DNA of 64,000 nt from an uncultured Bdellovibrionales bacterium (lineage in GTDB: Bacteria > Patescibacteriota > Minisyncoccia > Moranbacterales > UBA1568). Each line of letters opens with the position of its first letter. The stretch's first letter is position 1. Below are positions 1 through 64,000 of this stretch, piece after piece. Position numbers and translations under genes: made by a program. The notes below the pieces were generated by a model. That model did no database searches, was not told where the DNA came from, and saw only the letters and a list, made by a program, of their open reading frames with translations. The stretch covers positions 16,779-80,778 of the forward strand of contig CAYTED010000007.1 in the NCBI GenBank assembly GCA_964436855.1, in the 5' to 3' direction.

Positions 1-377
1 TCATCCGCCGATATTTCCACCATCACCGTTTTCGGAAACCGATCCAGAAGTTCTCGAAGTGTTTTTTCCGCGCGCGCGGAACCGTATTCTTCAAGCGCCG
101 CCGATACCGCAACCATAAACGAAATCACCGCACCCACGAGCCACTCCCCAAGCCCCGCCGCGACAAAGAGCGTGAGCATCGCGATATAGTCAAGATTCCA
201 TTTCCCTCTTCGGATACGTTCAATCGACTCCCGGAGCAAGCGAACAAGCCCAACCGCAACGCTGACCTGCCAAAAAAATTCCCTGTCAAAAAACAACCCC
301 GCCACAAGAAAGCACAAAACCAGTGCCGGCAACACAAACGATCGATTCCAAAAAATTTCAAGCAATGCGAGTTTCAT
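1..377 (-). CDS. Heavy-metal-type (P1B) P-type ATPase, N-terminal fragment; start codon at 375-377, runs off window start
   Basis: Own translation of minus strand from ATG(377): MKLALLEIFWNRSFVLPALVLCFLVAG...LDYIAMLTLFVAAGLGEW...AALEEYGSARAEKTLRELLDRFPKTVMV; open to window edge. This TM1/TM2 plus ExxARxxxxxL segment is typical of P1B ATPases; not listed in ORF track because it is partial. Confidence 0.5.
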   Translation of the reverse strand, partial: MKLALLEIFWNRSFVLPALVLCFLVAGLFFDREFFWQVSVAVGLVRLLRESIERIRRGKWNLDYIAMLTLFVAAGLGEWLVGAVISFMVAVSAALEEYGSARAEKTLRELLDRFPKTVMVEISAD

Positions 378-422
378 TTTTTTGTTTCTTTGAGAGTCTG
401 CCCGAAAAGTCTCTTCTATTGT

Positions 423-448
423 ACCAAAAACCCCGACGAATGTCGGGG
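423..448 (-). terminator. Rho-independent terminator downstream of typA
   Basis: On minus strand: ccccgac-attc-gtcgggg hairpin (431-448) followed by tttttgg, ~50 nt after typA stop. Confidence 0.5.
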
Positions 449-499
449 CTTTCCATTTCTTCTGTCTGGTATCTGGTATCTACTATCCGTTATCCGATA

Positions 500-2287
500 T
501 TATTTTTTCCGCGCGTTTCGCGTGCGCTCCACTTCGGTCAAAAATTCTTTTCGCAAGCGAACCGACGCCGGTGTGATTTCAAGATACTCATCTTCGCCCA
601 TCGTTTCGAGTCCGCGTTCAATAGAGAGCTCCCACGGCGGCGTAAGTTTGATCGCATCGTCCGTTCCCGATGATCGCATATTGGTGAGCTGTTTTCCTTT
701 GATCGGATTTACCGCCATATCTTCGCCCTTCGCGGTATTCCCCAGCACCATTCCCTCATACACTTCCACTCCCGCTCCGATATAGAGAACGCCGCGCGTC
801 TGCAGATTATCAAGCGCGAACGCCGCGGTTTTTCCGGTCGCCATCGAAATCATCGATCCCGACTCGCGTTTCTTGATCTCTCCCGCATGCGGACGGAATC
901 CGATTACACGCGCGTAGAGCGTCCCCTCACCCTTGGTATCAATCGTAAATTCACCACGATACCCAAGGAGTCCGCGGGTCGGCACTTCGAAAAGCATTCG
1001 GACAAATCCGCCGTTTCCTTCTTTCATCTCCGTCATCATACCCTTTCGTTTGCCGAGTTTTTCGATCACCGTTCCCGACACCGCACTCGGACATTCAACC
1101 GTTACTTCTTCGAACGGTTCGGACTTCACGCCGTCAATATCTTTTACAATCACCTGCGGCTGTGATACCTGAATTTCATATCCTTCACGCCGCATGGTCT
1201 CGAGGAGTACCGCGATATGAAGTTCGCCGCGACCGTACACCTGATAGTATCCATCACAATCAAGATCGATTTTGAGCCCCACATTCACTTCGAGTTCTTT
1301 TTCGAGTCGTTCGCGAATTTGTTTGTTCGTGACGAATTTTCCTTCCCGTCCGGCAAACGGCGAATCATTGACAAGGAATCGCAGAGAAATCGTCGGCTCG
1401 TCGATCCCGATCGCGGGCAAAGTCTCCACGCTTGCATCATTCGTAATCGTATCGCCGATTTCCACTTCCGGAATTCCCGCGATCATCACAATATCCCCCG
1501 CCTCTATTTCCGGAGATTCCACTCGGTCGAGTCCCGAAAAAGAATACATCTTGACGATTTTCCCATTCACGGCCGTTCCGTTTTCCCGCTTCGCAACGAC
1601 TGTTTCGCCAACACGAACTTTTCCTTCGTATACCCGCGCGACCGCGAGCCGCCCAAGAAAATTATCGTACGCGAGATTGAACGGCTGTGCCCGAAACGGT
1701 TTTGTGAGATCGTGCGGCGCAGTCGGCACATGCGAGAGAATCGTATCAAGGAGCGGTGAAAGATCGCTCCATTCACCTTCAAGGGAGAGTTTCGTTTTTC
1801 CTTCGCGACCAATTGCGTACACAATCGGAAAATTGAGCTGCTCATCTGTCGCTCCAAGATCGAGGAAAAGTTCGTAAATCGCTTCCGCCGCTTCTTTCGG
1901 TTGCGCTGCTGGTTTATCGATCTTGTTCAATACGACAATCGGTTTCAAGCCGAGCTCAAGAGATTTTTTGAGTACAAATCGCGTCTGTGGCATCGGACCT
2001 TCCTGTGCATCTACCACGAGGAGTACACAGTCAATAGACCGAAGCACACGTTCTACTTCCGAACCGAAATCCGCGTGACCCGGTGTGTCCACAATATTCA
2101 CCTTCACGCCCTTGTATTCAAGCGATGCATTTTTCGCATAAATCGTAATTCCGCGCTCCTTCTCAAGCGCATTCGAATCCATAGAAAAACCCTCCGACAC
2201 AAAGCCGGTTTGTTTGAGGAGCGCATCCGTGAGTGTTGTCTTCCCGTGGTCAACGTGCGCAATAATGGCGATATTTCGAATGTCCAT
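500..2287 (-). CDS. typA: Translational GTPase TypA/BipA
   Basis: 595 aa; G1 motif AHVDHGKTTL, DTPGHADF, NKIDK; EF-G-like domain order, ~600 aa length and C-terminal region typical of BipA. Confidence 0.95.
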   Translation of the reverse strand: MDIRNIAIIAHVDHGKTTLTDALLKQTGFVSEGFSMDSNALEKERGITIYAKNASLEYKGVKVNIVDTPGHADFGSEVERVLRSIDCVLLVVDAQEGPMPQTRFVLKKSLELGLKPIVVLNKIDKPAAQPKEAAEAIYELFLDLGATDEQLNFPIVYAIGREGKTKLSLEGEWSDLSPLLDTILSHVPTAPHDLTKPFRAQPFNLAYDNFLGRLAVARVYEGKVRVGETVVAKRENGTAVNGKIVKMYSFSGLDRVESPEIEAGDIVMIAGIPEVEIGDTITNDASVETLPAIGIDEPTISLRFLVNDSPFAGREGKFVTNKQIRERLEKELEVNVGLKIDLDCDGYYQVYGRGELHIAVLLETMRREGYEIQVSQPQVIVKDIDGVKSEPFEEVTVECPSAVSGTVIEKLGKRKGMMTEMKEGNGGFVRMLFEVPTRGLLGYRGEFTIDTKGEGTLYARVIGFRPHAGEIKKRESGSMISMATGKTAAFALDNLQTRGVLYIGAGVEVYEGMVLGNTAKGEDMAVNPIKGKQLTNMRSSGTDDAIKLTPPWELSIERGLETMGEDEYLEITPASVRLRKEFLTEVERTRNARKK

Positions 2288-2551
2288 ATAGATTGAGAGA
2301 TACGAGATAAAAAGTAAGACTTATCGCGCCTCCCCTACTTTCCAAGAGGAGTGTACTTGCCGGCGAGACAGGAATTGGGAAGGGATTTTGAATCCGCCTT
2401 TTCCGCAAATCAAAAAGCGCTTCCCGCGCTCGATCATCAAAAAGTATTATAGGGAAAATTTCCGTTCTTGTCAAAACATGTTGCGAGAGAAAGCGGATGA
2501 CCCGCCAGCCTAGCAAAACCGCCATATGTGTGTACACATTACCTTTCAACA

Positions 2552-2580
2552 TTGACTTTTCCCTTTTTTTGGAGTATACT
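2552..2580 (+). promoter_or_regulatory. Near-consensus sigma70-like promoter (TTGACT - 17 nt - TATACT)
   Basis: ttgact at 2552-2557, tatact at 2575-2580, 17-nt spacer; would drive plus-strand transcription toward the small ORF at 2673. Confidence 0.4.
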
Positions 2581-2595
2581 GGGTATGTAACAGTG

Positions 2596-2636
2596 AAAAA
2601 CGGGTGGCGCACATTGCGCATATCCGTTTTTTCTTT
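2596..2636. terminator. Bidirectional hairpin with A-tract upstream and T-tract downstream (terminator/attenuator)
   Basis: aaaaacgg-gtggcgcacattgcgcatat-ccgttttttcttt; nested stem gcgca/tgcgc. Could terminate the minus-strand nrdDG transcript or act as an attenuator just after the plus promoter. Confidence 0.4.
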
Positions 2637-2672
2637 GTTATACTTAATCCGTAAGTCGTAAAACAAAACGCT

Positions 2673-2864
2673 ATGACCGAGGAAATCGTCAAGCAGGAGG
2701 GGGAGGAAGGTGTGTCGTCCGACGCAAGCTGCGGGGATCAAAACGGAGGAAGTTGTCCTCAATGCTCCGCACGAGAAGCGGAAGAGCATATGGCCTTTGC
2801 ATTCCTTCTCGCGCTGATGCCCGTCATCACGCTCACCCTTTTCGGCCAGGCAGGACTCTTGTAA
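2673..2864 (+). CDS. Small hypothetical protein (63 aa): acidic N-terminus, C-x8-CPQC motif, C-terminal hydrophobic helix
   Basis: ORF track: MTEEIVKQEGEEGVSSDASCGDQNGGSCPQCSAREAEEHMAFAFLLALMPVITLTLFGQAGLL. Flanked by promoter-like and terminator-like elements. No recognised family. Confidence 0.3.
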   Translation: MTEEIVKQEGEEGVSSDASCGDQNGGSCPQCSAREAEEHMAFAFLLALMPVITLTLFGQAGLL

Positions 2865-2897
2865 AAGAGTATTTATAAAACATCTGCCCGCCCCTCG

Positions 2898-2924
2898 CCT
2901 CCGACCCGTTTCGGAGGTTTTTTT
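2898..2924 (+). terminator. Rho-independent terminator (plus strand), T-tract overlapping nrdG stop
   Basis: cctccgac-ccgtt-tcggagg followed by ttttttt (2918-2924). Confidence 0.55.
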
Positions 2925-3840
2925 ATCCGCGAATTTCGGTGTGAATATTGTAGTTTGCAAGAATGGCTTTTATTTTTTCCAAATCCACTTTTTTTCCCTT
3001 CGCTTTATTTCGGACACTTGCATCAAATATATTGTCATCTCGAAATGGTTGAAGATAGTATCGTTTTGTTCCGCGAATCCACTCCCCGATCGCCCGGAAA
3101 TCTTCCTCTCTGTGAATCCCCGGAACAACCGTTGTTCGAAATTCATACGGAATCCCGCTTGCCTGAATCAACCGGACGCTTTCTTGTATTTTCTTCATAT
3201 CAACATCTACCCCCATTGCTTCGGCGTACTTCTCCGGCGTATGCTTGATATCCATCGCGACAAAGTCGGCGAGTTTTTGATCAAACACCTTCCGCAAGAT
3301 TTCCGGTCGCAAGCCATTCGAATCAAGCTTCACGAGAAATCCCATTTTTTTTATTTTCTTCAAGAACGGCAAGAGATCGGGTTGTACTGTCGGCTCCCCT
3401 CCCGTCACACAGACGCCGTCGAGCTTCCCCTTCCTTGTCTCAAGAAAATCGAAAAATGTTTTTTCATTTTCTCTCCCGAGCGCAATCATATGATCGTTTG
3501 GAATGATAAGGTCGGGATTGTGACAGAACGGACAACGGAAATTGCAACCAACCGTAAAAACGACCGTCGCTACTTTGCCGGGATAATCAATAAGCGTCAA
3601 TTTTTGGAAACCGCCGATGAGCACAGAATAGAGAATAAAGAATGGGGAATGAAGATTCTTCAAAGAAATCTTTGGGGCGACTTTTCGTCCGAAAGCAAGG
3701 TCTTTTTGCCTACAAAAAGTTTCGGACGAAACGTCAGTTTTTCGCGGCTGGGCGAAAAACGGCACCAAAGATTTATTTGAAGAAAAATCACCAAGGAGAG
3801 AAATCCCCGCGAAGGCGCGGGGACTTTCAATAACACTCAT
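2923..3840 (-). CDS. nrdG: Anaerobic ribonucleoside-triphosphate reductase activating protein (radical SAM)
   Basis: LIDYPGKVATVVFTVGCNFRCPFCHNPDL (CxxxCxxC radical-SAM cluster) and VCVTGGEPT. The ORF extends to 4080, but the first plausible start is ATG 3838-3840; the core domain begins near 3624, where an alternative GTG start is possible. Immediately downstream of the nrdD pieces. Confidence 0.85.
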   Translation of the reverse strand: MSVIESPRAFAGISLLGDFSSNKSLVPFFAQPRKTDVSSETFCRQKDLAFGRKVAPKISLKNLHSPFFILYSVLIGGFQKLTLIDYPGKVATVVFTVGCNFRCPFCHNPDLIIPNDHMIALGRENEKTFFDFLETRKGKLDGVCVTGGEPTVQPDLLPFLKKIKKMGFLVKLDSNGLRPEILRKVFDQKLADFVAMDIKHTPEKYAEAMGVDVDMKKIQESVRLIQASGIPYEFRTTVVPGIHREEDFRAIGEWIRGTKRYYLQPFRDDNIFDASVRNKAKGKKVDLEKIKAILANYNIHTEIRG

Positions 3841-3856
3841 TTCAAAGAAACACGCA

Positions 3857-4120
3857 TTAACATGCCGCGCACTCCGCGACCGCGTATTCGCGCCGATCAC
3901 CAAATTCCGCTTGCTTTCCCTTGTTCCACTGCGCGACCGGGCGAATGTACCCCACGACACGCGAGTATACTTCCATTTCCTGAAAATTTTTGAGTACCGG
4001 CTCCGCTTCGTGACACGAGCGACATTTCGCGTATTCCTTTCCATTCGCGCTATACGGCATATACTCCTCCCCGGAAACAAGAACCTTCTTGCAATCGTGA
4101 CAGCTTATTTTGTTTTGCAT
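3857..4120 (-). CDS. Stand-alone Zn-ribbon plus glycyl-radical domain of class III RNR (NrdD C-terminal domain as a separate ORF)
   Basis: 87 aa: CHDC-x22-CRSC Zn ribbon followed by RVVGYIRPV (RVxGY glycyl radical motif of NrdD) and WNKGKQAEFGDRREY. Same reading frame as the nrdD body, separated from it by one TAA and 19 codons. Confidence 0.75.
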   Translation of the reverse strand: MQNKISCHDCKKVLVSGEEYMPYSANGKEYAKCRSCHEAEPVLKNFQEMEVYSRVVGYIRPVAQWNKGKQAEFGDRREYAVAECAAC

Positions 4121-4177
4121 ACTTCTTTGTATCCCTTTCCGATCGCCGCCACCTCCCGGCTTCCGGAGCGGGTTTGA

Positions 4178-6421
4178 TTATGATGATTTTTTCTTGGAAA
4201 CGACTCCTCCGGTTTTTTTCCTGTCCGCCTTCGGAACGATCGCGTACTCCTTCGCTCCCTCCGCTACGCATTTCGGACAGAGATGGTGTTCGCCCGCGAT
4301 ATATCCGTGTGAGGGACAAATACTGAAGGTCGGCGTGAGTGTAAAATACGGCAGCGCGTAATTTTCGGAGATTTTTCGGACGAGATTTTTCGTCGCTTCC
4401 ACATCCCAGAGTCGCTCACCGAGAAATCCGTGGAGTACCGTCCCGCCCGTATACTTCGTCTGCAGTTTATCCTGAATATCAAGCGCTTCGAAAATATCGT
4501 CCGTGTAACCAACCGGGAGTTGCGAAGAATTCGTATAATACGGCTCCGCTTTCGCCGACCCCACCGACTCGTTATTCGCAAAAACAATATCGGTATACCG
4601 CTCACGATCAAGCCGCGCCAATCGATACGCCGTCCCTTCCGCTGGTGTCGCCTCAAGATTGTAAAGATTTCCCGTTTCTTTCTGATACCCCGTAATACGC
4701 TTTCGCATATATACGAGAATTTCTTCCGCGAGTTTCTGTCCCTCTTTGGTCGTAATACCTTTCTCAACAAGATTGAGAAGCGCTTCGTTCATCCCGACAA
4801 GACCAATCGTTGAGAAATGATTTGCCCAATATTCTCCGCGCCGCATTTTGATCGGAGCGAGATATGCCTTGGTATATGGATAGAGACCGCGATCCGTAAG
4901 TCCTTCGACGAGTTTCCGTTTGATCTCGAGACTTTCCTTCGCGAGATCCATCAGGTGATCGAGTCGCTTGAAAAACTCTTTCTTGTCTTTCGAGAGGTAT
5001 CCGAGTCGCGGAAGATTGATCGTTACAACACCAATTGATCCCGTAAGCGGATTCGCTCCGAAAAGTCCGCCGCCCCGCTTGTGAAGTTCTCTATTGTCGA
5101 GACGCAACCGACAGCACATCGAACGCGCGTCTTCCGGATCCATATCGGAATTCACGAAATTCGCGAAGTATGGGATACCGTATTTCGCCGTCATTTCCCA
5201 AATCGGCTGGAACCGATCATCGCCCCAATCGAAATCCTTTCCGATATTGTAGGTTGGAATCGGAAAGGTAAAGACCCGACCTTCGGCATCTCCCTCCATC
5301 ATCACTTCCGCAAACGCGCGATTAATCATATTCATTTCCTTTTGGAAATCGCCATAGGTTTCTTTTTGCGGCACTCCGCCGATCACGACCGCTTCTTTCG
5401 CCAGTGTTTTCGGAGGGACAATATCGAGCGTGATATTCGAAAACGGCGTCTGAAACCCGACGCGCGTCGATACATTCATATTGAACACAAAATTCTGAAT
5501 ATGCTGCTTGACTTCGGAAAAAGAGAGTTTGTCGAAACGAACAAATGGCGCGAGCAAAGTATCAAAATTTGAAAAAGCCTGCGCGCCAGCGACTTCTCCT
5601 TGCAAGGTGTAAATAAAATTCACCATTTGTCCGAGAATCGCCCCGAAATGTTTGGCGGGCCGACAGGACACCTTTCCGGGAACGCCATTGAAACCGCGAC
5701 GAATCAGGTCCTGCAAATCCCATCCGCAGCAGTACGCCGCCACAAGCTGCAAATCATGAATGTGAAAATCTCCTCCGTCATGCGCTTCCCTGATCTCCCG
5801 CGGATACACTCGATTCATCCAGTACCGCGAAGAAACGATCGAGGCGATGTAGTTGTTGAGCCCTTGAAGGGAATACGACATATTTGCATTCTCCTTCACC
5901 TTCCAGTCGCGCTCACCAATATATTTTTCCACCAAATCCGACGCGTCATCGAGCGACTTTTCCATCTCGCGAGTGCGCCTGCGTTGATCACGATACAAAA
6001 TATACCCCTTTGCCGTCTCTTCATAATCAAGCACCATGAGCACATGCTCGACCAAATCTTGGATATCTTCAATTTTCGGTACCGTACCGCGGTGTTTCTT
6101 CCACAGAAGAGTCGAGACTTTTCGCGCGACCTTTTCAGCGTCTCCTTTCGATCCTTCCCTCGTCGCAAGCAATGCTTTTTCAACCGCCTTTGCAATTTTT
6201 TGTTCGTCGAATCGCACGATTCGGCCGTCACGTTTTTCTACGCGCAGCGGCGACACCCCTCCGCTTGGGGCCGCTTTCTTTTTTTCCGTGGTCGAGACTT
6301 TTTTCACTCTCTTTCGCTTATCTTTTTTGGAGACTGTTTGTCTTTGTGTCGCCATATATACATGTCCTTTTCGGTGTGTTTTCGAGAGAAATATCTTGAC
6401 TCTTTTTTTCCTCTGTGTCAT
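4178..6421 (-). CDS. nrdD: Anaerobic ribonucleoside-triphosphate reductase (class III) catalytic body with ATP-cone; lacks the glycyl radical motif
   Basis: 747 aa; ATP cone LRVEKRDGRIVRFDEQKIAKAVEKA; class III core motifs; C-terminus CPSHGYIAGEHHLCPKC, then ends in TAA with no RVxGY motif. Real start may be Met23 (MATQRQ, AGGA 10 nt upstream, coordinate 6355). Confidence 0.9.
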   Translation of the reverse strand: MTQRKKRVKIFLSKTHRKGHVYMATQRQTVSKKDKRKRVKKVSTTEKKKAAPSGGVSPLRVEKRDGRIVRFDEQKIAKAVEKALLATREGSKGDAEKVARKVSTLLWKKHRGTVPKIEDIQDLVEHVLMVLDYEETAKGYILYRDQRRRTREMEKSLDDASDLVEKYIGERDWKVKENANMSYSLQGLNNYIASIVSSRYWMNRVYPREIREAHDGGDFHIHDLQLVAAYCCGWDLQDLIRRGFNGVPGKVSCRPAKHFGAILGQMVNFIYTLQGEVAGAQAFSNFDTLLAPFVRFDKLSFSEVKQHIQNFVFNMNVSTRVGFQTPFSNITLDIVPPKTLAKEAVVIGGVPQKETYGDFQKEMNMINRAFAEVMMEGDAEGRVFTFPIPTYNIGKDFDWGDDRFQPIWEMTAKYGIPYFANFVNSDMDPEDARSMCCRLRLDNRELHKRGGGLFGANPLTGSIGVVTINLPRLGYLSKDKKEFFKRLDHLMDLAKESLEIKRKLVEGLTDRGLYPYTKAYLAPIKMRRGEYWANHFSTIGLVGMNEALLNLVEKGITTKEGQKLAEEILVYMRKRITGYQKETGNLYNLEATPAEGTAYRLARLDRERYTDIVFANNESVGSAKAEPYYTNSSQLPVGYTDDIFEALDIQDKLQTKYTGGTVLHGFLGERLWDVEATKNLVRKISENYALPYFTLTPTFSICPSHGYIAGEHHLCPKCVAEGAKEYAIVPKADRKKTGGVVSKKKSS

Positions 6422-6437
6422 TCTTTTCTATCAAAAA

Positions 6438-6471
6438 ACACAACATATTGTGTTTATATGATATATTGTAG
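6438..6471 (-). promoter_or_regulatory. NrdR-box-like palindrome(s) upstream of nrdD
   Basis: acacaacatattgtgt (6438-6453) is a 16-bp palindrome matching the NrdR box consensus (acaCwAtATaTwGtgt). A weaker second box atatgatatattgtag lies at 6456-6471, overlapping the -10. Confidence 0.45.
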
Positions 6472-6492
6472 CACTAGTTCTTCTTCATGCAA
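6465..6492 (-). promoter_or_regulatory. Putative nrdD promoter (TTGCAT - 16 nt - TACAAT on minus strand)
   Basis: Plus strand atgcaa at 6487-6492 and attgta at 6465-6470, 16-nt spacer. NrdR-like boxes overlap the -10 and +1, the classic repression geometry. Confidence 0.45.
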
Positions 6493-6560
6493 GTTTGGCT
6501 TTTATTCCCGAAAAAGGACGTACCATGATACAATAAAACTATAATTTTGAAAGAAACTGT

Positions 6561-6986
6561 ATGGAATATCCACATTTTGAAGCAGTTGGCGACGGAGATG
6601 AATCTTCAAAAAATTCTCCATCCCTCGAAGGAAATAACTGGAAAGAAAAGATGAATCAAATCCCTTTTTTCTCTCGCGAAGATGGTCCATGGAGAGAAGA
6701 GATCATTCCGCGTGTCAATAAACTCATAGAAGGCGCTCAGCAGAATTTCCGGGAATCTCTTTCCGTTCATCCTCCGGCTCCTGATTTTGGGCGGGCATTT
6801 GATACCGACTCCGATCTTCGTCGAGCGGTGTATGAACGCTATCTTGGTCAAAAATGGGATCAACAACTCGCAAACGCCCAAGGAGAAGCCTACCAGCAAG
6901 CCTTTTCAACGATAGCAAGAAATGTGTTTGAGGTTTGGGACACATTTATAAAAAATGGTCTTCCTGAAAAACCACGCTTCAATTAA
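6561..6986 (+). CDS. Hypothetical protein (141 aa)
   Basis: Intact ORF followed by a bidirectional terminator; no recognisable motifs. Confidence 0.5.
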   Translation: MEYPHFEAVGDGDESSKNSPSLEGNNWKEKMNQIPFFSREDGPWREEIIPRVNKLIEGAQQNFRESLSVHPPAPDFGRAFDTDSDLRRAVYERYLGQKWDQQLANAQGEAYQQAFSTIARNVFEVWDTFIKNGLPEKPRFN

Positions 6987-7022
6987 AAAATACTACTTTC
7001 CTTCTTTGGAAAATATGTTTTG

Positions 7023-7058
7023 AAAAACGCGGCCATCCCTTTTGGATACCGCGTTTTT
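7023..7058. terminator. Bidirectional Rho-independent terminator
   Basis: aaaaacgcgg-ccatcccttttggata-ccgcgttttt; A-tract and T-tract flank a 6-bp GC-rich stem. Confidence 0.55.
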
Positions 7059-7449
7059 ACATTATTCCCTGCTTTCCTTTTTTTTGACAAGTAAGAGCGT
7101 GACAAATCCAGTCAGTAAGGATTATTCCTCTTAGGGCATCCTCCTCTGAAATACTCACCGAATACACTGCATACAAAAGTTCCGAAATTTTTCGGACAAC
7201 ATCGCAATGGGAATCCGCGAGATAGAGGTTACTGTAAACTGTCGCCGGACGCACTGGTTGTGTCGCTGCTTGTATCGCTGCTTGTATCGCTATATTTTTC
7301 ATATTCGAAGGAGAAATGTCCTCTTCATTGTCTCCGAATACACGAAGCAGCACTTGCCGCACTTTTTCCGAAAGATCTATCTCTTGCACTAAGTATCGAA
7401 TATGCGGAATGGTGTCCGCTTCTCCTTCCATTTCAATCATCATTTTCAT
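7057..7449 (-). CDS. Hypothetical protein (130 aa)
   Basis: ORF ending at the bidirectional terminator; no recognisable motifs. Confidence 0.45.
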   Translation of the reverse strand: MKMMIEMEGEADTIPHIRYLVQEIDLSEKVRQVLLRVFGDNEEDISPSNMKNIAIQAAIQAATQPVRPATVYSNLYLADSHCDVVRKISELLYAVYSVSISEEDALRGIILTDWICHALTCQKKGKQGIM

Positions 7450-7542
7450 TTTCTTCCCTTGGCAAAGAACAGAAAGAACACTTTGACATTTTTACTTCAA
7501 GAAGTCAATAGGGTTCTGACTTGGTCAGCAGATTTTCTGGGT

Positions 7543-8289
7543 TTATTCCTCAACAATCGTTACCGACTCGATGGTTACGGGATTGACCGGACGTGACCCT
7601 TCCCCGCCCGACTCGGTCGGTGCGGATGCAATGGTATCGACGGTTTCGATCCCTGAAAGTACCTCGCCGAAAATCACGTAGTTTTTCGGAAGCGGATAAT
7701 CCGCGTGCATGATGAAGAACTGGCTTCCATTGGTATCAGGTCCGGCATTGGCCATGGCGATTGTTCCACGTTTGTACTCTCCGGTGAATGGCTCATCAGG
7801 AAAACGATATCCCGGGCCGCCACTCCCTGTGCCTGTCGGGTCCCCTCCCTGGATCATAAACCCCGGGATGGTTCGATGAAAAATCACTCCGTTATAAAAA
7901 CCTTCCCGCGCAAGAAACACAAAATTATTCACTGTTTTCGGAGTATCTTTCGCGTTCAATGCGAGAGTCATTTCTCCTACTGAAGTTTTTACTGTCGCGG
8001 TGTACTTTTTTTCCGGATCAATATTCATCGCCGGATACGTTGGATATTGTTTGACATCTTTCATAGTGGTTTCATTCTTTTTTACTGGTTGATTTTTTAC
8101 TGACGATCGCTCGAGCGAAGATTCGCCCTTGTTTTGTTGCGTGGCGACATTCTCTTTTGACGCTTCTTTTGAAAAAGAGAGCTCCAGACCTTTCTCGGGC
8201 GCCTGACGAACTGCCTCATTGGCACACCCGGAAAGAAACACTACGGCGACGAGAAGCACTCCCCCTTTGATTCCTTGTTGTAGGCTCAT
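7543..8289 (-). CDS. Cyclophilin-type peptidyl-prolyl cis-trans isomerase, lipoprotein signal
   Basis: N-terminus [24 protein letters not shown] (lipobox LSGC); cyclophilin core [25 protein letters not shown]...[19 protein letters not shown]. Confidence 0.9.
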
Positions 8290-10700
8290 AATACGATTGA
8301 TACTTTTTCAACGTTTCTTAGTGTATCAGAAACTCCCCGATCCGTCTCCTTATCGTCCGAAGAAATATGCGCGAATTGGAAAAAAAGCACCCCAAAAAGA
8401 ATGATCATTCCTATTGGAGCGATCATTGATATCCAGTTCTTCTTTCCGGGTCGAAAGAATCGGAGTAAGAGCGAGTTTCCTACAACTGAAATTGAGGAGA
8501 GCGCCATCGCGAGTCCGGCGAGCTCCGGCCTCAGCACCAATCCATACTCGGCAAAGAGCCGTGCTGCGATCGGAATGCCCATCACATTGTAGAACAGTGC
8601 AAAAAACAGATTCTGCCGAATTTTCCCCATGGTTTCGCGAGAGAGCTCAAAAGCAACGACGACATCACGGAGATCGTTTTTAACAAGCACAATGCCCCCT
8701 GCTTCCATGGCAACATCCGTCCCGCTTCCAAGAACAATCCCCAAATCGGCCTGCGCGAGTGCCGGAGCATCATTGACGCCATCCCCTACCATCGCCACCT
8801 TTTTTGACCCATTCTTCTGAAGCTCTTTTACTTTGGCCGCCTTGTCCTGTGGCAATACTTCCGAAAGCACGTGATCAATCCCCAGTTCTTTCGCGATATA
8901 GGCGGCTGTCCTTGCATTGTCTCCCGTGATCATCCACACCTCGATACCGCGCTGCTTCAGACGATTCACTGCTTCTTTGGATGTCTCTTTGATCGTATCA
9001 GCCACAGCAATTATCAGTACCGGCTCTGTATCTTCGACAAGAATCATTACGGTTTTTCCCGCCTCCTCCCATTCTTTTGCCTGTCCGACGACCTCTTTAA
9101 AAGCATTTTCGGTGAGCATCTCTTTGGCAAATGCCTGATTCCCGAGTCGGTATCGCTTCCCATTAACTCCTCCTTCGACGCCTCGGCCTGCGATCGCCTG
9201 AAACTCACTCACCGGAAGAAGCGGTAAGGATTGCTTTTCTGCGTGACGGAAAATCGCCTCTCCCAATGGATGCTCCGAATATCGCTCCAGGCTCGCAGCA
9301 AGAGAAAAAAGCGCTTTCGCATCTCGATCGTCAAGGGAAATCATATCCGTTACTTCCGGTTTTCCGACCGTGAGCGTTCCTGTTTTGTCAAAGACAATGG
9401 TATCAATTGATTCGGTTGCCTCAAGCGGTTCTCCTCCCTTGATAAGAATTCCCTGCTCGGCTCCTCGACCCGTTCCCACGAGAAGCGCCGTCGGGGTCGC
9501 AAGCCCGAGCGCACACGGGCACGCAATCACAATGACCGAAGTGAAAGCCATAATGGCAAATGAAAAGGACGCGCCCAAAGCAGCGTACCAGACAAGAAAC
9601 GTGAGCCCTGCTAAACCGATCACGGACGGTACAAACCACGACGACACTCGATCTGCAAAGCCCTGTATCGGCGCTTTGGACCCTTGTGCCTCTTCGATCA
9701 AGCGAACGATATTTGCGAGTAGCGTTTCGCTTCCCACTCGAGTGGCACGGAACTCAAAACTTCCAAAAGCATTGATCGTCCCCCCGGTTACGGCATCTCC
9801 CGGTTTTTTCTCAACCGGCAAACTCTCACCGGTAATCATCGACTCATCAATAGACGAATTCCCCTGAGTTATAATCCCGTCGACCGGTACTCGCTCTCCC
9901 GGACGCACCAAAACAATATCGTCATGCGTTACCGATTCAATAGGAATATCCTCGACCACGCCATTGCGAGATACGCGGGCATCCTTGGGAGCAAGCTGGA
10001 CGAGACGCTCGATAGCATCCGACGTTCTCCCTTTCGCTCTCGCCTCAAGCCATTTTCCGAGCAAAACGAAGGTAATGAGAAATACCGCAGTTTCAAAATA
10101 AAGTTCCGGAATTTTTTCTCCATTGATGCCAAATAAAGAATGGTGCTCTGCGACAAAAAAACCATATTGAAAAAGACTATACAGAAATGCGGTCGTTGTC
10201 CCAATGGCAATCAGCGCATCCATATTGAATGACCGGGCCCGCAGTGCCGCCCACATCCCCCGATAAAACCCCGCACCAAGTACGAGCTGTACCGGAAGAG
10301 CAAGGAGGAGTGAGAGAAACCCCATCAATGGCATTATCAAGCCCCTTCCGGGAAGCGGAAAGAAATCAAGTAACATAAAGTACAATAGTGGAAGGGAGAA
10401 GAAAAATCCCAAAAGACATTTCTTTCGATACTCCGCCACGTTTTGCTCCCTTCTTTTTTGTTCAAAATTCGTATCGCTTTCTTTTTTTTCTGCCGCACCA
10501 TATCCGGCTTTTTTCACTACATCAATAAGTTCTTGCATCCCTACATGCTCTGAGTCAAAAGCAATCGTCGCTTTTTCAATCGCAAAATTAACATTTGCTT
10601 CTTGCACTCCAGAAACTTTCCGCAGTGATCGTTCAATAATCTGCGCGCACGACGCGCAGTGCATTCCGGTGATACTGAAAAACGCTTTTTCTCTTTTCAT
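8286..10700 (-). CDS. copA: Copper-translocating P1B-type ATPase
   Basis: 804 aa; N-terminal [12 protein letters not shown]; CPC motif [12 protein letters not shown]; DKTGTLT phosphorylation site; [10 protein letters not shown]. Start overlaps the PPIase gene by 4 nt. Confidence 0.95.
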
Positions 10701-10756
10701 AACTTTTTTATAAAAACTTGAGTGGAAAGCAGAAGAGAAAACAAAAACTCATACAG

Positions 10757-12103
10757 TTATTCCACCACTTCTATCACCCCCCGATACATCCCCATAGAAC
10801 AAGAGAAAGGGATATCGCCACTTTCTTTTGGTGTAAATTCAAACACATTTTCCCCTGGTTTCAAGGTTTTTCGGATACCTGCTTTCGGAACCGTAAAGCT
10901 CGCCGCACAACTGTATGATTCCTCCGAATCGACGATGAGCCTCACCGGTTCGCCCTTCTTCACGGTAATCCGATTCGGAAAGTATCCATTTACCTTTTGC
11001 GTGATGCGCACCACCTGCACTTCTTTACTTGACCCGTTCGACCCTTCACCGGATACAATCGAAGAAGCCGTCGATCCGAGCTTCACGAGCGCAAGGCCGT
11101 TTTCGAAATTAAAGAGACCAAGTGCAATGACGACAATACCCGCTACCTTGAAAAAGAATCGCCGAAATCCACCCTTCGCCGCCGCCGAAATTCCTCCGAT
11201 ACCAAGCAATCCGGGTGCCGTTCCAAGTGCAAAGGTTCCCATCGTGATCGCTCCGACAAACGGACTCCCTTGCGTAACGACAAAGAGCTGTACCGCCTGC
11301 GTAAACCCGCATGGCAGAAAAAAGGTGGCCGCACCAAGCAGCATCGCACGACTATGGCTGTATTCTTTTTTCGTGTGCGATTGAATGCCGAGTACTTTCG
11401 CAATCCCCTTCGGAAGCATTAATTTCCACGATGAAAGTCGCGGAAACAATTCGAGGAGTTGTATTCCAATCAGAACCATCACCACTCCAACGAGAATCGT
11501 GAGTGTTCCAATCGAGAACGATGAGAGTTGAAATGTCGATCCAAGCGCGCCAAGCACTCCACCAAACACTGCAAATCCTCCTATGCGACCGAGATTGAAA
11601 TACACGTTCGGAAGAAATTTTTGTCGGATACTCGCTTCCGGATGAAGCTCACTAAACCGTGCCGATACCGCAAGCACCATTCCACCCACAATCGCCATGC
11701 ACGTCGAAAGTCCGGCGACAATCCCTAAGAGAAGCACAAACGGAAGACTCGAAAAATTTTCCGTCGAGTTCGCTCCAAGGGAAAGATTAAATAGCCCAAA
11801 CCACTGCGCGAGCACAAAAAGAACAAAAACAATACCCCCTGCAAAAAGCGCTTCGACCCACTGTGAAATATCTTGCGAAAACCACGAGCGATTTTCCGTA
11901 CCGATATCGTACCCGGCTTTTCGAAGAGCCGACTTCAAAGACGCCTCGTTTGGCTCATCCCCTTCATAAAAAACCTCCGCCACTCCCTTACGAAAATTTG
12001 TCTTTACTTTGGCAACGCCCGAAACGCGACTCAATTCCTCCTCTGTGAGAATTTCACAAGATTTACAATGCATCCCGCGAATAAAAATCTGTTTTTTCTG
12101 CAT
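10757..12103 (-). CDS. HMA-domain membrane protein: HMA + multi-TM TauE/SafE-like permease + C-terminal cupredoxin-like domain
   Basis: N-terminus GMHCKSCE (HMA); central region of ~8 predicted TM helices, Gly-rich; C-terminus VVRITQKVNGYFPNRITVKKGEPVRLIV...YSCAASFTVP...FSCSMGMYRGVIEVVE (beta-sandwich, Cys/Met-containing). Family assignment is an inference. Confidence 0.65.
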   Translation of the reverse strand: MQKKQIFIRGMHCKSCEILTEEELSRVSGVAKVKTNFRKGVAEVFYEGDEPNEASLKSALRKAGYDIGTENRSWFSQDISQWVEALFAGGIVFVLFVLAQWFGLFNLSLGANSTENFSSLPFVLLLGIVAGLSTCMAIVGGMVLAVSARFSELHPEASIRQKFLPNVYFNLGRIGGFAVFGGVLGALGSTFQLSSFSIGTLTILVGVVMVLIGIQLLELFPRLSSWKLMLPKGIAKVLGIQSHTKKEYSHSRAMLLGAATFFLPCGFTQAVQLFVVTQGSPFVGAITMGTFALGTAPGLLGIGGISAAAKGGFRRFFFKVAGIVVIALGLFNFENGLALVKLGSTASSIVSGEGSNGSSKEVQVVRITQKVNGYFPNRITVKKGEPVRLIVDSEESYSCAASFTVPKAGIRKTLKPGENVFEFTPKESGDIPFSCSMGMYRGVIEVVE

Positions 12104-12105
12104 AG

Positions 12106-12375
12106 TTATTTCCCGTTTAGCTTTGTTACTTGAAGAATCTCTTTAATCACTTCTTTCTTTTTCTTTTCACTTCCGGACTCCATCACACTCTTGAAACAGT
12201 GGTTCAGGTGCCGCTCCAGAAGTTCTCCGTTCGCCGATTTGAGAAGGCCGATCGCCGCAAGATTCTGTTGCATAATATCGATACAGTACGCATCGCTCTC
12301 AATCATCGCAATGATTTTCCCGAGAAGCGAATGCGCTTTTTTATACCGAACGAGTAGATGTTTTTTCTCCTGCAT
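12106..12375 (-). CDS. csoR: CsoR/RcnR-family metal-sensing repressor
   Basis: 89 aa; CsoR family signature C-x-H-x-C geometry (YCIDIMQQ...H...C) and four-helix length; first gene of the copper operon. Confidence 0.85.
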   Translation of the reverse strand: MQEKKHLLVRYKKAHSLLGKIIAMIESDAYCIDIMQQNLAAIGLLKSANGELLERHLNHCFKSVMESGSEKKKKEVIKEILQVTKLNGK

Positions 12376-12407
12376 ATCCTCTTCTTAAATGAATGATTTG
12401 TTTTTCT

Positions 12408-12435
12408 ATTATACCTCCCCCATAGGTATCGTCAA
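12408..12435 (-). promoter_or_regulatory. csoR operon promoter (TTGACG - 16 nt - TATAAT) with embedded GC-rich pseudo-palindrome (candidate CsoR operator)
   Basis: Minus strand ttgacg-atacctatgggggaggtat-aat; inverted repeat ATACC...GGTAT around a G-tract, like described CsoR operators. Confidence 0.45.
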
Positions 12436-12480
12436 GAACAAAAAATCGCCCCTGTCGGAGCGATTGATAATTGAGATACG

Positions 12481-13182
12481 TTATAACTGCGTATGATCCG
12501 CCGTACTCTCTTCAAATTTTCGATAATAATATCCGACATCCGCAATCCACTTCTCGACGCTTTTCTCGCTGTGCCCATCGCACGAGTAGCCGCACTTCCA
12601 GACTACCATTTCTCGCGGCGTCACACGCTCGTATTCGTACACGAGCCGCTTGATCCGTTTCGAGATCGTATTCACCGCATCGGTACGATTATCAAAACAA
12701 GTATGCCCGCCTGTTCCCATACGCTCCCGTTCCGCCCGAAATCCCCAATAATTATAACAGTCCGATCCATCAAGCTTCGGCGAACGTTTTCCCCAGTTTG
12801 ATTCTTTTTTGGCGATGCTGATAATGTATGCCGCCACCATAGGATCTTGCCTCGCAATTTGAGACGCCATAGACGCTATCGGGTATCCCTTAACCATCTT
12901 CTCGATCTTTCGCTCAAAAGAAGTTTTCATCGGGATTGGTTCGGGAATCTGGGAGAGGAGACGATCATTTTCATTGATCGCAAAAAAGAGAACTCCCAAA
13001 CAAAAAGCGACTGAAAGCAAAATGACAAAATGGGCTCCGGTTGCTATTTTCGGCTCTTCCAATGCATTCCACGATGAAATATCTGGCATATGCGCTCGGA
13101 ATCCCTTTTGCAGAAATTTTGGTTTTTTGAGTCTCTTTTTCATACATTTTCCCCTAAAAAAAGCAAAAAAGCTGGTTTTCAC
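12481..13182 (-). CDS. Membrane-anchored glucosaminidase-like (FlgJ-type peptidoglycan hydrolase) domain protein
   Basis: TM helix; IAKKESNWGK...NYWGFRA resembles the glucosaminidase ESGWGK...NLFGIKA motifs. Weak, motif-level only. Confidence 0.45.
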   Translation of the reverse strand: MKTSFFAFFRGKCMKKRLKKPKFLQKGFRAHMPDISSWNALEEPKIATGAHFVILLSVAFCLGVLFFAINENDRLLSQIPEPIPMKTSFERKIEKMVKGYPIASMASQIARQDPMVAAYIISIAKKESNWGKRSPKLDGSDCYNYWGFRAERERMGTGGHTCFDNRTDAVNTISKRIKRLVYEYERVTPREMVVWKCGYSCDGHSEKSVEKWIADVGYYYRKFEESTADHTQL

Positions 13183-13257
13183 CCGCTTTTTTGTCCGTCT
13201 TTTCAGTTGATATATCCAGTATAGCAGTTTTTTTCGAGAAAATCAAGTATGTGTATC

Positions 13258-13779
13258 CTATTCGGACCATTGCTTTCGGATCGTCTTCCGTCCCATTGGC
13301 AGAAGAAAAAAGAAAGAAACGGAAAGAATAAGCAAGATGACATTCGGATAAAATATGTACGGATGCCCCCAGCTCACGCCATCAAAAGTATAGCTTGAGA
13401 TCGGCCAAAGAAACGGGGTCGGGAAAAACTTGGCATCGTGAAAGGGAATATCGAGGAGAATATGAAATCCCCATGCTCCGAGTGGCCAAAACATTTTTTC
13501 CCGAAAATAATAAAAAAGAAAAACGACTCCCAAAAAAATAATGAGGCTGTGAGTGATATCGTAGGCAATATGAGTAAAAAATGGGATTTCCAGCGATTCC
13601 GGATGCCGCCCGGACGACCAATCGGGATGTGGGAAAATCCCGAGCCATGTCCCCACAATATACGGACCGAATGAAAAAACATCGGGCGCCATCCCAATAA
13701 ACAGCGACCAAAAAAACGCCTCTTTGTCCGATCGCCCAAAAAGCACCGATCCCCACAGGCCATGCGAGATAAAGTCCAT
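13258..13779 (-). CDS. Membrane-bound metal-dependent hydrolase-like protein (YdjM/DUF457-like)
   Basis: 173 aa, about 4 TM helices, conserved His/Asp in loops (HGLWG, HIAYDITH, HILLD). Confidence 0.55.
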   Translation of the reverse strand: MDFISHGLWGSVLFGRSDKEAFFWSLFIGMAPDVFSFGPYIVGTWLGIFPHPDWSSGRHPESLEIPFFTHIAYDITHSLIIFLGVVFLFYYFREKMFWPLGAWGFHILLDIPFHDAKFFPTPFLWPISSYTFDGVSWGHPYIFYPNVILLILSVSFFFLLPMGRKTIRKQWSE

Positions 13780-13788
13780 AGTTTTCGT

Positions 13789-14028
13789 TTATGAGCCCGG
13801 GCTGTGCCGCTGAAGATAGGAAACGATATCGCCTACAGTTTCGATATGGATCAAATCCTCGTATTTCGCCCTCATCCCGAATTCTTTCTCAAATCGAGTT
13901 ACTATGGAAAAAAGACAGATGGAATCATCCGCGAGATCTTCGATTTTATCATTTATGCCAATGGATGCTTCCGACCTCCCGGTTTCCTCGGCAATCAGTG
14001 CGATAACTTTTTCATTGAGTGTATCCAT
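13789..14028 (-). CDS. Acyl carrier protein
   Basis: 79 aa; ACP fold length; DLADDSI motif with Ser for 4'-phosphopantetheine attachment. Confidence 0.75.
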   Translation of the reverse strand: MDTLNEKVIALIAEETGRSEASIGINDKIEDLADDSICLFSIVTRFEKEFGMRAKYEDLIHIETVGDIVSYLQRHSPGS

Positions 14029-14040
14029 ACACGAAGAGCA

Positions 14041-14610
14041 TTATTCGATTGTGAGAATAACGGCGACATACCCCTTTTTCTCTGCGAGAATTATACGCCC
14101 TTTTCCGGAAATTCCAAGGAGACCGTATACCCGCACCGATCGACGTTTCCAATCAATCGCGCAATGAACTTTTTTCGGATGAATCCGCAGCCCGACTCCG
14201 ATCATCTTGAGAAACGCTTCTTTTGCGCACCAATATGCCGTAATCCGGATATCGCGTTCTCTTCCGAAAACAGAACGCATCTCTCTTTGTTCAATCGGAG
14301 TCAGAAAACTCTCTCCCCATTCCTTATCATAGAATCGAATGTATTCAACATCCGCCCCGATAGGCACCGAGGATCGCGCAGCAAGACCGACTCCTTTTGT
14401 GTGGCTGATACTTACGAATATAGCGGGGATAAAAAACTTCGTGCGAGAAACGATCGTCGGCCTTCCATACGACGATCTAAAAATACCATAACCATCCCTG
14501 TCATATGAAGTAAAAAGTCGCCTGAAGGCGAATTCTTTTACTCGGCTTCCTTCTTTTTTCGAAGGATGACGATCCGGATTCTTCTTGTCTTGAATAATGA
14601 CAAATCGCAT
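14041..14610 (-). CDS. 4'-phosphopantetheinyl transferase (Sfp/EntD type)
   Basis: SISHTKG...GADVE...WCAKEAFLKMIG are PPTase motifs (GxD, WxxKEAxxK). Confidence 0.75.
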   Translation of the reverse strand: MRFVIIQDKKNPDRHPSKKEGSRVKEFAFRRLFTSYDRDGYGIFRSSYGRPTIVSRTKFFIPAIFVSISHTKGVGLAARSSVPIGADVEYIRFYDKEWGESFLTPIEQREMRSVFGRERDIRITAYWCAKEAFLKMIGVGLRIHPKKVHCAIDWKRRSVRVYGLLGISGKGRIILAEKKGYVAVILTIE

Positions 14611-14621
14611 TCAAAGAAGTA

Positions 14622-15287
14622 TTACGTCACATCGAACAATGATCGCATCTTCGAGGCGGTTATCTTTTCACCACCCCTCAATTCCAAAACCTCACCGAAA
14701 CGAAGACTATTGCTCATTCGAAACAGCGCTCGAAACGACCGCTCCAGGCCGTCAATCTGCACCACAACCACCTTTCGCCCCGGACCGACGAAAAATTCGA
14801 TTCCCCGCTTAAATTCACCCATTTGATTCCGGCAGATTTTTCCTTCCGGAAAGAGAAAGACCGTCGTTCTCTCATCAAGAAGCTCTTTCGTTCGCAGAAG
14901 CCCGAGCATCTTTTCCCGTGGCGTCGCCCCGATGTCGTACGAGCCAAGCAATCGGAGAGCAGGGCGCAGCCATTTTTTTTCCATAAAGTCATTGTCCGTC
15001 GGAAATCGAATCGGGAGAAGCTTGAGAAAGACCGGAAATGGCAGATACGCCAATACAACAAACGGGTCAATCTTCGATCGATGATTTGAGATGAGAAGCG
15101 ACCCTCGTTCAAGAGAATGAATATTTTCCGGAAGCGTCCGCTTTGCCAAATAAAAAAACCGGAGCGGTACTACCGAAATCAGATAGGCTCCAACTTGAGT
15201 GAGACTCAATAAGATATCCTTCGAGATTCTCTTTGTTTTTTTTCGCCATCTCATACACAACATGCTCTTTTTCCTTTTCTCTTCCAT
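14622..15287 (-). CDS. Lysophospholipid/1-acyl-glycerol-3-phosphate acyltransferase family protein (PlsC/OlsA-like)
   Basis: H(X)4D motif NHRSKIDP; FPEGKICRNQ (FPEG motif); N-terminal TM. Confidence 0.8.
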   Translation of the reverse strand: MEEKRKKSMLCMRWRKKTKRISKDILLSLTQVGAYLISVVPLRFFYLAKRTLPENIHSLERGSLLISNHRSKIDPFVVLAYLPFPVFLKLLPIRFPTDNDFMEKKWLRPALRLLGSYDIGATPREKMLGLLRTKELLDERTTVFLFPEGKICRNQMGEFKRGIEFFVGPGRKVVVVQIDGLERSFRALFRMSNSLRFGEVLELRGGEKITASKMRSLFDVT

Positions 15288-15388
15288 ACTACTTTATTAT
15301 ACAAGACAGCCTCACAAAGGCACAATATCGTTTTTTACAAGCGTTTTTGCTAAAATATCCTTTCCATCATAAAATCTTTACAAAGCCT

Positions 15389-16030
15389 ATGAAAAACGTC
15401 GACATTTTTCTTGCGACACAGAAAGAGGATTTTTCCTCCGCGTGGTCGCTTGTTGAAGGAGAGTTCCGAAAAAGTAAGTATATTACAGAAAGTGAACACC
15501 TCACTCCTATTCATGAGGAATATCCGCTCTCAAAGACTTTTATTATCAAAAATCCGACAGGCGAAGTCGTCGCAACGATTTCGTATATTCCCGATTCTGA
15601 TCACGGTCTTCCGCTTGATTCGTGTTTTCGAGATGAATTTACCGAGGCCGTTCGATCCAAAAATCTTCGTCTGGCGGAAATAAGTCGTCTCGCCGTTCAT
15701 CCTGATTATCGTTCACCGCTCAATGCTTTTCTTCCGGCGCTCTATAGTGTTGTACTGGCATATGGTGTGTTTGATCGGTGCGATGCGTTTGGTCTGACAG
15801 TGAACCCCAAACACTCTCTTCTCTATGACCGGTTTGGATTTTCATCGATCGGCGAAGAGAAAATGTACACGTTTTTTCATAATGTCCCCTCTCAAGCGAA
15901 GCTTCTTTTTCTTGATGAGAGCGTTAAAAGCGGTAAACGCGTACCATTTTTTATGAAAAGTCCTGATCCGAGTATCTTTACCGAAGCGTTTCTCTCCGGA
16001 AAAGAGCCTCATGCCTATTCCTTGTTCTAA
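15389..16030 (+). CDS. GNAT-fold N-acyl amino acid synthase-like protein (FeeM/OlsB family)
   Basis: The ~210-aa region from MKNVDIF... has the Acetyltransf_5-like pattern (AEISRLAVHPDYRS...). ORF-track start 15233 is probably an N-terminal over-extension; ATG at 15389 chosen. Confidence 0.6.
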   Translation: MKNVDIFLATQKEDFSSAWSLVEGEFRKSKYITESEHLTPIHEEYPLSKTFIIKNPTGEVVATISYIPDSDHGLPLDSCFRDEFTEAVRSKNLRLAEISRLAVHPDYRSPLNAFLPALYSVVLAYGVFDRCDAFGLTVNPKHSLLYDRFGFSSIGEEKMYTFFHNVPSQAKLLFLDESVKSGKRVPFFMKSPDPSIFTEAFLSGKEPHAYSLF

Positions 16031-16051
16031 AGCAGCGTTATCCAGTACCAT

Positions 16052-16792
16052 ATGTCGCTCAGCATGTTTGTCATCATCTTTGCGATTTTATTGATTCTTC
16101 TCTCTGAGGGAGTGAGGCTTTTTTTCCGGTGGCGTATTTCGCATCATATCGGCAATAAGGCTCGGCCTTTTGAGAGAAAGGACGCCTCACTTCCCTTTTC
16201 TCTGCTTATTCTCGGCGATAGCACGGCCTATGGAACGGGCGTCGACAATCCCACTCAATCTCTCGGAGGGAAAATCGGCGCATCTTTTCCTCATGTGGCG
16301 ATCTGGAATCGAGCGAAAAACGCCCTCTCTCTGAATGATCTCCCTTCAACTATAGATACCATTGCTTCTGAAAAAGGTCGTTTTGATGGCATCCTTATTG
16401 TTATTGGAGGGATCGACATGCTTCGTCTCACCCCTCCTTCGGTAGCGAGAAAAAAACTCCTCAGAACTCTTCGTATGGCAAAAAAGCTTTCTCCACACAT
16501 TGTCTTGGCACTTTCAAGCAATATTCGTTCGGCGACTTTTTTCCGCTTTCCTCTCAATCGAATTTTTGAATATGAACACCGTTCATTGGAAACCCTCTAC
16601 GGTCAAATAGCTCAGGAAGAACATATCGCGTATGTCTCCTTGTATGAACCAATTGATACTTGTCCATTCGCCAAAAATCCGGAAAAACTCTATGCTAATG
16701 ATGGGCTTCACCCAAATCACCTCGGATACGAAATTTGGTTCGAAAAAATAAAAGAACCACTGAAAAAGATTTTTCCTTCGAATATTTCATAA
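16052..16792 (+). CDS. SGNH/GDSL hydrolase (membrane-anchored)
   Basis: N-terminal TM; block I LILGDSTAYGTG; block V DGLHPNHLGY. Confidence 0.8.
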   Translation: MSLSMFVIIFAILLILLSEGVRLFFRWRISHHIGNKARPFERKDASLPFSLLILGDSTAYGTGVDNPTQSLGGKIGASFPHVAIWNRAKNALSLNDLPSTIDTIASEKGRFDGILIVIGGIDMLRLTPPSVARKKLLRTLRMAKKLSPHIVLALSSNIRSATFFRFPLNRIFEYEHRSLETLYGQIAQEEHIAYVSLYEPIDTCPFAKNPEKLYANDGLHPNHLGYEIWFEKIKEPLKKIFPSNIS

Positions 16793-16851
16793 ATGCCGTA
16801 TCACTCAGAAAAAATTTCTCCATTCCTCTTTTGTTCTTCACACTTCCTCGT

Positions 16852-17658
16852 ATGAGTTTTTTTGATATTTTACTCGAAAACTTTCTTTCTTTCGGAATTC
16901 TCCAGTGGATTGGATTCATCCTTATTTATTTTATTGTTGTTACCGTCCTCCGAATGATTTTTCTCCTCCTGATCAATCGGCATGTGTCGAGTCATGCCTT
17001 GCGCTATTCTCAGCCATTTCGAGGCGGGAAAAAGATTCTTGTTCTTGGTGATAGTATCGCCGTGGGAGCCGGTGCCGAAAAACCGGAACTCTCTATCGCC
17101 GGGAGACTCGGTCATGATCTCCCCACTTGCGAAATCCGAAACTTGGCCACTAACGGCGCACGTACTGTGGATGTTATTAAACAGCTGGAGCAAATAAAAA
17201 ATGAGACTTTTGACCTTATTATCATTTGCGTCGGAGGGAATGATATCTTTCAATTCACCCCTGTTCAGTCACTCCAAAAACCCCTCATATTGCTCACCGA
17301 TGAAGCCAATCGCTTGAGCGGAAATCAAACTATCTTCCTCGTCTATTCCAATATTGCTTTCGCACCTCTTTTCCCTGGATATTTTCGTCGTTTTTTGCAA
17401 AATCGAAACGAAAAAATCCTAAGTCTTTTTATGCACATTACCGGGGAGCGAGGAGCTTTTGCAATTGACTGCAGTCTCAGATGGAACCTCCACGAAACAA
17501 AAAAAGGCTCCCTGCGTTACTTTGCGGCAGATAAACTTCACCCAAGCGCGCTCGCGTATCAACAATGGTACAAAAAAATTTGGAAATATATTGCCAAAGA
17601 CAATCTCACTTGCGATATCGCCGATCGCCCCACCTACGCCCTTCAAGAAAAAAGCTAA
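16852..17658 (+). CDS. SGNH/GDSL hydrolase (membrane-anchored), paralog
   Basis: ILVLGDSIAVGAGA (GDS block); DKLHPSALAY (DxxH block). Start moved to ATG 16852 to avoid overlap with the upstream gene. Confidence 0.8.
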   Translation: MSFFDILLENFLSFGILQWIGFILIYFIVVTVLRMIFLLLINRHVSSHALRYSQPFRGGKKILVLGDSIAVGAGAEKPELSIAGRLGHDLPTCEIRNLATNGARTVDVIKQLEQIKNETFDLIIICVGGNDIFQFTPVQSLQKPLILLTDEANRLSGNQTIFLVYSNIAFAPLFPGYFRRFLQNRNEKILSLFMHITGERGAFAIDCSLRWNLHETKKGSLRYFAADKLHPSALAYQQWYKKIWKYIAKDNLTCDIADRPTYALQEKS

Positions 17659-17710
17659 GAGCTGCCTCTCGCTTTTCTTCTTCACAAACCAAAAAAATAT
17701 TTTTTCTCTT

Positions 17711-18595
17711 TTACTTTTTCGATGCCTTTCCGATTTTTCGTAAAAGAAAGAGTGCGACTTTCAATTTGATACGCTGTAACCATCCGCGATTTCCGAATGG
17801 CAGGTACGGTTTTTTGAGTTTTCCAACATATGGGTCAAAATGCAGTGATCGAGGAACTCTCGGGACACCCTCTTTCTTGAGCAAGAGTTTTACCACAAAG
17901 GTAAGCACTAGTCCTGCGGCAAAAAATGTCCCGATGACAAGAGAGGCGCCGGATTTTCCTTTAAAATCGACCTTATCTGGATGAAAATACGTTCGTTGCA
18001 ATAAACTCGGTGTCAGTCCAATGCCAAATTTCATGGCCATCATTTCTTCCGACATACCGTCTTGTATATCGAAGTATTCATCAAATGACATCCCTTTCGG
18101 ATCAAACACAAGCGATGCTGAACCAAATCCGATCGGCCCCGCACTGACAACAAATATCCCTTGCTTCCTCGCCTCTCCATAAAAAATGCGCCGCACTTCC
18201 GGCGAAAAGAAATCAATTCCATCTACCGCAATATCCGCTCCCGAAAGAAACGCCTCTACATTCCCCTCATCAATGGCAGGAAACACCTCCACCCGAGCAT
18301 ACGGGTTGATATCGAGAATCATCTTCTTCAGTGTTTCGGCTTTTGATTTTCCGATTGACTGCATGGTCGCTCCTATTTGTCGATTGAAATTTGCGAGTTC
18401 AAACGTATCCGGATCGGCAATGCGAAATCCACCGATTCCAAGTCTCGCCAAACCGACGACCTCAATCCCGCCGACCCCGCCCATTCCGGCGACAACGACC
18501 GTCGACTGTCGAAGTTTTTCTTGTTCTTTTTTTGAAAGTAGTCCGATATTTCGTGAGAAAGCTTCTCCAAAAAATTGTTGCTCGTTTATTTCCAT
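17711..18595 (-). CDS. ThiF/MoeB/HesA-family E1-like adenylyltransferase
   Basis: VVVAGMGGVGG Rossmann motif; E1-like fold length; no Zn CxxC; C-terminal TM-like helix. Confidence 0.8.
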   Translation of the reverse strand: MEINEQQFFGEAFSRNIGLLSKKEQEKLRQSTVVVAGMGGVGGIEVVGLARLGIGGFRIADPDTFELANFNRQIGATMQSIGKSKAETLKKMILDINPYARVEVFPAIDEGNVEAFLSGADIAVDGIDFFSPEVRRIFYGEARKQGIFVVSAGPIGFGSASLVFDPKGMSFDEYFDIQDGMSEEMMAMKFGIGLTPSLLQRTYFHPDKVDFKGKSGASLVIGTFFAAGLVLTFVVKLLLKKEGVPRVPRSLHFDPYVGKLKKPYLPFGNRGWLQRIKLKVALFLLRKIGKASKK

Positions 18596-19656
18596 ATGAT
18601 TATTGGCGCCCTTCTTGGCGAAGCTGGTGGTTTATTTCCTTTTGGGTATCCGACACGAAAAAGAATAATCGGGGTTTTCCCTTGAGATCTCGGGAAAAGT
18701 TCTTCAAGCTTTTCGATAGCCTCTTTTTGCCATTTTTGTTCTTGAAAGGACATCCTTCCGACTTTGAGCAACTCATTTATTTTTGTCCCTGCAAGACCGT
18801 ACAATGGCTGCACCGCCACTCCATTTTTTGCAAAAGAGAGCCAAATTCGCTCCAGCGCTCGCCCTCCGTCAATATAGGTTTTCCGAGCCGAGAAAGGCCC
18901 TTTCATCACAAGAAAGCCGATCGCTGAAGAATGCCTGACGAGATTTCGGCTATTTGACGACGAAATAAATCCCATCACTCGATACAATGCAGAAATTCTC
19001 TTTACGAGAGAAAAAAAGAAAGGGAAAAAATATTTTTTCCATCCAAGCCCCATGTGTTCCGGGTGAATGCCATCCTTTTCTTCATCATGAAAACGAAAAG
19101 AGTTCCCAATATGACGCCTGAGCGATATATTTCCCCACAAAAAGTTTTCAAACGAAGCTGCCAGTGAAGCAAAAGACTGTTTTTCTTTTTCGTGAATCAG
19201 CCACAGAATTTCTCCCTGAAAGGACTTGGCCTCGGTATCTGCAGCGGCAAGTATATCCTCCGAAACCTTTTCGTTTAAATATGCCCGGCGATCCGTTGAT
19301 CGTTTTCGAAGAGCCCCAAAAAGGGGGTCTTCCGGAACTCGCTTTTCACTTATACGAGCGGTAAACATTTTATCTCCTGTTTTTCCGGGGACAATATCGA
19401 CGTGTATGCCTCTTTCCGTTGCTGCAATTTTGAGATTCTCCGCCAGCGCTCCAAATGATATCGCATCACCCGGATAGAGCGGATTAATACGGAATAAGAC
19501 CCTATCCTCATCATCCTTGTCGACAAAAAAAACGTCTATTTTCTCCCGAGATACCTCGAAAATCCACGGATGCAAATTATCCCCGGATGGCGCGGTATTC
19601 GCAATTCGTATGATTCTTTCGTATGCATGCTTCCACTCCATATATTCTTTGGACAA
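18586..19656 (-). CDS. SagB-type dehydrogenase (nitroreductase superfamily)
   Basis: TAPSGDNLHPW matches the P-S-A/G-G-x-L-x-P signature of SagB-type dehydrogenases; C-terminal nitroreductase-like half (GGRALERIWLSFAKNGVAVQPL). Overlaps thiF-like gene by 10 nt. Confidence 0.65.
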   Translation of the reverse strand: MSKEYMEWKHAYERIIRIANTAPSGDNLHPWIFEVSREKIDVFFVDKDDEDRVLFRINPLYPGDAISFGALAENLKIAATERGIHVDIVPGKTGDKMFTARISEKRVPEDPLFGALRKRSTDRRAYLNEKVSEDILAAADTEAKSFQGEILWLIHEKEKQSFASLAASFENFLWGNISLRRHIGNSFRFHDEEKDGIHPEHMGLGWKKYFFPFFFSLVKRISALYRVMGFISSSNSRNLVRHSSAIGFLVMKGPFSARKTYIDGGRALERIWLSFAKNGVAVQPLYGLAGTKINELLKVGRMSFQEQKWQKEAIEKLEELFPRSQGKTPIILFRVGYPKGNKPPASPRRAPIIIWK

Positions 19657-19713
19657 TACAATCAGTATACGATAAAATACTTCTTCTGAAAAAAATACTC
19701 TTTCAGACTCCCA

Positions 19714-21135
19714 TTATACCATCCGGAAATTTTTAAATTGCCATGGATCCGTTGCGTCGATATCTTCGGGAAACAGCCGGCTTCTTCCTTCAAGCGGTGT
19801 CCAATCGGCATATTCGCCAAAAACTTTTCCAAGATACGGTTTTGCTATTCGCAGAATTTCATCGTGCGGCATCTCGTCTGGTTCCATAATGCCGCATGTT
19901 GGATTTTTCATCGCCCATATGACCCCGGCAAGCACTCCAATGGCCACCTGAAGCGCGGTTGCCGAATTGTGTGGTGCAAGGCGCCTTGCTTCTTCAACCG
20001 AAAGGCGCGATCCATACCAATAAGTACCTTTTTTGTGCCCCATAAGAAGCACGCCAAGTTCATCCACGCCCGAAATTACCTCATCAGCAATGACGCGTTT
20101 TTCTTTTTGCAGCTCAAAATTATTTCCCTCAAATTCATGGACCGAAAGCACTGCATCATCGCAAGGATGATACGCATAATGCACCGTCGGCCGGTATGCC
20201 GGACATTCTCCCGATCCGATCGTAAGGTAATCCGCGATTGAAATCGATTCTCCATGCGTAATAAGAAATGCGTCCTGCGATCCGGCAAGTGGCACCCAGC
20301 TCCGAACGCGCGTCGACGCGCCCGGTCGACCGAGATATATCGCCGATCGACACCCAAAATCGAAACGTCGGCCATCATGCGGGAAGTGCTTCTCATGCGA
20401 ACCCCATCCGAGTTCGGATGGCTGACTCCCCTCACCTGTAAAACCATCAACCGACCAGGTATTTACAAATTCTCCATTGCGTTTTCGCGGATTTGAAATC
20501 TGTGTATCACGTTCAGCAATATGGATAACTTTTATCCCGATCTCCCGAGCAAGTATCGCCCATTCGGAACGCGTCTTTGGCTTTTCCCATTGATACCCCA
20601 CATCCTCGGCGATATGAAGAAGCGCTTTTTTCACAAAATGCGACACGAGCCCCGGATTCGCCCCATGCGTCAACACCGCAGTCGGTGCATTCTGGCCGTA
20701 TTGTTTCCGGAGCGAAAGCGCTGCTTCGCGTAACGCATAATTCGTTCGTTTTGCTTCCGGAATGGCACTGTCGGTATATCCACCCTCCCAGGGCTCAATC
20801 ACCGTATCAAGATACATCGCACCAACTTTCGCACCATAAGCAATAAGATCGATCGTCGAAACATCAACCGAGAGATTGACAATAAAATCCCCTCGGCTTA
20901 CATATTTTTTCAGTACAGAAAGATAATTGTCTTTTTTGAGCGGCTCAATATGAAACTCGATGCCATATTCTTCCGCTACATCCCTCCCTCGCTTGTCACT
21001 CGTTACAATAACGATTTGTTCTTTTGAGATATCAATATGCCGAAGAAGAAGCGGGAGCACCCCTTGTCCAACCGACCCGCATCCGATCATCACAATTTTT
21101 CCATCAAAACGAACTTCTTTTTTGTATCGCTGCAT
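19714..21135 (-). CDS. hss: Homospermidine synthase
   Basis: 473 aa. Block-by-block similarity to bacterial HSS as I recall it: IVMIGCGSVGQG, NLSVDVST, HIAERDTQ, VNTWSVDGF, TRVRSW, THGESISIADYLT, YRPTVHYAYHPCDDAVLSVHE, VDELGVLLMGH, LFPEDIDATDPWQFKNF. Confidence 0.9.
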   Translation of the reverse strand: MQRYKKEVRFDGKIVMIGCGSVGQGVLPLLLRHIDISKEQIVIVTSDKRGRDVAEEYGIEFHIEPLKKDNYLSVLKKYVSRGDFIVNLSVDVSTIDLIAYGAKVGAMYLDTVIEPWEGGYTDSAIPEAKRTNYALREAALSLRKQYGQNAPTAVLTHGANPGLVSHFVKKALLHIAEDVGYQWEKPKTRSEWAILAREIGIKVIHIAERDTQISNPRKRNGEFVNTWSVDGFTGEGSQPSELGWGSHEKHFPHDGRRFDFGCRSAIYLGRPGASTRVRSWVPLAGSQDAFLITHGESISIADYLTIGSGECPAYRPTVHYAYHPCDDAVLSVHEFEGNNFELQKEKRVIADEVISGVDELGVLLMGHKKGTYWYGSRLSVEEARRLAPHNSATALQVAIGVLAGVIWAMKNPTCGIMEPDEMPHDEILRIAKPYLGKVFGEYADWTPLEGRSRLFPEDIDATDPWQFKNFRMV

Positions 21136-21391
21136 TATTTTTCAGAATTATCGTATTATTTTCAACCAAGAAGAGCTTAGGAGTCTGCTGGAAAAGCTAT
21201 TTTCGTCACAAAATTTTGGAATTGCAGTAGAAAGTGAACTTTTCAACAGGCCCTTAAACTTCCCTCTGTGCAGCATACGGAAATTGAAAATTTTTGCAAG
21301 ACCACCCGCAAGCGACGTGCCAAGAATCCTGATTCATTCTATGATTCCTTCAGGGATTCTCTCACTCTTCACTCTTCACCTCTTCAAAAAT

Positions 21392-21772
21392 ATGAAAATT
21401 TCCCTCTTCGGAAATCAGGATCTCGATTTCGACAACCTGCCCCATCGGCTCCAATCTGGACTCGAACAAGCATTTCCAAATCTCTCTTTCATCGAAGAAG
21501 ATCCTCACGAACTCGACCTCCCGATCCGCGACCAAAATTGGATTATTATAGATACTGTCCGCGGACTCTCAAGGGTCACAATGCTTTCCGTCGACGATAT
21601 CGCGAAGCCAAATACCCGTGTAACGGCGCACGACTTCGATCTTACCGCTTTTCTCCTTTTTGCGAAAAAACTCGATCCGGCTCTTTCCGTTCGTATTATC
21701 GGGATCCCAATGGGCTACGACGAACAAAAAGCCCTCGAAGAAACCATTTTTCTTCTGAAATCTTTCGTGTAG
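21392..21772 (+). CDS. [NiFe] hydrogenase maturation endopeptidase (HycI/HyaD family)
   Basis: 126 aa from MKISLFGN...; pattern IIDTVRG...TAHDFDL...IIGIP typical of hydrogenase maturation proteases. ORF-track upstream extension discarded. Confidence 0.7.
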   Translation: MKISLFGNQDLDFDNLPHRLQSGLEQAFPNLSFIEEDPHELDLPIRDQNWIIIDTVRGLSRVTMLSVDDIAKPNTRVTAHDFDLTAFLLFAKKLDPALSVRIIGIPMGYDEQKALEETIFLLKSFV

Positions 21773-22248
21773 TTCTTATTCTCTCCATCCTTTCTTTTCA
21801 CCGGAAAAGAAAGGATGCAAACCCGCCTGCAACGCCTGTGCGTAGCACTGCGGGCAGGGAAAACTCTCTCCCTGCACTGCGCTTTGAAGGATATCCTCCT
21901 TGCTCCATCCTCGAATCTCGTGGCGCTTCGCTTCTTCCTGTCGATTCGATCCCTCGATTCTGCTTCGGAGGATATCCGGACAAAGCCTCGCTTGCGGTCG
22001 ATTCTTTCTCTTTCTTTCTCTCGTCCGTAAGTGGAGCTTTGATACAGATGCGAGATGAAGTGAAGCGTTCTGAAAGACACCTTCCGTAAGCAGGAAGCGA
22101 AGCGGCTCACGGAAGGTGAGCGGAACGAATCCGCATCTTTCAAAGCGGAATGCAGGACGACGCTTTTCTTTTATTCCTTTCTTTGTGCGCACAAAGAAAG
22201 GGGAATGTTTTTATGGTTAAAAGAAAGAATGAATCAGAGTATTTGTTT

Positions 22249-22290
22249 AAAAAAAGAAAAAATCCCGAACCGTATCGGGATTTTTTCGTT
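22249..22290. terminator. Bidirectional Rho-independent terminator ending the hydrogenase operon
   Basis: aaaaaagaaaaa-atcccga-accgta-tcgggat-tttttcg, 20 nt after large-subunit stop. Confidence 0.6.
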
Positions 22291-22305
22291 ATTCAATATC
22301 CACTC

Positions 22306-23625
22306 TCACATCTCTCTATCCTTTTCCCCCTCCTTCCACTCTACATCGAGAAAGTGCGACGCGCAGCTCATACACGGATCGTATGCACGGATGATTCGTT
22401 CGCAGCCGAGCGCGAGCGCTTCGCGGTCCATCGAAAGATTATCATTGATATAATCTTTCAAGTCGTACTCGATCGTAATCTGATTCTGCCCCGTCGGAAC
22501 GATAATTTCTCCTTCAACCACGATGCCGTTTTCATCGACTTCGAGTTTGTGGTAAAGCGTTCCTCGAGGTGCCTCGATCACTCCAACGCCAATCCCTGCT
22601 TTTTTCGGGAGTGCGATCGGTTTTTCTTCGACAAAATTTGCACTTTCAAGAAGATCAATTGCCTGATCCACCGAATGGAGAATGGCGATTGCTTGGGCAA
22701 GATTATTATGAAACACATCGTCCGATGGGAATTTTTCCAACGCATCTTTCGCATCACGTTTCGTGTTCGAATGAAGCGCGTCGCGATTGAGGTTCATTCG
22801 CGCGAGCGCGCCTACTCGGTACGGCTTCCCCTTGTACGCATATCCGCTCGCTTCCGAATACGGGATCACCACGTGTTCAAGGTGCTTTCGATAGTCCGCT
22901 TCTTCCGCGACCAATCCTTCCGAGTCGTGAATTTTTCCTTCGAGATACGAGAAATCCGGCGACACGAGCGCAAAATAATTCGACTCGCGCACGAATGAGA
23001 GCGGACTATTCAGAAATACTTGGATAAGCCGAAGCACCGCCGGACGAATCGATTTTAATTCTTCGATAATCGCGCCTTTCCCATTCATATCCGGCGTTTT
23101 TGCAAATCCTCCCGCCATCACGAATGGCGCGTGTACCGATCGTCCGCCCGTATAAATCGCCAAGTGATTCCCCGCTGCTTTTACCGCAAACGCGTCGTGC
23201 AACAAGTCATGTTGAATCGGATCATTCTCATCGAATTCAAGAAAAGAATCCTTCCCAAACAAATCCGGCATCGCGAAGATATACAAGTGAAGCGCGTGAT
23301 CGCGAATAATAAGCCCATGATAGAGAAGGTTTCGGAGCAGCATCGTCTGATCCGACGGCGTTACGCCAAGCGTCCGCTCCACCGCTTCGACGGAGGCGAG
23401 GATATGCGCATTGGAACACGTACCGCAGACACGCGCCAAAAGCTGCGGAATCGTCGATACCGGTTTCCCCTTGATCGCCTCGGTATAGAACCGCTTGAAT
23501 TCCTTGATGGAAAATTTTACGGACTCGACCTTGCCGTCTTTCAATTCAACATCGAGTCCGGCGGCGCCTTCGACCTTGGTGATTTCTTCGATCGAAAATC
23601 GGCTCATTTCGGATATTTGGTGCAT
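22306..23625 (-). CDS. [NiFe] hydrogenase large subunit (group 3-like, cytoplasmic)
   Basis: 439 aa; N-terminal RVCGTCS and C-terminal DPCMSCASH Ni-Fe ligand motifs, followed by a 15-aa C-terminal tail consistent with protease processing. Confidence 0.9.
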   Translation of the reverse strand: MHQISEMSRFSIEEITKVEGAAGLDVELKDGKVESVKFSIKEFKRFYTEAIKGKPVSTIPQLLARVCGTCSNAHILASVEAVERTLGVTPSDQTMLLRNLLYHGLIIRDHALHLYIFAMPDLFGKDSFLEFDENDPIQHDLLHDAFAVKAAGNHLAIYTGGRSVHAPFVMAGGFAKTPDMNGKGAIIEELKSIRPAVLRLIQVFLNSPLSFVRESNYFALVSPDFSYLEGKIHDSEGLVAEEADYRKHLEHVVIPYSEASGYAYKGKPYRVGALARMNLNRDALHSNTKRDAKDALEKFPSDDVFHNNLAQAIAILHSVDQAIDLLESANFVEEKPIALPKKAGIGVGVIEAPRGTLYHKLEVDENGIVVEGEIIVPTGQNQITIEYDLKDYINDNLSMDREALALGCERIIRAYDPCMSCASHFLDVEWKEGEKDREM

Positions 23626-23666
23626 ATTTTTCGAATTTTTTGATTACGAATTTCGAATGGAAAAAT

Positions 23667-24173
23667 TTATTTTTTCACTTCCGGAAGCGGGATATTGAAT
23701 TCGACGAGTGCGTCGTTTACCACTTTCAAGAACGCTTCTTCCGCCATCGGACAACCCGGAACCGACGCATCGATCGTGATGATCTCGTCTAGCTTCTTCA
23801 CCTTTTCTCCGTAATGAAATTTATCGAGAATAAACGCGATATCTTCCCGCTGTTCCTCGCCAAACGAATTCCGATGCGCCGACGGCATCCCCGTAATCGC
23901 ACACGCGCCGATCGCGACGATTTTCTTCGCGAGCCGCCGAATTTCTTTCAATTTCTCTTCTTGCTCCGGCGCCGTAATCGCACCCTCGACAAACGCGACA
24001 TCCATCTCATCCATCACGTTCTTCGTTTTCAACACCCGCGCATTTCGAATATCAAGCACTTCCTTCCACACCATATAGTGATCGTTCAGAAGCTCCGTAA
24101 ACATCACCGTACTATCCTCACAACACGTGAACGAAAACCATCCAATCCGCAGTTTTTTCTTTTGTTCGGACAT
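23667..24173 (-). CDS. [NiFe] hydrogenase small subunit (group 3 delta-like)
   Basis: 168 aa; Cys ligands CCEDS, GACAITG, PGCP typical of the proximal FeS cluster region of short small subunits. Confidence 0.85.
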   Translation of the reverse strand: MSEQKKKLRIGWFSFTCCEDSTVMFTELLNDHYMVWKEVLDIRNARVLKTKNVMDEMDVAFVEGAITAPEQEEKLKEIRRLAKKIVAIGACAITGMPSAHRNSFGEEQREDIAFILDKFHYGEKVKKLDEIITIDASVPGCPMAEEAFLKVVNDALVEFNIPLPEVKK

Positions 24174-24444
24174 AGAAAAAAATTATCTCTTATTCACAAC
24201 TGCAGTATACCCTAAAAAAACCAAGAAAAAAAACCGCAGCATATCGTCGCGGATAAACCCAACTCGAAAGCACAAAAGAAAATGAACTTGGAAATAGTGT
24301 ATCAAATTAAAAGAGTGAATTTAAAAGACCCGCCCTTCCCGGACTGGTCTTCTTCATTTTCTAAAATTCTACTCTCTTATTTCTATACTCTCACCCGCCT
24401 ATATCCCTTCGGGAAGTATGGCGGACAAGCCTCTTACTTCCTTA

Positions 24445-25260
24445 CTATAACCGATCCTTTCCGAGAATCACAAGGATGTCCGCCTCCGGCTTCGGCTCAC
24501 CGTCCGGCAACGGCACAACTTCCGCGGCATACTCTGTCGCGAGCTTCTTCGCGAGTTCGGAAAATGCTCCGCTCACATCCACCACGATCGTTTTCTCATA
24601 CACCCCTTCGGCAATCACCTCCTCCTTCACCGACAATTCGCTCCCATATTTCACCGCAAGTTCTCCGTCGTATTGTTTCGCAAGACCTCGCTTTTCAGTG
24701 CCATTTGACACGACGATTTCGGCGATTTTGGAAACTTCTTCCGGAAGCGACGTATGTTCTTCCAAAACCTGCTCGTTTGTTGTACCGGCAACTTCTCCCG
24801 TTTCGGCGGGCGATAGACTTGGCGCTGTTTTACTATCGATATTTATAATCGTCATATCAACCACCTTCTTCGTACTCGGTCGATAGAGAAACGCTTTTCT
24901 TGCTTCGGGATACAAAAGCACCTTATCGCCGTTTTCCGCCTTTCGAAAAAAACTCTGTCCGGAAAGTTTTGTTTTATCGGTTACTGTCGCGATAGTCGGC
25001 GCCTCCCCTTCCGGAAGTTCGATAGACTTTCCAATCGTTTCCAGAATAATATTCGTATCGGACTTGGACGCTTCTGTCAGCACCTGCCGATACCGTGCAT
25101 AAAAATATCCGGACGAAACAACCGCGCCTCCCAAAAGAAGCAAGAAAAAAGACTTCCATACAATATTCACAGAAAATCCTCCCCGAATCTTCTCCGGAAC
25201 ATTTTCAACCATTTCAACCTCCTCTTTCTTTTTGAAAAACATAATCTTATATCTTTTCAA
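24445..25260 (-). CDS. Membrane-anchored LytR_C-domain protein
   Basis: N-terminal TM; ~45-aa middle domain; C-terminal LytR_C-like domain ending ADILVILGKD (consensus ends advvvvlGkD). One of four paralogs. Confidence 0.6.
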   Translation of the reverse strand: MKRYKIMFFKKKEEVEMVENVPEKIRGGFSVNIVWKSFFLLLLGGAVVSSGYFYARYRQVLTEASKSDTNIILETIGKSIELPEGEAPTIATVTDKTKLSGQSFFRKAENGDKVLLYPEARKAFLYRPSTKKVVDMTIINIDSKTAPSLSPAETGEVAGTTNEQVLEEHTSLPEEVSKIAEIVVSNGTEKRGLAKQYDGELAVKYGSELSVKEEVIAEGVYEKTIVVDVSGAFSELAKKLATEYAAEVVPLPDGEPKPEADILVILGKDRL

Positions 25261-25275
25261 TTACGTATATGCGAT

Positions 25276-26118
25276 TTATTGATTTCCGACAATCACCAAG
25301 ACGTCCGCATCGGGAGAAATTTCTCCTTCCGGAAGCGATGGCATCAGTGTTCCTCCGACTGTTTGCGCGATATTTTTCAGAATATCGTTCGCCATGTCGG
25401 AAAAGCCGATTACGAGAACTCCCTGATAATTGTCGTATGCCGCTTTTTCGCTCCTCCGAATGTTCCACTCCGGGTATGCTTGAGAAATCAAGTTCTCAAG
25501 CGAAGCGACGACGGAAGCGTCTTTGGCGCCGTTATAGATCGCAATGGTTGGCTTTTCTTTGTTTTCGGAAACACTTTTTTCCCCAAGAACCACTCCCTCG
25601 CTTGTCTGCGGTCGATCTTTCGCGATATCTTTCCCGGATTGAGCGGCGGCATTTTCCGTTTCGATATCAACTGTCGTTACATCGATTATTTTCCCTGTTG
25701 ATGGCCGATAGAGAACCGCCCGACCGCCATCGCCATAGAGAAGAATTTTATCACCATTCTCCGCACGCTTGAAAAAAGGCTGGTCATCGAGCTTATTTTT
25801 ATTTGTAACGGTGGCAACCGTAGGAATCCCGTTCGGCAATTCCATTATTCTACCGACCTTTTTCACGAGTTTTTCAAGTTCTTTCTCGTCCGAAACTTGT
25901 TTCGATTGATTCTGAAAATAAAAAATTGTTCCGATCGCAAGCAGAGACACAAACATAGCAAGTGCAACCAAACGCCCCTTCTTTTTTGAAAACGATCGAA
26001 AAGCAGTCGGCGGAAATTCGATAGGAGTCGCTTCCCGCAGAACATCGGATTGACCCAAAAGAGCGTCCTCTATCTTTTTTTTTCGACGAGAAGATTTTAT
26101 TTGTTTCTGTTCAGGCAT
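25276..26118 (-). CDS. Membrane-anchored LytR_C-domain protein (paralog)
   Basis: IAIYNGAKDASVVASLENLI...DADVLVIVGNQ; same architecture. Confidence 0.6.
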   Translation of the reverse strand: MPEQKQIKSSRRKKKIEDALLGQSDVLREATPIEFPPTAFRSFSKKKGRLVALAMFVSLLAIGTIFYFQNQSKQVSDEKELEKLVKKVGRIMELPNGIPTVATVTNKNKLDDQPFFKRAENGDKILLYGDGGRAVLYRPSTGKIIDVTTVDIETENAAAQSGKDIAKDRPQTSEGVVLGEKSVSENKEKPTIAIYNGAKDASVVASLENLISQAYPEWNIRRSEKAAYDNYQGVLVIGFSDMANDILKNIAQTVGGTLMPSLPEGEISPDADVLVIVGNQ

Positions 26119-26372
26119 AGTGTACGCCGCTAGAAAAAGAATATCGGAAGTATTCTCATGGAAATTCCGCTTACAAGAAACGCGAGCAGAAACGCCTGAT
26201 CAAAAAAGAGGAAGAAATTTCTATTTCCCGTCGATGCGGCCGCCGTGGAGAGGGCGATATCAAACGTCCCCGAACCATTGTCCCGAAGCTCAATATCCGC
26301 AAATGCCATACGTTATTTTCAGTTAAAACGCTTCTCTATGATACCACACCCCTTCAATCTCAAAGAAACTTT

Positions 26373-27137
26373 TCAATGCTCCGCGCTTCCAACGATCACC
26401 AGGATATCGGCATCTTCCGAGTTTATATTTTCTTCCGCGGGAAGCGTCGTAGCCGTCGCTCCAAGAAACGTCGAAAGATTTTTGACCGCCTTGTCGTTTT
26501 CTCCGGTAACGTCGACTACCATTGTATCGATATATGATGTGCTTGCTTTTTTCTCGAGTACGATATTGATCTTGGGAAAACGTTCTTCTAACGTCTTTTT
26601 TAGCGCATTCGCCCGTCCGTAAGAACCGTCAAATATCGCGATGCGTATCGATTTTGTAATCGCGCTTTCAAACGATTGAGCGACCTCTTGCGGATTCTCG
26701 GGCTGAAATTCCGGCGAACTTTCTTGATTGTTTACCGGCGTCACTTTCTTTTGAAACTCCCCCTCCGACGACGATACCGCGTTGATATTCACCGAAGAAA
26801 TATCTACCAACTTCCCCTTACTTGGACGATAAAGAAACGCTCGTCCCGCATTTCTATACACGAGCACCTGATCGCCGACTTCAGCTCGATCGAAAAAATT
26901 CTGTCCCGAAAACCGTTTCAAATCATCGATAGTAAAAAATAACGGGTCTTCTTCTGTCGGTATATCGACAATCTTTTTTATTTTTTCGGTCACGGTTCGG
27001 ATATTTCGCGCTTCGATTTCTTCCGGAAGCAATCGGTATTCCCTATAAAAATACCAGGCGCTCGCCGCCGCCGAAAAAAGAATGATTCCCTGCAAAAGCA
27101 GGCTTTTCCAAGCGCTTCCAAACATACCTTCTTTCAT
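26373..27137 (-). CDS. Membrane-anchored LytR_C-domain protein (paralog)
   Basis: IAIFDGSYGRANALKKTLEERFP...DADILVIVGSAEH. Confidence 0.6.
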   Translation of the reverse strand: MKEGMFGSAWKSLLLQGIILFSAAASAWYFYREYRLLPEEIEARNIRTVTEKIKKIVDIPTEEDPLFFTIDDLKRFSGQNFFDRAEVGDQVLVYRNAGRAFLYRPSKGKLVDISSVNINAVSSSEGEFQKKVTPVNNQESSPEFQPENPQEVAQSFESAITKSIRIAIFDGSYGRANALKKTLEERFPKINIVLEKKASTSYIDTMVVDVTGENDKAVKNLSTFLGATATTLPAEENINSEDADILVIVGSAEH

Positions 27138-27162
27138 AATTCAGATTTCTCTTTATCGGAAT

Positions 27163-29052
27163 TTATGCGGCGGTTCCATCGTCGGATCGACCCATATGCG
27201 TCCCATCTTCATAGGCTACCGCGTACATATCAGCGGTATCGTCATACCAGATAAACGAATACGATCCGTCCCCAACCCGCGAGGTTGTCCCGACGCGTTC
27301 ATCATCGGCAACACGAAAAATATCGATATTTACGGTACCTCCGCCCGAACCGGTAATAGATCCCGAGATACTGAAAGCAATGGAGTGGTATGTCATTAAA
27401 AAATCCAAGTGGTCAAACGTATTTGACGCATTCGCGGAAGCAAGCCTCCACCGACGTGATGTCTCGATATCGAGACGACTTAAAAGCGTATCTCCGGGCC
27501 ATCGGCTAAAAACCGAACGTGCGGTAAAGTACGCTTGTCGAACTCCAACTTCCGGATCGGTTGCCGATATATCGGTATAACAATTTTCCCATTTCAATCC
27601 CCCTTCTCCGGAAAGACGCTCCGTCTGCACGGTAACACCCGATGCGGTTCCCGTGCTTGTTGTCATATAAAAGTACCAACCGCCAATCGCGGTAAAAAAA
27701 TAATTCGTTTCCGGAATAACCGGTGCGGTAGCGGATATCGTTGAGCTGACCGCTGCTGCTGTTGTCGAGAAATTTTTCAAATTCCACCGAACCGTATGAT
27801 TGTGCGCTCCGACACCGTCGGTCGCTTTTCCGGAGGTATAGTTGATAATCCACAAACACGATACATTCAATCCCAGGTTTGTCGCGTCTGTCCGGTACGC
27901 ATCTGCCTGAAGCGTATTCGCTCCCCGGGAAAGTGTTGGCGTGAATGCTTCCATCAATCCCGCCCCACCGCCCATAATCGCGGCACCATCGGTGTATGTT
28001 TGAAAGGCTCCGGTACCAACCCGAAAATTTAATCCGGAAATCGCCGCCGTTTTATCGTAACAAACAAGCACCCCGGACTCCACTCCCGTAACCGTGTCCG
28101 GCTCTTCGATCCAAAGCGTTCGCTCGCCCCGCTGAAAATCCGCCGATGTCGTCCCTCCCATCGGAGAATCAAACTCCATTGGTAAAAGAAGAGAGTTCAG
28201 GATAGTGGTCGATGCGGACGGATCAAACTCGTAGGTTATAACCATATATACCTGCAAGTGCTCCGTAAAAGCCGACGACCCCCAAATATAAAACGAGTGC
28301 GAGGCATTCGTGGTAAAAGTCGGCTGATTCCACAAATAGGTAAACCAACGATCGGTAGCGAGTCCGGATTCGATACCGCCATTTGTATTGACGCCATTTG
28401 TGTCGATTTCCATCGAAATAGTCGGGTCGGTACCGGTGGTATCACTGTTCCCCTGAATGACAATATGCCAATCTCGAATCGTTTTTGATGACTCGGGAAG
28501 CCATGTATCAAGTGCCGGAATCGTCGCTATGGCCGTCCCCGGCTTCGTGGTCGCAAGCGCTCCGGACGGCGTATCAAGCGGCAAATAAACCGTCTTTATC
28601 TGTGTTGCCTGCGTATCGTCGTATTCATAGGTGATATACAGTCGTGCCGTAAGATCGCGCATCCCAAGCGTGGTACCGGTCGACTGATCCCAGTATGCCT
28701 GAATATCACAGGTCATATTTGTGCCAGACCAATTTGTAGAGAAGTGGGAAGTAAAATCAGCGGATACTTGATGTGAAACGTTCTCGCCGGAGTTTGCAAT
28801 ATCGTTCAGATTCGTATTCGTGGTATAGCCGGAAGCCCCAAGCTGCACCCCTATGCGCCATTCGGTAACCGTACCTCCGGTGTTCGTAATAATGTCGTTT
28901 GCCGTCATTACGCACAGAACACTCCGAAATGTAACCGTCCCACTCCCCTCCGGAATATATACCGTGAATTGGGTAAAGTTTGCCACCACTGCATCCGATG
29001 TCGAAGAAAGTGTCGGCGCTGAAAATTCGATAGTTTTGAGACGAGTAGCCAT
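27163..29052 (-). CDS. Large T/S/N/G-rich beta-type hypothetical protein (629 aa), no signal peptide
   Basis: Starts MATRLKTIEFSAPTLS with no N-terminal hydrophobic segment; paralog of 29814..31736 (shared blocks YITYEYDD(T/S)Q(A/T)TQIKTVY(L/I)PL, TIPALDT(W/E)LPE(S/T)SKT, ends RSD(D/N)GTA). Confidence 0.6.
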   Translation of the reverse strand: MATRLKTIEFSAPTLSSTSDAVVANFTQFTVYIPEGSGTVTFRSVLCVMTANDIITNTGGTVTEWRIGVQLGASGYTTNTNLNDIANSGENVSHQVSADFTSHFSTNWSGTNMTCDIQAYWDQSTGTTLGMRDLTARLYITYEYDDTQATQIKTVYLPLDTPSGALATTKPGTAIATIPALDTWLPESSKTIRDWHIVIQGNSDTTGTDPTISMEIDTNGVNTNGGIESGLATDRWFTYLWNQPTFTTNASHSFYIWGSSAFTEHLQVYMVITYEFDPSASTTILNSLLLPMEFDSPMGGTTSADFQRGERTLWIEEPDTVTGVESGVLVCYDKTAAISGLNFRVGTGAFQTYTDGAAIMGGGAGLMEAFTPTLSRGANTLQADAYRTDATNLGLNVSCLWIINYTSGKATDGVGAHNHTVRWNLKNFSTTAAAVSSTISATAPVIPETNYFFTAIGGWYFYMTTSTGTASGVTVQTERLSGEGGLKWENCYTDISATDPEVGVRQAYFTARSVFSRWPGDTLLSRLDIETSRRWRLASANASNTFDHLDFLMTYHSIAFSISGSITGSGGGTVNIDIFRVADDERVGTTSRVGDGSYSFIWYDDTADMYAVAYEDGTHMGRSDDGTAA

Positions 29053-29126
29053 TTATCGAATTATTAGTTAGAAAAGTATTCTCATTCTACCATAAAAAAC
29101 CGGGATATCTCCGGAAAATTTTTGTC

Positions 29127-29798
29127 TTATTTTTCTCCAACAATAACGAGAAGATCGGTTGACGGTATTTTTTCTCCTAAAGGAATCGTTTCTTCAAATA
29201 TTCCGTTCAGTCTTTCGGCCAAACGTTCTGAAATTTCACTCTGAAAATACGACGGATTGAAAATAAAAATCCCCCGGTAATCGGAATAATTGGCGTTTTC
29301 TCGAGCATTAATGGAGAGAAGAGGGAATTCTTCCTTTAAAATTCGTTCCACGTCCGCTACCCGTTCGGTATCGTGTGTCGCGATATACAACGAAAGCGTC
29401 AATGGGACCGTTGCGGCGGATTCATCATTCATTCCGGATAAAATTTCCGAATCGATACCCCCTCCCGACGGAAACGACGCGCTTTCGATAATTTTTCCGG
29501 TTTTCGGACGGAACAACAAAACCCACTTGTTCAATCGATACACCACCAATTGATCGCCATTGTCAACGCGATGAGGAAAAATTCTCGGATCAAGTTTTTT
29601 CACATCTTCAATCGTGAGCAAAATCGGCTCCTCATTTTTCGGAAGATCAACCAAGGCTCCGACAGACTCCTTGAATCGATCCGTTTCCTTGAGCTCGCCC
29701 CGTCGGTCGCGTTCCCATACTCGAAGTCCAAAAAAAACACTCCCTCCAATACAGGACAAAAGAATCGAAAAATAAAATATTTTTTGCCAGTACCTCAT
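29127..29798 (-). CDS. Membrane-anchored LytR_C-domain protein (paralog)
   Basis: C-terminal LTLSLYIATHDTERVADVERIL...STDLLVIVGEK. Confidence 0.6.
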   Translation of the reverse strand: MRYWQKIFYFSILLSCIGGSVFFGLRVWERDRRGELKETDRFKESVGALVDLPKNEEPILLTIEDVKKLDPRIFPHRVDNGDQLVVYRLNKWVLLFRPKTGKIIESASFPSGGGIDSEILSGMNDESAATVPLTLSLYIATHDTERVADVERILKEEFPLLSINARENANYSDYRGIFIFNPSYFQSEISERLAERLNGIFEETIPLGEKIPSTDLLVIVGEK

Positions 29799-29813
29799 GA
29801 AATACCGCTTCGC

Positions 29814-31736
29814 TTACGATGCCGTGCCATTGTCGGAACGCCCAATGAGTGTTGAACTCTCTCTCGCTTCCGTAAAGAGCGTTTCCGTATTATCGTACCA
29901 CGTAATGGAGTAACTCCCGTTTCCGGTACGAGAGGTTGTCGCCGCAAGCTCTTTATTGCTTGTACGCCACAAACTGATAGATACCGTCCCGCCGGATGAA
30001 CCGGTAATCTCACCCGAAACGGTGTACACAATGGAGTGGTAGGTCAACCAAAGATCCATATATATGAATCCCGTTCCGGCATTGGTATATGTCCACCACC
30101 AACGTCGCGTTCCTTCGGGATCAAGTGATCTCATAGGGTCGTTTGGGTACCTCTGAATATCATCGCGAACACCGGCAAAATGCTGATGCAACCCTTTTTC
30201 CGCGTCAGTATGTCCATTAATCGTATCAACCGTCAGCCATTCGCCTGCCGAATCGGTTTTTTCCATCATTAAAACAGCGCCGCCGAATGTTGTCGTGGTG
30301 TTTGTTACATGAGCGACATGGCATCCGAAACCGCTCAAGTAGTAGTCGGTGTCCGGAATACTGACCGCAAAGGCGGCTGTTTTTCGATTCGTCGCCGTCG
30401 CGCCATCAAATGTAAATCCGGCATTCCACTTGACCGTATGATTGGCGGCACCATATCCTTGTGTTGGCTTATCGGCGGTATAGTTCACAATCCAAAAACC
30501 AGAAATACCGGGACCGAAATCGGCCGTATCCGAACGATAGAAATCGGCCGTAAGATTGTTTTGACCACGATCAAGAGTAAAGGCGGAATCATTCCGAACC
30601 ATACAACCATTACCGCCGCAGAGAACGGCCGCCGCATCGGTATACGATACGAACGACCCTGTTCCCACGCGAAAATTCAATGTAGAAATAGCCGCAGCCT
30701 GTTCCCATACCGGGAAGAACGCTATCTGTTTGGTAGTAATGGTTCCCGGCTCTTCAATCCATAAGATCCGGCTTACTCGATCAAAATCCGTCGAAGCGGT
30801 ACCTCCCAATATGGATGCCTGCGAAACCATAAGCGTCGAGACAAAAACCCCGCTCGAAGCCGAAGCGTCAAACTCATATGTGACCACCATATACACCTGT
30901 TGGTGATTATGACGTGCCACGGATGCCCAAATATAAAATCCGTGTGTCGCGTTTGTTGTCATTCCAAGTCCCGCCGAAGATCCGCCCGAATCATAGTAAC
31001 GTGTCGTCCATACGAATTTTGCCCAATAATCCGATGTCGCGCCCATCTCAAGAGTCTGGCTCGTGTAAGCTGTGAGAGTATCAATCTGCATTGAAAGCGT
31101 GGAGTCAACCGTGGAAGCGGTATTGTTCACGTTACCCTGACAGACGATATACATACTTCGATACGTCTTCGACGTCTCGGGGAGCTCGGTATCGAGCGCG
31201 GGGATAGTATCGGTTGCCGTCCCCGGCTTCGCTGTTGCCAGTGTTCCAACCGGCGCATTGAGCGGGATGTAAACAGTTTTGATTTGCGTTGTCTGACTAT
31301 CGTCGTATTCGTAGGTAATGTATACCGTCGCCCCGACATTGTTCATAATAATACCCGATGCCGAAGCGTGGTCGACCAAAACAGAAACAGCGACCGTCTT
31401 GCTCGTGCCGGTTGTCCAGTTGGTCGTGAAGTGTGTCGTTGCATCCGCCGCATAAAAAAGCATTGTTTGTTCACCGGAGTTCGTTTCGAGGTTGGCATTG
31501 GTATACGATGTCGCCGTGGCACCACCCACCGACACATCGATACGCCGCGACGTATAGTTTCCAAGCGTCGTTGAGGCATCATTTACCTGAAGTTCCACGA
31601 CCGCTTTCTTGATCGTTACCGTTCCTGAAAATTCGGGAATATACGCGGTAATCACCGTCATCGCCGTAAGCGTATTGTCCGCAAGCGTATTGAGCTGCGG
31701 AATACCGTATTGAATGGTTTTCAGTCTTGTCGCCAT
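29814..31736 (-). CDS. Large T/S/N/G-rich beta-type hypothetical protein (640 aa), paralog, no signal peptide
   Basis: MATRLKTIQYGIPQLNT...; see 27163..29052. Confidence 0.6.
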   Translation of the reverse strand: MATRLKTIQYGIPQLNTLADNTLTAMTVITAYIPEFSGTVTIKKAVVELQVNDASTTLGNYTSRRIDVSVGGATATSYTNANLETNSGEQTMLFYAADATTHFTTNWTTGTSKTVAVSVLVDHASASGIIMNNVGATVYITYEYDDSQTTQIKTVYIPLNAPVGTLATAKPGTATDTIPALDTELPETSKTYRSMYIVCQGNVNNTASTVDSTLSMQIDTLTAYTSQTLEMGATSDYWAKFVWTTRYYDSGGSSAGLGMTTNATHGFYIWASVARHNHQQVYMVVTYEFDASASSGVFVSTLMVSQASILGGTASTDFDRVSRILWIEEPGTITTKQIAFFPVWEQAAAISTLNFRVGTGSFVSYTDAAAVLCGGNGCMVRNDSAFTLDRGQNNLTADFYRSDTADFGPGISGFWIVNYTADKPTQGYGAANHTVKWNAGFTFDGATATNRKTAAFAVSIPDTDYYLSGFGCHVAHVTNTTTTFGGAVLMMEKTDSAGEWLTVDTINGHTDAEKGLHQHFAGVRDDIQRYPNDPMRSLDPEGTRRWWWTYTNAGTGFIYMDLWLTYHSIVYTVSGEITGSSGGTVSISLWRTSNKELAATTSRTGNGSYSITWYDNTETLFTEARESSTLIGRSDNGTAS

Positions 31737-31821
31737 ACAATTATCTTATCCGACAAAAAGAGAACAGATCCCTGCCCTCTATGACAATACCTTGATCCAT
31801 GCCGGAATGTCGAAGGAAAAA

Positions 31822-32523
31822 TTATGTAAAATTATCGAGCTTCGCGAGAAGATCCCACTTATTATCGGTCGCGTTGTAGATAAATCCGAGATACATCGTT
31901 TTTGACACCACTGTCGTCGTCGGAAGCGCAAGGTCCGAACTCGCTCGATACCCACCCGTACCACTATTAAAAGCGAGTGTTTGCGCCGACGCATTGTCTT
32001 TGATTCGAATAATGAGTTGTTGCCCATGGGTCGGTGTCCCCGTTGGCGCACCAAAAGTCGCTCCGGCGGCGAGCGCAGTCAGAATATACACGTCCGTTGT
32101 ATCCACGTCGGGCGTTGGCGTAGCGGAAGATGTCGTCGATGTTACTCGCTTCGGCGCCTTTTTGGAAAATTTATATGAAAGACAAATCCAATTTCCACTC
32201 CCGAGCGAGAGGAATTCCGCCGTATCGTCCGCTACAGTCAAAATATCTTTGCCGCCGGGAAGAATGAGCGAGGTTCCGTTATAGGTCAGAGTGAGTGCTG
32301 CTGCAAAACGAACATTGCGCCGAATACCAGCCGAAACATTATCAAATGCGGTAATCGTCGTTGAACCGGTAATCCGAACACTATTTGATAGGGCTGCCCC
32401 GATATTGGTTGTTGTGCCGGATGCCACATCTACGCTCGCCGCCATATTGAGCGGAATAGAATCGAGCCGAACACTATTTTTTGATATACGGATTGGCATA
32501 ATCTCAAAACCCTTCCTTATCAA
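31822..32523 (-). CDS. Hypothetical T/S-rich protein (233 aa), no signal peptide
   Basis: Intact ORF immediately upstream of the large paralog pair; composition similar to them. Confidence 0.45.
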   Translation of the reverse strand: MIRKGFEIMPIRISKNSVRLDSIPLNMAASVDVASGTTTNIGAALSNSVRITGSTTITAFDNVSAGIRRNVRFAAALTLTYNGTSLILPGGKDILTVADDTAEFLSLGSGNWICLSYKFSKKAPKRVTSTTSSATPTPDVDTTDVYILTALAAGATFGAPTGTPTHGQQLIIRIKDNASAQTLAFNSGTGGYRASSDLALPTTTVVSKTMYLGFIYNATDNKWDLLAKLDNFT

Positions 32524-32983
32524 TAACTAAAAGTTCCCCGCCCTCATCATCCGTTACCCGCAATTGCTTTCCGGTTTCGGTAATCTTGAAATTTTCGAAA
32601 GTTTTCTCGGAAAGAACTGTTTCTCCGCGGAACATGTTCATAAGTGGGTTGAGGTATTTTCCTAAAAGAAACACTGCTCCACCGAAAACCGCATATTTGA
32701 GAAACGCTCGCCGACGGGCATTGAGAGGAAGTATCGCGTTTTTTCCTTGTACTGCTTTTTCGAGGCTTTCCTCAACGTCAAGCGCAGCTTTCCGCGAACT
32801 TCCAAAAAATCTTTTTATCCTCCGACAAAAAAAAGAAAACACTCTCCCTGATTCCTTACGTGTGTCAGAGAAGAATCTTTTTGATGATCGAACGGCTTCC
32901 TTTTCGATCAAAACGACTTTACCCTTGGTTATTTTCATTCCTTTTTGTTTCTTCACTCGCAATATCTTTGAGCTCCTCCTCAA
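32504..32983 (-). CDS. Hypothetical membrane protein
   Basis: One TM helix (YAVFGGAVFLLGKYL). ORF start overlaps the tatA 3' end, so the true start is probably an internal Met (about 32938). Confidence 0.35.
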   Translation of the reverse strand: MRRSSKILRVKKQKGMKITKGKVVLIEKEAVRSSKRFFSDTRKESGRVFSFFCRRIKRFFGSSRKAALDVEESLEKAVQGKNAILPLNARRRAFLKYAVFGGAVFLLGKYLNPLMNMFRGETVLSEKTFENFKITETGKQLRVTDDEGGELLVIDKEGF

Positions 32984-33122
32984 CCTCGCGTTTTCCTTTC
33001 TTAAATTCCCCCGTTACACGACCCAGTGAACGCGAAAACTCGACGATTTTTCCACTTCCGAAAAAAAGTACTGCCGCCACGAGAAGAATCACGATAACTT
33101 CCGGCAACCCAAGTCCAAACAT
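32919..33122 (-). CDS. tatA: Twin-arginine translocase subunit TatA/E
   Basis: 67 aa; MFGLGLPEVIVILLVAAVLFFGSGKIVEFSRSLG matches the TatA N-terminal TM plus amphipathic helix. Confidence 0.8.
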   Translation of the reverse strand: MFGLGLPEVIVILLVAAVLFFGSGKIVEFSRSLGRVTGEFKKGKREVEEELKDIASEETKRNENNQG

Positions 33123-33213
33123 ATGATTTCCATTAATGGTTCTCCGAGATTATATCACAAAAAAACGCACTGACAAAAATCAGCGCGCGTGGTTTATTGT
33201 ATGATTTGTCGTC

Positions 33214-34056
33214 TTACTGCTTCGGATTTTCTTCAACTACGGTCTCTTCTTCGGATGGTGATGCTTCTTGGTTGATAGTATCGTCTTTATTTGATGTCAT
33301 ATCCTCCCCTGCCGGAGGCGTATTTTCCGAAACCGTCCCTTCTGATTTATTTGTTGGCACATCGGTCGGCATACTCATATCAATCGCCAAGAAATCAGAA
33401 ACCGCCTGCACGACCATTTTATTAATCTCCTCTTTTGAAATAATCTGCGAGAGCGCCGGCGCCGGGATAGGACTTGGAGTGGATGCTCTTGTCGGCGAGA
33501 TCTCTTTCGGTTCGATTGTTTTTTTCGGAATCGCTTTTACATCCGATCCGACAAGCGAGGCGTACTGCCCATCAACCGATTTCTCCCTGTCTTTTTTTGT
33601 AAGCGATGCCTGTACTTCCGACAAATATACCACCTCCCGACCGATAACCTGCTCCGCCTGCTCGACGATATAGGTTCCGAGATCTCGTTTTCCAAGAAGC
33701 GTCTTCGGAATTTCCATTTTTGCCGTTTTGCGAATTTCTCTCCATGCATCGTCTAAAACTTCGAATGTTTGGTATGAATAAGCCACAAAATACGCTTCCT
33801 TATTCTCCGTTATCGAATCAATACGCATTTTAAGATCGTATGCTCCAAAATTTTTTCCCGCGATTTGAGAAACATCAGTTTTTTTTGGCAATACATCTGT
33901 TGGCTCGGTTTCACCGGGGGTAAAGACTGCTTCCCGTAACTTCGGACTCGACGCAAATGCTGCTCCGGCGCTCAAAATAATCACAAAGAGAAGAAATGGA
34001 ACGGCATTATTGTATTTGAGAAAATCGAGAAATACTTTCATATGTTTTCGCTTCAT
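33214..34056 (-). CDS. Hypothetical membrane-anchored protein with Pro/Ser/Thr/Glu-rich C-terminus
   Basis: N-terminal signal anchor; no recognised domain. Confidence 0.45.
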   Translation of the reverse strand: MKRKHMKVFLDFLKYNNAVPFLLFVIILSAGAAFASSPKLREAVFTPGETEPTDVLPKKTDVSQIAGKNFGAYDLKMRIDSITENKEAYFVAYSYQTFEVLDDAWREIRKTAKMEIPKTLLGKRDLGTYIVEQAEQVIGREVVYLSEVQASLTKKDREKSVDGQYASLVGSDVKAIPKKTIEPKEISPTRASTPSPIPAPALSQIISKEEINKMVVQAVSDFLAIDMSMPTDVPTNKSEGTVSENTPPAGEDMTSNKDDTINQEASPSEEETVVEENPKQ

Positions 34057-34076
34057 TGATTTTTATTATACCACAA

Positions 34077-34850
34077 TTACGAACGCTTTAACCTCCATCC
34101 GGCCGCACTAATACCAATCACGTAGAGACCAAAGAGCGGCAAGGCAAGAAATGCCATTGTTATTCCACTTCCATCCGGCGTAACAATCGCGGAAAAAAGA
34201 ACAATCACAAATACAGCTCCGCGAAAATGCCGTTTCCAAAATTCGGGAGGGATAACTCCGGAACACGACAATGCAGCCATTCCAATCGGAAGGAGAAACG
34301 CAAGCCCCACCGAAATTGTCAGGAAAAACACGGATGATACGAAGTCGTCGAGTGCAAAAAAAGGCGCGACTCCGATCGGGTCGGAGAAGGAATAGAGAAG
34401 CGCAAACGTTTGTGGAATGATGATAAAAAATCCGACGGCACAACCACAGTAAAAAAGAAATACTGATGGAAAAAGGAAGCGAAAAAAAGTTTTTCGTTCC
34501 GTCTCTTTCAAAGCCGGGCGAAGATACTGAAAAAAAAGAAGGAGTCCAACCGGAAAAACAACAAGGATGGCAGTGAGAAATGCCATCATAATCGGTGCGA
34601 GAAATGACGAAACCGGTCCGAGTGCAACGACCGAAATACCTTCGGGAAGCAAGGTTTCTCTTGTAAAAAGAAAAAGATTTGTAGCAAAGCTCACCGAAGA
34701 AAACGATACGAAAGGAACCGTAATATTTCCAATTGTTCTTTCACTCGGACCAAGAAAAAAGAGTCCAAAAAAAACCAAAAAAAGAACGATTGTCCCTCGA
34801 ATGACTAATCGTTTGAAAGCACTCAATTCACTTGCAAGATACTCTCGCAT
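34077..34850 (-). CDS. tatC: Twin-arginine translocase subunit TatC
   Basis: 257 aa, 6 TM; SAIVTPDGSGITMAFLALPLFGLY is the characteristic TatC C-terminal region. Confidence 0.8.
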   Translation of the reverse strand: MREYLASELSAFKRLVIRGTIVLFLVFFGLFFLGPSERTIGNITVPFVSFSSVSFATNLFLFTRETLLPEGISVVALGPVSSFLAPIMMAFLTAILVVFPVGLLLFFQYLRPALKETERKTFFRFLFPSVFLFYCGCAVGFFIIIPQTFALLYSFSDPIGVAPFFALDDFVSSVFFLTISVGLAFLLPIGMAALSCSGVIPPEFWKRHFRGAVFVIVLFSAIVTPDGSGITMAFLALPLFGLYVIGISAAGWRLKRS

Positions 34851-34852
34851 AA

Positions 34853-36778
34853 TTACAACTCATCAAATACAAGCATTGCATTGTTATCGTTATCGTAGAC
34901 ACCAAGCTCGGTTGCGGAATCATTTTTCAAATATACGCCATTGCCAAACTTGAGAACGTTTTCGATAAAAATATTCCCATCTCCCGTCAGCGTGAGCGCG
35001 GGGCATGCATCATTATCGCAAACCCAGAGATTCTCGGAAAGTGCCCGGATATCCGATCCGGTTGCCGCAATTTGCAGATCTCCAACCGAATCAACGGTCA
35101 TTTCGCTATAATTCGTAAGATCCTTGGAAAGTCGCACTTGCGGAGCACTCGCGGCCTGTACCACTTCAAGCACGCGTGCCGGTGAAGCAGTTCCGATACC
35201 GACATTCCCCGTACCATCAATCACAAACGGTGTTGTATCACTCACTGCGTCATCCACCCGAACCGCAAGATTATTGGTTCCGGTCGCGCGATGATCTACG
35301 AAAAGCGAGGTATTTGCATTGAGCGCGCCGATATTGGAAACCGAGAGAACATTTCCGGTATTTGAAGCGCTCGAACCACTCAAGGAAATTCCCGCCAAAT
35401 TTCCGGTAAATGTGGTTGAACTCGAAGCGACAGTCAGCCCAGATCCAGATGTCAGTCCATTGGTTGTTATCGCAAGACCCGTTTCGCCATCGATTGAATT
35501 CGCTGTAAGATTCGCACCGTTTGCCGCATTCGAACTCTGCACGAGATCAAGTACCGCGATCGCTGCCGTTGTATTGTCTTGACTCACTTGAAGCGTAAAC
35601 GCCGAAAGATCGTTTCCCCCAGACGATGGGTTCTTGATAACAAGACCATCATCCGCGGCCGTCAGTGAAATCGTCGCATTTCCTCCATCGGCATCATTCC
35701 CATACGTCGTTTGAAGATCGCTTGATCCGCCCGTCCCGCAACCGGCATTGGTTTCATTACAGAGTGTTTTTGTTGTTCCTCCTTCATTGATTTTAAATTT
35801 TCCAGCCGCGGAGTCATACCAGATATCTCCCGCGGCCGCGCCGGTCGTTCCGGAAACGATCACAGAAAGAAAGTCTCCGGTTGCAACGGATACCCGGCCG
35901 GAAGCAGAATCAAGAGTAAGTCCGGATGATCCTCCGGATGAAAGCGTTACCGCGCCTGCGCCGGTATAGCTTTGACCCGCGGCGATAGAAACACCGCCCG
36001 TATCGACCGTAATCGAATCAGCGGTAAGCGCATCTTGCACATCGACAATTCCGGATCCATTCGCGAGTAAAACCAGCGATTCATTGGTTCCGGTCGTGAT
36101 ATCGGTCGTTGCACCGGTAAATGTCAGTCCTGTTGAACCAATGATTTTATTTGTCAGCGTCTGTCCCGTCGTCAGGTCAGCAAGCGTTATCGTCCCCGAT
36201 GGAAGGGTCGCGACCGTCGTCGCTGTCGAAGTTAAGGTGAGAGGAAATGCTCCGGATGTCGTAAAAGCATCTGCGAAAGAAACTGTTTTGCCGTTCGCGA
36301 TCGTCAATGTTCCGGTCGTATCCGTTACGGAAAGCCCGTGAACCTTGTCGGCATTGAATGCATACGGAACGGCGGTAAAGCGAACGCGCGGCGACATTTC
36401 GCCATCGCTATTAAATTCGATACCGAGGTAAATATTGTCGGTATTGAAATCAACCGATCCGGGAAGTGCCGTATGCGTTCCGAGTGCCACTTGAAACACG
36501 CCATCGGTAACCGTCACCTGTGTCGTGCCACTATTCCACGTTTCCGTCCAAATCGCTGCGCCACCGGATGAGACGGAATAAAGCTTGAAAACAAAGTCGT
36601 AACTTCCGTTCGACACATTCGTTCCGTCCGAATTCACGACTTTTCCCTGAAAGTTGATTTGTTTGTTGATGCCGGTCGCAGCAAATACGGTTCCCGAAAA
36701 AGCAAAAATTCCCCCGAAAAGAGCAAGGGTGATAATCGAAGAAAGGGTGATATTTTTGATATTTCGGATCTGCCGCAT
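34853..36778 (-). CDS. Large secreted cell-surface protein (641 aa) with N-terminal INFQGK beta-rich module
   Basis: Signal peptide ITLALFGGIFAFSGTVFA; INFQGKVVNSDGTNVSNGSYDFVFKLYS...SPRVRFTAVPYAF recalls a module recurrent in giant extracellular proteins; G/T/S-rich remainder. Confidence 0.65.
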   Translation of the reverse strand: MRQIRNIKNITLSSIITLALFGGIFAFSGTVFAATGINKQINFQGKVVNSDGTNVSNGSYDFVFKLYSVSSGGAAIWTETWNSGTTQVTVTDGVFQVALGTHTALPGSVDFNTDNIYLGIEFNSDGEMSPRVRFTAVPYAFNADKVHGLSVTDTTGTLTIANGKTVSFADAFTTSGAFPLTLTSTATTVATLPSGTITLADLTTGQTLTNKIIGSTGLTFTGATTDITTGTNESLVLLANGSGIVDVQDALTADSITVDTGGVSIAAGQSYTGAGAVTLSSGGSSGLTLDSASGRVSVATGDFLSVIVSGTTGAAAGDIWYDSAAGKFKINEGGTTKTLCNETNAGCGTGGSSDLQTTYGNDADGGNATISLTAADDGLVIKNPSSGGNDLSAFTLQVSQDNTTAAIAVLDLVQSSNAANGANLTANSIDGETGLAITTNGLTSGSGLTVASSSTTFTGNLAGISLSGSSASNTGNVLSVSNIGALNANTSLFVDHRATGTNNLAVRVDDAVSDTTPFVIDGTGNVGIGTASPARVLEVVQAASAPQVRLSKDLTNYSEMTVDSVGDLQIAATGSDIRALSENLWVCDNDACPALTLTGDGNIFIENVLKFGNGVYLKNDSATELGVYDNDNNAMLVFDEL

Positions 36779-36818
36779 ATGCGGTTTTTTCTGTTTTTTG
36801 TTTCAAGCCTTCGGCTCA

Positions 36819-36853
36819 AAGAAAAAGCGGGTGCACATGCACCCGCTCTTTTA
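36819..36853. terminator. Bidirectional terminator-like palindrome
   Basis: aaagaaaaa-gcgggtgca-ca-tgcacccgc-tcttttatt. Confidence 0.45.
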
Positions 36854-37022
36854 TTAAGAACATATCCATTATAGCTTAAAATAAGCCTAAAGTCAAACCC
36901 TTCCATCATTTGACACCTTCTTTTTTACACACCTTTCTCAGACACAAAAGGAAAAGAAGTGTTCTATTTTCTTTTGCCTGTTTGAAGCCTCTTTGCAAGG
37001 GCTGTTCGAAAAATTCTCTGTT

Positions 37023-37682
37023 TCAATTTTTTTCGAAAATTTCAATGGAAGAGAGAATTTCTTGCCATTCAGCCTCCGAAAAATCTCGAGAAGAATTCTT
37101 GGCGACATACGATAGCGCGAGTATCCGATCGGGACGAACAGAATAGATCGTTCGTTCAAACCCTTCGGCATCGTTCGAAAAAACACTCACTCGAACGCCA
37201 GCAATCGTCTCTTTTGTGTCTTTGTATCGTTTTGGGTCCGATTCCCGAAGCTTGAGACCGGAAAGCCCCCGATCTCCGGAGGGAAAAACGATATATGAGA
37301 GAGTCCTTGTTCCCGATTCGGCATTTGCCTCAAAATACGCTTGTTCCAAAACATTTTTCATTTCTCGATTTCGCTCAAGAAAGTCGAATGGATATCGAAA
37401 AGAAACATATTCTCCGGAAAAAACCTTTTTCTCCGGGGATTCTTCTGGCATGAATTCTCCCGTGTTTTGATATGTAATCACCCCAAGCGACGGCCCATTC
37501 ATCATTTTCCAGAAAAAATATCCAATCGCGAAAATCGCAACAAAAATGAGAGCAATAAGAACTCTCAAAGAAACTTTCTTCTTCGATTTTTTTTCTTCAG
37601 TTCCGACTATGATTGTACTGGTCGACTTTTCCTCCATATAACAAAAAGAAATATACAAAGAATAACTCCTCCCCCGATACAC
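37023..37682 (-). CDS. Hypothetical membrane-anchored protein
   Basis: TM helix VLIALIFVAIFAIGYFFW; no recognised domain. Confidence 0.45.
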   Translation of the reverse strand: MYRGRSYSLYISFCYMEEKSTSTIIVGTEEKKSKKKVSLRVLIALIFVAIFAIGYFFWKMMNGPSLGVITYQNTGEFMPEESPEKKVFSGEYVSFRYPFDFLERNREMKNVLEQAYFEANAESGTRTLSYIVFPSGDRGLSGLKLRESDPKRYKDTKETIAGVRVSVFSNDAEGFERTIYSVRPDRILALSYVAKNSSRDFSEAEWQEILSSIEIFEKN

Positions 37683-38539
37683 ACAAAGGAAATTGGGACG
37701 ATGAAATATGCCATTTTTTGGCTCTCAAAAGCTTTTTTTCCATCATAACGAATATTTATTTCGATCGTATACTTCCCCGGAAAATATGCTCGGTTGGCAG
37801 GGAGAAAACGAATTGGATATGCTTTCTCACTTTTCGGAAGAAGGAGCGATGAATTCTCATTCACAGTTCCTTTCGCGATCAATCTCCCAAATGGATCCTT
37901 AATATCGATTCTCCCTCGCGGAACAATATGAACGTTTCCGGCGTTCCGAAACGAAAGTGTCAGTGTTTCTGGAAGACCAATGAGAGGGCGTTCGACAGAA
38001 ACAGGCCGAAGATTCATCTCGTATACTGCGCCGCCTTCTTTTCGGATAAACACGAGGGCGGCGATGCGCTCATCAATATTGACATTTGTCGGACCGACAT
38101 TTTCAACTGGTTTTTTTTCCTGAAAGAGAAGCGCTCCATAATGACCTCCTGGGGAGAGTGCTCCCGTGTTGATAATGGTTCCGGAAAGCGTTGCTGATTC
38201 TTTTGCGGCAATACGTATTGTTTCCACCTGAAGCTCGATCCAATCCGCCGGATCGAATTCCTTTTCAATATCCTGATCCGATCCAAGAAACGCGACCCCC
38301 GCCGAAGATTCCAACCCGCCAAAATCGATTGCCAAAATGGAAAATTCCCGAGATTCTCCAGAGTTATTCGAAAGCTCGACTGTAAAAGGAACTCTCTCCT
38401 CATTTTGAATGATAATATCGCTCAAGTATGGATGAATCGTGATACCGATACCTGATTCATCGGCCGCAAAAGCTTTTTGGGGGAAAAAACCAAGTGCGAA
38501 AAAAAGAAAAAATACCAAAACTCGGCTTACGGAAGTCAT
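37607..38539 (-). CDS. Cell-surface protein with signal peptide and C-terminal TM anchor (DUF916-like architecture)
   Basis: Signal peptide LVFFLFFALGFFPQKAFAADE; C-terminal TM ISFVCIGGGVILCIFLFVIW; diverged paralog of the next two genes. Confidence 0.5.
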   Translation of the reverse strand: MTSVSRVLVFFLFFALGFFPQKAFAADESGIGITIHPYLSDIIIQNEERVPFTVELSNNSGESREFSILAIDFGGLESSAGVAFLGSDQDIEKEFDPADWIELQVETIRIAAKESATLSGTIINTGALSPGGHYGALLFQEKKPVENVGPTNVNIDERIAALVFIRKEGGAVYEMNLRPVSVERPLIGLPETLTLSFRNAGNVHIVPRGRIDIKDPFGRLIAKGTVNENSSLLLPKSEKAYPIRFLPANRAYFPGKYTIEINIRYDGKKAFESQKMAYFIVPISFVCIGGGVILCIFLFVIWRKSRPVQS

Positions 38540-38560
38540 AATTTTGTTTCTGAAACCCTA

Positions 38561-39631
38561 TTATTCGCTCCGACGAAATCGACGGAGCATATTCCCGAGA
38601 GTCGATTTCATACCGACAAGTGCAAAGAGAAGAATCACTCCACCACCAATGAGAAGCCTCCACGGCATCACCCAAAATTCTACCACCCCCTCAATCGGAA
38701 CATCTCTCTTACCATCATCGTAGACCATGAGAAGTTTTGCTTGGTATTTGCCGAAGCGAAGATTGGAAGCATCTTTCCAATTCCAGGTAAGTTCTTTCAC
38801 GATATTTCCATGTTCATCGAGAACGGTTTGTCCATTTTCTTGTGTTTCGGTGTAGATCGGAAAGCCTTCAGCCCAGTCAGCACGGAAGGAACGGCTGGAA
38901 TCGGGGAGAATATTCCCCTTTCCCAAGTTCACTTCGATCGTTGAATCAGCCTTTTTCCCGGGACGTCCGATGAAGAGATTTCCCCGTGGAGCAACATGGA
39001 CATTCCCCGTATTTTTAAGTTTGACGGTGAAGGTTGTCGGGAGAAATTCATACCATTTCTTGTTAGATTCAAAGGAGGTGATAGAAACTTCACGTTTTGC
39101 ATTGGGAACTTTGACTTCAAGGAGAACAAGAACGGCCGTGCCTCCGGTGAGTTTTGTTTGTTGGGTTGATTCTTCTTTGTTGTGGTCATCGGCGCGAGAA
39201 AAGGTAACCGCGTAGTAGTAGCCAAGAGATGCGGTTTCGGGTGGTGTTACGGTGAGAGTAATCGTTTTCCATTCATTCGGAGCAATATCGAAAGTGGTGT
39301 CGGAGAAGGAAACGAAAGAAAGAGATTCGTCGCTTGGATCCGGATCGAGGAGCTCGGGAATACCGGTGTCTCCACTCGCGCGGAACTTGAGAAGCTCTAC
39401 TTTGAGCGTTTCTTTTTGAGTCCCTTCATTTCGAATACGAATGGGAGAAGAAACCGGATGACCCGGTTCGGTTACGAGGTTGATCGGAAGCGGTGAGGTG
39501 GTCAGACGGAGATCGGCGGTTTGGGCGGAGGCGGGAATGGAAAATGAAGAATAGAGAATGAGGAATGAAAAAACAGAGAAAAGAATTTTCTTGAGAAGGT
39601 GTTTCATTGTACTTGGGTGTCGAATCGGCAT
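38561..39631 (-). CDS. Cell-surface protein, signal peptide plus C-terminal TM anchor (DUF916-like), copy 1 of tandem pair
   Basis: Signal peptide ...ILYSSFSIPASAQTADL; C-terminal TM LIGGGVILLFALVGM. The central ~300 aa is identical to the next gene. Confidence 0.6.
   Translation of the reverse strand: MPIRHPSTMKHLLKKILFSVFSFLILYSSFSIPASAQTADLRLTTSPLPINLVTEPGHPVSSPIRIRNEGTQKETLKVELLKFRASGDTGIPELLDPDPSDESLSFVSFSDTTFDIAPNEWKTITLTVTPPETASLGYYYAVTFSRADDHNKEESTQQTKLTGGTAVLVLLEVKVPNAKREVSITSFESNKKWYEFLPTTFTVKLKNTGNVHVAPRGNLFIGRPGKKADSTIEVNLGKGNILPDSSRSFRADWAEGFPIYTETQENGQTVLDEHGNIVKELTWNWKDASNLRFGKYQAKLLMVYDDGKRDVPIEGVVEFWVMPWRLLIGGGVILLFALVGMKSTLGNMLRRFRRSE
38655..39575. repeat. Tandem direct repeat copy 1 (921 bp, 100% identical to 39742..40662)
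   Basis: Boundaries found by direct comparison of the two sequences. Identity starts at agcctccacgg and ends at gaatgaaaaaaca; period 1087 bp. Confidence 0.85.
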
Positions 39632-39644
39632 ACTTTTTTCTCTT

Positions 39645-40703
39645 TTATACCTGTCCCATTTTCAATTTTCGCATTTTTCGCTTCATCAGGAAGTACACAA
39701 ACAACGCCGGTACAACTGGAAGTGCGATACCAAAAAGAATCAGCCTCCACGGCATCACCCAAAATTCTACCACCCCCTCAATCGGAACATCTCTCTTACC
39801 ATCATCGTAGACCATGAGAAGTTTTGCTTGGTATTTGCCGAAGCGAAGATTGGAAGCATCTTTCCAATTCCAGGTAAGTTCTTTCACGATATTTCCATGT
39901 TCATCGAGAACGGTTTGTCCATTTTCTTGTGTTTCGGTGTAGATCGGAAAGCCTTCAGCCCAGTCAGCACGGAAGGAACGGCTGGAATCGGGGAGAATAT
40001 TCCCCTTTCCCAAGTTCACTTCGATCGTTGAATCAGCCTTTTTCCCGGGACGTCCGATGAAGAGATTTCCCCGTGGAGCAACATGGACATTCCCCGTATT
40101 TTTAAGTTTGACGGTGAAGGTTGTCGGGAGAAATTCATACCATTTCTTGTTAGATTCAAAGGAGGTGATAGAAACTTCACGTTTTGCATTGGGAACTTTG
40201 ACTTCAAGGAGAACAAGAACGGCCGTGCCTCCGGTGAGTTTTGTTTGTTGGGTTGATTCTTCTTTGTTGTGGTCATCGGCGCGAGAAAAGGTAACCGCGT
40301 AGTAGTAGCCAAGAGATGCGGTTTCGGGTGGTGTTACGGTGAGAGTAATCGTTTTCCATTCATTCGGAGCAATATCGAAAGTGGTGTCGGAGAAGGAAAC
40401 GAAAGAAAGAGATTCGTCGCTTGGATCCGGATCGAGGAGCTCGGGAATACCGGTGTCTCCACTCGCGCGGAACTTGAGAAGCTCTACTTTGAGCGTTTCT
40501 TTTTGAGTCCCTTCATTTCGAATACGAATGGGAGAAGAAACCGGATGACCCGGTTCGGTTACGAGGTTGATCGGAAGCGGTGAGGTGGTCAGACGGAGAT
40601 CGGCGGTTTGGGCGGAGGCGGGAATGGAAAATGAAGAATAGAGAATGAGGAATGAAAAAACAAGCCAAAAACAAATTTTTGAAGAAATCGAAAAAAAATT
40701 CAT
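39645..40703 (-). CDS. Cell-surface protein, signal peptide plus C-terminal TM anchor (DUF916-like), copy 2 of tandem pair
   Basis: Probable start MNFFSISSKICFWLVFSFLILYSSFSIPASA (ATG 40701-40703; ORF track extends to 40826); distinct C-terminal TM ILFGIALPVVPALFVYFLM. Confidence 0.6.
   Translation of the reverse strand: MNFFSISSKICFWLVFSFLILYSSFSIPASAQTADLRLTTSPLPINLVTEPGHPVSSPIRIRNEGTQKETLKVELLKFRASGDTGIPELLDPDPSDESLSFVSFSDTTFDIAPNEWKTITLTVTPPETASLGYYYAVTFSRADDHNKEESTQQTKLTGGTAVLVLLEVKVPNAKREVSITSFESNKKWYEFLPTTFTVKLKNTGNVHVAPRGNLFIGRPGKKADSTIEVNLGKGNILPDSSRSFRADWAEGFPIYTETQENGQTVLDEHGNIVKELTWNWKDASNLRFGKYQAKLLMVYDDGKRDVPIEGVVEFWVMPWRLILFGIALPVVPALFVYFLMKRKMRKLKMGQV
39742..40662. repeat. 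Tandem direct repeat copy 2 (921 bp)
   Basis: See copy 1. Confidence 0.85.
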
Positions 40704-40806
40704 AGAGTCATTTCGGTGAATACCCTTATTATACCGCTTGTTTTTCTTTTTTTCCACACAAAAGGAGGGCTTCCGCCCTCCGTAAAAATGTGTTTTGATA
40801 TTCTCC

Positions 40807-41847
40807 CTAGAAAACACCTGCCGCAATGACTGTAAGTGTATCGGTATAATCCGTCGCCGCCGCTTGAACAGCGCTAATTTTTGCCCGTTCGATAAGCGTC
40901 ATCACATCTCCATCAGTCGGACCGGCAGGGTTATCGGAAAGAGCCACCAGCTGGAACGATGTTGAAAGCGTTCCACCCTGTGTGGTATCACCATCATATT
41001 CCGGTTCAACCGTAAAATTCCCCGATCCGGACGAACCTTGTGTCGTTGCATCCACATCAAGCACATACCCGGTAACGGAATCAAGATCCGACGGCGTTCC
41101 ATCAACCGATCCCGCGGTCGCAATCGATGCTCCTGCGGCAACCGAACTCAACGCCGCATTCGCACTTTTCACCCATGCTGCCCAACCGGAACCGGCATTT
41201 GTCGCCATAGTCGCCGTTACACCGGATGAGGAAGAAATCGATGAAGATGACAATGTTCCGAGAGAATCGGTGTTTCCGCCAAGACTGAAGGTAAAGGTCG
41301 CCGGAACGGTCGCGGAAACAACAATCTGATCATTAGAAATGATAGAAAGGGCATATGAACCGGTATCAATCGTTGCCGGACCACTAGTCCGTGTCACCAC
41401 GGTCCCTGTCTTATCATTCCCGGCGGACGAAGTGGTCAGTGTCGTTGTTCCGCTAAAGTTAAAACAATAGAGCGTCCCGACTACAAGATCTCCCGAAGGA
41501 AAGGTAACGGTTTGACTTGATACACTCGTGGCCGTTCCAATACCAACCCATGCAGTCGCACTCAACGGAAGGTTGGTCGTGGTTACTGTCCAGTTGGACG
41601 CCGTACCATTCACTGTAAATCCGGTAGGAAATGTCACCTGAACATCCGCTTCCGTACTCGCAGTTGCCGGCTTGGCGCATACCGTACCCCCAGTGGCTGT
41701 CGATGCCTTCAGTCGATCGAGTCGTAGAACGGTTTGCGTCATACTGGCAGCTTGCGCAGTGCCTCCCCAAAGAAACAATGGAAAAAATAAAGAAAAAAAA
41801 GAGATGAGAAGCGTCGGTACTCCAATCGTTATCCTATATCGATACAT
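40807..41847 (-). CDS. Secreted T/S/G-rich protein with conserved C-terminal strand ...DYTDTLTVIAAGVF
   Basis: Signal peptide LLISFFSLFFPLFLWGGTAQAASM; C-terminus shared with the next gene; contains SFQLVALSDNPAGP, loosely WxL-like. Confidence 0.5.
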   Translation of the reverse strand: MYRYRITIGVPTLLISFFSLFFPLFLWGGTAQAASMTQTVLRLDRLKASTATGGTVCAKPATASTEADVQVTFPTGFTVNGTASNWTVTTTNLPLSATAWVGIGTATSVSSQTVTFPSGDLVVGTLYCFNFSGTTTLTTSSAGNDKTGTVVTRTSGPATIDTGSYALSIISNDQIVVSATVPATFTFSLGGNTDSLGTLSSSSISSSSGVTATMATNAGSGWAAWVKSANAALSSVAAGASIATAGSVDGTPSDLDSVTGYVLDVDATTQGSSGSGNFTVEPEYDGDTTQGGTLSTSFQLVALSDNPAGPTDGDVMTLIERAKISAVQAAATDYTDTLTVIAAGVF

Positions 41848-41920
41848 ACTTTTTTATTTTTTATTCCAATCTTTCTGTAATTATACTCCAGCTAAAAAAA
41901 CCGTCAAATATTTCCGCCTT

Positions 41921-42985
41921 TCAAAAGCTTCCGGAAGCAATAATGGTAATCGTCTCGGTATAATCCCCCGCAGCAGGAGTTACCGCTGATGATTTCGCTT
42001 TCAGAAGAAATGATGCTCGGCCGCCGGAAATCGGATTCGAGCTCGAAAAAATTTCCCGAATCGTCGTATCCGTTACTCCAACCGTATTCGAAGATCCGTC
42101 ATAGGGACTCACAATAGAAAACGGTCCGCCCGAAGACTGTGTTGCCGTCGACCCCTGTGCCCCAAATCCACTCGAGAACGCCGTCAAATTTCCGGAAGCA
42201 GAACTGATCGTATGATTCACGGTCGAACTATACAGTCCGGCATTGGCTGCACTCACATACACCTTTCCGCCCGATGCGCCATTCGTCGAAAAGTCCACCC
42301 ATATTTTTTCCGCACTATTCACCACGCTTCCCGCCGTCAAGTTTCCAAGGTCGATCGCTGTCACGCTATTGTCTTCATCGATCGCCGAGACGTCGATATC
42401 AAAAGTAAGCTGAGCGCTAACAGTCGCCGCAGTTGCAGTCGGCCCGTATCCGCTCTCGCTAAACTTTCCTTGCATCGCCTTCACCTTGATCTTATAGGTC
42501 GTGCTTGACGAAAGGCCAATCACATCGAATCCACTCGCTCCGCCCCATGCGGCATAGGTTTGATAATCCTCAATCCCAAGCGTCGCCCCAACAGTGTCAT
42601 CGCTCTGAATATAATTCGTCGTCACGAAGTTGTCCGTACTGATTGCGACTGCAAAAAGCGTGTCGCTCGGATTGCTTCCGGTATCCAGAACAATATGCAA
42701 TTTATTGTAATAATTACTCGGATTCGTAAACGTCGGCGCCGGAGGGACATTTGCCATTATTTCAAACGAAAGCCCCGCGCCAAGATCGTAATTTGTTCCT
42801 TGTAGCTCGTCTTCGCTCACCTCGCCCGCAAGTCCATCGATCGCATAATTCGACGACGTCATATTCTCCTTGCCGCCACCACCAAAACCATATCCTTCCA
42901 ACTGATAGTTCGTACTCGCGGGGAAAGCAAATAAAAACGCGAAACTCGCGGGGAAAAAAATCCTTGATCGTATTCGGCGAACCAT
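41921..42985 (-). CDS. Secreted T/S/G-rich protein with conserved C-terminal strand ...DYTETITIIASGSF
   Basis: Likely start MVRRIRSRIFFPASFAFLFAFPAST (ATG 42983-42985; ORF track extends to 43045). Confidence 0.5.
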   Translation of the reverse strand: MVRRIRSRIFFPASFAFLFAFPASTNYQLEGYGFGGGGKENMTSSNYAIDGLAGEVSEDELQGTNYDLGAGLSFEIMANVPPAPTFTNPSNYYNKLHIVLDTGSNPSDTLFAVAISTDNFVTTNYIQSDDTVGATLGIEDYQTYAAWGGASGFDVIGLSSSTTYKIKVKAMQGKFSESGYGPTATAATVSAQLTFDIDVSAIDEDNSVTAIDLGNLTAGSVVNSAEKIWVDFSTNGASGGKVYVSAANAGLYSSTVNHTISSASGNLTAFSSGFGAQGSTATQSSGGPFSIVSPYDGSSNTVGVTDTTIREIFSSSNPISGGRASFLLKAKSSAVTPAAGDYTETITIIASGSF

Positions 42986-43013
42986 ATCCGAACAAATGTA
43001 CATAAAAAAGAGA

Positions 43014-43490
43014 CTATCGGGATACCGACGCAATAGTCGTATCATTCGAATCGCATGCCTGAACCGTCACGATATTATTCGCATCCACCTGCACAGAATA
43101 CCGCGTGTGCGATGCGGATCCGTTCTCCGGATCATAAGGAATTGTTTTCAAATACCGCGCAAGCTCTCCCGAAAGATCGATACAATCACTTCCGCCAGAA
43201 ACACTACATACGTCCGTGCTTATGGCGCAGCCGGATCCGTCTGTCGATATTTCGCGCTCGGTCGTATCGAGGCCCGATGGCAACTCTCCACGATTATCCA
43301 CGATATACTGGTGAACCGCACTTAAAATGGATTGTATATCGGAAAGTCTGCGCGCGTCTCGAGCATCACGAAACCGCGTTGCTGGATCAAGCGATACGAT
43401 CACCACCGTTGCCAAAACCGCGATGATCCCAATCACGAGAAGAATTTCAAGAAGGGTAAAACCTTTTTTCTTTGTGTGTTTCGAAGTCAT
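43014..43490 (-). CDS. Type IV pilin (prepilin with class III signal)
   Basis: MTSKHTKKKG/FTLLEILLVIGIIAVLATVVIVSL: G-F-T-L-L-E prepilin peptidase site plus hydrophobic alpha1 helix; C-terminal Cys pair. Confidence 0.8.
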   Translation of the reverse strand: MTSKHTKKKGFTLLEILLVIGIIAVLATVVIVSLDPATRFRDARDARRLSDIQSILSAVHQYIVDNRGELPSGLDTTEREISTDGSGCAISTDVCSVSGGSDCIDLSGELARYLKTIPYDPENGSASHTRYSVQVDANNIVTVQACDSNDTTIASVSR

Positions 43491-43497
43491 ATATCAT

Positions 43498-43980
43498 TTA
43501 TTGTATCACATATTTCTCCGAAGAATCGCAAGCGCGAACCGTAATGCGATTTCCATTGCTCTCTCGCTCGATCGTATACCGAGTAAACTCGCTTGATCCG
43601 GATTCTGGATCTTCCGGAAGCGTCGGAAGATATGGTTTGAGTGCAGCGGAAAGATCGACGCAATCGGTCGTTCCGGAAACATGACAGACACTCGTCTCAA
43701 TTTCACATCCGGACTTTGCCGTTCCGATCTGACGCTCACGGGTATCGATACCATCCGGATATTTCCCCTTCTGGTCGATCAAATACTGATGTACCGCATT
43801 GGAAAGCGTTTGGATATCAGAGAGACGTCGCGACTCTCTCGCGTTTCGAAATCGCTCCGCCGGATCAAGTGTAATGACGATAATCGTCGCGAGAATAGCG
43901 ATAATCCCAACAACAATGAGAATTTCAAGCAATGTGAATCCTTGTTTTTTCCTCATATTTTTAGGTGTTATTATTTCCAA
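43498..43980 (-). CDS. Type IV pilin (paralog)
   Basis: MRKKQG/FTLLEILIVVGIIAILATIIVITL. Confidence 0.8.
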   Translation of the reverse strand: MEIITPKNMRKKQGFTLLEILIVVGIIAILATIIVITLDPAERFRNARESRRLSDIQTLSNAVHQYLIDQKGKYPDGIDTRERQIGTAKSGCEIETSVCHVSGTTDCVDLSAALKPYLPTLPEDPESGSSEFTRYTIERESNGNRITVRACDSSEKYVIQ

Positions 43981-44801
43981 AAAAAGAATCGCTTGATTGT
44001 TTTCGGCAAAGAATCCGAAAGATCGAGAATGGCGCGCTCTTTTCTGTATGGATGCGTATACGCGACACCGAAAATGGGATCGAGTGTTCTTGAAACGGTT
44101 TCGATATCAAGCGAGAGAGGCTTCAGCGTTTCTGCGTCGAATCCTGAGCAAATGATTTTCCGCGGCTCTTTTCCTTTTTTTTCCTTGCAAAAGCGCAGAA
44201 ACCCGGAGATATCGTCGACAGAAAAAGGTTTTCGCAGAAGGAGCGAAACGAGAATATTTCCCGATTCTGCGAATATCAAAAGAAGCGAATCTTCTGATTT
44301 TCGATGAAGAATCACAACAGATGCTTCTTCTTCCGTAAGCAGCGCGATCGCCGATGATTCGGGAATAATACTTTCAAATATTATCCCTTTTTCCATGTTC
44401 CATGCCAACAACTTGTCTGCCCAAGATTTTTTCAGTTCGGTTACCTCAAGAAGTGCTTGCGTCGTTCCAGAAGATACGACTTTGGAGTCCCAAAGGGTCG
44501 ACTCGCTTGATTCCGGAAAAAACGAATGGAGTTCATGCTTGAGAGTTTCAGGAGATCCCAACGAACTGTTTGGAAGCGTAACCGAAAACGTGTACACGCC
44601 TTCTTCGGAAACAACCAAGCGAATTCTTCTACCGAAATCAGAAACTAAGGAAAGCAGAGATTCATCTTCAAAACCGGATTGCACCGAATACGACTGCTCT
44701 CGAAAAACCGAGAGGTCTTTCGCATCCCGCGATACCACGGCCGCGCGAAGAGATGCTCCGTCAAAAAATCCCGCATTGTATTTTTTCTTTCCGAATATCA
44801 T
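43971..44801 (-). CDS. Putative pilus assembly protein (PilM-like actin-fold?)
   Basis: Position inside the pilus cluster; N-terminus GFFDGASLRAAVVSRDAKDLSVF weakly resembles the PilM N-terminal beta-hairpin; no strong motif. Confidence 0.35.
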   Translation of the reverse strand: MIFGKKKYNAGFFDGASLRAAVVSRDAKDLSVFREQSYSVQSGFEDESLLSLVSDFGRRIRLVVSEEGVYTFSVTLPNSSLGSPETLKHELHSFFPESSESTLWDSKVVSSGTTQALLEVTELKKSWADKLLAWNMEKGIIFESIIPESSAIALLTEEEASVVILHRKSEDSLLLIFAESGNILVSLLLRKPFSVDDISGFLRFCKEKKGKEPRKIICSGFDAETLKPLSLDIETVSRTLDPIFGVAYTHPYRKERAILDLSDSLPKTIKRFFFWK

Positions 44802-44815
44802 ACCTTCATTGTACC

Positions 44816-45202
44816 CTATGACGATTGTTCAATCCACGACCCAAGCACCAATCCGGTTGGCGTGATTGTTAGCACGACACGGATCGTCCGCTCATATCCA
44901 TCGCGGTTTGCCGTTACAAGAACCGTTCGCTCATCTCCATTCGATGCAATCGACACATCGCAATCTCCCTCCGGAAGATTCACGATCGATGCCGAGTATC
45001 CGGAGTCGTTTCGAAGTCGAAGAATTACGTCTTCCGTGCAGCTCTCGGAAAGAAGCAAAGAAGAGTATCCCTTTTCCAAAGCAAGGTCCGTTCGCCCGCC
45101 CTCAACCGAAAGCATCAAGGCCGCCAAAGAAAGCGGGATAGAAATCGCAAGTAAAAGACCGACAACAAGAAATGTGGAAAATCCGCGAAACACTTTGTTC
45201 AT
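44816..45202 (-). CDS. Hypothetical bitopic membrane protein in pilus cluster (PilN/O-like role possible)
   Basis: N-terminal TM FSTFLVVGLLLAISIPLSLAAL; context only. Confidence 0.35.
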   Translation of the reverse strand: MNKVFRGFSTFLVVGLLLAISIPLSLAALMLSVEGGRTDLALEKGYSSLLLSESCTEDVILRLRNDSGYSASIVNLPEGDCDVSIASNGDERTVLVTANRDGYERTIRVVLTITPTGLVLGSWIEQSS

Positions 45203-45220
45203 ACAAGATACATACTGATT

Positions 45221-45745
45221 TTATTCGGGCAAATGAGAACTTCGGGTATCTGCGGCTCCACGAAACAGCATACTCGTCTGAAATACCGATTCACCCCCGG
45301 ATACTCCCCGATCCGGCTCAAAAACAATCTGATACCCTATCCCATCCGAACGATTACTTGAAAGCGAATAGTCTTCAAATTGAAGACTGGTAACTCGAAT
45401 ATCCGTACTCGAGAGCGCAACCTCGCCCGTCCCGTCATCGAGAAACATACGCTCATCTCGGAGAAAAATCGCCATCGTACCGCTTGCGCCGACTTTCCCC
45501 AATTCGATTCGATCCACCGCAACCGAATCGACACTTTCCGCGTTTCGGATAACATACTCTATTCGTTCGGTTATCGCCCTCCCTTCTTGGGAGGTGGAAT
45601 GAATAAGAAGTCTTTTGAGATTTTGTTCGGAAACAGTCAGCGCAAACGAAATAATGGTCGTCAAAACGATCGACAAAAGCCCGATAACCAAAAGAATCTC
45701 GATAAGAGTGAATCCCCCGGAAAATCGGGGTTGTTTCGTTTTCAT
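45221..45745 (-). CDS. Minor pilin / pseudopilin
   Basis: G/FTLIEILLVIGLLSIVLTTIISF prepilin N-terminus. Confidence 0.7.
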   Translation of the reverse strand: MKTKQPRFSGGFTLIEILLVIGLLSIVLTTIISFALTVSEQNLKRLLIHSTSQEGRAITERIEYVIRNAESVDSVAVDRIELGKVGASGTMAIFLRDERMFLDDGTGEVALSSTDIRVTSLQFEDYSLSSNRSDGIGYQIVFEPDRGVSGGESVFQTSMLFRGAADTRSSHLPE

Positions 45746-46212
45746 AGCGGTTCATCCCAATACGTAAAGTACGTCGAAAACTGAATATTTTCCGTTTCTC
45801 CGTAAAACGTATTCCAATCAACGGCGACGGTTACTTTTTTTGTTTTTTCATCACTCGTATTTCCGCTTTCCACAATATCCCCTCCGTCTCGATACGCATC
45901 TTCAATGGTAATAGTCCGCGAATATTTGTCGAAATAATCCCCGCCGCCGCCCAACACAAAGGTTCCGTCGGAAAACCGAATACCTTCGCCGGAAACCGAC
46001 CCGACTTCTGCAAACTGATCTCGAAGAATGAGTCGTGTCATCTCCATTCCCTCGCGGGCATAGGCGATTGCTCCCGAAAACTCGGCGTTTCTTCGTTCAT
46101 TTGAAAGAGTTTGCACGAGAATGCCAACAACGGCCGATGAAAAAACGGCGAATATTGCTATTAAGAAAATCACTTCGATCAAAGAGAACCCCCGATGATT
46201 GTTTGCGCACAT
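45742..46212 (-). CDS. Minor pilin / pseudopilin
   Basis: G/FSLIEVIFLIAIFAVFSSAVVG; 4-nt overlap with downstream gene. Confidence 0.7.
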   Translation of the reverse strand: MCANNHRGFSLIEVIFLIAIFAVFSSAVVGILVQTLSNERRNAEFSGAIAYAREGMEMTRLILRDQFAEVGSVSGEGIRFSDGTFVLGGGGDYFDKYSRTITIEDAYRDGGDIVESGNTSDEKTKKVTVAVDWNTFYGETENIQFSTYFTYWDEPL

Positions 46213-46215
46213 ATA

Positions 46216-46659
46216 TTACTCTTCAATAAAAGCCCCCTCTTCATTGAAAGAAAAATTTTTCGTTTTTCCGAAACCGGAAATGTGGAGATTGGCAATCGTA
46301 CCGCTCACCTTCCCTGTGTCGCGCGCCGCGACCACCTCATCGAAACCGGATATCGTCACGCCATACGGAAGATCATATACCGCATCAAGCGCCGCCATAC
46401 GCGCATCGTAGCTTGATCCCTGAAAAAAAACGAGAGAATCATCCCGAAGTGCGACTCCCCACTGCGAATCATTTCGTCCCTCCATCGAAAAGAGCTGCGC
46501 TTCACGAATATCTGACCGCAGGGTTTCAAAAGCGATATCCGTTCCTTGTCCGAAAAAAAAATTTCCGGAAAGAAGGGCAGTAAGAACTCCAATCGTCGAT
46601 ACGATCGCAAGAACGAGAATTATTTCAATAAACGTAAATCCTTTTTCTTTCGATATCAT
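46216..46659 (-). CDS. Minor pilin / pseudopilin
   Basis: G/FTFIEIILVLAIVSTIGVLTALL. Confidence 0.7.
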   Translation of the reverse strand: MISKEKGFTFIEIILVLAIVSTIGVLTALLSGNFFFGQGTDIAFETLRSDIREAQLFSMEGRNDSQWGVALRDDSLVFFQGSSYDARMAALDAVYDLPYGVTISGFDEVVAARDTGKVSGTIANLHISGFGKTKNFSFNEEGAFIEE

Positions 46660-46671
46660 ACAACAACCCCC

Positions 46672-47715
46672 TTATCGGCGAACCGCCCCGGTCAACGAAT
46701 AAATTGGCGAGAGAATCGCAAGCGCGATGAATACCACTACCGATGCAATGACAATAAGCAGCACCGGCTCAAGCACCACCGTGAAATTCTTCGCACTTCG
46801 ATCCACCTCGTCATCAAGAAAATTACTCAAATAGAGAAACGTATCCGAAAGTTTTCCCGATTGTTCCCCGGCGGCGATCATTTTCACAACAACCGACGGC
46901 ACGAGAAACGAATACTGCGCCGAAAGTTCTTCCGAAACCGACTTTCCCTCCAGTACCGCCCGATGGATATTTCTCGCCATATCGGAAAAAGCGAGATTCA
47001 TCATTGATCGCTCCTCCACAAAAAGCGCCTGCGAAAGTGGAAGCCCGCTCGAAAGCATTACTCCCATATCTCGAAAAAATTGCGCCAAATATACACTTCG
47101 AAGAAACCCCCCAAGAAGCGGCAGGCGGAGCAGCAATCGATGCCAGTGTGGACGGATAATCGGAAGAAGCGTAGCAATTCGAATACCGATCAGTATTGCG
47201 ATACCCGAAATAAAAATCGCGATTCCATGCGCTTTCATCAGCGCCGCAAACCACAAAAGCGCCTGCGTTGAGAGCGGAAGTCCGGTTTCAAACGAATCAA
47301 AGAGTTTGACGAGTTTTGGAAGAATGAACACACTAATCAAGCTCGCAAGCGTGACGGCGGTCAGGAAAACTATCGTCGGATAGAGAAGAATGCTTTCAAT
47401 CTTTTTTCGCAATTGATACGATTTTTCCAGCTGTAAAGCGAGAAATTCGAGATTTTTCGAAAGTGTTCCGGACTGTTCACCGATAACGATCAAATTGATA
47501 TAGAGATGACTAAACACTTTCGGATGCCGCTTCAGCGCGTGTGCGAGCATCTGACCGTTTTCGACATCACCGATAATGGCGGTAATGATTTTTCGCATTG
47601 CGGAAAACTGTGATTGTTCGTACAAGGAGCTTAACGCTTCCCGAAGCGAAACACCGCTCTTCAAAAGAACGGCAAGTTCCCGCGTAAATAAAAGTCGCTC
47701 GACATTTTGAATCAT
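46672..47715 (-). CDS. pilC: Type IV pilus inner-membrane platform protein (GspF/PilC family)
   Basis: 347 aa; two GspF-type repeats; 3 TM segments; operon position after pilB. Confidence 0.9.
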   Translation of the reverse strand: MIQNVERLLFTRELAVLLKSGVSLREALSSLYEQSQFSAMRKIITAIIGDVENGQMLAHALKRHPKVFSHLYINLIVIGEQSGTLSKNLEFLALQLEKSYQLRKKIESILLYPTIVFLTAVTLASLISVFILPKLVKLFDSFETGLPLSTQALLWFAALMKAHGIAIFISGIAILIGIRIATLLPIIRPHWHRLLLRLPLLGGFLRSVYLAQFFRDMGVMLSSGLPLSQALFVEERSMMNLAFSDMARNIHRAVLEGKSVSEELSAQYSFLVPSVVVKMIAAGEQSGKLSDTFLYLSNFLDDEVDRSAKNFTVVLEPVLLIVIASVVVFIALAILSPIYSLTGAVRR

Positions 47716-47733
47716 AAAAAATCGTACGTTCGT

Positions 47734-49434
47734 CTATTCTCGGGAGACTCGGATCACCTCTTCAAGCGTCGTCAATCCGTTTTTCACCTTCAAGAGTCCA
47801 TCTTCGAGCATAGTGCGCATTCCGTTTTCCCGCGCAAGTGATTCGATATCGTTGGAATTTTTCCGATCAACAATTGCCCTTCGGATATCATCGTCCAACA
47901 AAAGCACCTCAAAAATACCCGTCCGCCCCTGAAACCCTGTTCCATGACACGCGTCGCACCCTTTCCCATAATACATCCGGACTGTATCGGTTTTCTCCTG
48001 AATTCCGAATGCCTCGTTTATACTCTTTAGGTCAATCTCCCGATAAAGTTCCCGTGCCGAAACTTCCTTGCTGACCCGGCATCCCTCGTGAATTTTTCGA
48101 ACCAGACGCTGCGCAATAATTGCGTTTACGGTCGTCGTTACAAGAAATGGCTCGATGCCAAGATCGAGCAGTCGAGGAATCGACGTTGCAGCGTTGTTTG
48201 TATGAAGCGTCGAAAGTACGAGATGACCCGTCATCGCAAGGTTTACCGCGATTCCTGCGGTTTCATCATCACGCACTTCTCCAACTAAAATAATATTCGG
48301 ATCCTGACGAAGAATACTTCGAAGCCCCGTCGCAAAGGTGAGATTTGCGTCGATATTCACTTGAATCTGATTCACGCCTTCGACATCGTATTCAACCGGA
48401 TCCTCGATCGTCATAATATTTACGTTTCGACGATTGAGAAGTTTTAAAAATGAATACAACGTTGTCGTCTTTCCGCACCCTGTCGGTCCTGTTACGAGTA
48501 CCATACCGTATGGTTTCTGATACGCCTCTTGAATTTTCAAGAGATCCTCGGATCCAATACCAAGATTCGAGAGCGAGAATTGCCGGGACCGATCCGAAAG
48601 AAGCCGCAAAACTACCTTCTCTCCATTCGTAATCGGGATGATTGAGACACGAATATCAATCGACTCTTCTTCGATGGTTACTTGCAATTTTCCATCCTGT
48701 GGCACTTGATGTTCGTCTGTCCGGAGATTCGCGAGAACCTTGATTCGTGATACCACTTGCGGGTGCAATTCTGATGGAAGTTTGGCGATGTCGTGCAACA
48801 CACCATCGATACGAAAACGGATCAGCGCGTCATGATCGCGAGGTTCCAAGTGAATATCCGACGCCTTGTTCTGAAACGCATACCCGAAAAGTGCGTCTAC
48901 CACGCGAATAATCGGCGGATCAATATCAGAAATAACGCTTTTCCTGGCGGCTTCCAAATTGTCTTTCAGAATATCCTCGAATGCCTCCGAAGCGCTTTTT
49001 CGATAGAGGCTGATCACTTCCGAAATATCGCGCTCCGTCGCATAGAATCTCCGGATAATACATCCGGTTTTCCGCTCAAGAAAGTTAAAAAATTCAAGAT
49101 TCTCCGGATCTGAAGTCGCTACGCTCACATTTTCCTTTTCAATCGCAAACACCATGGCGTGACTTTTCCGCGCCACCAGTTCGGGAAGAGTTCGAAAAAC
49201 CGATTCGGGAATCGTTTTATTCCGAAGATTTACAAACGGTATCTTGAAATGCTCGGCAATCAATTTCCCCAATTCTTCATCGGAAAGGAAATTATGCCAC
49301 AAAATTGCTTCTCGGAGCGTCGTCTCTTCAAGATCGGCACGCTCAACGGCAATATCGATATTTTCCTTGGAAACAAGACCATAGCCGAGAAGCATTCCTT
49401 CGAGCGCTTCCCGAGAAATAATATCCACTTTCAT
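47734..49434 (-). CDS. pilB: Type IV pilus assembly ATPase (GspE/PilB family)
   Basis: 566 aa; Walker A VTGPTGCGKTTTL; Asp box; His box; tetracysteine CDACHGTG near C-terminus. Confidence 0.95.
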   Translation of the reverse strand: MKVDIISREALEGMLLGYGLVSKENIDIAVERADLEETTLREAILWHNFLSDEELGKLIAEHFKIPFVNLRNKTIPESVFRTLPELVARKSHAMVFAIEKENVSVATSDPENLEFFNFLERKTGCIIRRFYATERDISEVISLYRKSASEAFEDILKDNLEAARKSVISDIDPPIIRVVDALFGYAFQNKASDIHLEPRDHDALIRFRIDGVLHDIAKLPSELHPQVVSRIKVLANLRTDEHQVPQDGKLQVTIEEESIDIRVSIIPITNGEKVVLRLLSDRSRQFSLSNLGIGSEDLLKIQEAYQKPYGMVLVTGPTGCGKTTTLYSFLKLLNRRNVNIMTIEDPVEYDVEGVNQIQVNIDANLTFATGLRSILRQDPNIILVGEVRDDETAGIAVNLAMTGHLVLSTLHTNNAATSIPRLLDLGIEPFLVTTTVNAIIAQRLVRKIHEGCRVSKEVSARELYREIDLKSINEAFGIQEKTDTVRMYYGKGCDACHGTGFQGRTGIFEVLLLDDDIRRAIVDRKNSNDIESLARENGMRTMLEDGLLKVKNGLTTLEEVIRVSRE

Positions 49435-49448
49435 AACGGAAGAAATCG

Positions 49449-49832
49449 TTACGCGAGATAATTCTTAATTTTCACTACGAGATCATTGATCGGCACATTC
49501 GACTTGATGATATATTCCTTCGCGCCAAGATTCATAACTCGTTTCACATCTTCTTCTTGGCTTAGATTCGAAAGAACAATAACCGGAACATCTTTCAGGG
49601 TTTCATTTTTCTTCATTTCCTCCAGTGTCTGGAAGCCGTCTTTTCCCGGCATAATGAGATCAAGCACGACGAGTGCGGGTTTCTTTTCCGTAGCTATCTT
49701 CAGCGCCTTGTCGCCATCTCCGGCGAGTGCCGCCGCCAAACCTTCTTTCTCAATCTTCGTTTTATAAATACTCGAATAAAACGGATCATCTTCAACGATC
49801 AGTACGTATTTTTCTTCGCTCATATGTTTCAA
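49449..49832 (-). CDS. Single-domain response regulator (CheY-like receiver)
   Basis: 127 aa; VLIVEDD, phospho-acceptor D in VLDLIMPGKDG, conserved K. Confidence 0.85.
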   Translation of the reverse strand: MKHMSEEKYVLIVEDDPFYSSIYKTKIEKEGLAAALAGDGDKALKIATEKKPALVVLDLIMPGKDGFQTLEEMKKNETLKDVPVIVLSNLSQEEDVKRVMNLGAKEYIIKSNVPINDLVVKIKNYLA

Positions 49833-49843
49833 TTAATGCTGAA

Positions 49844-52186
49844 TTACTCTTCCTTCAGAGGAAATCTCATTGTAAAAGTCGTTCCAACGTTCTCCTCGCT
49901 CTTGAATGAAATTTCTCCGTTACTTTCTTCCACATACGATTTTACCACAAAAAGTCCAAGTCCGCTTCCATCGGTAAATGATCGAATTGCATTTGATGCT
50001 CGGAAAAATTTCGCGAATATTTTTGATTGATCTTCCTTTGGAATACCAATGCCGTCATCAGAAACGGAAAGAACAATATATCCCTTTTCCTTCTCCACCT
50101 TCCCGATAACAACCCCCTTTTCTTTGCCATATCGAATCGCGTTCGCCACCAGGTTTTCCACCGCTTCAGATATATGTTTTTTCACAATGGAAATTTTTGG
50201 AAGAGGTTTTTTCGGAATATCAAGCTTGATTTGAATGTGCTTTTTTTTCGCATCACCTTCCAATACCCTTACCGCTTCCGAAAGAATCGATTCAAGATCG
50301 GTATTTTCCGGTGATTCCCTGATCGCCGCCTGATCGATACGGAAAACACTCAATAAATCACGTACGAGTATCATCATCCTATTGCTGTTTCTGCGCAGCT
50401 CTTCTACGGCCGCGAGCGCTTGTTTCGGTAACTTCCCGAAATCCCCACTTTCAAGAAGTTCCATGCTCCACCGCATGCTTCCAAGTGGTGTCCGCAACTG
50501 ATGCGCCGCAATGGAAAGGAAGCGGTCTTTCATTTGTTCAAGTTCGTATCGTTCGGTAATATCTTGAAACACGACAATCGCTCCCGCTATGTGTCTGACC
50601 TCAATAATCGGCGAAAGTGTTCCCGCGACCGGAATCGGATGCTGCTTCCCAATCAGAAAAGTTTTCGAATTAAATGAGAGGGATTTTTTTATTTTTATCG
50701 CCTCATAAAAGGGTAAAAAGTCACACGTTTTGTCATCCGTTCCGATACAAAACCGGAACAAAGTTCGACTATCCGCACCAAGAACATCTTCCGGCGTCCG
50801 CCCGATCATTTCAGCCGCTGTTGTATTACAGAATATTATCGTTCCGTTTCGGTCCGTCGCGTATATACCCTCACCGATCGACTGGAGGTATCGAAAAATT
50901 CCTTCCGCACGAATTTTTTCCTCCGTTACTTTTCGATTGACCGCTTCCAACTCGAGAAGATACTCCCTTTCCATTTCCTCCTGCTTTCTTTTTTCAGTAA
51001 CGTCTTGCTCAACACCAACAAAAAATCGAACATTGTTCTCATCATCCAAAATAGGAGAAACACGAACAATCGCAGTATACATCGTCCCGTCTTTTCGTTT
51101 ATTCTTCACTTCCCCGGAGTAGGGTTTCTTTTCGATCTTGATGATTTTCCAAAATTCCTCATAAAAAGACGCTGGCATTTGCTTTCCCCATAATGCTGGC
51201 GTTTCCCCGTTCATTTCTTGAAATGAAAACCCCGTCATTCTTTCAGCGGCAGTATTTGCATACAATATACTCCCGTCCGGGTCCGTTATAATCACATGGT
51301 CAAAAGAATTATCCACCGCTTGCTTGAATTTTTGGAGCTCTTCTTTTTCGGTGGCTATTTTTTTATTCGCAATGCGTTCCAGTTTTTCCGCATGTTCAGC
51401 GGCTTCACGTTTTTTCCGAAGTTCGGAAATGTTTGCCTTCAGATGATCCCGCATTCGAATAAACACTCGAGCGAGCGATCCGATTTCATCTTTCGCCTGC
51501 ACGCTCACCGGTACGTCAAAATTTCCAGTGCCGATTTTTTCCGAGGCGACGGTAATAACCCGTATCGGATCAATAATCACCCTTCGCACTACGAAGATCA
51601 TCGCAAAAACAAGAACGAAGCCTGTCATAATCAACAATCCGGCAAGCGAATATACGCTCTTCGCGATCGTTTCTTCGATAATTGCATTCGACGCCATGTG
51701 GACCTCCACAACTCCGAGAAAATCGTTATCCAAAAACAGGGGGATAAGCACGATACGCACTGGACTGATTGACGATTGCAGCGGTTCGTTATTGTCAAAT
51801 TTCTTTTCCAAAAACAATGGCTTTCTGGCATTGTATACGGAAAAAAGTTCGGGGTGATGAGTAGCCTTTTCCCCTATAATAGAGGTAAGATCAGACGCAA
51901 GAATCATTCCGTTTGTATCCCAGATTGTCAATCTCACGACATCTCCGGAACGAAGATTCTCTATATACTTATCGAATTTTTCTTTCGATTCTTCGGTTTC
52001 CGGATGCTCAAACATCGAACGATTGAGCAATACCTTTGAGGTGCGAATCACATCGTCCTTCCGTTCGAGATACACCTCATTGGAAAGAGAGCGCTTCAAA
52101 TGCCAGTTCGAAAAGAACGCAACCAGCACCACGGCGGCGATAATCACCAAAGAAACCGGCAAAGAAATCTTTGTAAAGACTCTCAT
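49844..52186 (-). CDS. Sensor histidine kinase with N-terminal membrane/sensor region, HAMP, PAS domains, HisKA and HATPase
   Basis: 780 aa; N-terminal TM; H-box AAHQLRTPL; G boxes in C-terminus (DDGIGIP, GSGLGL). Confidence 0.9.
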   Translation of the reverse strand: MRVFTKISLPVSLVIIAAVVLVAFFSNWHLKRSLSNEVYLERKDDVIRTSKVLLNRSMFEHPETEESKEKFDKYIENLRSGDVVRLTIWDTNGMILASDLTSIIGEKATHHPELFSVYNARKPLFLEKKFDNNEPLQSSISPVRIVLIPLFLDNDFLGVVEVHMASNAIIEETIAKSVYSLAGLLIMTGFVLVFAMIFVVRRVIIDPIRVITVASEKIGTGNFDVPVSVQAKDEIGSLARVFIRMRDHLKANISELRKKREAAEHAEKLERIANKKIATEKEELQKFKQAVDNSFDHVIITDPDGSILYANTAAERMTGFSFQEMNGETPALWGKQMPASFYEEFWKIIKIEKKPYSGEVKNKRKDGTMYTAIVRVSPILDDENNVRFFVGVEQDVTEKRKQEEMEREYLLELEAVNRKVTEEKIRAEGIFRYLQSIGEGIYATDRNGTIIFCNTTAAEMIGRTPEDVLGADSRTLFRFCIGTDDKTCDFLPFYEAIKIKKSLSFNSKTFLIGKQHPIPVAGTLSPIIEVRHIAGAIVVFQDITERYELEQMKDRFLSIAAHQLRTPLGSMRWSMELLESGDFGKLPKQALAAVEELRRNSNRMMILVRDLLSVFRIDQAAIRESPENTDLESILSEAVRVLEGDAKKKHIQIKLDIPKKPLPKISIVKKHISEAVENLVANAIRYGKEKGVVIGKVEKEKGYIVLSVSDDGIGIPKEDQSKIFAKFFRASNAIRSFTDGSGLGLFVVKSYVEESNGEISFKSEENVGTTFTMRFPLKEE

Positions 52187-52835
52187 TGCTTTTCAACATT
52201 CACCCTATCATGAAACAACATCTTGATTCATCTCTCGGAAAAAACGATACAGGAGAATTGTACATACTCCGTAAAATCACAAAAAGAACGATGTTCGTCG
52301 AGCAGGGGCATCCGTAACACGATCCATCTCGCCATTTTCCGAGAAGCGCTTCTTGATTCATTCCTTTCAATCAGCCCGGGCAGCATAAAATCGTTTTAAA
52401 TCTTTATTCAGATATACTCCAGGGACTGGATCAATGCCCAATTTTGCAAAGATCTTATCTTGTTTTTCAAAGTTTTTGTGACTGAAAAATCTCTCTGTCA
52501 CTCGCACCAACAAACTTGCCCAGCAAGTAAGTACTCCATAATACGCTCCTTTCCTCTATTTTTCGCAACCGCAAGTATGTCTGACTCTTTTTTTTGACAC
52601 AAACCACCACCCGTCCCTCAAAAAAACAAATAAAAAAACATTGCTTATTCAGTACTTTTATATATTGTTTTTGCTTTTTATGATGCTTGCATATCCTGAC
52701 TCTTTTCATCGCAATAATACCACATTTTTTTTCTCTTGCCTATTGATATTCGAAAGAAATCAGGATCTTCGAAGAAAAAATTCCGTACTTTTTTCTTTGG
52801 GAATTTCTCGCTGCAAAAAAATAATGACGGGGGAG

Positions 52836-53237
52836 CTATTTTTGATTGTTTGACTCAAAAAACGCGATTCCTTTTGCATATGCCGCGTTTACCTTTGGAA
52901 GCAATTTTTCTCTGATAAGCTGATTCGGTTCATTGTTGAGTTGATAAAGGACACCATTAATACTCTCAAGAAATCCGTTGTGATCACGCGTCATAACATA
53001 TTGAATTGATCGCTGAAGATCAAAAACATATCGCCACACTCGAGACGCATCGGTATTGCCGTAAGAATCACAACGATTCTCCCAATATAACGTCCACGCG
53101 AGAACAGCTTTTTGCGCTTCAGAGTTCTCTTTGTACGGATCCCCCTTTTTTACCCGAATCTGGTCATTCATGCCCCGAAAAAGGTCTTGTTCCGGTGTCT
53201 TTGTTTTTTCCGGTTTTTGCATCGGTTCCTCAAGCAT
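52836..53237 (-). CDS. Hypothetical protein (133 aa)
   Basis: Intact ORF; no recognised motifs. Confidence 0.4.
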   Translation of the reverse strand: MLEEPMQKPEKTKTPEQDLFRGMNDQIRVKKGDPYKENSEAQKAVLAWTLYWENRCDSYGNTDASRVWRYVFDLQRSIQYVMTRDHNGFLESINGVLYQLNNEPNQLIREKLLPKVNAAYAKGIAFFESNNQK

Positions 53238-53407
53238 AGTTCGTAAAATATATAACTCGTCTTGATATCAAGTACATATCTTTCCTCTTCCCATAGTGTA
53301 CACCAAAAGTTCTCCCCTCTCTACGGAAAGAGTTCCTTTCAGGAAAAACTGGTCAAATATCGCTTTTCGTTATATACTCCGAACATAATTCGTGATACCT
53401 ATGCCAT

Positions 53408-53578
53408 ATGGCAGATGAAGTTATGGTCGCAGAAACCGGGCACTGCATGAAGTGCAAGGAGAAGCGGGAAATGAAAGATGCCGAAGAAGTCGAAATGAAG
53501 AACGGTCGGAAGGCAAAAAAGGGCGTTTGCACCGTTTGCGGAACCAAGATGTTCAAGATTCTCGGCAAGCAAGGCTAA
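53408..53578 (+). CDS. Small zinc-ribbon protein (56 aa), absent from ORF track
   Basis: Own translation: MADEVMVAETGHCMKCKEKREMKDAEEVEMKNGRKAKKGVCTVCGTKMFKILGKQG; CxxC...CxxC; followed by a terminator. Resembles a small family of ~50-aa CxxC proteins (DUF5679-like), memory-based. Confidence 0.5.
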   Translation: MADEVMVAETGHCMKCKEKREMKDAEEVEMKNGRKAKKGVCTVCGTKMFKILGKQG

Positions 53579-53602
53579 AAACAGCCGCGTCTCTGCAAAA
53601 AA

Positions 53603-53628
53603 CAGCTCCTCTTGCGGGGGCTGTTTTT
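53603..53628 (+). terminator. Rho-independent terminator after the small zinc-ribbon gene
   Basis: cagctcc-tcttgcg-ggggctg (one G-U pair) followed by ttttt. Confidence 0.5.
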
Positions 53629-53980
53629 ATTGTTCCATATCGTATGTCCATCCATATGGAGAACATTTCTTGAAAGAATGGAGGCGCTCCTATTCCCCAC
53701 GAACCGCAGATGTGTTTCTTGCCGAAAAAAAACCAAAGCATTGTTTCATATTCTTCTTCTCGTTCAGTATGAACCACTACCTCGACAGTGCCGAGTATTG
53801 ATTCGCCGGGAAGCTCCCTTTTGTTTGAAAGCCAATCGAAACTTGTCATATAATCGGTTGTTTTTAGCCCACTTTCAAGGAAAAGCAAGGAAAGAAACAT
53901 CAAAAAATAAAAACACCCCCGCAAGGAGGCTTTTTCCCCACAACTCTATTCACGACACAACGCCTGCACCATGAGTGCAA

Positions 53981-55726
53981 TCAACCGAAGGTAAAGGCGT
54001 AGAGCTCCGCATTCCCATCAAGAAACTCGAGCTTCAAAACGTGCCGTCCCGGAACGGGCAATCGAACCAATTTATAGAGTTGATCCCCCTTCACCGTTAC
54101 AACGCCGTTTTCGACATCCGATCCAAGGCCGGAAAGTTCGCCATCGACAGAGACTTTGATAGAAGCTTCTTCGGCTCCCGACTTGGGACGCATGACGAGA
54201 AACACTTCTTTTGCCTCAAAATCAATTTCGAGTGCGGCACCTTTTCCGGGATGCGCATATTCACCCGCCACCGTCCAACTTCCTATATACGCAAGATCGT
54301 TTCTTCCAAGATTTTTTGGCGCGGAATATGACGTCTCCTTGTCATGAACAATCCGCTCGGGCGAAGCAAGTCGGGCGAGACGCTCGTAGCCAAGATAGCT
54401 TTCGGGAGTTCGCACATAACTTGCTTCTGTCTTGGAATTTTCAATGACTTGTGAAACCCCCTCTGCACCGGTTTCGGAAAGCAGCTCCTGGATCACCTTT
54501 TCACTCTCATCATAGGCGCCTTCGCCGAAGTGAGTGTATCGCACATATCCATCTTTATCGATGAAATATTTGGCCGGCCAGAAACGGTTGGAATACGCTC
54601 TCCATGTAGCAAAATCATTGTCCTGAACAATCGGATACTTCAGATCAAAATCAGCTACTGCCTTTCTGAGATTTTTTTCACTTTTCTCAAACTCGAATTC
54701 CGGCGCGTGAACACCGATAATCACGAGTCCCTTGTCTGCATATTTCTCGTACCACTTTTTGAGATATGGCAGAGTTCGCTGACAATTGATACATGAATAT
54801 GTCCAGAAGTCGACAATAACAACTTTTCCCTTGAGTTCCTCGAGTGTGAGTGGCTCACTATTGATCCAAACACCGCCCGGAATGAGCTCGGGAGCCTTTG
54901 GTCCCTTTGGCAAGAGATCAAACATTGGCTTTCCTGTTTCCATATTTTTATTCCCCTGTTTACCCTCCTCACCACGCAATCTGGATAACTCTTTTTGAAT
55001 AGAAGTGTTTTCTTCGAATTTTGTCAGTCCTGCACCATACTTCGGGAAGATGTTGATAATAAAGGTTTGAAAGCTTCGATCAAGATTACTCACTATCGCG
55101 AGCGCGGTCAGAATCATCAATACACCAAAAGCCTTCTGAATATTTCCGGTATTTCGAAGAAGCCACGGAACCCGACTAAGCAGTGTCCGGCCACCGATCA
55201 TAATCGCGAGCATCGGAATGGCGGTTCCCAGAGCGTATGCGAGCGTGATAAAAAATGTCGCAAGACTCACATCACCCGAAAGTGCCAACGAAATAACCGA
55301 GGCAAGAATCGGACCAACACATGGCGTCCAAAGGAGTCCGAGCGACAATCCGATCACAAATCCTGGTCCGAATCCCTTTTTATTTGTATTTTTCGGCACC
55401 AATACTGAAAACTTTGAAAATGCCTGCTCGAGCCATACCTGAAAGCGAGGTACTAAAAGGGAGACTCCAAAGAGTGCAATCACCACGACTGAAAGCGTCC
55501 GCAATGTATTGGCAGAAATACCAAATGACTGAACAATCGCGGAGAGAAACAACGTAAAAAATGTAAAACTCGCAATAAATCCCACCACCACTCCGAGCGG
55601 CCGAGACTTTCCGATATTCTCTCCCCCAAGAGTGGAGGAGAGAATAAGCGGAAGCACCGGGAGAATACACGGCGAAAGCACCGTGACCACTCCTGCGAGA
55701 AATGCGAATCCAATAAGAAGAATCAT
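53981..55726 (-). CDS. Thiol:disulfide interchange protein: DsbD/CcdA-type membrane domain fused to TlpA/ResA-like thioredoxin domain plus C-terminal beta domain
   Basis: CcdA-like TMs with Cys (VLSPCILPVLP, LLWTPCVGPIL); thioredoxin motif WTYSCINCQ. Confidence 0.85.
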   Translation of the reverse strand: MILLIGFAFLAGVVTVLSPCILPVLPLILSSTLGGENIGKSRPLGVVVGFIASFTFFTLFLSAIVQSFGISANTLRTLSVVVIALFGVSLLVPRFQVWLEQAFSKFSVLVPKNTNKKGFGPGFVIGLSLGLLWTPCVGPILASVISLALSGDVSLATFFITLAYALGTAIPMLAIMIGGRTLLSRVPWLLRNTGNIQKAFGVLMILTALAIVSNLDRSFQTFIINIFPKYGAGLTKFEENTSIQKELSRLRGEEGKQGNKNMETGKPMFDLLPKGPKAPELIPGGVWINSEPLTLEELKGKVVIVDFWTYSCINCQRTLPYLKKWYEKYADKGLVIIGVHAPEFEFEKSEKNLRKAVADFDLKYPIVQDNDFATWRAYSNRFWPAKYFIDKDGYVRYTHFGEGAYDESEKVIQELLSETGAEGVSQVIENSKTEASYVRTPESYLGYERLARLASPERIVHDKETSYSAPKNLGRNDLAYIGSWTVAGEYAHPGKGAALEIDFEAKEVFLVMRPKSGAEEASIKVSVDGELSGLGSDVENGVVTVKGDQLYKLVRLPVPGRHVLKLEFLDGNAELYAFTFG

Positions 55727-55756
55727 AAACTCAATTGAATAACAATATTTTTTCGC

Positions 55757-56353
55757 TTATTTCACGTTCTTTTGCAATTCAGCAAGCGCTCCTCCGTTCC
55801 ACTTGGTAACGACATTGCCTGATGCATCGATCTGAACGTATGTGTGCTGATAGGTTACCCCGTACTTTGCTGCAAGCGCTTTTTCTTCGGCATCGGTCTG
55901 CGGGTCATTGTAATTCACCCGAATCACCGTCACATCACTCGGAATTTCAGCCTTTTTTGCCTGAAATGCGGCATCGGCCGGTTTACAGATTGGGCACCAG
56001 CTCGCATAAAAGAAAAGTACGCGACGGGTATTTTTTGCTCCATCAAACGCTGCCTTTGAATACTCGACATATCGGTCCGATGACTTCACCATAGCATCAT
56101 CCTTCTTCATCATCTTGTCATCGTCATCTTTTTTTATCATCGCATCGTCTTCTTCTTTCACTGTTTTTTCATCCTCCTTCATCATTTTTTCATCTTCTTC
56201 TTTTTTTATCATTGCCTTCTCTTCTTCCTCCTTTATCATCTTTTCATCCTTCTGCTTCTGCATCATGGCATCGTCTTTTGAACCTGATTGGGTCAAGATC
56301 CATGCTCCTCCCAGGACAACAATGGCCCCGATAATAATTACTAATAACTTCAT
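55757..56353 (-). CDS. Secreted thioredoxin-like protein with Met/Asp/Glu/Lys-rich repetitive linker
   Basis: Signal anchor; linker DDAMMQKQKDEKMIKEEEEKAMIKKEEDEKMMKEDEK...DDAMIKKDDDDKMMKKDDAMVK; catalytic SWCPICK. Confidence 0.75.
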   Translation of the reverse strand: MKLLVIIIGAIVVLGGAWILTQSGSKDDAMMQKQKDEKMIKEEEEKAMIKKEEDEKMMKEDEKTVKEEDDAMIKKDDDDKMMKKDDAMVKSSDRYVEYSKAAFDGAKNTRRVLFFYASWCPICKPADAAFQAKKAEIPSDVTVIRVNYNDPQTDAEEKALAAKYGVTYQHTYVQIDASGNVVTKWNGGALAELQKNVK

Positions 56354-56394
56354 ACGTTTTTTTGATTAATGATTACGTATGTCTTCATGAAAAT

Positions 56395-56766
56395 TTAGTA
56401 TCGCCTCTGTGCATACCATCGCCCCACAATCTTTGCAAACACCATGGCAGCAAGTGCCACCGGAAGCCATGGATCCAACGTGTGATGTATCGATTGGATA
56501 AAAGTTCCGAGAAGCAAGACTACTCCAACAACAATCGACGCCAATCTCGCTGCGACAAATCGGTGCAACTGCTCCCGCTCGTCTTGGATCACCTCTTTCC
56601 ATGTCAGCATGACAAAAAAAGCAAAACATGCGACCCCTAAACCGAGAAGAGTCATCTGTACCATATCACTCATCCAGAAATGAAACGGGTTGATATATCC
56701 TATCAGCAAAACAATCAGCAAAATAGAAACTGTTTGTTCGGAGAAAATTTTTTTCCACTCGTTCAT
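56395..56766 (-). CDS. Hypothetical small membrane protein (3-4 TM)
   Basis: Overlaps upstream XRE gene by 4 nt (co-transcribed pair). Confidence 0.45.
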   Translation of the reverse strand: MNEWKKIFSEQTVSILLIVLLIGYINPFHFWMSDMVQMTLLGLGVACFAFFVMLTWKEVIQDEREQLHRFVAARLASIVVGVVLLLGTFIQSIHHTLDPWLPVALAAMVFAKIVGRWYAQRRY

Positions 56767-56990
56767 AGGTTCTCTTTCTGAATTTTAAAAATATCTTCCA
56801 CTGATACCCGAAATGTTTTTGCAATTTTGAGCGCAAGTAAAACTGATGGAATATAATTCCCCTTTTCGAGAGCAATAATCGTCTGGCGGGTTACCCCGAC
56901 AGATTCAGCAAGTGCCTCCTGTGTCACCTGTCTTTTTCTTCGCTCATGCTCGACCATATTCCGTACGGTTTGTGTCATACGTGAAAACAC
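56763..56990 (-). CDS. XRE-family helix-turn-helix transcriptional regulator
   Basis: 75 aa; QEALAESVGVTRQTIIALEKGNYIPSVLLALKIAKTF is a canonical Cro/C1 HTH. Confidence 0.8.
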   Translation of the reverse strand: MFSRMTQTVRNMVEHERRKRQVTQEALAESVGVTRQTIIALEKGNYIPSVLLALKIAKTFRVSVEDIFKIQKENL

Positions 56991-57073
56991 GTCAAGTTAA
57001 CTTTACATACCCAGTATACTTTTTCAGAAAATAATGTCAAGTTAACTTTACATAAGGGAAAATTCCCTCTCGA

Positions 57074-59299
57074 ATGGCTTCAGTATCTTATCTAAGTAAA
57101 GAAAGGCGACGGCTATGTTACGATAGGGAAATGAAATCCTATTCGCAATTTACACTGACCGGTGTCGTCCAAGGAGTCGGTTTTCGTCCGTATATTTGTC
57201 ATGCTTGCACACAGGCAGGTCTGACCGGATATGTCCAAAATATCGGAACGGGCGTCATCGTGGTTGTCGATCAAGAAAACATTTTTCGAAACATTCTCGA
57301 TCATCTTCCGAAGCATATTCGCATCGATACGATTCGCACGGAGCCCATCTCCGGTGAGTATCACGACTTCTCCATCCGTGAGAGCTCCGGAACAGGCTTT
57401 GCAGAAATCCCCCCTGACCTTTTTCTCTGCGATCAATGTCAGGCCGAGCTTTCTGATGCAAACAATCGTCGACACGGATATTTTTTTCTTACCTGCACCG
57501 AGTGTGGGCCGCGCTATACGATTACTTCATCCACCCCCTATGATCGCGAGACGACGACCATGCGAGCATTCCCCTTGTGTGAAGCATGTCGCTCCGAATA
57601 TACGCGTCCGGATAACCGCCGTTTCCACGCGCAAACAATCGCTTGCCATGATTGCGGACCGACGCTTAGTTTGTTTGTCGATCAGGTGCTCGCATCTCTT
57701 TCTTCGGATGAGGCGAAGATTGCGGTCGTTGCCGATGCGCTTGAAAAGGGAATTATCGTCTCCGTAAAAGGCATCGGCGGATTTCATCTTCTTTGTGATG
57801 CCACCGAAAAAAATATTCGCGCTCTCGACACTTTTACCAAAAGAGCCGGGAAACCCTATGCTCTCCTCTGCCAAGATCTCGTCATGGCACGCTCGATCGC
57901 CGATATCACCGAAAAAGAAGCGGAAATACTCACTTCGCCCGCCCGCCCCATTGTCCTCTGTAAGAAAAAAAAATCCGCCCCGCCGGTAAGCGAGCTTGAT
58001 ACGATCGGCATTATGCTCTCCTATACCGCGCTTCACGAGCTGCTCTTCCAAAAATTTCCCCGACCACTCGTCTGCACATCGTCCAATCGATCCGATGCTC
58101 CACTTTCGTATGAAAGAAAAAATGAAACTGCTCGAGTCATCCTCGATCACGATCGAGAGATTTGCCATCCGATTGACGACTCAATCGTCAAAGTGATTCA
58201 CGAAACGCCGCTTTTTATCCGGAGAAGTCGCGGATACGTCCCCCGATCTATTCCGGTCAACCTTCCTGCATCGAAGCCTATCCTCGCCCTCGGCGCAGAA
58301 ATGAATCATACCTTCGCGCTTTTTGACGGACGAGATCACATCATTCTTTCGCCACATCTCGGCAATACTTCCGATCCTGATAGTTTCACGCGATTCACCG
58401 ACACTCTGGAAAGCTTTCTCGCATTTACCGGTATTCAACCCGAGACTATCGTGATCGATGCACACCCGGGATACCGAACGTCGGAGTATGGTGTCGAACT
58501 CGCCGACCAATGGAATATTCCCCTCAAAAAAATCCAACATCATCGAGCACACGCCTTCGGTGTCGCGCTCGAGCACGGACTCAAGGATTTTTCTGCTATT
58601 GTCTGCGACGGTCTCGGATTTGGAGATGACGGAACGATTTGGGGAGGAGAAGTATTTGAAAACGCCCAACGTATCGGACACCTTGAAGCACATCCGCAGC
58701 TCGGAGGAGACAGCGCCACACGATTTCCCGACAAAATGCTCTATTCCTTCCTCCGATCATTTTTACCTTCTGATCAAGCGGCTTCATTTGTCCAGAATCA
58801 ATTTTCACAAAACGCACTCTCGCTTCTTGAAAAACAGTATCAAGAAAAATTTCACGCGCCACTGACTTCGAGCTGTGGGCGCGTGCTCGATGCCGCCGCA
58901 GCACTTCTTGGACTCTGCCACGAACGAACCTATGATGGACGCCCGGCTATGCTCCTTGAAGCACACTCGACCGAGCCATACTCTCTTCAACCTGTTTTCA
59001 AAGGCAATATTCTTCTCACTGCGCCCCTCTTTGCCTTCCTCATAGAGCACCTCAACGACGATCGTTCCCGACTCGCCGCAACGGTCGAGCACTATCTCGC
59101 GGAAGGACTGTATACGATCGCCGAGCAAACAAAAAAGCCCGTTGTCTGGGCTGGAGGATGTGCGTATAACCGTCTGATGACAACCTATTTTCTCGAGCGT
59201 GGCGTGCTCGTCAACAAAGAAGTTCCATCCGGAGACGGCGGGATCAGCTTCGGTCAAATCGCAGCATTACTAGCAGATGCGGGGCACGATATTGCCTGA
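57074..59299 (+). CDS. hypF: [NiFe] hydrogenase maturation carbamoyltransferase HypF
   Basis: 741 aa; acylphosphatase-like N-terminus (GVVQGVGFR), two CxxC-x18-CxxC zinc fingers, YrdC-like and Kae1-like domains. Alternative start ATG 57131. Confidence 0.9.
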   Translation: MASVSYLSKERRRLCYDREMKSYSQFTLTGVVQGVGFRPYICHACTQAGLTGYVQNIGTGVIVVVDQENIFRNILDHLPKHIRIDTIRTEPISGEYHDFSIRESSGTGFAEIPPDLFLCDQCQAELSDANNRRHGYFFLTCTECGPRYTITSSTPYDRETTTMRAFPLCEACRSEYTRPDNRRFHAQTIACHDCGPTLSLFVDQVLASLSSDEAKIAVVADALEKGIIVSVKGIGGFHLLCDATEKNIRALDTFTKRAGKPYALLCQDLVMARSIADITEKEAEILTSPARPIVLCKKKKSAPPVSELDTIGIMLSYTALHELLFQKFPRPLVCTSSNRSDAPLSYERKNETARVILDHDREICHPIDDSIVKVIHETPLFIRRSRGYVPRSIPVNLPASKPILALGAEMNHTFALFDGRDHIILSPHLGNTSDPDSFTRFTDTLESFLAFTGIQPETIVIDAHPGYRTSEYGVELADQWNIPLKKIQHHRAHAFGVALEHGLKDFSAIVCDGLGFGDDGTIWGGEVFENAQRIGHLEAHPQLGGDSATRFPDKMLYSFLRSFLPSDQAASFVQNQFSQNALSLLEKQYQEKFHAPLTSSCGRVLDAAAALLGLCHERTYDGRPAMLLEAHSTEPYSLQPVFKGNILLTAPLFAFLIEHLNDDRSRLAATVEHYLAEGLYTIAEQTKKPVVWAGGCAYNRLMTTYFLERGVLVNKEVPSGDGGISFGQIAALLADAGHDIA

Positions 59300-60301
59300 T
59301 GGCGTCGACAGGATTTTTTTTCCATATTCGGTTTGGACGATGACGCCCGAACCTTCGACGATAGTCCCGATAGACGCCGCCTTCTCGTGAAACTTTTTCA
59401 AAGAAGAGAGCACTTCATCTCCATGCTCCGGCGCGACGATCGCCACAAATCGCCCCTCGCAAGCAAGGCTATACACATCGATCCCGAGGATTTCCGTGAG
59501 CGCACGAACTTCTTCTTCGAGAGGGAGTTTCATCTCGTCAATTTCCATTCCTATCGAATTTTTTTCGGCGAGCTCATTTGCAATCGCGGCGAGTCCACCT
59601 CGCGTAATGTCTTTGCACTGCTTCACCCACGGAGCGATGGCTGCGAGTTCTTCGTGAAGCGGTTTGCTATCGGTTTCAAGCGCTGTTTCGAGCTCAAATC
59701 GCTTGGCGAGAAGTGCTGCACCATGCTCGCCAATTCCTCCCGAGACAATAATATGGTCTCCCGGGACAATGGTTTTCTCGAAAATATGTTTCGAGAGACC
59801 GATACCACTGGTTGTAATAATCAGTTTGTCGACACTGCCGCGCTCGACTACTTTGGTATCGCCCGTAACAATCGGAATGCCCGTTTCTTTGGAAAGCGCT
59901 CCGATCGTCTCTACAATTTTTTCAAACTCTTCCTTTGCTAATCCTTCTTCGAGAACAAAAGAAAGCGAGAGACCGATCGGCGTCGCGCCCATCACCGAAA
60001 GATCATTCACCGTTCCACAAAACGCAATCTTTCCGATATTTCCACCCGGGAAAAAAATCGGTGTTACGACATAGGCGTCCGTCGTAAACACCAATTGCTC
60101 TCCGTTTGAAAGCGCATAACTTGCGGCATCGTCTTCGGTATGCGACCATTTTTCCGATGATGGGAAATGTTCCCGAAAGGAGTCAATGAGCTTTTGCATT
60201 TCGCGTCCGCCGCTTCCTTCGCTCAATTTGATCGTATTCATTTCTCGCTCCACCGGCACCGGACATTCGCCGGTCAGGCAGTCGGCTTTTTCATCTTTCA
60301 T
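59270..60301 (-). CDS. hypE: Hydrogenase maturation protein HypE
   Basis: 343 aa; PurM-like fold; C-terminal ...PRIC motif diagnostic of HypE. Confidence 0.9.
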   Translation of the reverse strand: MKDEKADCLTGECPVPVEREMNTIKLSEGSGGREMQKLIDSFREHFPSSEKWSHTEDDAASYALSNGEQLVFTTDAYVVTPIFFPGGNIGKIAFCGTVNDLSVMGATPIGLSLSFVLEEGLAKEEFEKIVETIGALSKETGIPIVTGDTKVVERGSVDKLIITTSGIGLSKHIFEKTIVPGDHIIVSGGIGEHGAALLAKRFELETALETDSKPLHEELAAIAPWVKQCKDITRGGLAAIANELAEKNSIGMEIDEMKLPLEEEVRALTEILGIDVYSLACEGRFVAIVAPEHGDEVLSSLKKFHEKAASIGTIVEGSGVIVQTEYGKKILSTPSGNIVPRIC

Positions 60302-60304
60302 AAT

Positions 60305-61327
60305 TTATTCCGTTTCCGCTAAACTTTTTCCGTATTTATACGCGATCGCGCACGCGCCCTCCGATTCGCTCACCATGCAGGCGCCCTGCGGATTTTGCGG
60401 CGTACATACCACTCCAAAAAGCGGGCAATCCTTCGGCTCCACCAGCCCGCGAACAATTTCTCCACAACGACATTGCGGATTTTCCTTGCTCTCAATATTT
60501 TTGAAAAGATCCGCATAAATCAATCGCGCGTCGAGCGACTCATCTCGTGGCACCAAACCGGAAAGCGGGATGGTACCGATCCCTCGCCACTCCGCATCGG
60601 CGGGTTTGAGGGTTTGCTCGATAAGCGATTGTGCGATCGTATTTCCTTTGGGGAAAACTACTTCGGGATAATCATTGATAATTTTTACTTCTTTTTTCTT
60701 GATCATTTGTAATAGTAAAAGAATCGCATGCAACAACTGATCCGGCTTGAACCCAGAAATTACCTGCGGCAAGGGAATATCCATCTTTCCCCAAATGTCG
60801 CTTCCGATAATGGTCGAGACATGTCCGGGATCGATAAACCCGTCGAGTCGCATTTCGCTCGTGAGTACCCGCATTGCCGGCGGCATAACTTTGTGTGCGC
60901 AAAATACTTTGATACCGGCAGCGAGTAACTTCGCTGTCATTGGAGTGGTCGTTTCAAAACCAACCGCAAAAAAAACGCGATCCTTTTCGTCAATAATCTG
61001 ATCGATCGAATACACCATTCGCACGTCAGCGCCACGATTGACCGCATCGGCGAGACTCATTTTGGTCCCCGGAACATTGATCATGTCACCATACGTCGCA
61101 ACCGGAACGCCCGAGAGGGCGAGCTCGACCATGGAGTCGATATCCCGCTGTGATGTGACACACACCGGACACCCTGGGCCGGAGATCAGCTTGATATTTT
61201 TTGGCAACACTTCCCGCAATCCGTAGCGCATCACGGTATTGGTATGACCGCCGCACACTTCCATAAGCCGTACCTCCCCCATATCCCGCGCAACCAACTC
61301 TATTTCTTCGAGTAAGGCGTGTTTCAT
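60305..61327 (-). CDS. hypD: Hydrogenase maturation protein HypD
   Basis: 340 aa; CGGHT, GPGCPVCV and C-terminal CxxC-rich motifs of HypD. Confidence 0.9.
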   Translation of the reverse strand: MKHALLEEIELVARDMGEVRLMEVCGGHTNTVMRYGLREVLPKNIKLISGPGCPVCVTSQRDIDSMVELALSGVPVATYGDMINVPGTKMSLADAVNRGADVRMVYSIDQIIDEKDRVFFAVGFETTTPMTAKLLAAGIKVFCAHKVMPPAMRVLTSEMRLDGFIDPGHVSTIIGSDIWGKMDIPLPQVISGFKPDQLLHAILLLLQMIKKKEVKIINDYPEVVFPKGNTIAQSLIEQTLKPADAEWRGIGTIPLSGLVPRDESLDARLIYADLFKNIESKENPQCRCGEIVRGLVEPKDCPLFGVVCTPQNPQGACMVSESEGACAIAYKYGKSLAETE

Positions 61328-61578
61328 ACCGATGACTTCAATTCGTTTATTTCTCGATCGAGCGCTTCTTTGTCCATTTTTGCGAGGAGGTGATAGGTCT
61401 CATAGGCTGACTTTTCATCGACCTTTTGAATGGCAAATCCCACGTGCACGAGCACCCACTCGCCGATACGAGCATCCGCAAGGAACGACAAATCGACTTG
61501 ACGCTTCACTCCGCCAAAGTTGACCACTGCTTTTTTGTCTTCAATGGAGACGATTTTTCCGGGAAGCGCGAGACACAT
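61324..61578 (-). CDS. hypC: Hydrogenase maturation chaperone HypC
   Basis: 84 aa; N-terminal MCLALPGKIV (MC(L/I)(A/G)(L/I)P signature). Confidence 0.85.
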   Translation of the reverse strand: MCLALPGKIVSIEDKKAVVNFGGVKRQVDLSFLADARIGEWVLVHVGFAIQKVDEKSAYETYHLLAKMDKEALDREINELKSSV

Positions 61579-61642
61579 AGATGATTCATCCTATCAGGAC
61601 TTCTGACATCAAACAAGAAAAGGGGTTTTCCGAGTCTTTGTA

Positions 61643-62152
61643 CTATTCTTCGTCCGGAATAAAATAGAGTACCACGCCGTTTATACAGTATCGAAGTCCC
61701 GTCGGTTTGGGTCCATCAGGGAAAACGTGTCCCAAGTGTCCGCCGGAAGGAGAAGCAATAGCGGTTCTTTCCATACCAAAAAGTGAGGTGTCTTGTTTTT
61801 CTTGTACCGCATCCGGCGTGATCGGCTTGGTAAAACTCGGCCACCCCGTCCCCGAATCAAATTTGTCTTCGGAGCGAAAAACCGGCGTTTTGGTATCAAC
61901 CGCGTAGTAAGTCCCTTTTCTTTTTTCGTGCAAAAGATCGCTTGTAAACGGACGCTCGGTCCCGTCTCGATAGAGAATGTCTTCCTGCAAAGCAGATAGT
62001 CCGTTTTCAGATTTTTTGGATGATTGTTCGGCGGGCGGAGAAGACTGATTTTTCCAAAAGAAAAAACTTGCGCCGAGAAGTACGATCGGAAGTGTAAGAA
62101 GTAGGGAAAAATTTTTCATGGAGCGTATATTCATTGTGGAAAAGTCCTTCAT
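61643..62152 (-). CDS. msrB: Peptide methionine-(R)-S-oxide reductase MsrB, membrane-anchored/secreted, non-zinc form
   Basis: N-terminal TM; GTGWPSF, HLGHVFPDGP, RYCINGV catalytic Cys motif. The usual CxxC zinc pairs are absent (YAVD..TPVFRS). Confidence 0.85.
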   Translation of the reverse strand: MKDFSTMNIRSMKNFSLLLTLPIVLLGASFFFWKNQSSPPAEQSSKKSENGLSALQEDILYRDGTERPFTSDLLHEKRKGTYYAVDTKTPVFRSEDKFDSGTGWPSFTKPITPDAVQEKQDTSLFGMERTAIASPSGGHLGHVFPDGPKPTGLRYCINGVVLYFIPDEE

Positions 62153-62157
62153 ATCTG

Positions 62158-62610
62158 TTAGGCGAAAAAATTTGCAATCACTGCGATCACCAGAACCGTA
62201 ACGAGATTGACCAAGTTATCCGAAGCAAATTTCTTCCACACGATACTTCGATCGACATTGCTCCAGAGAATATTTGTCCCGACGATCGGCACCATGAAGC
62301 ACAGCCAGTTGAAGACGACAAAACCGAAAGCCATTGATGCTGGCACGCCATTGCGAACACTCATAATAATCACGGTCGTTACGGCAAAGGAAGTGAGGAG
62401 CGACAATGCCATCTGCCCCGCATACAGCTTCGGCATCATGGACTTTCCTTCTTCCATTTTTCTTTTTCGCTCCTCTTCTGAGAGCTTGTCCATTCCAAGA
62501 TATTTGAGATGAATCTTCCCCATTGGCGTCGACGGAGCGTACCAGAGCGTACCGATCACTGCCGAGATCACCACTCCAAGAAGGGAAACTAAAATAAATG
62601 TCCCGATCAT
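62158..62610 (-). CDS. Hypothetical 4-TM membrane protein (DUF1761-like?)
   Basis: 150 aa; hydropathy only. Family name is a guess. Confidence 0.4.
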   Translation of the reverse strand: MIGTFILVSLLGVVISAVIGTLWYAPSTPMGKIHLKYLGMDKLSEEERKRKMEEGKSMMPKLYAGQMALSLLTSFAVTTVIIMSVRNGVPASMAFGFVVFNWLCFMVPIVGTNILWSNVDRSIVWKKFASDNLVNLVTVLVIAVIANFFA

Positions 62611-62929
62611 ACTATTTTTCTATTACCTTTTAGTTCTTTTATTATACACCTCCGCTCCATAGAGCTGATTAGAACCTGTTTGATGGGAAGATACGCTTAC
62701 CCCACCCCTTGAAAAACTATTTCTTCTCTCGTTTTCTTGAAGGATTCCTCGATTGGATAGACTAGTGGGGACGAAAATGATTTCCCTCCCGACAATTGGC
62801 GCAATTTCGGAAAAGTCCACCTACCCCCAAAGTGCCGGTTCCCCGACAAACTTATCATCATTTCTCCCTAGTTGTTTCACAGAGAGCAGAGATCTCAGGA
62901 AATAGTCGGACAACTTAGCCACTATAACT

Positions 62930-63298
62930 TTACCTCCTATTTCTTTTTTTCTTTTTCATATGCAAGTCCTTGCAATATGACTCCGTATTCCCATCCTGTT
63001 GACATTTGAGAACCCTCTTCTCTCTTTTAGAAAGTTTTGGTGATGAAACCGAATACCCCCAGGGATAGTATGAGAAGTAGTCACCATAAGTACCCGTTCC
63101 CACTGTTCCTGTATAGGGATTCACATTACCTTTATAGCTCCAATTGTCATACACTGAATTATTGGGATTGCTTCTATAATGCGGGGATACATAAGTGCCA
63201 TTACTTCGATAATGTCCCTTTACATAAACCGAAGCACTTGCCCCCAATGGAAGCACGAGGATGGCAACCATCAGACAACTCGCTATTATCCTAACCAT
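62930..63298 (-). CDS. Secreted hypothetical protein, Tyr/Gly/Asn-rich
   Basis: Signal peptide CLMVAILVLPLGASASV; basic C-terminus. Confidence 0.45.
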   Translation of the reverse strand: MVRIIASCLMVAILVLPLGASASVYVKGHYRSNGTYVSPHYRSNPNNSVYDNWSYKGNVNPYTGTVGTGTYGDYFSYYPWGYSVSSPKLSKREKRVLKCQQDGNTESYCKDLHMKKKKRNRR

Positions 63299-63310
63299 AA
63301 GGAATGTTGA

Positions 63311-63694
63311 TTAATAGTAATAGTCGTCGTCATAATAACCACCCCCCTGCATTGCTTCCACATAACTTTGGCATCCTTCGATAAATGAATCGGAGTTGCC
63401 ACCACAACCATCCATATCTTCAATTCCGTGCATTTCTGCCCATTCATACCCTGCCTCATGTCCAGAACAGTCATCTGAGCACCCATACCCATTGAACGTG
63501 GGATATGCCTCCGGTTCATCCTCTTGAAAATATCCCGTATTCAAAGAAGGTAATGGTTTTTGTGCGGGTATAGCCGTCTCCCGAGATCCCGATTCCAACG
63601 GCTGAGACTGGTTATATCCCGGGCTAGAATCCCCCTCATCAAATGCCAAGACAAGCAGTGAGCCCAGAGCAATTATTAGAAGCCACTTTCCCAT
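63311..63694 (-). CDS. Secreted hypothetical protein, acidic Cys-containing, ends DDDYYY
   Basis: Signal peptide LLIIALGSLLVLAF; 6 Cys. Confidence 0.45.
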   Translation of the reverse strand: MGKWLLIIALGSLLVLAFDEGDSSPGYNQSQPLESGSRETAIPAQKPLPSLNTGYFQEDEPEAYPTFNGYGCSDDCSGHEAGYEWAEMHGIEDMDGCGGNSDSFIEGCQSYVEAMQGGGYYDDDYYY

Positions 63695-63757
63695 ATAATT
63701 TATCTGCTATCGGAATCCAACCCAACACCCGCATTATCAAACGGCAGGATGAGGGCG

Positions 63758-64000
63758 TCATTTTTTCAGCACCTCAATCCGTTCTATATCGACGGTAGGA
63801 GCACATTTTCCACCAAACAAAGTAACTGAGTATCCGTCATCGATACTCACCCACTTCCCGGTTATCTTCACAATCGTTTCCTCACTAATTAGTCCGGCGT
63901 CCAGCATCTCTATAATCATCTTCTCGTTACCAACAGGATATCCGGAGAAGCGCGGGTACTTCTCGTCTTTTCCTGTTTTAGTGAAATGCGCTCCATAGCA
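63758..64000 (-). CDS. Hypothetical protein, C-terminal fragment (runs off window end)
   Basis: Own translation ...AHFTKTGKDEKYPRFSGYPVGNEKMIIEMLDAGLISEETIVKITGKWVSIDDGYSVTLFGGKCAPTVDIERIEVLKK*; stop at 63758-63760. Confidence 0.35.
   Translation of the reverse strand, partial: CYGAHFTKTGKDEKYPRFSGYPVGNEKMIIEMLDAGLISEETIVKITGKWVSIDDGYSVTLFGGKCAPTVDIERIEVLKK

Follow-up and report, generated by a model that had tools for sequence, protein, structure and literature searches.

Why does the chromosome of a Moranbacteria/Paceibacteria-type CPR bacterium carry two large proteins of virion type, neither with a Sec or Tat signal, among genes for membrane proteins and the Tat translocase? The locus lies in a window of 64 kb, by which we mean the whole stretch of DNA that was analysed. 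We tentatively propose, with a probability of roughly 40%, that it is a domesticated phage virion-appendage module, which has been fixed in the chromosome and is used on the cell envelope for attachment.

A protein family in a conserved gene row

All ORFs of the unit lie on the minus strand, where an earlier sequence-only reading had placed them, and the gene order that it gave (a 233-aa protein, big2, one LytR_C protein, big1 and three LytR_C proteins) is real. The first ORF indeed spans 32523..31822, but translation probably begins at the ATG at 32499, so that the protein has 225 aa rather than 233 (hyp225, 31822..32499). The two large genes, big2 (29814..31736, 640 aa) and big1 (27163..29052, 629 aa), encode platform proteins of one family, BIG. 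They are paralogs as had been claimed, since the quoted shared blocks are present and the proteins are 44% identical over the full length (E 2e-165). Their richness in Thr, Ser, Gly and Asn was also borne out (37-38% T+S+G+N vs 22-25% in the membrane proteins), and both open with MATRLKTI and contain neither a hydrophobic stretch nor an RR motif. At the DNA level the best blocks of the duplicated genes are only ~70% identical, so the copies in the window are old and not a recent tandem duplication.

BIG has no sequence match in Pfam, PHROG, NCBIfam or PDB, and we found no solved structure and no characterised homologue. The family comprises ~960 clusters at 50% identity (958 representatives at E<=1e-3). 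Nearly all alignments of these representatives begin at residue 1 and the length is almost always ~630 aa, and this invariance of length and N-terminus indicates purifying selection. The predicted model is confident (pLDDT 93) and all-beta, in agreement with the beta-type fold expected by the sequence-only reading; it consists of four tandem jelly rolls followed by a small C-terminal beta domain, which in big1 is a beta-sandwich.

In this bacterium BIG has a fixed place in a conserved row of cell-envelope genes. The row, which at least 10 species-level genomes share, consists of a secreted fibre-like protein, TatC, a 280-aa protein, TatA, a twin-arginine mini-protein, hyp225, BIG, the mini-protein MAF59, a LytR_C protein and DnaG. 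The BIG alleles are incongruent with genome relatedness. The closest relative of big2 is BIG of L060 (86%), while big1 is closest to BIG of L049 and L050 (78%); moreover, L050 and L060 are 88% identical in their M proteins (the LytR_C-type membrane proteins) but only 49% in BIG. Judging from these identities, BIG alleles are swapped between close relatives, which is the pattern expected for a recognition determinant.

Phage relatives and the MAF partner

A phage origin of these genes had been given second place, yet it has the better support, since BIG stands beside phage head genes and hyp225 carries phage fibre domains. BIG is present in genuine phage genomes. In L010, whose terminase was read from the sequence, the gene order is portal, protease, major head, 107, 183, BIG, MAF430, ..., sheath and tape measure; BIG is also near head genes in L037 and L012, and a 735-kb phage carries tandem BIG genes beside a 2816-aa collagen-repeat protein. 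BIG is an undescribed family of phage virion-appendage proteins, and its place near head genes suggests a possibility that it is a head or neck decoration and not a receptor-binding part. The 64-kb window contains no phage hallmark genes, as the sequence-only reading had noticed, and thus the locus is not a prophage.

The hyp225 product consists of two domains, each with relatives among phage fibre or virion proteins. It matches phrog_3030 (E 5e-16); its residues 25-125 match Rhizobium phage 'tail fiber' proteins and gp74 of an EBPR siphovirus, its residues 166-227 match mycobacteriophage gp108-type proteins, and its relatives bear Collagen or Mtd_N domains on fibre proteins. By these matches, hyp225 is built from two phage fibre-tip domains. 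It lacks a signal peptide and is 78% identical to the L007 orthologue, with 72-86% identity among relatives.

The gene 3' of BIG nearly always opens with a conserved 'MAF…LRDNG…FD' peptide, and the protein is otherwise variable (51 to 1469 aa, n = 36). Among 1345 ORFs, an HMM of this motif detected 36 proteins, all encoded downstream of BIG: 34 within 400 nt and two at 524-574 nt. In 35 of the 36 the motif begins at one of the first three residues, and the exception is an ORF that was called too long. The MAF motif occurs specifically in genes that follow BIG. Rather than LytR_C, it is the MAF peptide protein that universally accompanies BIG. In phages this partner is a large variable protein, and in Moranbacteria/Paceibacteria-type genomes it is the peptide and a hydrophobic tail only.

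In the window the partner is MAF59 (26130..26309, minus strand), a 59-aa mini-protein recognised from its sequence, its translation and tblastn, in which a conserved N-terminal adaptor peptide, 'MAFADIELRDNGSGTFDIALS', is joined to a C-terminal hydrophobic tail. It is 80% identical over 40 aa to the L049 orthologue (tblastn), and orthologues directly follow BIG in L049, L053, L061 and L065. The sequence-only reading correctly saw a membrane protein after each large protein (M4 after big2, M3 after big1) but overlooked this conserved ORF in the gap between M3 and M2, which belongs to the unit. A single MAF59 gene serves two BIG genes, each of which directly precedes an M gene; we count this against the attachment reading.

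The phage kinship allows that the cell keeps BIG and the fibre tips as weapons against phages, poisoning the assembly of related phages or masking a surface receptor, in which case allele swapping would follow the local phage population. Cellular and phage BIG proteins are 51-54% identical, which equals the similarity among cellular copies, and the same three-gene arrangement occurs in phages; the exchange of alleles between close relatives fits as well. We nevertheless regard this as unlikely, since the module is part of a core envelope row rather than a defence island, we noticed no known defence genes nearby, the partner takes a membrane-anchor form and secreted fibre genes adjoin.

LytR_C-type proteins, Tat genes and export

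The unit contains four membrane-anchored LytR_C-type proteins: M1 (24445..25260, 271 aa as called from TTG, its start being uncertain), M2 (25276..26118, 280 aa), M3 (26373..27137, 254 aa) and M4 (29127..29798, 223 aa, the most divergent copy). They align over the whole length and end in ...D(I/V/L)LVI(V/L)G. The LytR_C assignment stands at the level of family and fold, the latter confirmed by a structure model of M2, but none of the four copies reaches the Pfam gathering cutoff; M1 was the sole match to PF13399 (E 0.005, 18.2 bits vs the cutoff of 22.2). Between the anchor and LytR_C they contain an additional conserved beta domain of ~50 residues with no clear structural relative, and the domain search found no LCP catalytic domain in any of them.

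The proposed unit of BIG and LytR_C is present in each of the 11 Paceibacteria-type loci seen, two of which represent one contig, but is lineage-specific. No LytR_C neighbour of BIG was seen in the Saccharimonadia loci, where a Kelch-type protein follows BIG instead. The sequence-only reading took BIG for a non-phage, glycosylation-prone S-layer or attachment protein, anchored by LytR_C and exported non-classically. Although the composition, the all-beta fold, the confirmed LytR_C fold and the pairing in one lineage all agree with it, we consider this very unlikely: the family is common to phages, where BIG has no LytR_C partner, its conserved partner is the MAF protein, it lacks a signal peptide, searches of Pfam and NCBIfam found no wall-binding domain in it, S-layer homology domains included, and we know of no transferase activity of LytR_C solo domains.

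LytR_C-family homologues without BIG were found in other CPR lineages, and in many genomes dnaG has an M gene upstream; a conserved position before dnaG may be all that places the LytR_C gene here, which would weaken the attachment reading. Given the phage origin, BIG and hyp225 could then be inert leftovers of an old prophage beside ordinary wall-maintenance genes. This is quite improbable, since the ORFs are intact, full-length and at the same chromosomal position in those species-level genomes (at least 10) and across CPR classes, hyp225 is well conserved, BIG appears to be under purifying selection, and BIG and M were duplicated together in two genomes, that of the window and L053.

The tat genes are just upstream on the minus strand, as had been stated. 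The tatC gene (34077..34850; PF00902, E 2.6e-36) is found at this place in 12 related loci (cluster c4). The tatA gene (32919..33122, 67 aa, MFGLGLPEVIVILLVAAVLFFGSGK...), read from the sequence, has near-identical ORFs in L049 and L060, and the L007 gene at this position carries PF02416. Between them lies a conserved ORF for a 280-aa protein with an N-terminal hydrophobic anchor (33214..34056; cluster c7, 10 loci), which has no match in Pfam or NCBIfam and is 40% identical to the 287-aa protein there in L007. The ORF between tatA and hyp225 (32504..32938, start codon uncertain) encodes the mini-protein with a canonical twin-arginine motif, RRRAFLKY; its conservation is limited to the last ~72 residues, beginning RRRAFLKYAVFGGAVFLLG (7 orthologues, cluster c12), and its Saccharimonadia counterpart at the same position has 79-82 aa and the motif TRKQFL. 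Tat genes also adjoin BIG in the Saccharimonadia loci L056 and L058, but several other BIG loci of this class have no tat genes within 10 kb, which speaks against the proposed export by Tat. L092 contains a similar RR-like protein in a Tat operon without BIG, and thus the mini-protein may be a general Tat companion.

The row begins with W_641 (34853..36778, minus strand), a T/G/S-rich, fibre-like protein that is predicted to be secreted by its N-terminal Sec signal peptide. It is 70% identical to a 666-aa L007 protein at the same position (cluster c6, 10 loci), and its residues 30-108 resemble the N-domain of Bdellovibrio prey-recognition fibres in a sub-threshold match to NCBIfam NF053851, Bdello_MAT_N (E 5e-9, 36 bits, cutoff 60).

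The lack of an export signal in BIG and hyp225 counts against an external location. Moreover, the topology of MAF59 is ambiguous: it has no signal peptide, and its sole hydrophobic stretch forms the very C-terminus, as is usual in tail-anchored proteins. If MAF59 were tail-anchored with its N-terminus inside, BIG and hyp225 would stay at the cytoplasmic face of the membrane, and the Tat and LytR_C genes would be unrelated neighbours. We think this unlikely too, since the nearest relatives are external virion parts, other genomes pair BIG with large proteins, Kelch-type or Ser-rich, of a kind typical of binding modules, and the flanking genes are consistently extracytoplasmic.

Proposed assembly and known systems

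If the locus is a domesticated appendage module, it would consist of hyp225, which supplies fibre tips, the rigid ~630-aa BIG with its four jelly rolls, and a MAF partner, of which the first ~22 residues ('MAF..LRDNG..FD..L') are kept and the rest varies freely. MAF59 would be this partner reduced to the peptide and a hydrophobic tail, and BIG would bind the peptide and so be tethered to the cytoplasmic membrane. The adjacent TatA/TatC may export BIG and hyp225 in the folded state, perhaps as hitch-hikers on the twin-arginine mini-protein, a role suggested by gene adjacency. The LytR_C solo-domain proteins may connect the assembly to the cell wall or set its position there, and at the surface the assembly would attach to or recognise other cells. 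With two old BIG alleles and four LytR_C paralogs, this genome would then encode two variants of the device.

Partial likenesses are found among known proteins and systems. The eight-stranded jelly roll of PNGase F (PDB 1pgs) matches one of the five domains of BIG at 10% identity, but only the fold is alike: the similarity does not extend over the whole chain, and nothing points to catalytic residues. The closest known LytR_C solo-domain proteins are mycobacterial, namely Rv0431 (PDB 2m5y) and the secreted protein of PDB 6q10, while the CPR proteins add the ~50-residue beta domain and form four paralogs interleaved with phage-derived genes. In Tat hitch-hiking, a twin-arginine partner carries a signal-less subunit, as the small subunit of E. 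coli hydrogenase-2 carries the large one. Similarly, signal-less folded proteins are encoded here directly after tatA and an RRxFLK protein, but no cofactor-containing enzyme takes part here and the candidate carrier is a mini-protein of ~70 residues.

The mosaic adhesive trimer (MAT) fibres of Bdellovibrio bacteriovorus are chromosomal, phage-tail-fibre-like and surface-displayed, and recognise prey (Caulton et al. 2024, PMC10769870); they have interchangeable tips and are made by a bacterium living on other bacteria (PMC10769870). They are single Sec-exported chains with a conserved N-domain of ~130 aa, whereas the present module is split over three genes whose products have neither a signal peptide nor that domain, and BIG is a jelly-roll chain, not a beta-helical or beta-prism fibre. 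On the other hand, the adjacent W_641 approaches the MAT N-terminal domain, and a fibre of another kind, a 2032-aa Peptidase_S74 protein exported by Sec, is followed elsewhere by a LytR_C-family homologue. Phage tail-fibre and receptor-binding cassettes (e.g. Mtd of Bordetella phage BPP-1) differ in that BIG lacks a match to any PHROG, Pfam family or fibre protein of solved structure and is located in three phages beside head genes, not at the tail tip. They are similar in the short conserved N-terminal adaptor with a highly variable remainder, in the Mtd_N or collagen stalks of hyp225-domain relatives and in the horizontal exchange of alleles.

Gene layout around the two large paralogs

The minus-strand ORFs at 24.4-32.5 kb of the window follow exactly the gene order given by the sequence-only reading, namely hyp233, big2 (640 aa), M4 (223 aa), big1 (629 aa), M3 (254 aa), M2 (280 aa) and M1 (271 aa), where M1-M4 are four membrane-anchored LytR_C-type paralogs. 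The first protein, hereafter hyp225, is most likely 225 aa long, from ATG at 32499, and not 233 aa as called before. The two large genes, big1 (27163..29052) and big2 (29814..31736), had been described as clear paralogs, and their products do align from end to end (44% identity, E 2e-165), with the quoted sequence blocks present. They are also as rich in Thr, Ser, Gly and Asn as had been claimed (37-38% for the four residues together), and both start with MATRLKTI and carry neither a hydrophobic nor a twin-arginine stretch. The tatA and tatC genes reported near the array are likewise there: TatC matches PF00902 (2.6e-36) and a 67-aa TatA ORF lies at 33122..32919. The best DNA stretches of the duplicated genes are only about 70% identical, which indicates that the copies are old, and the DNA repeats of the window gave no sign of recent duplication.

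Promoter- and terminator-like sites at 23.5-37.5 kb were no commoner than in shuffled sequence. These sites, whose counts thus stay within the shuffled expectation, include two terminator-like hairpins. One falls between hyp225 and big2 (31759-31780, minus strand); the other, just upstream of tatA (33149-33188, minus strand), precedes an 11/12 promoter-like site that has an extended -10 TG. The genes immediately downstream of the M array are those for both subunits, small and large, of a NiFe hydrogenase (22306-24173, minus strand), with hypF, hypE and hypD further on, within 57074-61327. The hydrogenase is an unusual neighbour for an envelope row; the row of relatives ends at dnaG instead.

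The BIG family, its phage relatives and its partner

The large proteins belong to a widespread family, here called BIG. At least 882 homologues of big1 were found, nearly all of 625-660 aa and about 50% identical, and a BIG profile searched against 1.84 billion cluster representatives matched 958 clusters at E<=1e-3, of which 715 reach E<=1e-30, with alignments running from residue 1 to the end in almost all of them. No match to BIG was found in Pfam, PHROGs or NCBIfam, nor in a profile search over all PDB sequences. The AlphaFold model, a single-chain one like all structure models in this analysis, is confidently all-beta (pLDDT 93.2, pTM 0.92), which agrees with the 'beta-type' character assigned from the sequence. 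It consists of four successive sandwiches (jelly rolls) of ~135 residues, each ending in a '..TYE.D'-like strand, and a C-terminal sandwich of ~70 residues; the N-terminus is modelled as a strand of the first domain, not as a signal peptide. From the recurring strand endings, it is plausible that the jelly rolls arose by internal duplication; blastp among the domains gave weak matches only (best E 3e-4). All Foldseek matches of BIG to viral models had a TM-score <0.2, and the picornavirus-like capsid and minor-tail names in that list were given no weight. The PNGase F family was rejected because one domain only matches, at 10% identity; a two-domain architecture with sequence similarity was not found.

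The sequence-only reading had favoured a non-phage explanation, in which these proteins may form a surface layer or an attachment system. Their composition and beta fold stand, and the non-phage S-layer idea is an unlikely rival, BIG having no signal peptide and no SLH-type or similar wall-anchoring domain in Pfam or NCBIfam.

BIG relatives are encoded on 40 IMG/VR contigs, and BIG was found among the structural genes of bona fide phages (L010, L037 and L012 among the compared loci). L010 is a clear myovirus, with its terminase recognised from sequence, and has the order terminase, portal, 99, protease, 147, major head, 107, 183, BIG, 430, 287, 156, 159, 240, sheath, tube, 263 and tape measure. 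The order in L037 is portal, 241 aa (likely protease), major head, 175, 439, 70, BIG and 432, while BIG lies a few genes past portal in L012 and a few genes past the head-closure (connector) gene in L034. These gene orders make BIG a phage structural-module protein, near head genes in these cases. Moreover, tblastn found two full-length BIG homologues with 33% identity in a 735-kb 'uncultured phage' (INPHARED). In this huge phage (L006, LR756501.1, 2056-16050), the tandem homologues of 656 and 687 aa come after a 2816-aa protein that consists of collagen triple-helix repeats over nearly all its length, and the stretch looks like a fibre region.

The smaller protein also has phage relatives. 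It matches phrog_3030, a PHROG with function unknown (E 5e-16). Residues 25-125 of hyp225 occur, by tblastn, as a domain inside 'putative tail fiber' proteins of Rhizobium phages and match EBPR siphovirus gp74 at 62% identity, and the match for residues 166-227 is the C-terminus of gp108 from mycobacteriophage Alice, whose gene adjoins a head-decoration gene. Hundreds of proteins that differ in length contain the N-domain (63-75% identity), some of them with collagen repeats or Mtd_N. The tail-fibre alternative of the earlier reading thus stands in part: BIG and hyp225 have phage relatives, but the window has no phage hallmark genes. The rest of the window holds ordinary cellular genes, including BipA, NrdD, PPIase, P-type ATPase, DsbD-type proteins, ThiF, NiFe hydrogenase with HypD/E/F, PilB, PilC and pseudopilins. 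On a Saccharimonadales chromosome (L004, 15807-18302), more phage-like genes were seen a few kb beyond BIG, namely those for a 119-aa protein with the 'MARLP..GD.G.WG..LN' start of the fibre-like gene upstream of BIG, a 232-aa protein matching a virion structural PHROG at 1e-12, and a Laminin_G_3 protein.

In both phage and cellular loci, the gene directly after BIG, mostly at a gap of 0-18 nt, usually encodes a protein starting with MAF(A)D(I/V)xLR(D/N)xGxxxF(D/N)(I/V)xL, or with the variant MAFTVxANxSTGFxIxL. Beyond this motif, the MAF partner is 51 to about 1500 aa long and unrelated between loci. In all the loci fetched, with 1345 ORFs between them, an HMM of the first ~23 MAF residues found 36 proteins; its seed sequences are among these matches, and many non-seed matches behave alike. 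As many as 43 of 45 domain rows fell in genes <=400 nt downstream of BIG, and two other MAF proteins (L065 and L062) lie 524-574 nt downstream of it. The motif starts within the first three residues in 35 of 36 proteins, the exception, in L065, being an ORF called too long. The partner is a Kelch-type protein of 867-1272 aa in Saccharimonadia. In Moranbacteria/Paceibacteria-type genomes, it is only 53-59 aa long and consists of the motif, a conserved NFF(L/F)FF(D/H)E and a hydrophobic C-terminal tail. The copy in the window, MAF59 (MAFADIELRDNGSGTFDIALSTAAASTGNRNFFLFFDQAFLLAFLVSGISMRILPIFFF), lies at 26309..26130, within the 254-nt gap between M3 and M2. At another locus (L063, 12235-16122), a ~1295-aa protein has the MAF adaptor start and is otherwise almost pure (S-x-S-P-S-S-S) repeats; there are two tandem BIG genes in this locus, with tatA/tatC downstream.

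These features define BIG as an undescribed phage structural family, with ~960 clusters at the 50% identity level, an architecture of four jelly rolls and a short conserved adaptor peptide marking a variable partner. It is established that a module of BIG, hyp225 and the MAF partner is common to phages and CPR chromosomes.

The chromosomal row, LytR_C-type proteins and allele swapping

A scan of one genome per species gave 42 loci. A contig labelled Candidatus Moraniibacteriota is among the closest ones (77-78% identity), and other loci are from Paceibacteria and Saccharimonadales. The row common to at least 10 loci consists of fn3_5-like surface proteins, a ~209-aa protein, a secreted fibre-like protein of 641-740 aa, TatC, a 280-aa protein, TatA, a twin-arginine mini-protein (RR mini-protein), hyp225, BIG, MAF59, a LytR_C-type protein and DnaG. 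The window departs from it by duplications only (two fn3_5-like proteins, two BIG and four M), and BIG and M are duplicated in L053, too. The proposed unit of a large protein plus a LytR_C protein recurs in other Patescibacteria within this row, but was not seen in Saccharimonadia, where the partner is of Kelch type. It is also established that the module is fixed, in this lineage, in a row of envelope genes that contains Tat genes and a gene for a LytR_C solo-domain protein. A rival explanation takes the module as an inert remnant beside unrelated wall genes, and has to be read with its phage relatives on one side and this fixed position on the other.

Between the pseudopilin genes and the Tat row (37607-43045, minus strand), tandem fn3_5 / WxL-interacting-like surface protein paralogs of 310, 356 and 393 aa are encoded together with T/S-rich proteins of 346 and 374 aa, an arrangement that resembles Gram-positive WxL surface-protein clusters. 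In L001 and L004 from Saccharimonadia, the same fn3_5 / WxL-interacting-like family adjoins ~205-aa T/S-rich secreted proteins with 'WGYRVD ... VWYG' motifs. The contigs L049, L054, L060 and L071 come from TPA assemblies with 'uncultured Bdellovibrionales' or 'Gammaproteobacteria' in their titles, although they follow the Moranbacteria-type row gene for gene, and the organism labels of these bins look wrong.

Each of M1-M4 has a single hydrophobic helix at the N-terminus, then a conserved block in the middle and, at the C-terminus, a block that closes with D(I/V/L)LVI(V/L)G. Single window copies do not reach the Pfam cutoff for LytR_C, since M1 scores 18.2 bits against PF13399 (gathering cutoff 22.2) and M2, M3 and M4 give no match, but the assignment holds for the family and the fold. 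About 20 of the 110 M2 homologues in CPR genomes carry a precomputed PF13399 match, 43 of 77 aligned family members match at E<=0.01 (best 6e-9), and the family profile found the LytR_C domain of M. tuberculosis Rv0431 in PDB (E 0.017). The M2 model (pLDDT 81.9) starts with a TM helix and a second helix, goes on to a small beta domain at 100-149 and, past a disordered linker, closes with a C-terminal alpha/beta domain, so that the alpha/beta fold of solved LytR_C-only proteins is present in a window copy; no convincing relative of the middle domain was found. Neither the four window proteins nor the 77 family members contain an LCP catalytic domain, and they are thus membrane-anchored LytR_C 'solo' proteins. 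Elsewhere, a LytR_C-family homologue follows a Sec-exported Peptidase_S74 fibre of 2032 aa (L091), and another adjoins tatC and three tatA genes on a contig that carries a protein found in Collierbacteria genomes.

The RR mini-protein (32504-32938, minus strand) is conserved in its last ~72 residues only. This part opens with a canonical twin-arginine motif and a hydrophobic stretch, RRR(A/T)FLKYALFGGAVF, in 7 orthologues. The N-terminal region is open in all orthologues, basic and unconserved, and the start codon is uncertain. The Saccharimonadia counterpart, of 79-82 aa with TRKQFL, occupies the same position. Tat genes adjoin BIG in L056 and L058 and were not found beside it in L001 or L004. 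A twin-arginine motif with a hydrophobic stretch is absent from BIG (MATRLKT...) and hyp225 (MPIRISKN...) themselves, and assembly at the cytoplasmic face is therefore a rival to export, to be weighed against the adjacent Tat genes.

Sequence identities differ among the genes of the row. M proteins of L050 and L060 are 88% identical and their BIG 49%; the values for L007 and L067 are 71% and 35%. big1 groups with BIG of L049 and L050 (78%) and big2 with that of L060 (86%), some Paceibacteria-type BIG proteins share 60-65% identity with one from Saccharimonadia, and BIG of phage L010 is 51-54% identical to cellular copies, while hyp225 keeps 72-86% identity across the same genomes. This incongruence indicates that BIG has been replaced gene by gene at a fixed locus. 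An anti-phage role of the module is a further rival, which has to be considered for genes shared with phages, next to their fixed place among envelope genes.

A candidate appendage and its nearest known systems

We favour, at a probability of roughly 0.4, that the module is a domesticated appendage, displayed on the cell envelope and used in attachment or recognition. MAF59 would tether BIG through its MAF peptide, the adjacent Tat system may serve as the export route, and the LytR_C proteins could be wall-associated partners. A bolder and rather unlikely version is that CPR bacteria took over an appendage module from phages and that a dedicated Tat system exports it in the folded state, by hitch-hiking on the ~70-residue twin-arginine anchor, with the 59-residue adaptor-plus-tail mini-protein as tether, and that swapping of BIG alleles, partly via phages, sets the attachable hosts. 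If this were true, the Tat-exported captured module would give candidate host-range determinants for a large share of uncultivated bacterial diversity.

To our knowledge, host recognition and holding by ultra-small CPR/Patescibacteria are largely unknown beyond type IV pili. The locus provides a concrete, widely conserved candidate: a three-part phage-derived module at a fixed place in the Moranbacteria/Paceibacteria-type envelope row, and in a different form in Saccharimonadia, whose BIG alleles are exchanged like recognition determinants. In addition, the MAF peptide could be used for annotating phage genomes and finding BIG partners, and a Tat route for signal-less phage-type proteins, if real, would be an unusual use of the pathway. 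Neither the BIG family nor the MAF adaptor nor the gene row was found described in the searchable literature on Patescibacteria tail fibres, S-layers and Tat/adhesins, and a Saccharibacteria Tn-seq paper makes no mention of the family or the locus.

The closest functional precedent is the MAT fibre family of Bdellovibrio (PMC10769870). BIG does not belong to it, since it lacks both a signal peptide and the MAT N-domain and folds differently; neither BIG nor hyp225 matches NF053851 (the MAT N-domain), and hyp225 also has no signal peptide. In the same row, the fibre-like protein W_641 (34853..36778, minus strand) has a Sec signal and 43% T/S/G/N, and shares 70% identity with its positional counterpart in L007. 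Its residues 30-108 match NF053851 at E 5e-9 (36 bits, under the curated cutoff of 60), and W_641 may represent a fibre of the MAT kind in a CPR bacterium. We rate the module as phage fibre-type proteins co-opted by bacteria living on other bacteria, with a minority chance of something more unusual than such co-option if the Tat hitch-hiking is real.

Follow-up and report, generated by a model that had tools for sequence, protein, structure and literature searches.

Identical ectodomains and distinct membrane anchors in tandem surface-protein genes of Patescibacteria: a probable case of concerted evolution by gene conversion

Two adjacent surface-protein genes in a 64-kb window of DNA from an uncultured member of the Moranbacteria (CPR/Patescibacteria; the window being the whole stretch that was analysed) carry a base-for-base identical ectodomain on two dissimilar membrane anchors. 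These genes are, with high probability, old tandem paralogs whose ectodomains have been homogenised by gene conversion while the anchors were kept distinct, which is a form of concerted evolution. Genomes of the CPR/Patescibacteria are tiny and contain few paralogs, the cells rely on surface contact with their hosts, and to our knowledge almost none of their surface proteins is understood. Literature searches turned up no description of this family, nor of concerted evolution in the surface proteins of Patescibacteria. The locus would represent a clear natural case of module-restricted concerted evolution in bacteria, within a widespread unannotated family which appears to be held at two or three copies, its outward parts being homogenised continually and its anchors remaining distinct. 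The anchors are thereby indicated as the functionally differentiated part, and the family may act as a WxLIP-like holder of neighbouring secreted proteins.

The repeat and its two host genes

Both copies of the repeat lie inside intact open reading frames of the minus strand, arranged as tandem genes.

38561..39631, minus strand: gene 1, the downstream copy (356 aa, P0242), with the ectodomain of gene 2 and a type-A membrane tail, LIGGGVILLFALVGMKSTLGNMLRRFRRSE
38655..39575, minus strand: repeat copy 1, the putatively converted tract in gene 1, covering the distal signal peptide and the entire ectodomain and ending at PWRL
39576..39741, minus strand: unique middle segment of 166 bp, read directly from the sequence
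39645..40703, minus strand: gene 2, the upstream copy (352 aa, P0001), with a signal peptide, two Ig-like domains and a type-B membrane tail, ILFGIALPVVPALFVYFLMKRKMRKLKMGQV
39742..40662, minus strand: repeat copy 2, the identical tract within gene 2

The first-pass annotation had described two identical 921-bp copies with a period of 1087 bp, and string comparison of 38655-39575 with 39742-40662 bears this out, as 921 of 921 bases match at an offset of 1087 bp (an exact match expected by chance at about 4^-921). Outside both repeat ends the per-base identity track drops abruptly to about 25-35%, which is the level of random sequence, so that the edges are sharp. The pair is the sole long repeat in the window, self-BLAST returning otherwise one 115-bp match at 76% identity. 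No inverted repeats were found around the locus, and no tRNA or Rfam matches within the 64-kb window. The repeat had no match in the phage collection and is hence not considered a mobile or phage element.

At the protein level, the shared stretch extends from the hydrophobic core of the signal peptide (FSFLILYSSFSIPASAQ) through EFWVMPWRL. Within the middle segment, the type-B tail and stop codon of gene 2 are separated by a 13-nt spacer from the start codon of gene 1 and the proximal part of its signal peptide. The two genes had been said to differ at both their N- and C-terminal ends, which is correct with one refinement. The predicted signal-peptidase site, between ASA and Q, falls within the shared part, and the mature products are therefore predicted to differ only in their C-terminal 30-31 residues, that is, in the transmembrane helix and cytoplasmic tail.

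Gene order and tail types in related loci

A common layout was found in 80 related loci, with a B or B' copy upstream, then an A copy, then a divergent paralog designated C. The copy number across relatives ranges from 1 to 3, and the same architecture is present in about 25 independent assemblies. Among the classifiable two-copy loci, the upstream copy carries a B or B' tail in 26/26 and the downstream copy an A tail in 24/26, and all 29 single-copy loci with a classifiable tail are of type A. Unsupervised clustering of the tails recovers the same types (A in 53/53, B in 17/17 and B' in 13/13), and the tail of gene 2 groups with the type-B tails of 16 other copies.

Paralog C lies immediately downstream of gene 1 in the window.

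37607..38539, minus strand: third paralog, C, divergent, 310 aa, with a signal peptide, an ectodomain and a C-terminal transmembrane segment, outside the converted tract

Its match to the family HMM is weak (56 bits, E 1.8e-16), and it shows no nucleotide similarity to the repeat in the within-window self-BLAST comparison. Almost every related locus has a counterpart of C located 3' of its A copy.

Evidence for gene conversion

The ectodomain cores and the tails of these genes have different nearest relatives. In a nearest-neighbour test, the nearest relative of the core was the partner at the same locus in 59/59 copies, and that of the tail in 0/59. Copies at the same locus are 97% identical in their cores and 25% in their tails, and across genomes, copies with the same tail type agree at 37% in the tails and 59% in the cores (tail identities being measured by global alignment). 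Orthologous cores of different genomes are 55-89% identical at the protein level. Sister genomes illustrate the pattern: in the groups L057/L066/L069 and L001/L011 the cores have diverged by about 11% between genomes and are identical within each genome, and the tails pair across genomes. Because every synonymous site is identical as well (921/921 nt), protein-level selection cannot explain the identity of the two copies in the window.

At the nucleotide level, the core identity is at least 99.4% in 25 of 37 same-locus pairs, and uninterrupted matches extend over about 820-990 bp. The 3' end of the tract lies 0-22 nt past the PW[RK] codon in 25/25 pairs, and the 5' end is variable, its position relative to the TSPLP motif ranging from -12 to -141 nt. 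Partial, mosaic tracts are found at two loci. For example, L059 shows 100% identity over about 300 nt and 57-72% beyond, and in L001 copy 1 an identity of 75-95% over the first 300 nt is followed by 100%. Conversion is not universal, as identity in the remaining 12 pairs, most of which are labelled Saccharibacteria, reaches only 66-80%. The existence of these unconverted pairs means that core homogeneity may not be a selected trait and may have come about neutrally, as a by-product of adjacency.

Gene conversion was among the earlier suggestions for the repeat, and the contrast between cores and tails, together with the mosaic tracts, supports it strongly. Four characteristics by which concerted evolution is recognised are observed, namely the within-genome closeness of the cores, the older relationships of the tails, the mosaic tracts and the identity at synonymous sites. 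A very recent duplication had also been suggested, in which the ectodomain was copied once in this lineage, no conversion took place, and the ends became different afterwards by divergence or recruitment. The absence of any difference across 921 bp and the tandem head-to-tail layout are what a fresh copy should display, but the two tails are dissimilar to each other and belong to different types, each with orthologs in many genomes, distant ones included, in the same gene order. Hence the paralogs themselves are old, and what is young in them is only the ectodomain. The tails group by type across genomes and not by genome, the sister genomes described above retain the same tail pairing in spite of their diverged cores, and a duplication scenario would have to assume that one and the same partial duplication, with unchanged end points and foreign tails, happened dozens of times over. 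A single recent duplication is accordingly considered very improbable.

Copy number and the reliability of the assembly

The possibility that the genome has one copy and that the assembler created a false tandem duplication had been raised at the outset. Assemblies of metagenome-assembled genomes (MAGs) are error-prone at repeats exceeding the read length, the two copies are 100% identical, and an otherwise identical contig from another sample has only one copy. The middle segment, however, joins a complete type-B tail and stop codon to a new, in-frame start codon and signal peptide, and only reads from a tandem arrangement can yield such a junction. The B-then-A order agrees with orthologous loci in dozens of genomes put together by different assemblers. 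Moreover, in 10 of the 25 near-identical pairs the copies differ at a few sites (99.4-99.9% identity; loci L001, L012, L031, L036, L042, L047, L048 and L066), which means that the copies were resolved independently; neither these pairs nor the three copies of L001 (96-99.8% identical) could arise from a loop traversed twice, and the two loci with mosaic partial tracts likewise argue against an artefact. An independent Logan contig of the same organism (L081) stops at window position 40633, which is k-1 = 30 nt into repeat copy 2, as expected at a true branch of the assembly graph. An artefact is thus a most unlikely source of the repeat. The perfect identity in short-read assemblies may nevertheless be slightly overstated, since bubble popping and looping twice would wipe out a few real differences.

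The one-copy Logan contig (L082), obtained from another sample of the same strain, is the exact product of a one-unit deletion. It lacks the 166-bp middle segment and encodes a chimeric protein, P0241. As it comes from an independent assembly of the same strain, it indicates that the copy number varies, although it could in principle reflect the behaviour of the assembler rather than a true allele. Population variants with one or three copies had been proposed as worth looking for; L082 would be a one-copy variant of this strain, and a related locus, L001, has three copies. A 43-nt sequence from the middle segment had no match in JGI metagenomes, and a search there for close relatives returned only two contigs, both ending within the family gene. 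Since genes of this kind break or collapse short-read assemblies, MAGs are no reliable guide to their copy number, and ortholog trees of the family are misleading.

The variants bear on a further reading, namely that the repeats serve programmed antigenic or phase variation, for example a switch of anchor or copy number that would help to escape phage or alter host attachment. One- and two-copy alleles of the same strain in different samples, a copy number of 1 to 3 among relatives, and surface-protein products with adjoining adhesin-like genes would all suit such a function. Rather, the ectodomains are homogenised and not diversified, both copies are complete genes so that no silent cassettes are present, and the locus has no inverted repeats and no recombinase among the adjacent ORFs scanned. 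The deletion of the middle segment is irreversible and is therefore not a switch. Surface-protein variation by recombination, as the first-pass annotation put it, holds to the extent that copy-number variants do arise (as in the one-copy chimera) and fails in that the recombination homogenises these proteins; a dedicated variation system merits little credence.

Predicted fold and neighbouring genes

Scans of both repeat genes against Pfam and NCBIfam gave only sub-threshold Fn3-like matches, the best being fn3_5, which is under the cut-off for the window protein. An AF2 model of the gene 1 product (mean pLDDT 75.5) has a signal-peptide helix, two beta-sandwich domains with strands in residues 43-146 and 165-321, and a C-terminal helix at 324-355. 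Its best Foldseek match in the PDB is the WxLIP of E. faecium bound to a long WxL protein (9i25_C, E 1.4e-9), with low TM-scores of 0.31-0.38, and the chaperone-usher chaperones CfaA and CsuC score nearly equally (E about 1e-9), as do further proteins of PapD-like fold. A role as a PapD-like chaperone of chaperone-usher pili, which are soluble and periplasmic, was rejected because the protein is membrane-anchored in the AF2 model and no usher is nearby (no usher domain was found among the scanned neighbouring ORFs of the window or the called genes of related loci).

WxLIP proteins consist of DUF916, DUF3324 and a transmembrane helix, and are encoded in the WxL/Csc surface-protein clusters of Firmicutes (PMC10599100; PDB 9i1y, 9i25). 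They carry a conserved N-terminal motif, NQIDKxxxYFDLK (PMC10599100). The products of genes 1 and 2 share with WxLIP the signal peptide, two Ig-like domains, the C-terminal transmembrane helix and a length of about 340-365 aa (here 352 and 356). They differ from it in the absence of any significant match to PF06030 or PF11797, of the N-terminal motif and of WxL-domain neighbours. The Pfam family WxLIP_PGBD (PF06030) reached a best E value of 0.05, which is not significant, in 5/17 family members tested, and PF11797 (DUF3324) was not listed among the matches of family members. The family consensus at the position of the motif is LRLxTSPLPINLVTEPG. A sequence-profile search of the PDB with the family alignment returned nothing meaningful. 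Taken together, the architecture resembles that of Firmicute WxLIP anchors and the modelled fold may do so as well, the sequence-based tests of membership were negative, and the functional analogy to WxLIP is a weak one.

The region upstream of gene 2 contains the following features.

40756-40728, minus strand: promoter-like TGGAAA-17-TATAAT, preceded by a terminator-like hairpin at 40781-40764 (both from a consensus scan)
40807..41847, minus strand: secreted Ser/Thr-rich protein of 346 aa, ending in AATDYTDTLTVIAAGVF, the conserved upstream partner gene
41921..43003, minus strand: paralog of the 346-aa protein, 360 aa in Logan records with the ORF reaching 43045, ending in AAGDYTETITIIASGSF

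The hairpin and promoter are suggestive only, since the regional counts of such consensus matches are not above chance. The 346-aa protein has 1782 homologs, and in 55/65 loci the family genes are preceded by a DYTxTLTV-like C-terminal motif. The C-terminal coding ends of the 346-aa and 360-aa genes share a 38-nt direct repeat at 76% identity. Pfam and NCBIfam scans gave nothing for the 346-aa protein, its 360/374-aa paralog or paralog C, and a PDB sequence-profile search with the alignment of the upstream neighbour gave nothing meaningful. The AF2 model of the 346-aa protein has a pLDDT of 50, with the C-terminal half unmodelled. WxLIP clusters encode at least two WxL-domain proteins, whereas the two secreted paralogs here have no Pfam match to the WxL domain. 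By analogy with the WxLIP anchors, a probable task of the ectodomain would be to hold or present the Ser/Thr-rich secreted products of the genes directly upstream.

Genes of a type IV pilus are present in this window, and their linkage to the repeat genes is not conserved among relatives. A reading of the family as pilus accessories was dropped, as only 6/65 loci have a prepilin motif in the 5 kb upstream.

Proposed mechanism

Genes 1 and 2 would be old tandem paralogs in a Patescibacteria-wide family of membrane-anchored surface proteins, each with a signal peptide, two Ig-like domains, a C-terminal transmembrane helix and a short basic cytoplasmic tail. The paralogs would be distinguished by the anchor, with type B upstream and type A downstream. 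The two neighbours may recombine by homology, through gene conversion and unequal crossing-over that presumably depend on RecA, and repeatedly overwrite one ectodomain with the other; such overwriting accounts for ectodomain DNA that is identical within a genome and diverging between genomes. The 3' end of the tract would be the point where homology ends, at the junction of the ectodomain and the transmembrane helix. The A and B tails have no detectable similarity and are each conserved across genomes, which implies that selection keeps the tail types distinct. The 921-bp direct repeats would also permit the deletion of one unit, leaving a single chimeric gene with the 5' end of gene 2 and the type-A tail.

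The cell presumably gains from displaying one ectodomain on two or three anchors. It is a tentative extension, and on balance a doubtful one, that across Patescibacteria a selection beyond neutral recombination keeps one ectodomain on two to three functionally distinct anchors, as an analogue of paired receptors or of isoforms by paralogy, that A, B, B' and C might form a hetero-oligomeric platform for the Ser/Thr-rich proteins, and that the B isoform is readily deleted. If this were true, the loss of the B isoform by deletion would create population heterogeneity in the cell surface of the episymbiont.

Comparison with known systems

Several duplicated gene systems offer parallels to this locus. 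The babA and babB genes of Helicobacter pylori encode paralogous outer-membrane adhesins and recombine with each other. As in the present locus, recombination between paralogous surface-protein genes leads to chimeric alleles and to copy-number changes within populations. The outcome is the reverse, as conserved ends recombine and a variable middle is swapped in babA/babB, generating diversity, whereas here the middle is homogenised and the ends remain distinct.

Bacterial duplicate genes such as tufA/tufB and the rRNA operons undergo concerted evolution by RecA-dependent gene conversion. The likeness extends to paralogs that are closer within a genome than orthologs are between genomes, to identity at synonymous sites, and to tracts that end with the homology. 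Unlike tufA/tufB, only the ectodomain module is homogenised here and the anchors remain of two or three ancient conserved types; likewise, the genes are adjacent and encode surface proteins, not core components of translation.

The partial character of the homogenisation has its parallel among the paired receptors of vertebrates, which are eukaryotic proteins with differing tails and known signalling functions. In the CEA family (CEACAM), concerted evolution by gene conversion keeps the ectodomains alike (PMC7042247). The CEACAM paired receptors and the present genes have in common a ligand-facing ectodomain that is maintained by conversion on differing transmembrane and cytoplasmic parts, with a sharp membrane-proximal boundary. 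The resemblance is one of evolutionary logic and not of homology.

Two genes with one ectodomain

Two adjacent surface-protein genes carry a perfect repeat, and the base-for-base identity of its copies reported by the first-pass annotation was confirmed: direct string comparison matched 921/921 positions between 38655-39575 and 39742-40662 at an offset of 1087 bp, which a separate repeat search of the window returned again. Past either repeat end, per-base identity needs only a few bases to drop to the random level of about 25-35%, and the match is not attributable to chance. Self-BLAST found no other long repeat in the whole 64-kb window; a 72-bp tandem repeat (2.2 copies, 76% matches) lies at 56097-56252.

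Features of the repeat locus
39645-40703, minus strand: gene 2, upstream copy, 352 aa (database protein P0001), B tail
39742-40662, minus strand: repeat copy 2, inside the intact ORF of gene 2
39576-39741, minus strand: unique middle segment of 166 bp between the repeat copies
38561-39631, minus strand: gene 1, downstream copy, 356 aa (database protein P0242), A tail
38655-39575, minus strand: repeat copy 1, inside the intact ORF of gene 1
37607-38539, minus strand: third, divergent paralog, laid out as the repeat genes, family HMM match only 56 bits

The middle segment holds the 31 C-terminal codons of gene 2 with its stop, 13 nt of spacer and the opening codons of gene 1. The shared part starts within the signal peptide and takes in the likely cleavage site between ASA and Q; hence, the mature proteins should differ solely in their C-terminal 30-31 residues, and the distinct ends around an identical ectodomain proposed earlier hold for the genes, but at the C-terminus only for the mature products.

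The family comprises 1031 database proteins (E <= 0.001), annotated only as hypothetical and found mostly in MAGs of Candidatus Moranbacteria and other Patescibacteria. The sole Pfam match of the repeat genes is Fn3-like and sub-threshold, and in an AlphaFold2 model (mean pLDDT 75.5) a signal helix at the N-terminus is followed by two beta-sandwich domains and, at residues 324-355, by a helix at the C-terminus. A literature search found these uncharacterized surface proteins described neither as a family nor for their homogenization pattern in Patescibacteria.

Tail types and gene position

Family genes were located by HMM in 79 loci from species-representative genomes and one ENA contig. The conserved order is 0-2 upstream copies, one downstream copy and the divergent paralog. 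The tails (C-terminal TM helix and cytoplasmic end) are of type A (..F.F.G.(K/R)ST...IW(R/K)..F), B (..(I/V)P..PAL.VY..MK.(R/K)M(R/K)K) or B' (..NF.LI.GL.LYVIRLRR.LK), and clustering the tails without supervision, on their first 32 residues, reproduces these types exactly (A 53/53, B 17/17, B' 13/13). Tail type tracks gene position: single-copy loci with a classifiable tail have type A in 29/29 cases, and two-copy loci that could be classified have B or B' upstream in 26/26 and A downstream in 24/26.

Individual loci show other arrangements. In contig L055 (5980-9117) the genes run A, divergent paralog, B, which is unusual, and in L048 (8112-9139) a third family copy is broken into two overlapping ORFs, by frameshift, pseudogene formation or sequencing error. 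Three copies occur in the related ENA contig L001 (8914-12850); they end in tails B', B and an aberrant A-like ..SSSSVSVPRFAISGIRYSRKHRARTDSSAIL that resembles type A after a frameshift, and copies 2 and 3 have two small unrelated genes, including DUF5674, inserted between them.

Homogenization of the ectodomain cores

The ectodomain-coding core (~840 nt, from the TSPLP motif to PW[RK]) was compared in 37 same-locus pairs. Identity is at least 99.4% in 25 of them, with exact runs up to about 820-990 bp, where '100%' in short-read assemblies may mask a few true differences removed as bubbles; the other twelve, mostly from MAGs labeled Saccharibacteria, are only 66-80% identical. Among the copies of multi-copy loci, the nearest core in the whole data set is that of the same-locus partner for 59/59, and the nearest tail is the partner's for 0/59. 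Same-locus pairs are 97% identical in their cores and 25% in their tails (23% for unrelated tails of different type), while between genomes same-type tails are 37% and the cores 59% identical. Such a pattern classically marks old paralogs that undergo gene conversion or unequal exchange. The recent duplication offered earlier as a source of the identity is contradicted by the ancient, position-specific tail types and by cores homogenized within genomes. Protein-level selection is ruled out as the cause, as the identity extends to every synonymous site.

Gene conversion is further borne out by the tracts. In 25/25 high-identity pairs the 3' end lies 0-22 nt past the PW[RK] codon, at the ectodomain/TM junction, and the 5' end varies from 12 to 141 nt upstream of TSPLP, within the signal peptide and in some cases even ahead of the start codon. 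Mosaics occur as well: in L059 identity is 100% over the first ~300 nt of the core and 57-72% over the remainder, and in L001 copy 1 departs from copies 2 and 3 solely in the first ~300 nt. Among the relatives L057, L066 and L069, and likewise between L001 and L011, cores have diverged by ~11% between genomes and are identical within each, with tails pairing across genomes; hence, homogenization went on after speciation.

Copy number and assembly

That the two copies are a false tandem duplication by the assembler, a concern raised with the original observation, is unlikely. In the middle segment a complete B tail, stop codon and new start are joined in frame, which is derivable only from a tandem arrangement, and the B-then-A order recurs in orthologous loci. 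Moreover, ten related pairs are near-identical yet distinguishable (three in L001 at 96.3-99.8%; L012, L031, L036, L042, L047, L048 and L066 at 99.4-99.9%), which a collapsed loop traversed twice cannot yield. Some of the contigs with such pairs have Flye-style names and are 0.2-0.7 Mb long, which suggests long-read assemblies.

Two independent Logan assemblies of this organism were reached via the neighboring protein P0121. Contig L081 (SRR12229868) is 100% identical to window positions 49847-40633 and ends 30 nt into repeat copy 2; with Logan's k presumably 31, this stop equals k-1, which is characteristic of an assembly graph that branches on entering the repeat. Contig L082 (SRR30303844) runs uninterrupted from the left flank through a single repeat copy to the right flank and equals the window minus one 1087-bp unit, the only difference being a mismatch 7 nt away from the contig end. 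Its gene encodes P0241 (351 aa), which has the N-terminus of gene 2 and the A tail of gene 1. Since a de Bruijn contig would be expected to break there in a sample that covered the middle segment as deeply as the flanks, L082 is taken as a genuine one-copy deletion allele. Of the one- or three-copy population variants sought, the former would thus exist in the organism itself, and three copies are found in a relative, L001.

Exact repeats break assemblies at their edges, and five short-read contigs of relatives (L040, L041, L044, L045, L058) stop at the repeat edges or close to them, or are mostly core, which suggests that short-read assemblies are routinely fragmented here and MAG copy number underestimated. 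Specifically, L040, L044 and L045 terminate close to the 3' edge of the converted core, and L041 is 1.1 kb long and mostly core; these five, L083, L084 and L085 begin or end inside a family gene or shortly upstream.

Proposed mechanism

The direct results are identical ectodomain DNA within genomes, ancient position-specific anchors, a fixed 3' and variable 5' boundary, and mosaics; the deletion allele is counted among them, though reading L082 so depends on assembler behavior. Homologous recombination between adjacent copies would homogenize the ectodomains, and the conversion tract would stop before the tails, which it could not enter for want of shared homology. Purifying selection would act on each tail type, as the types are conserved across distant Patescibacteria. 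Identical ectodomains might be selected, if the copies co-assemble or bind one common partner, or might be the neutral outcome of adjacency; homogeneity is not obligatory, as unconverted pairs exist.

Gene neighborhood

Neighboring features
53981-55726, minus strand: DsbD-TM/thioredoxin fusion
49844-52186, minus strand: histidine kinase, PAS/HAMP
47734-49434, minus strand: T2SSE/PilB-like ATPase
46672-47715, minus strand: T2SSF platform protein
within 43014-52186, minus strand: response regulator
43498-43980 and 43014-43490, minus strand: prepilin-type proteins, at least two
41921-43045 and 40807-41847, minus strand: two paralogous secreted Ser/Thr-rich proteins just upstream of gene 2
34853-36778, minus strand: secreted protein of 641 aa, lying three genes downstream of the repeat pair
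34077-34850, minus strand: TatC (E 2.6e-36)
22306-23625, minus strand: NiFe-hydrogenase large-subunit-like protein

No tRNA or Rfam RNA genes were found within the whole 64 kb. The type IV pilus-like cluster (43014-52186) directly upstream is linked to the repeat genes in the close relatives L001 and L083 and in 6/65 loci overall, and a conserved association was ruled out. The N-terminal region of the 641-aa protein matches NCBIfam NF053851 'Bdello_MAT_N', the mosaic adhesive trimer chimeric fiber protein of Bdellovibrio, at E 5e-9 and 36 bits against a cut-off of 60 bits; a fiber-adhesin-like protein in a presumed episymbiont would be notable.

At their extreme C-termini the two Ser/Thr-rich proteins share the conserved motif ..DYT(D/E)T(L/I)T(V/I)IA.G.F, which is present in 55/65 loci and marks conserved partners of the family genes; these proteins are likely partners of the anchored proteins. 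Their family has more than 1700 homologs and no Pfam, NCBIfam or PDB match, and AF2 modeled only an N-terminal beta-sandwich.

Comparison with known systems

WxLIP proteins have a signal peptide, two Ig-like domains and a TM helix in 337-365 aa, are encoded with two WxL proteins and are proposed to bind them by strand insertion (PMC10599100). The present family parallels them in architecture and in having secreted proteins upstream. It differs in sequence: a profile search of 17 members gave PF06030 at best at E 0.05 (5/17) and no PF11797 match, the NQIDK motif is absent from the family alignment, and a Pfam scan found no WxL domain in the neighboring proteins. Hence, the family is not filed as a WxLIP member; that it works like one is conceivable by analogy, if somewhat doubtful.

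These repeat genes affect orthology inference and the assembly of MAGs. Bacterial paralogs are well known to undergo gene conversion, and the locus adds a new, clean and widespread case of this evolutionary process in an uncharacterized surface-protein family of an understudied phylum. In its module-restricted homogenization and divergent anchors it resembles the paired receptors of vertebrates, for instance the CEA family (PMC7042247).
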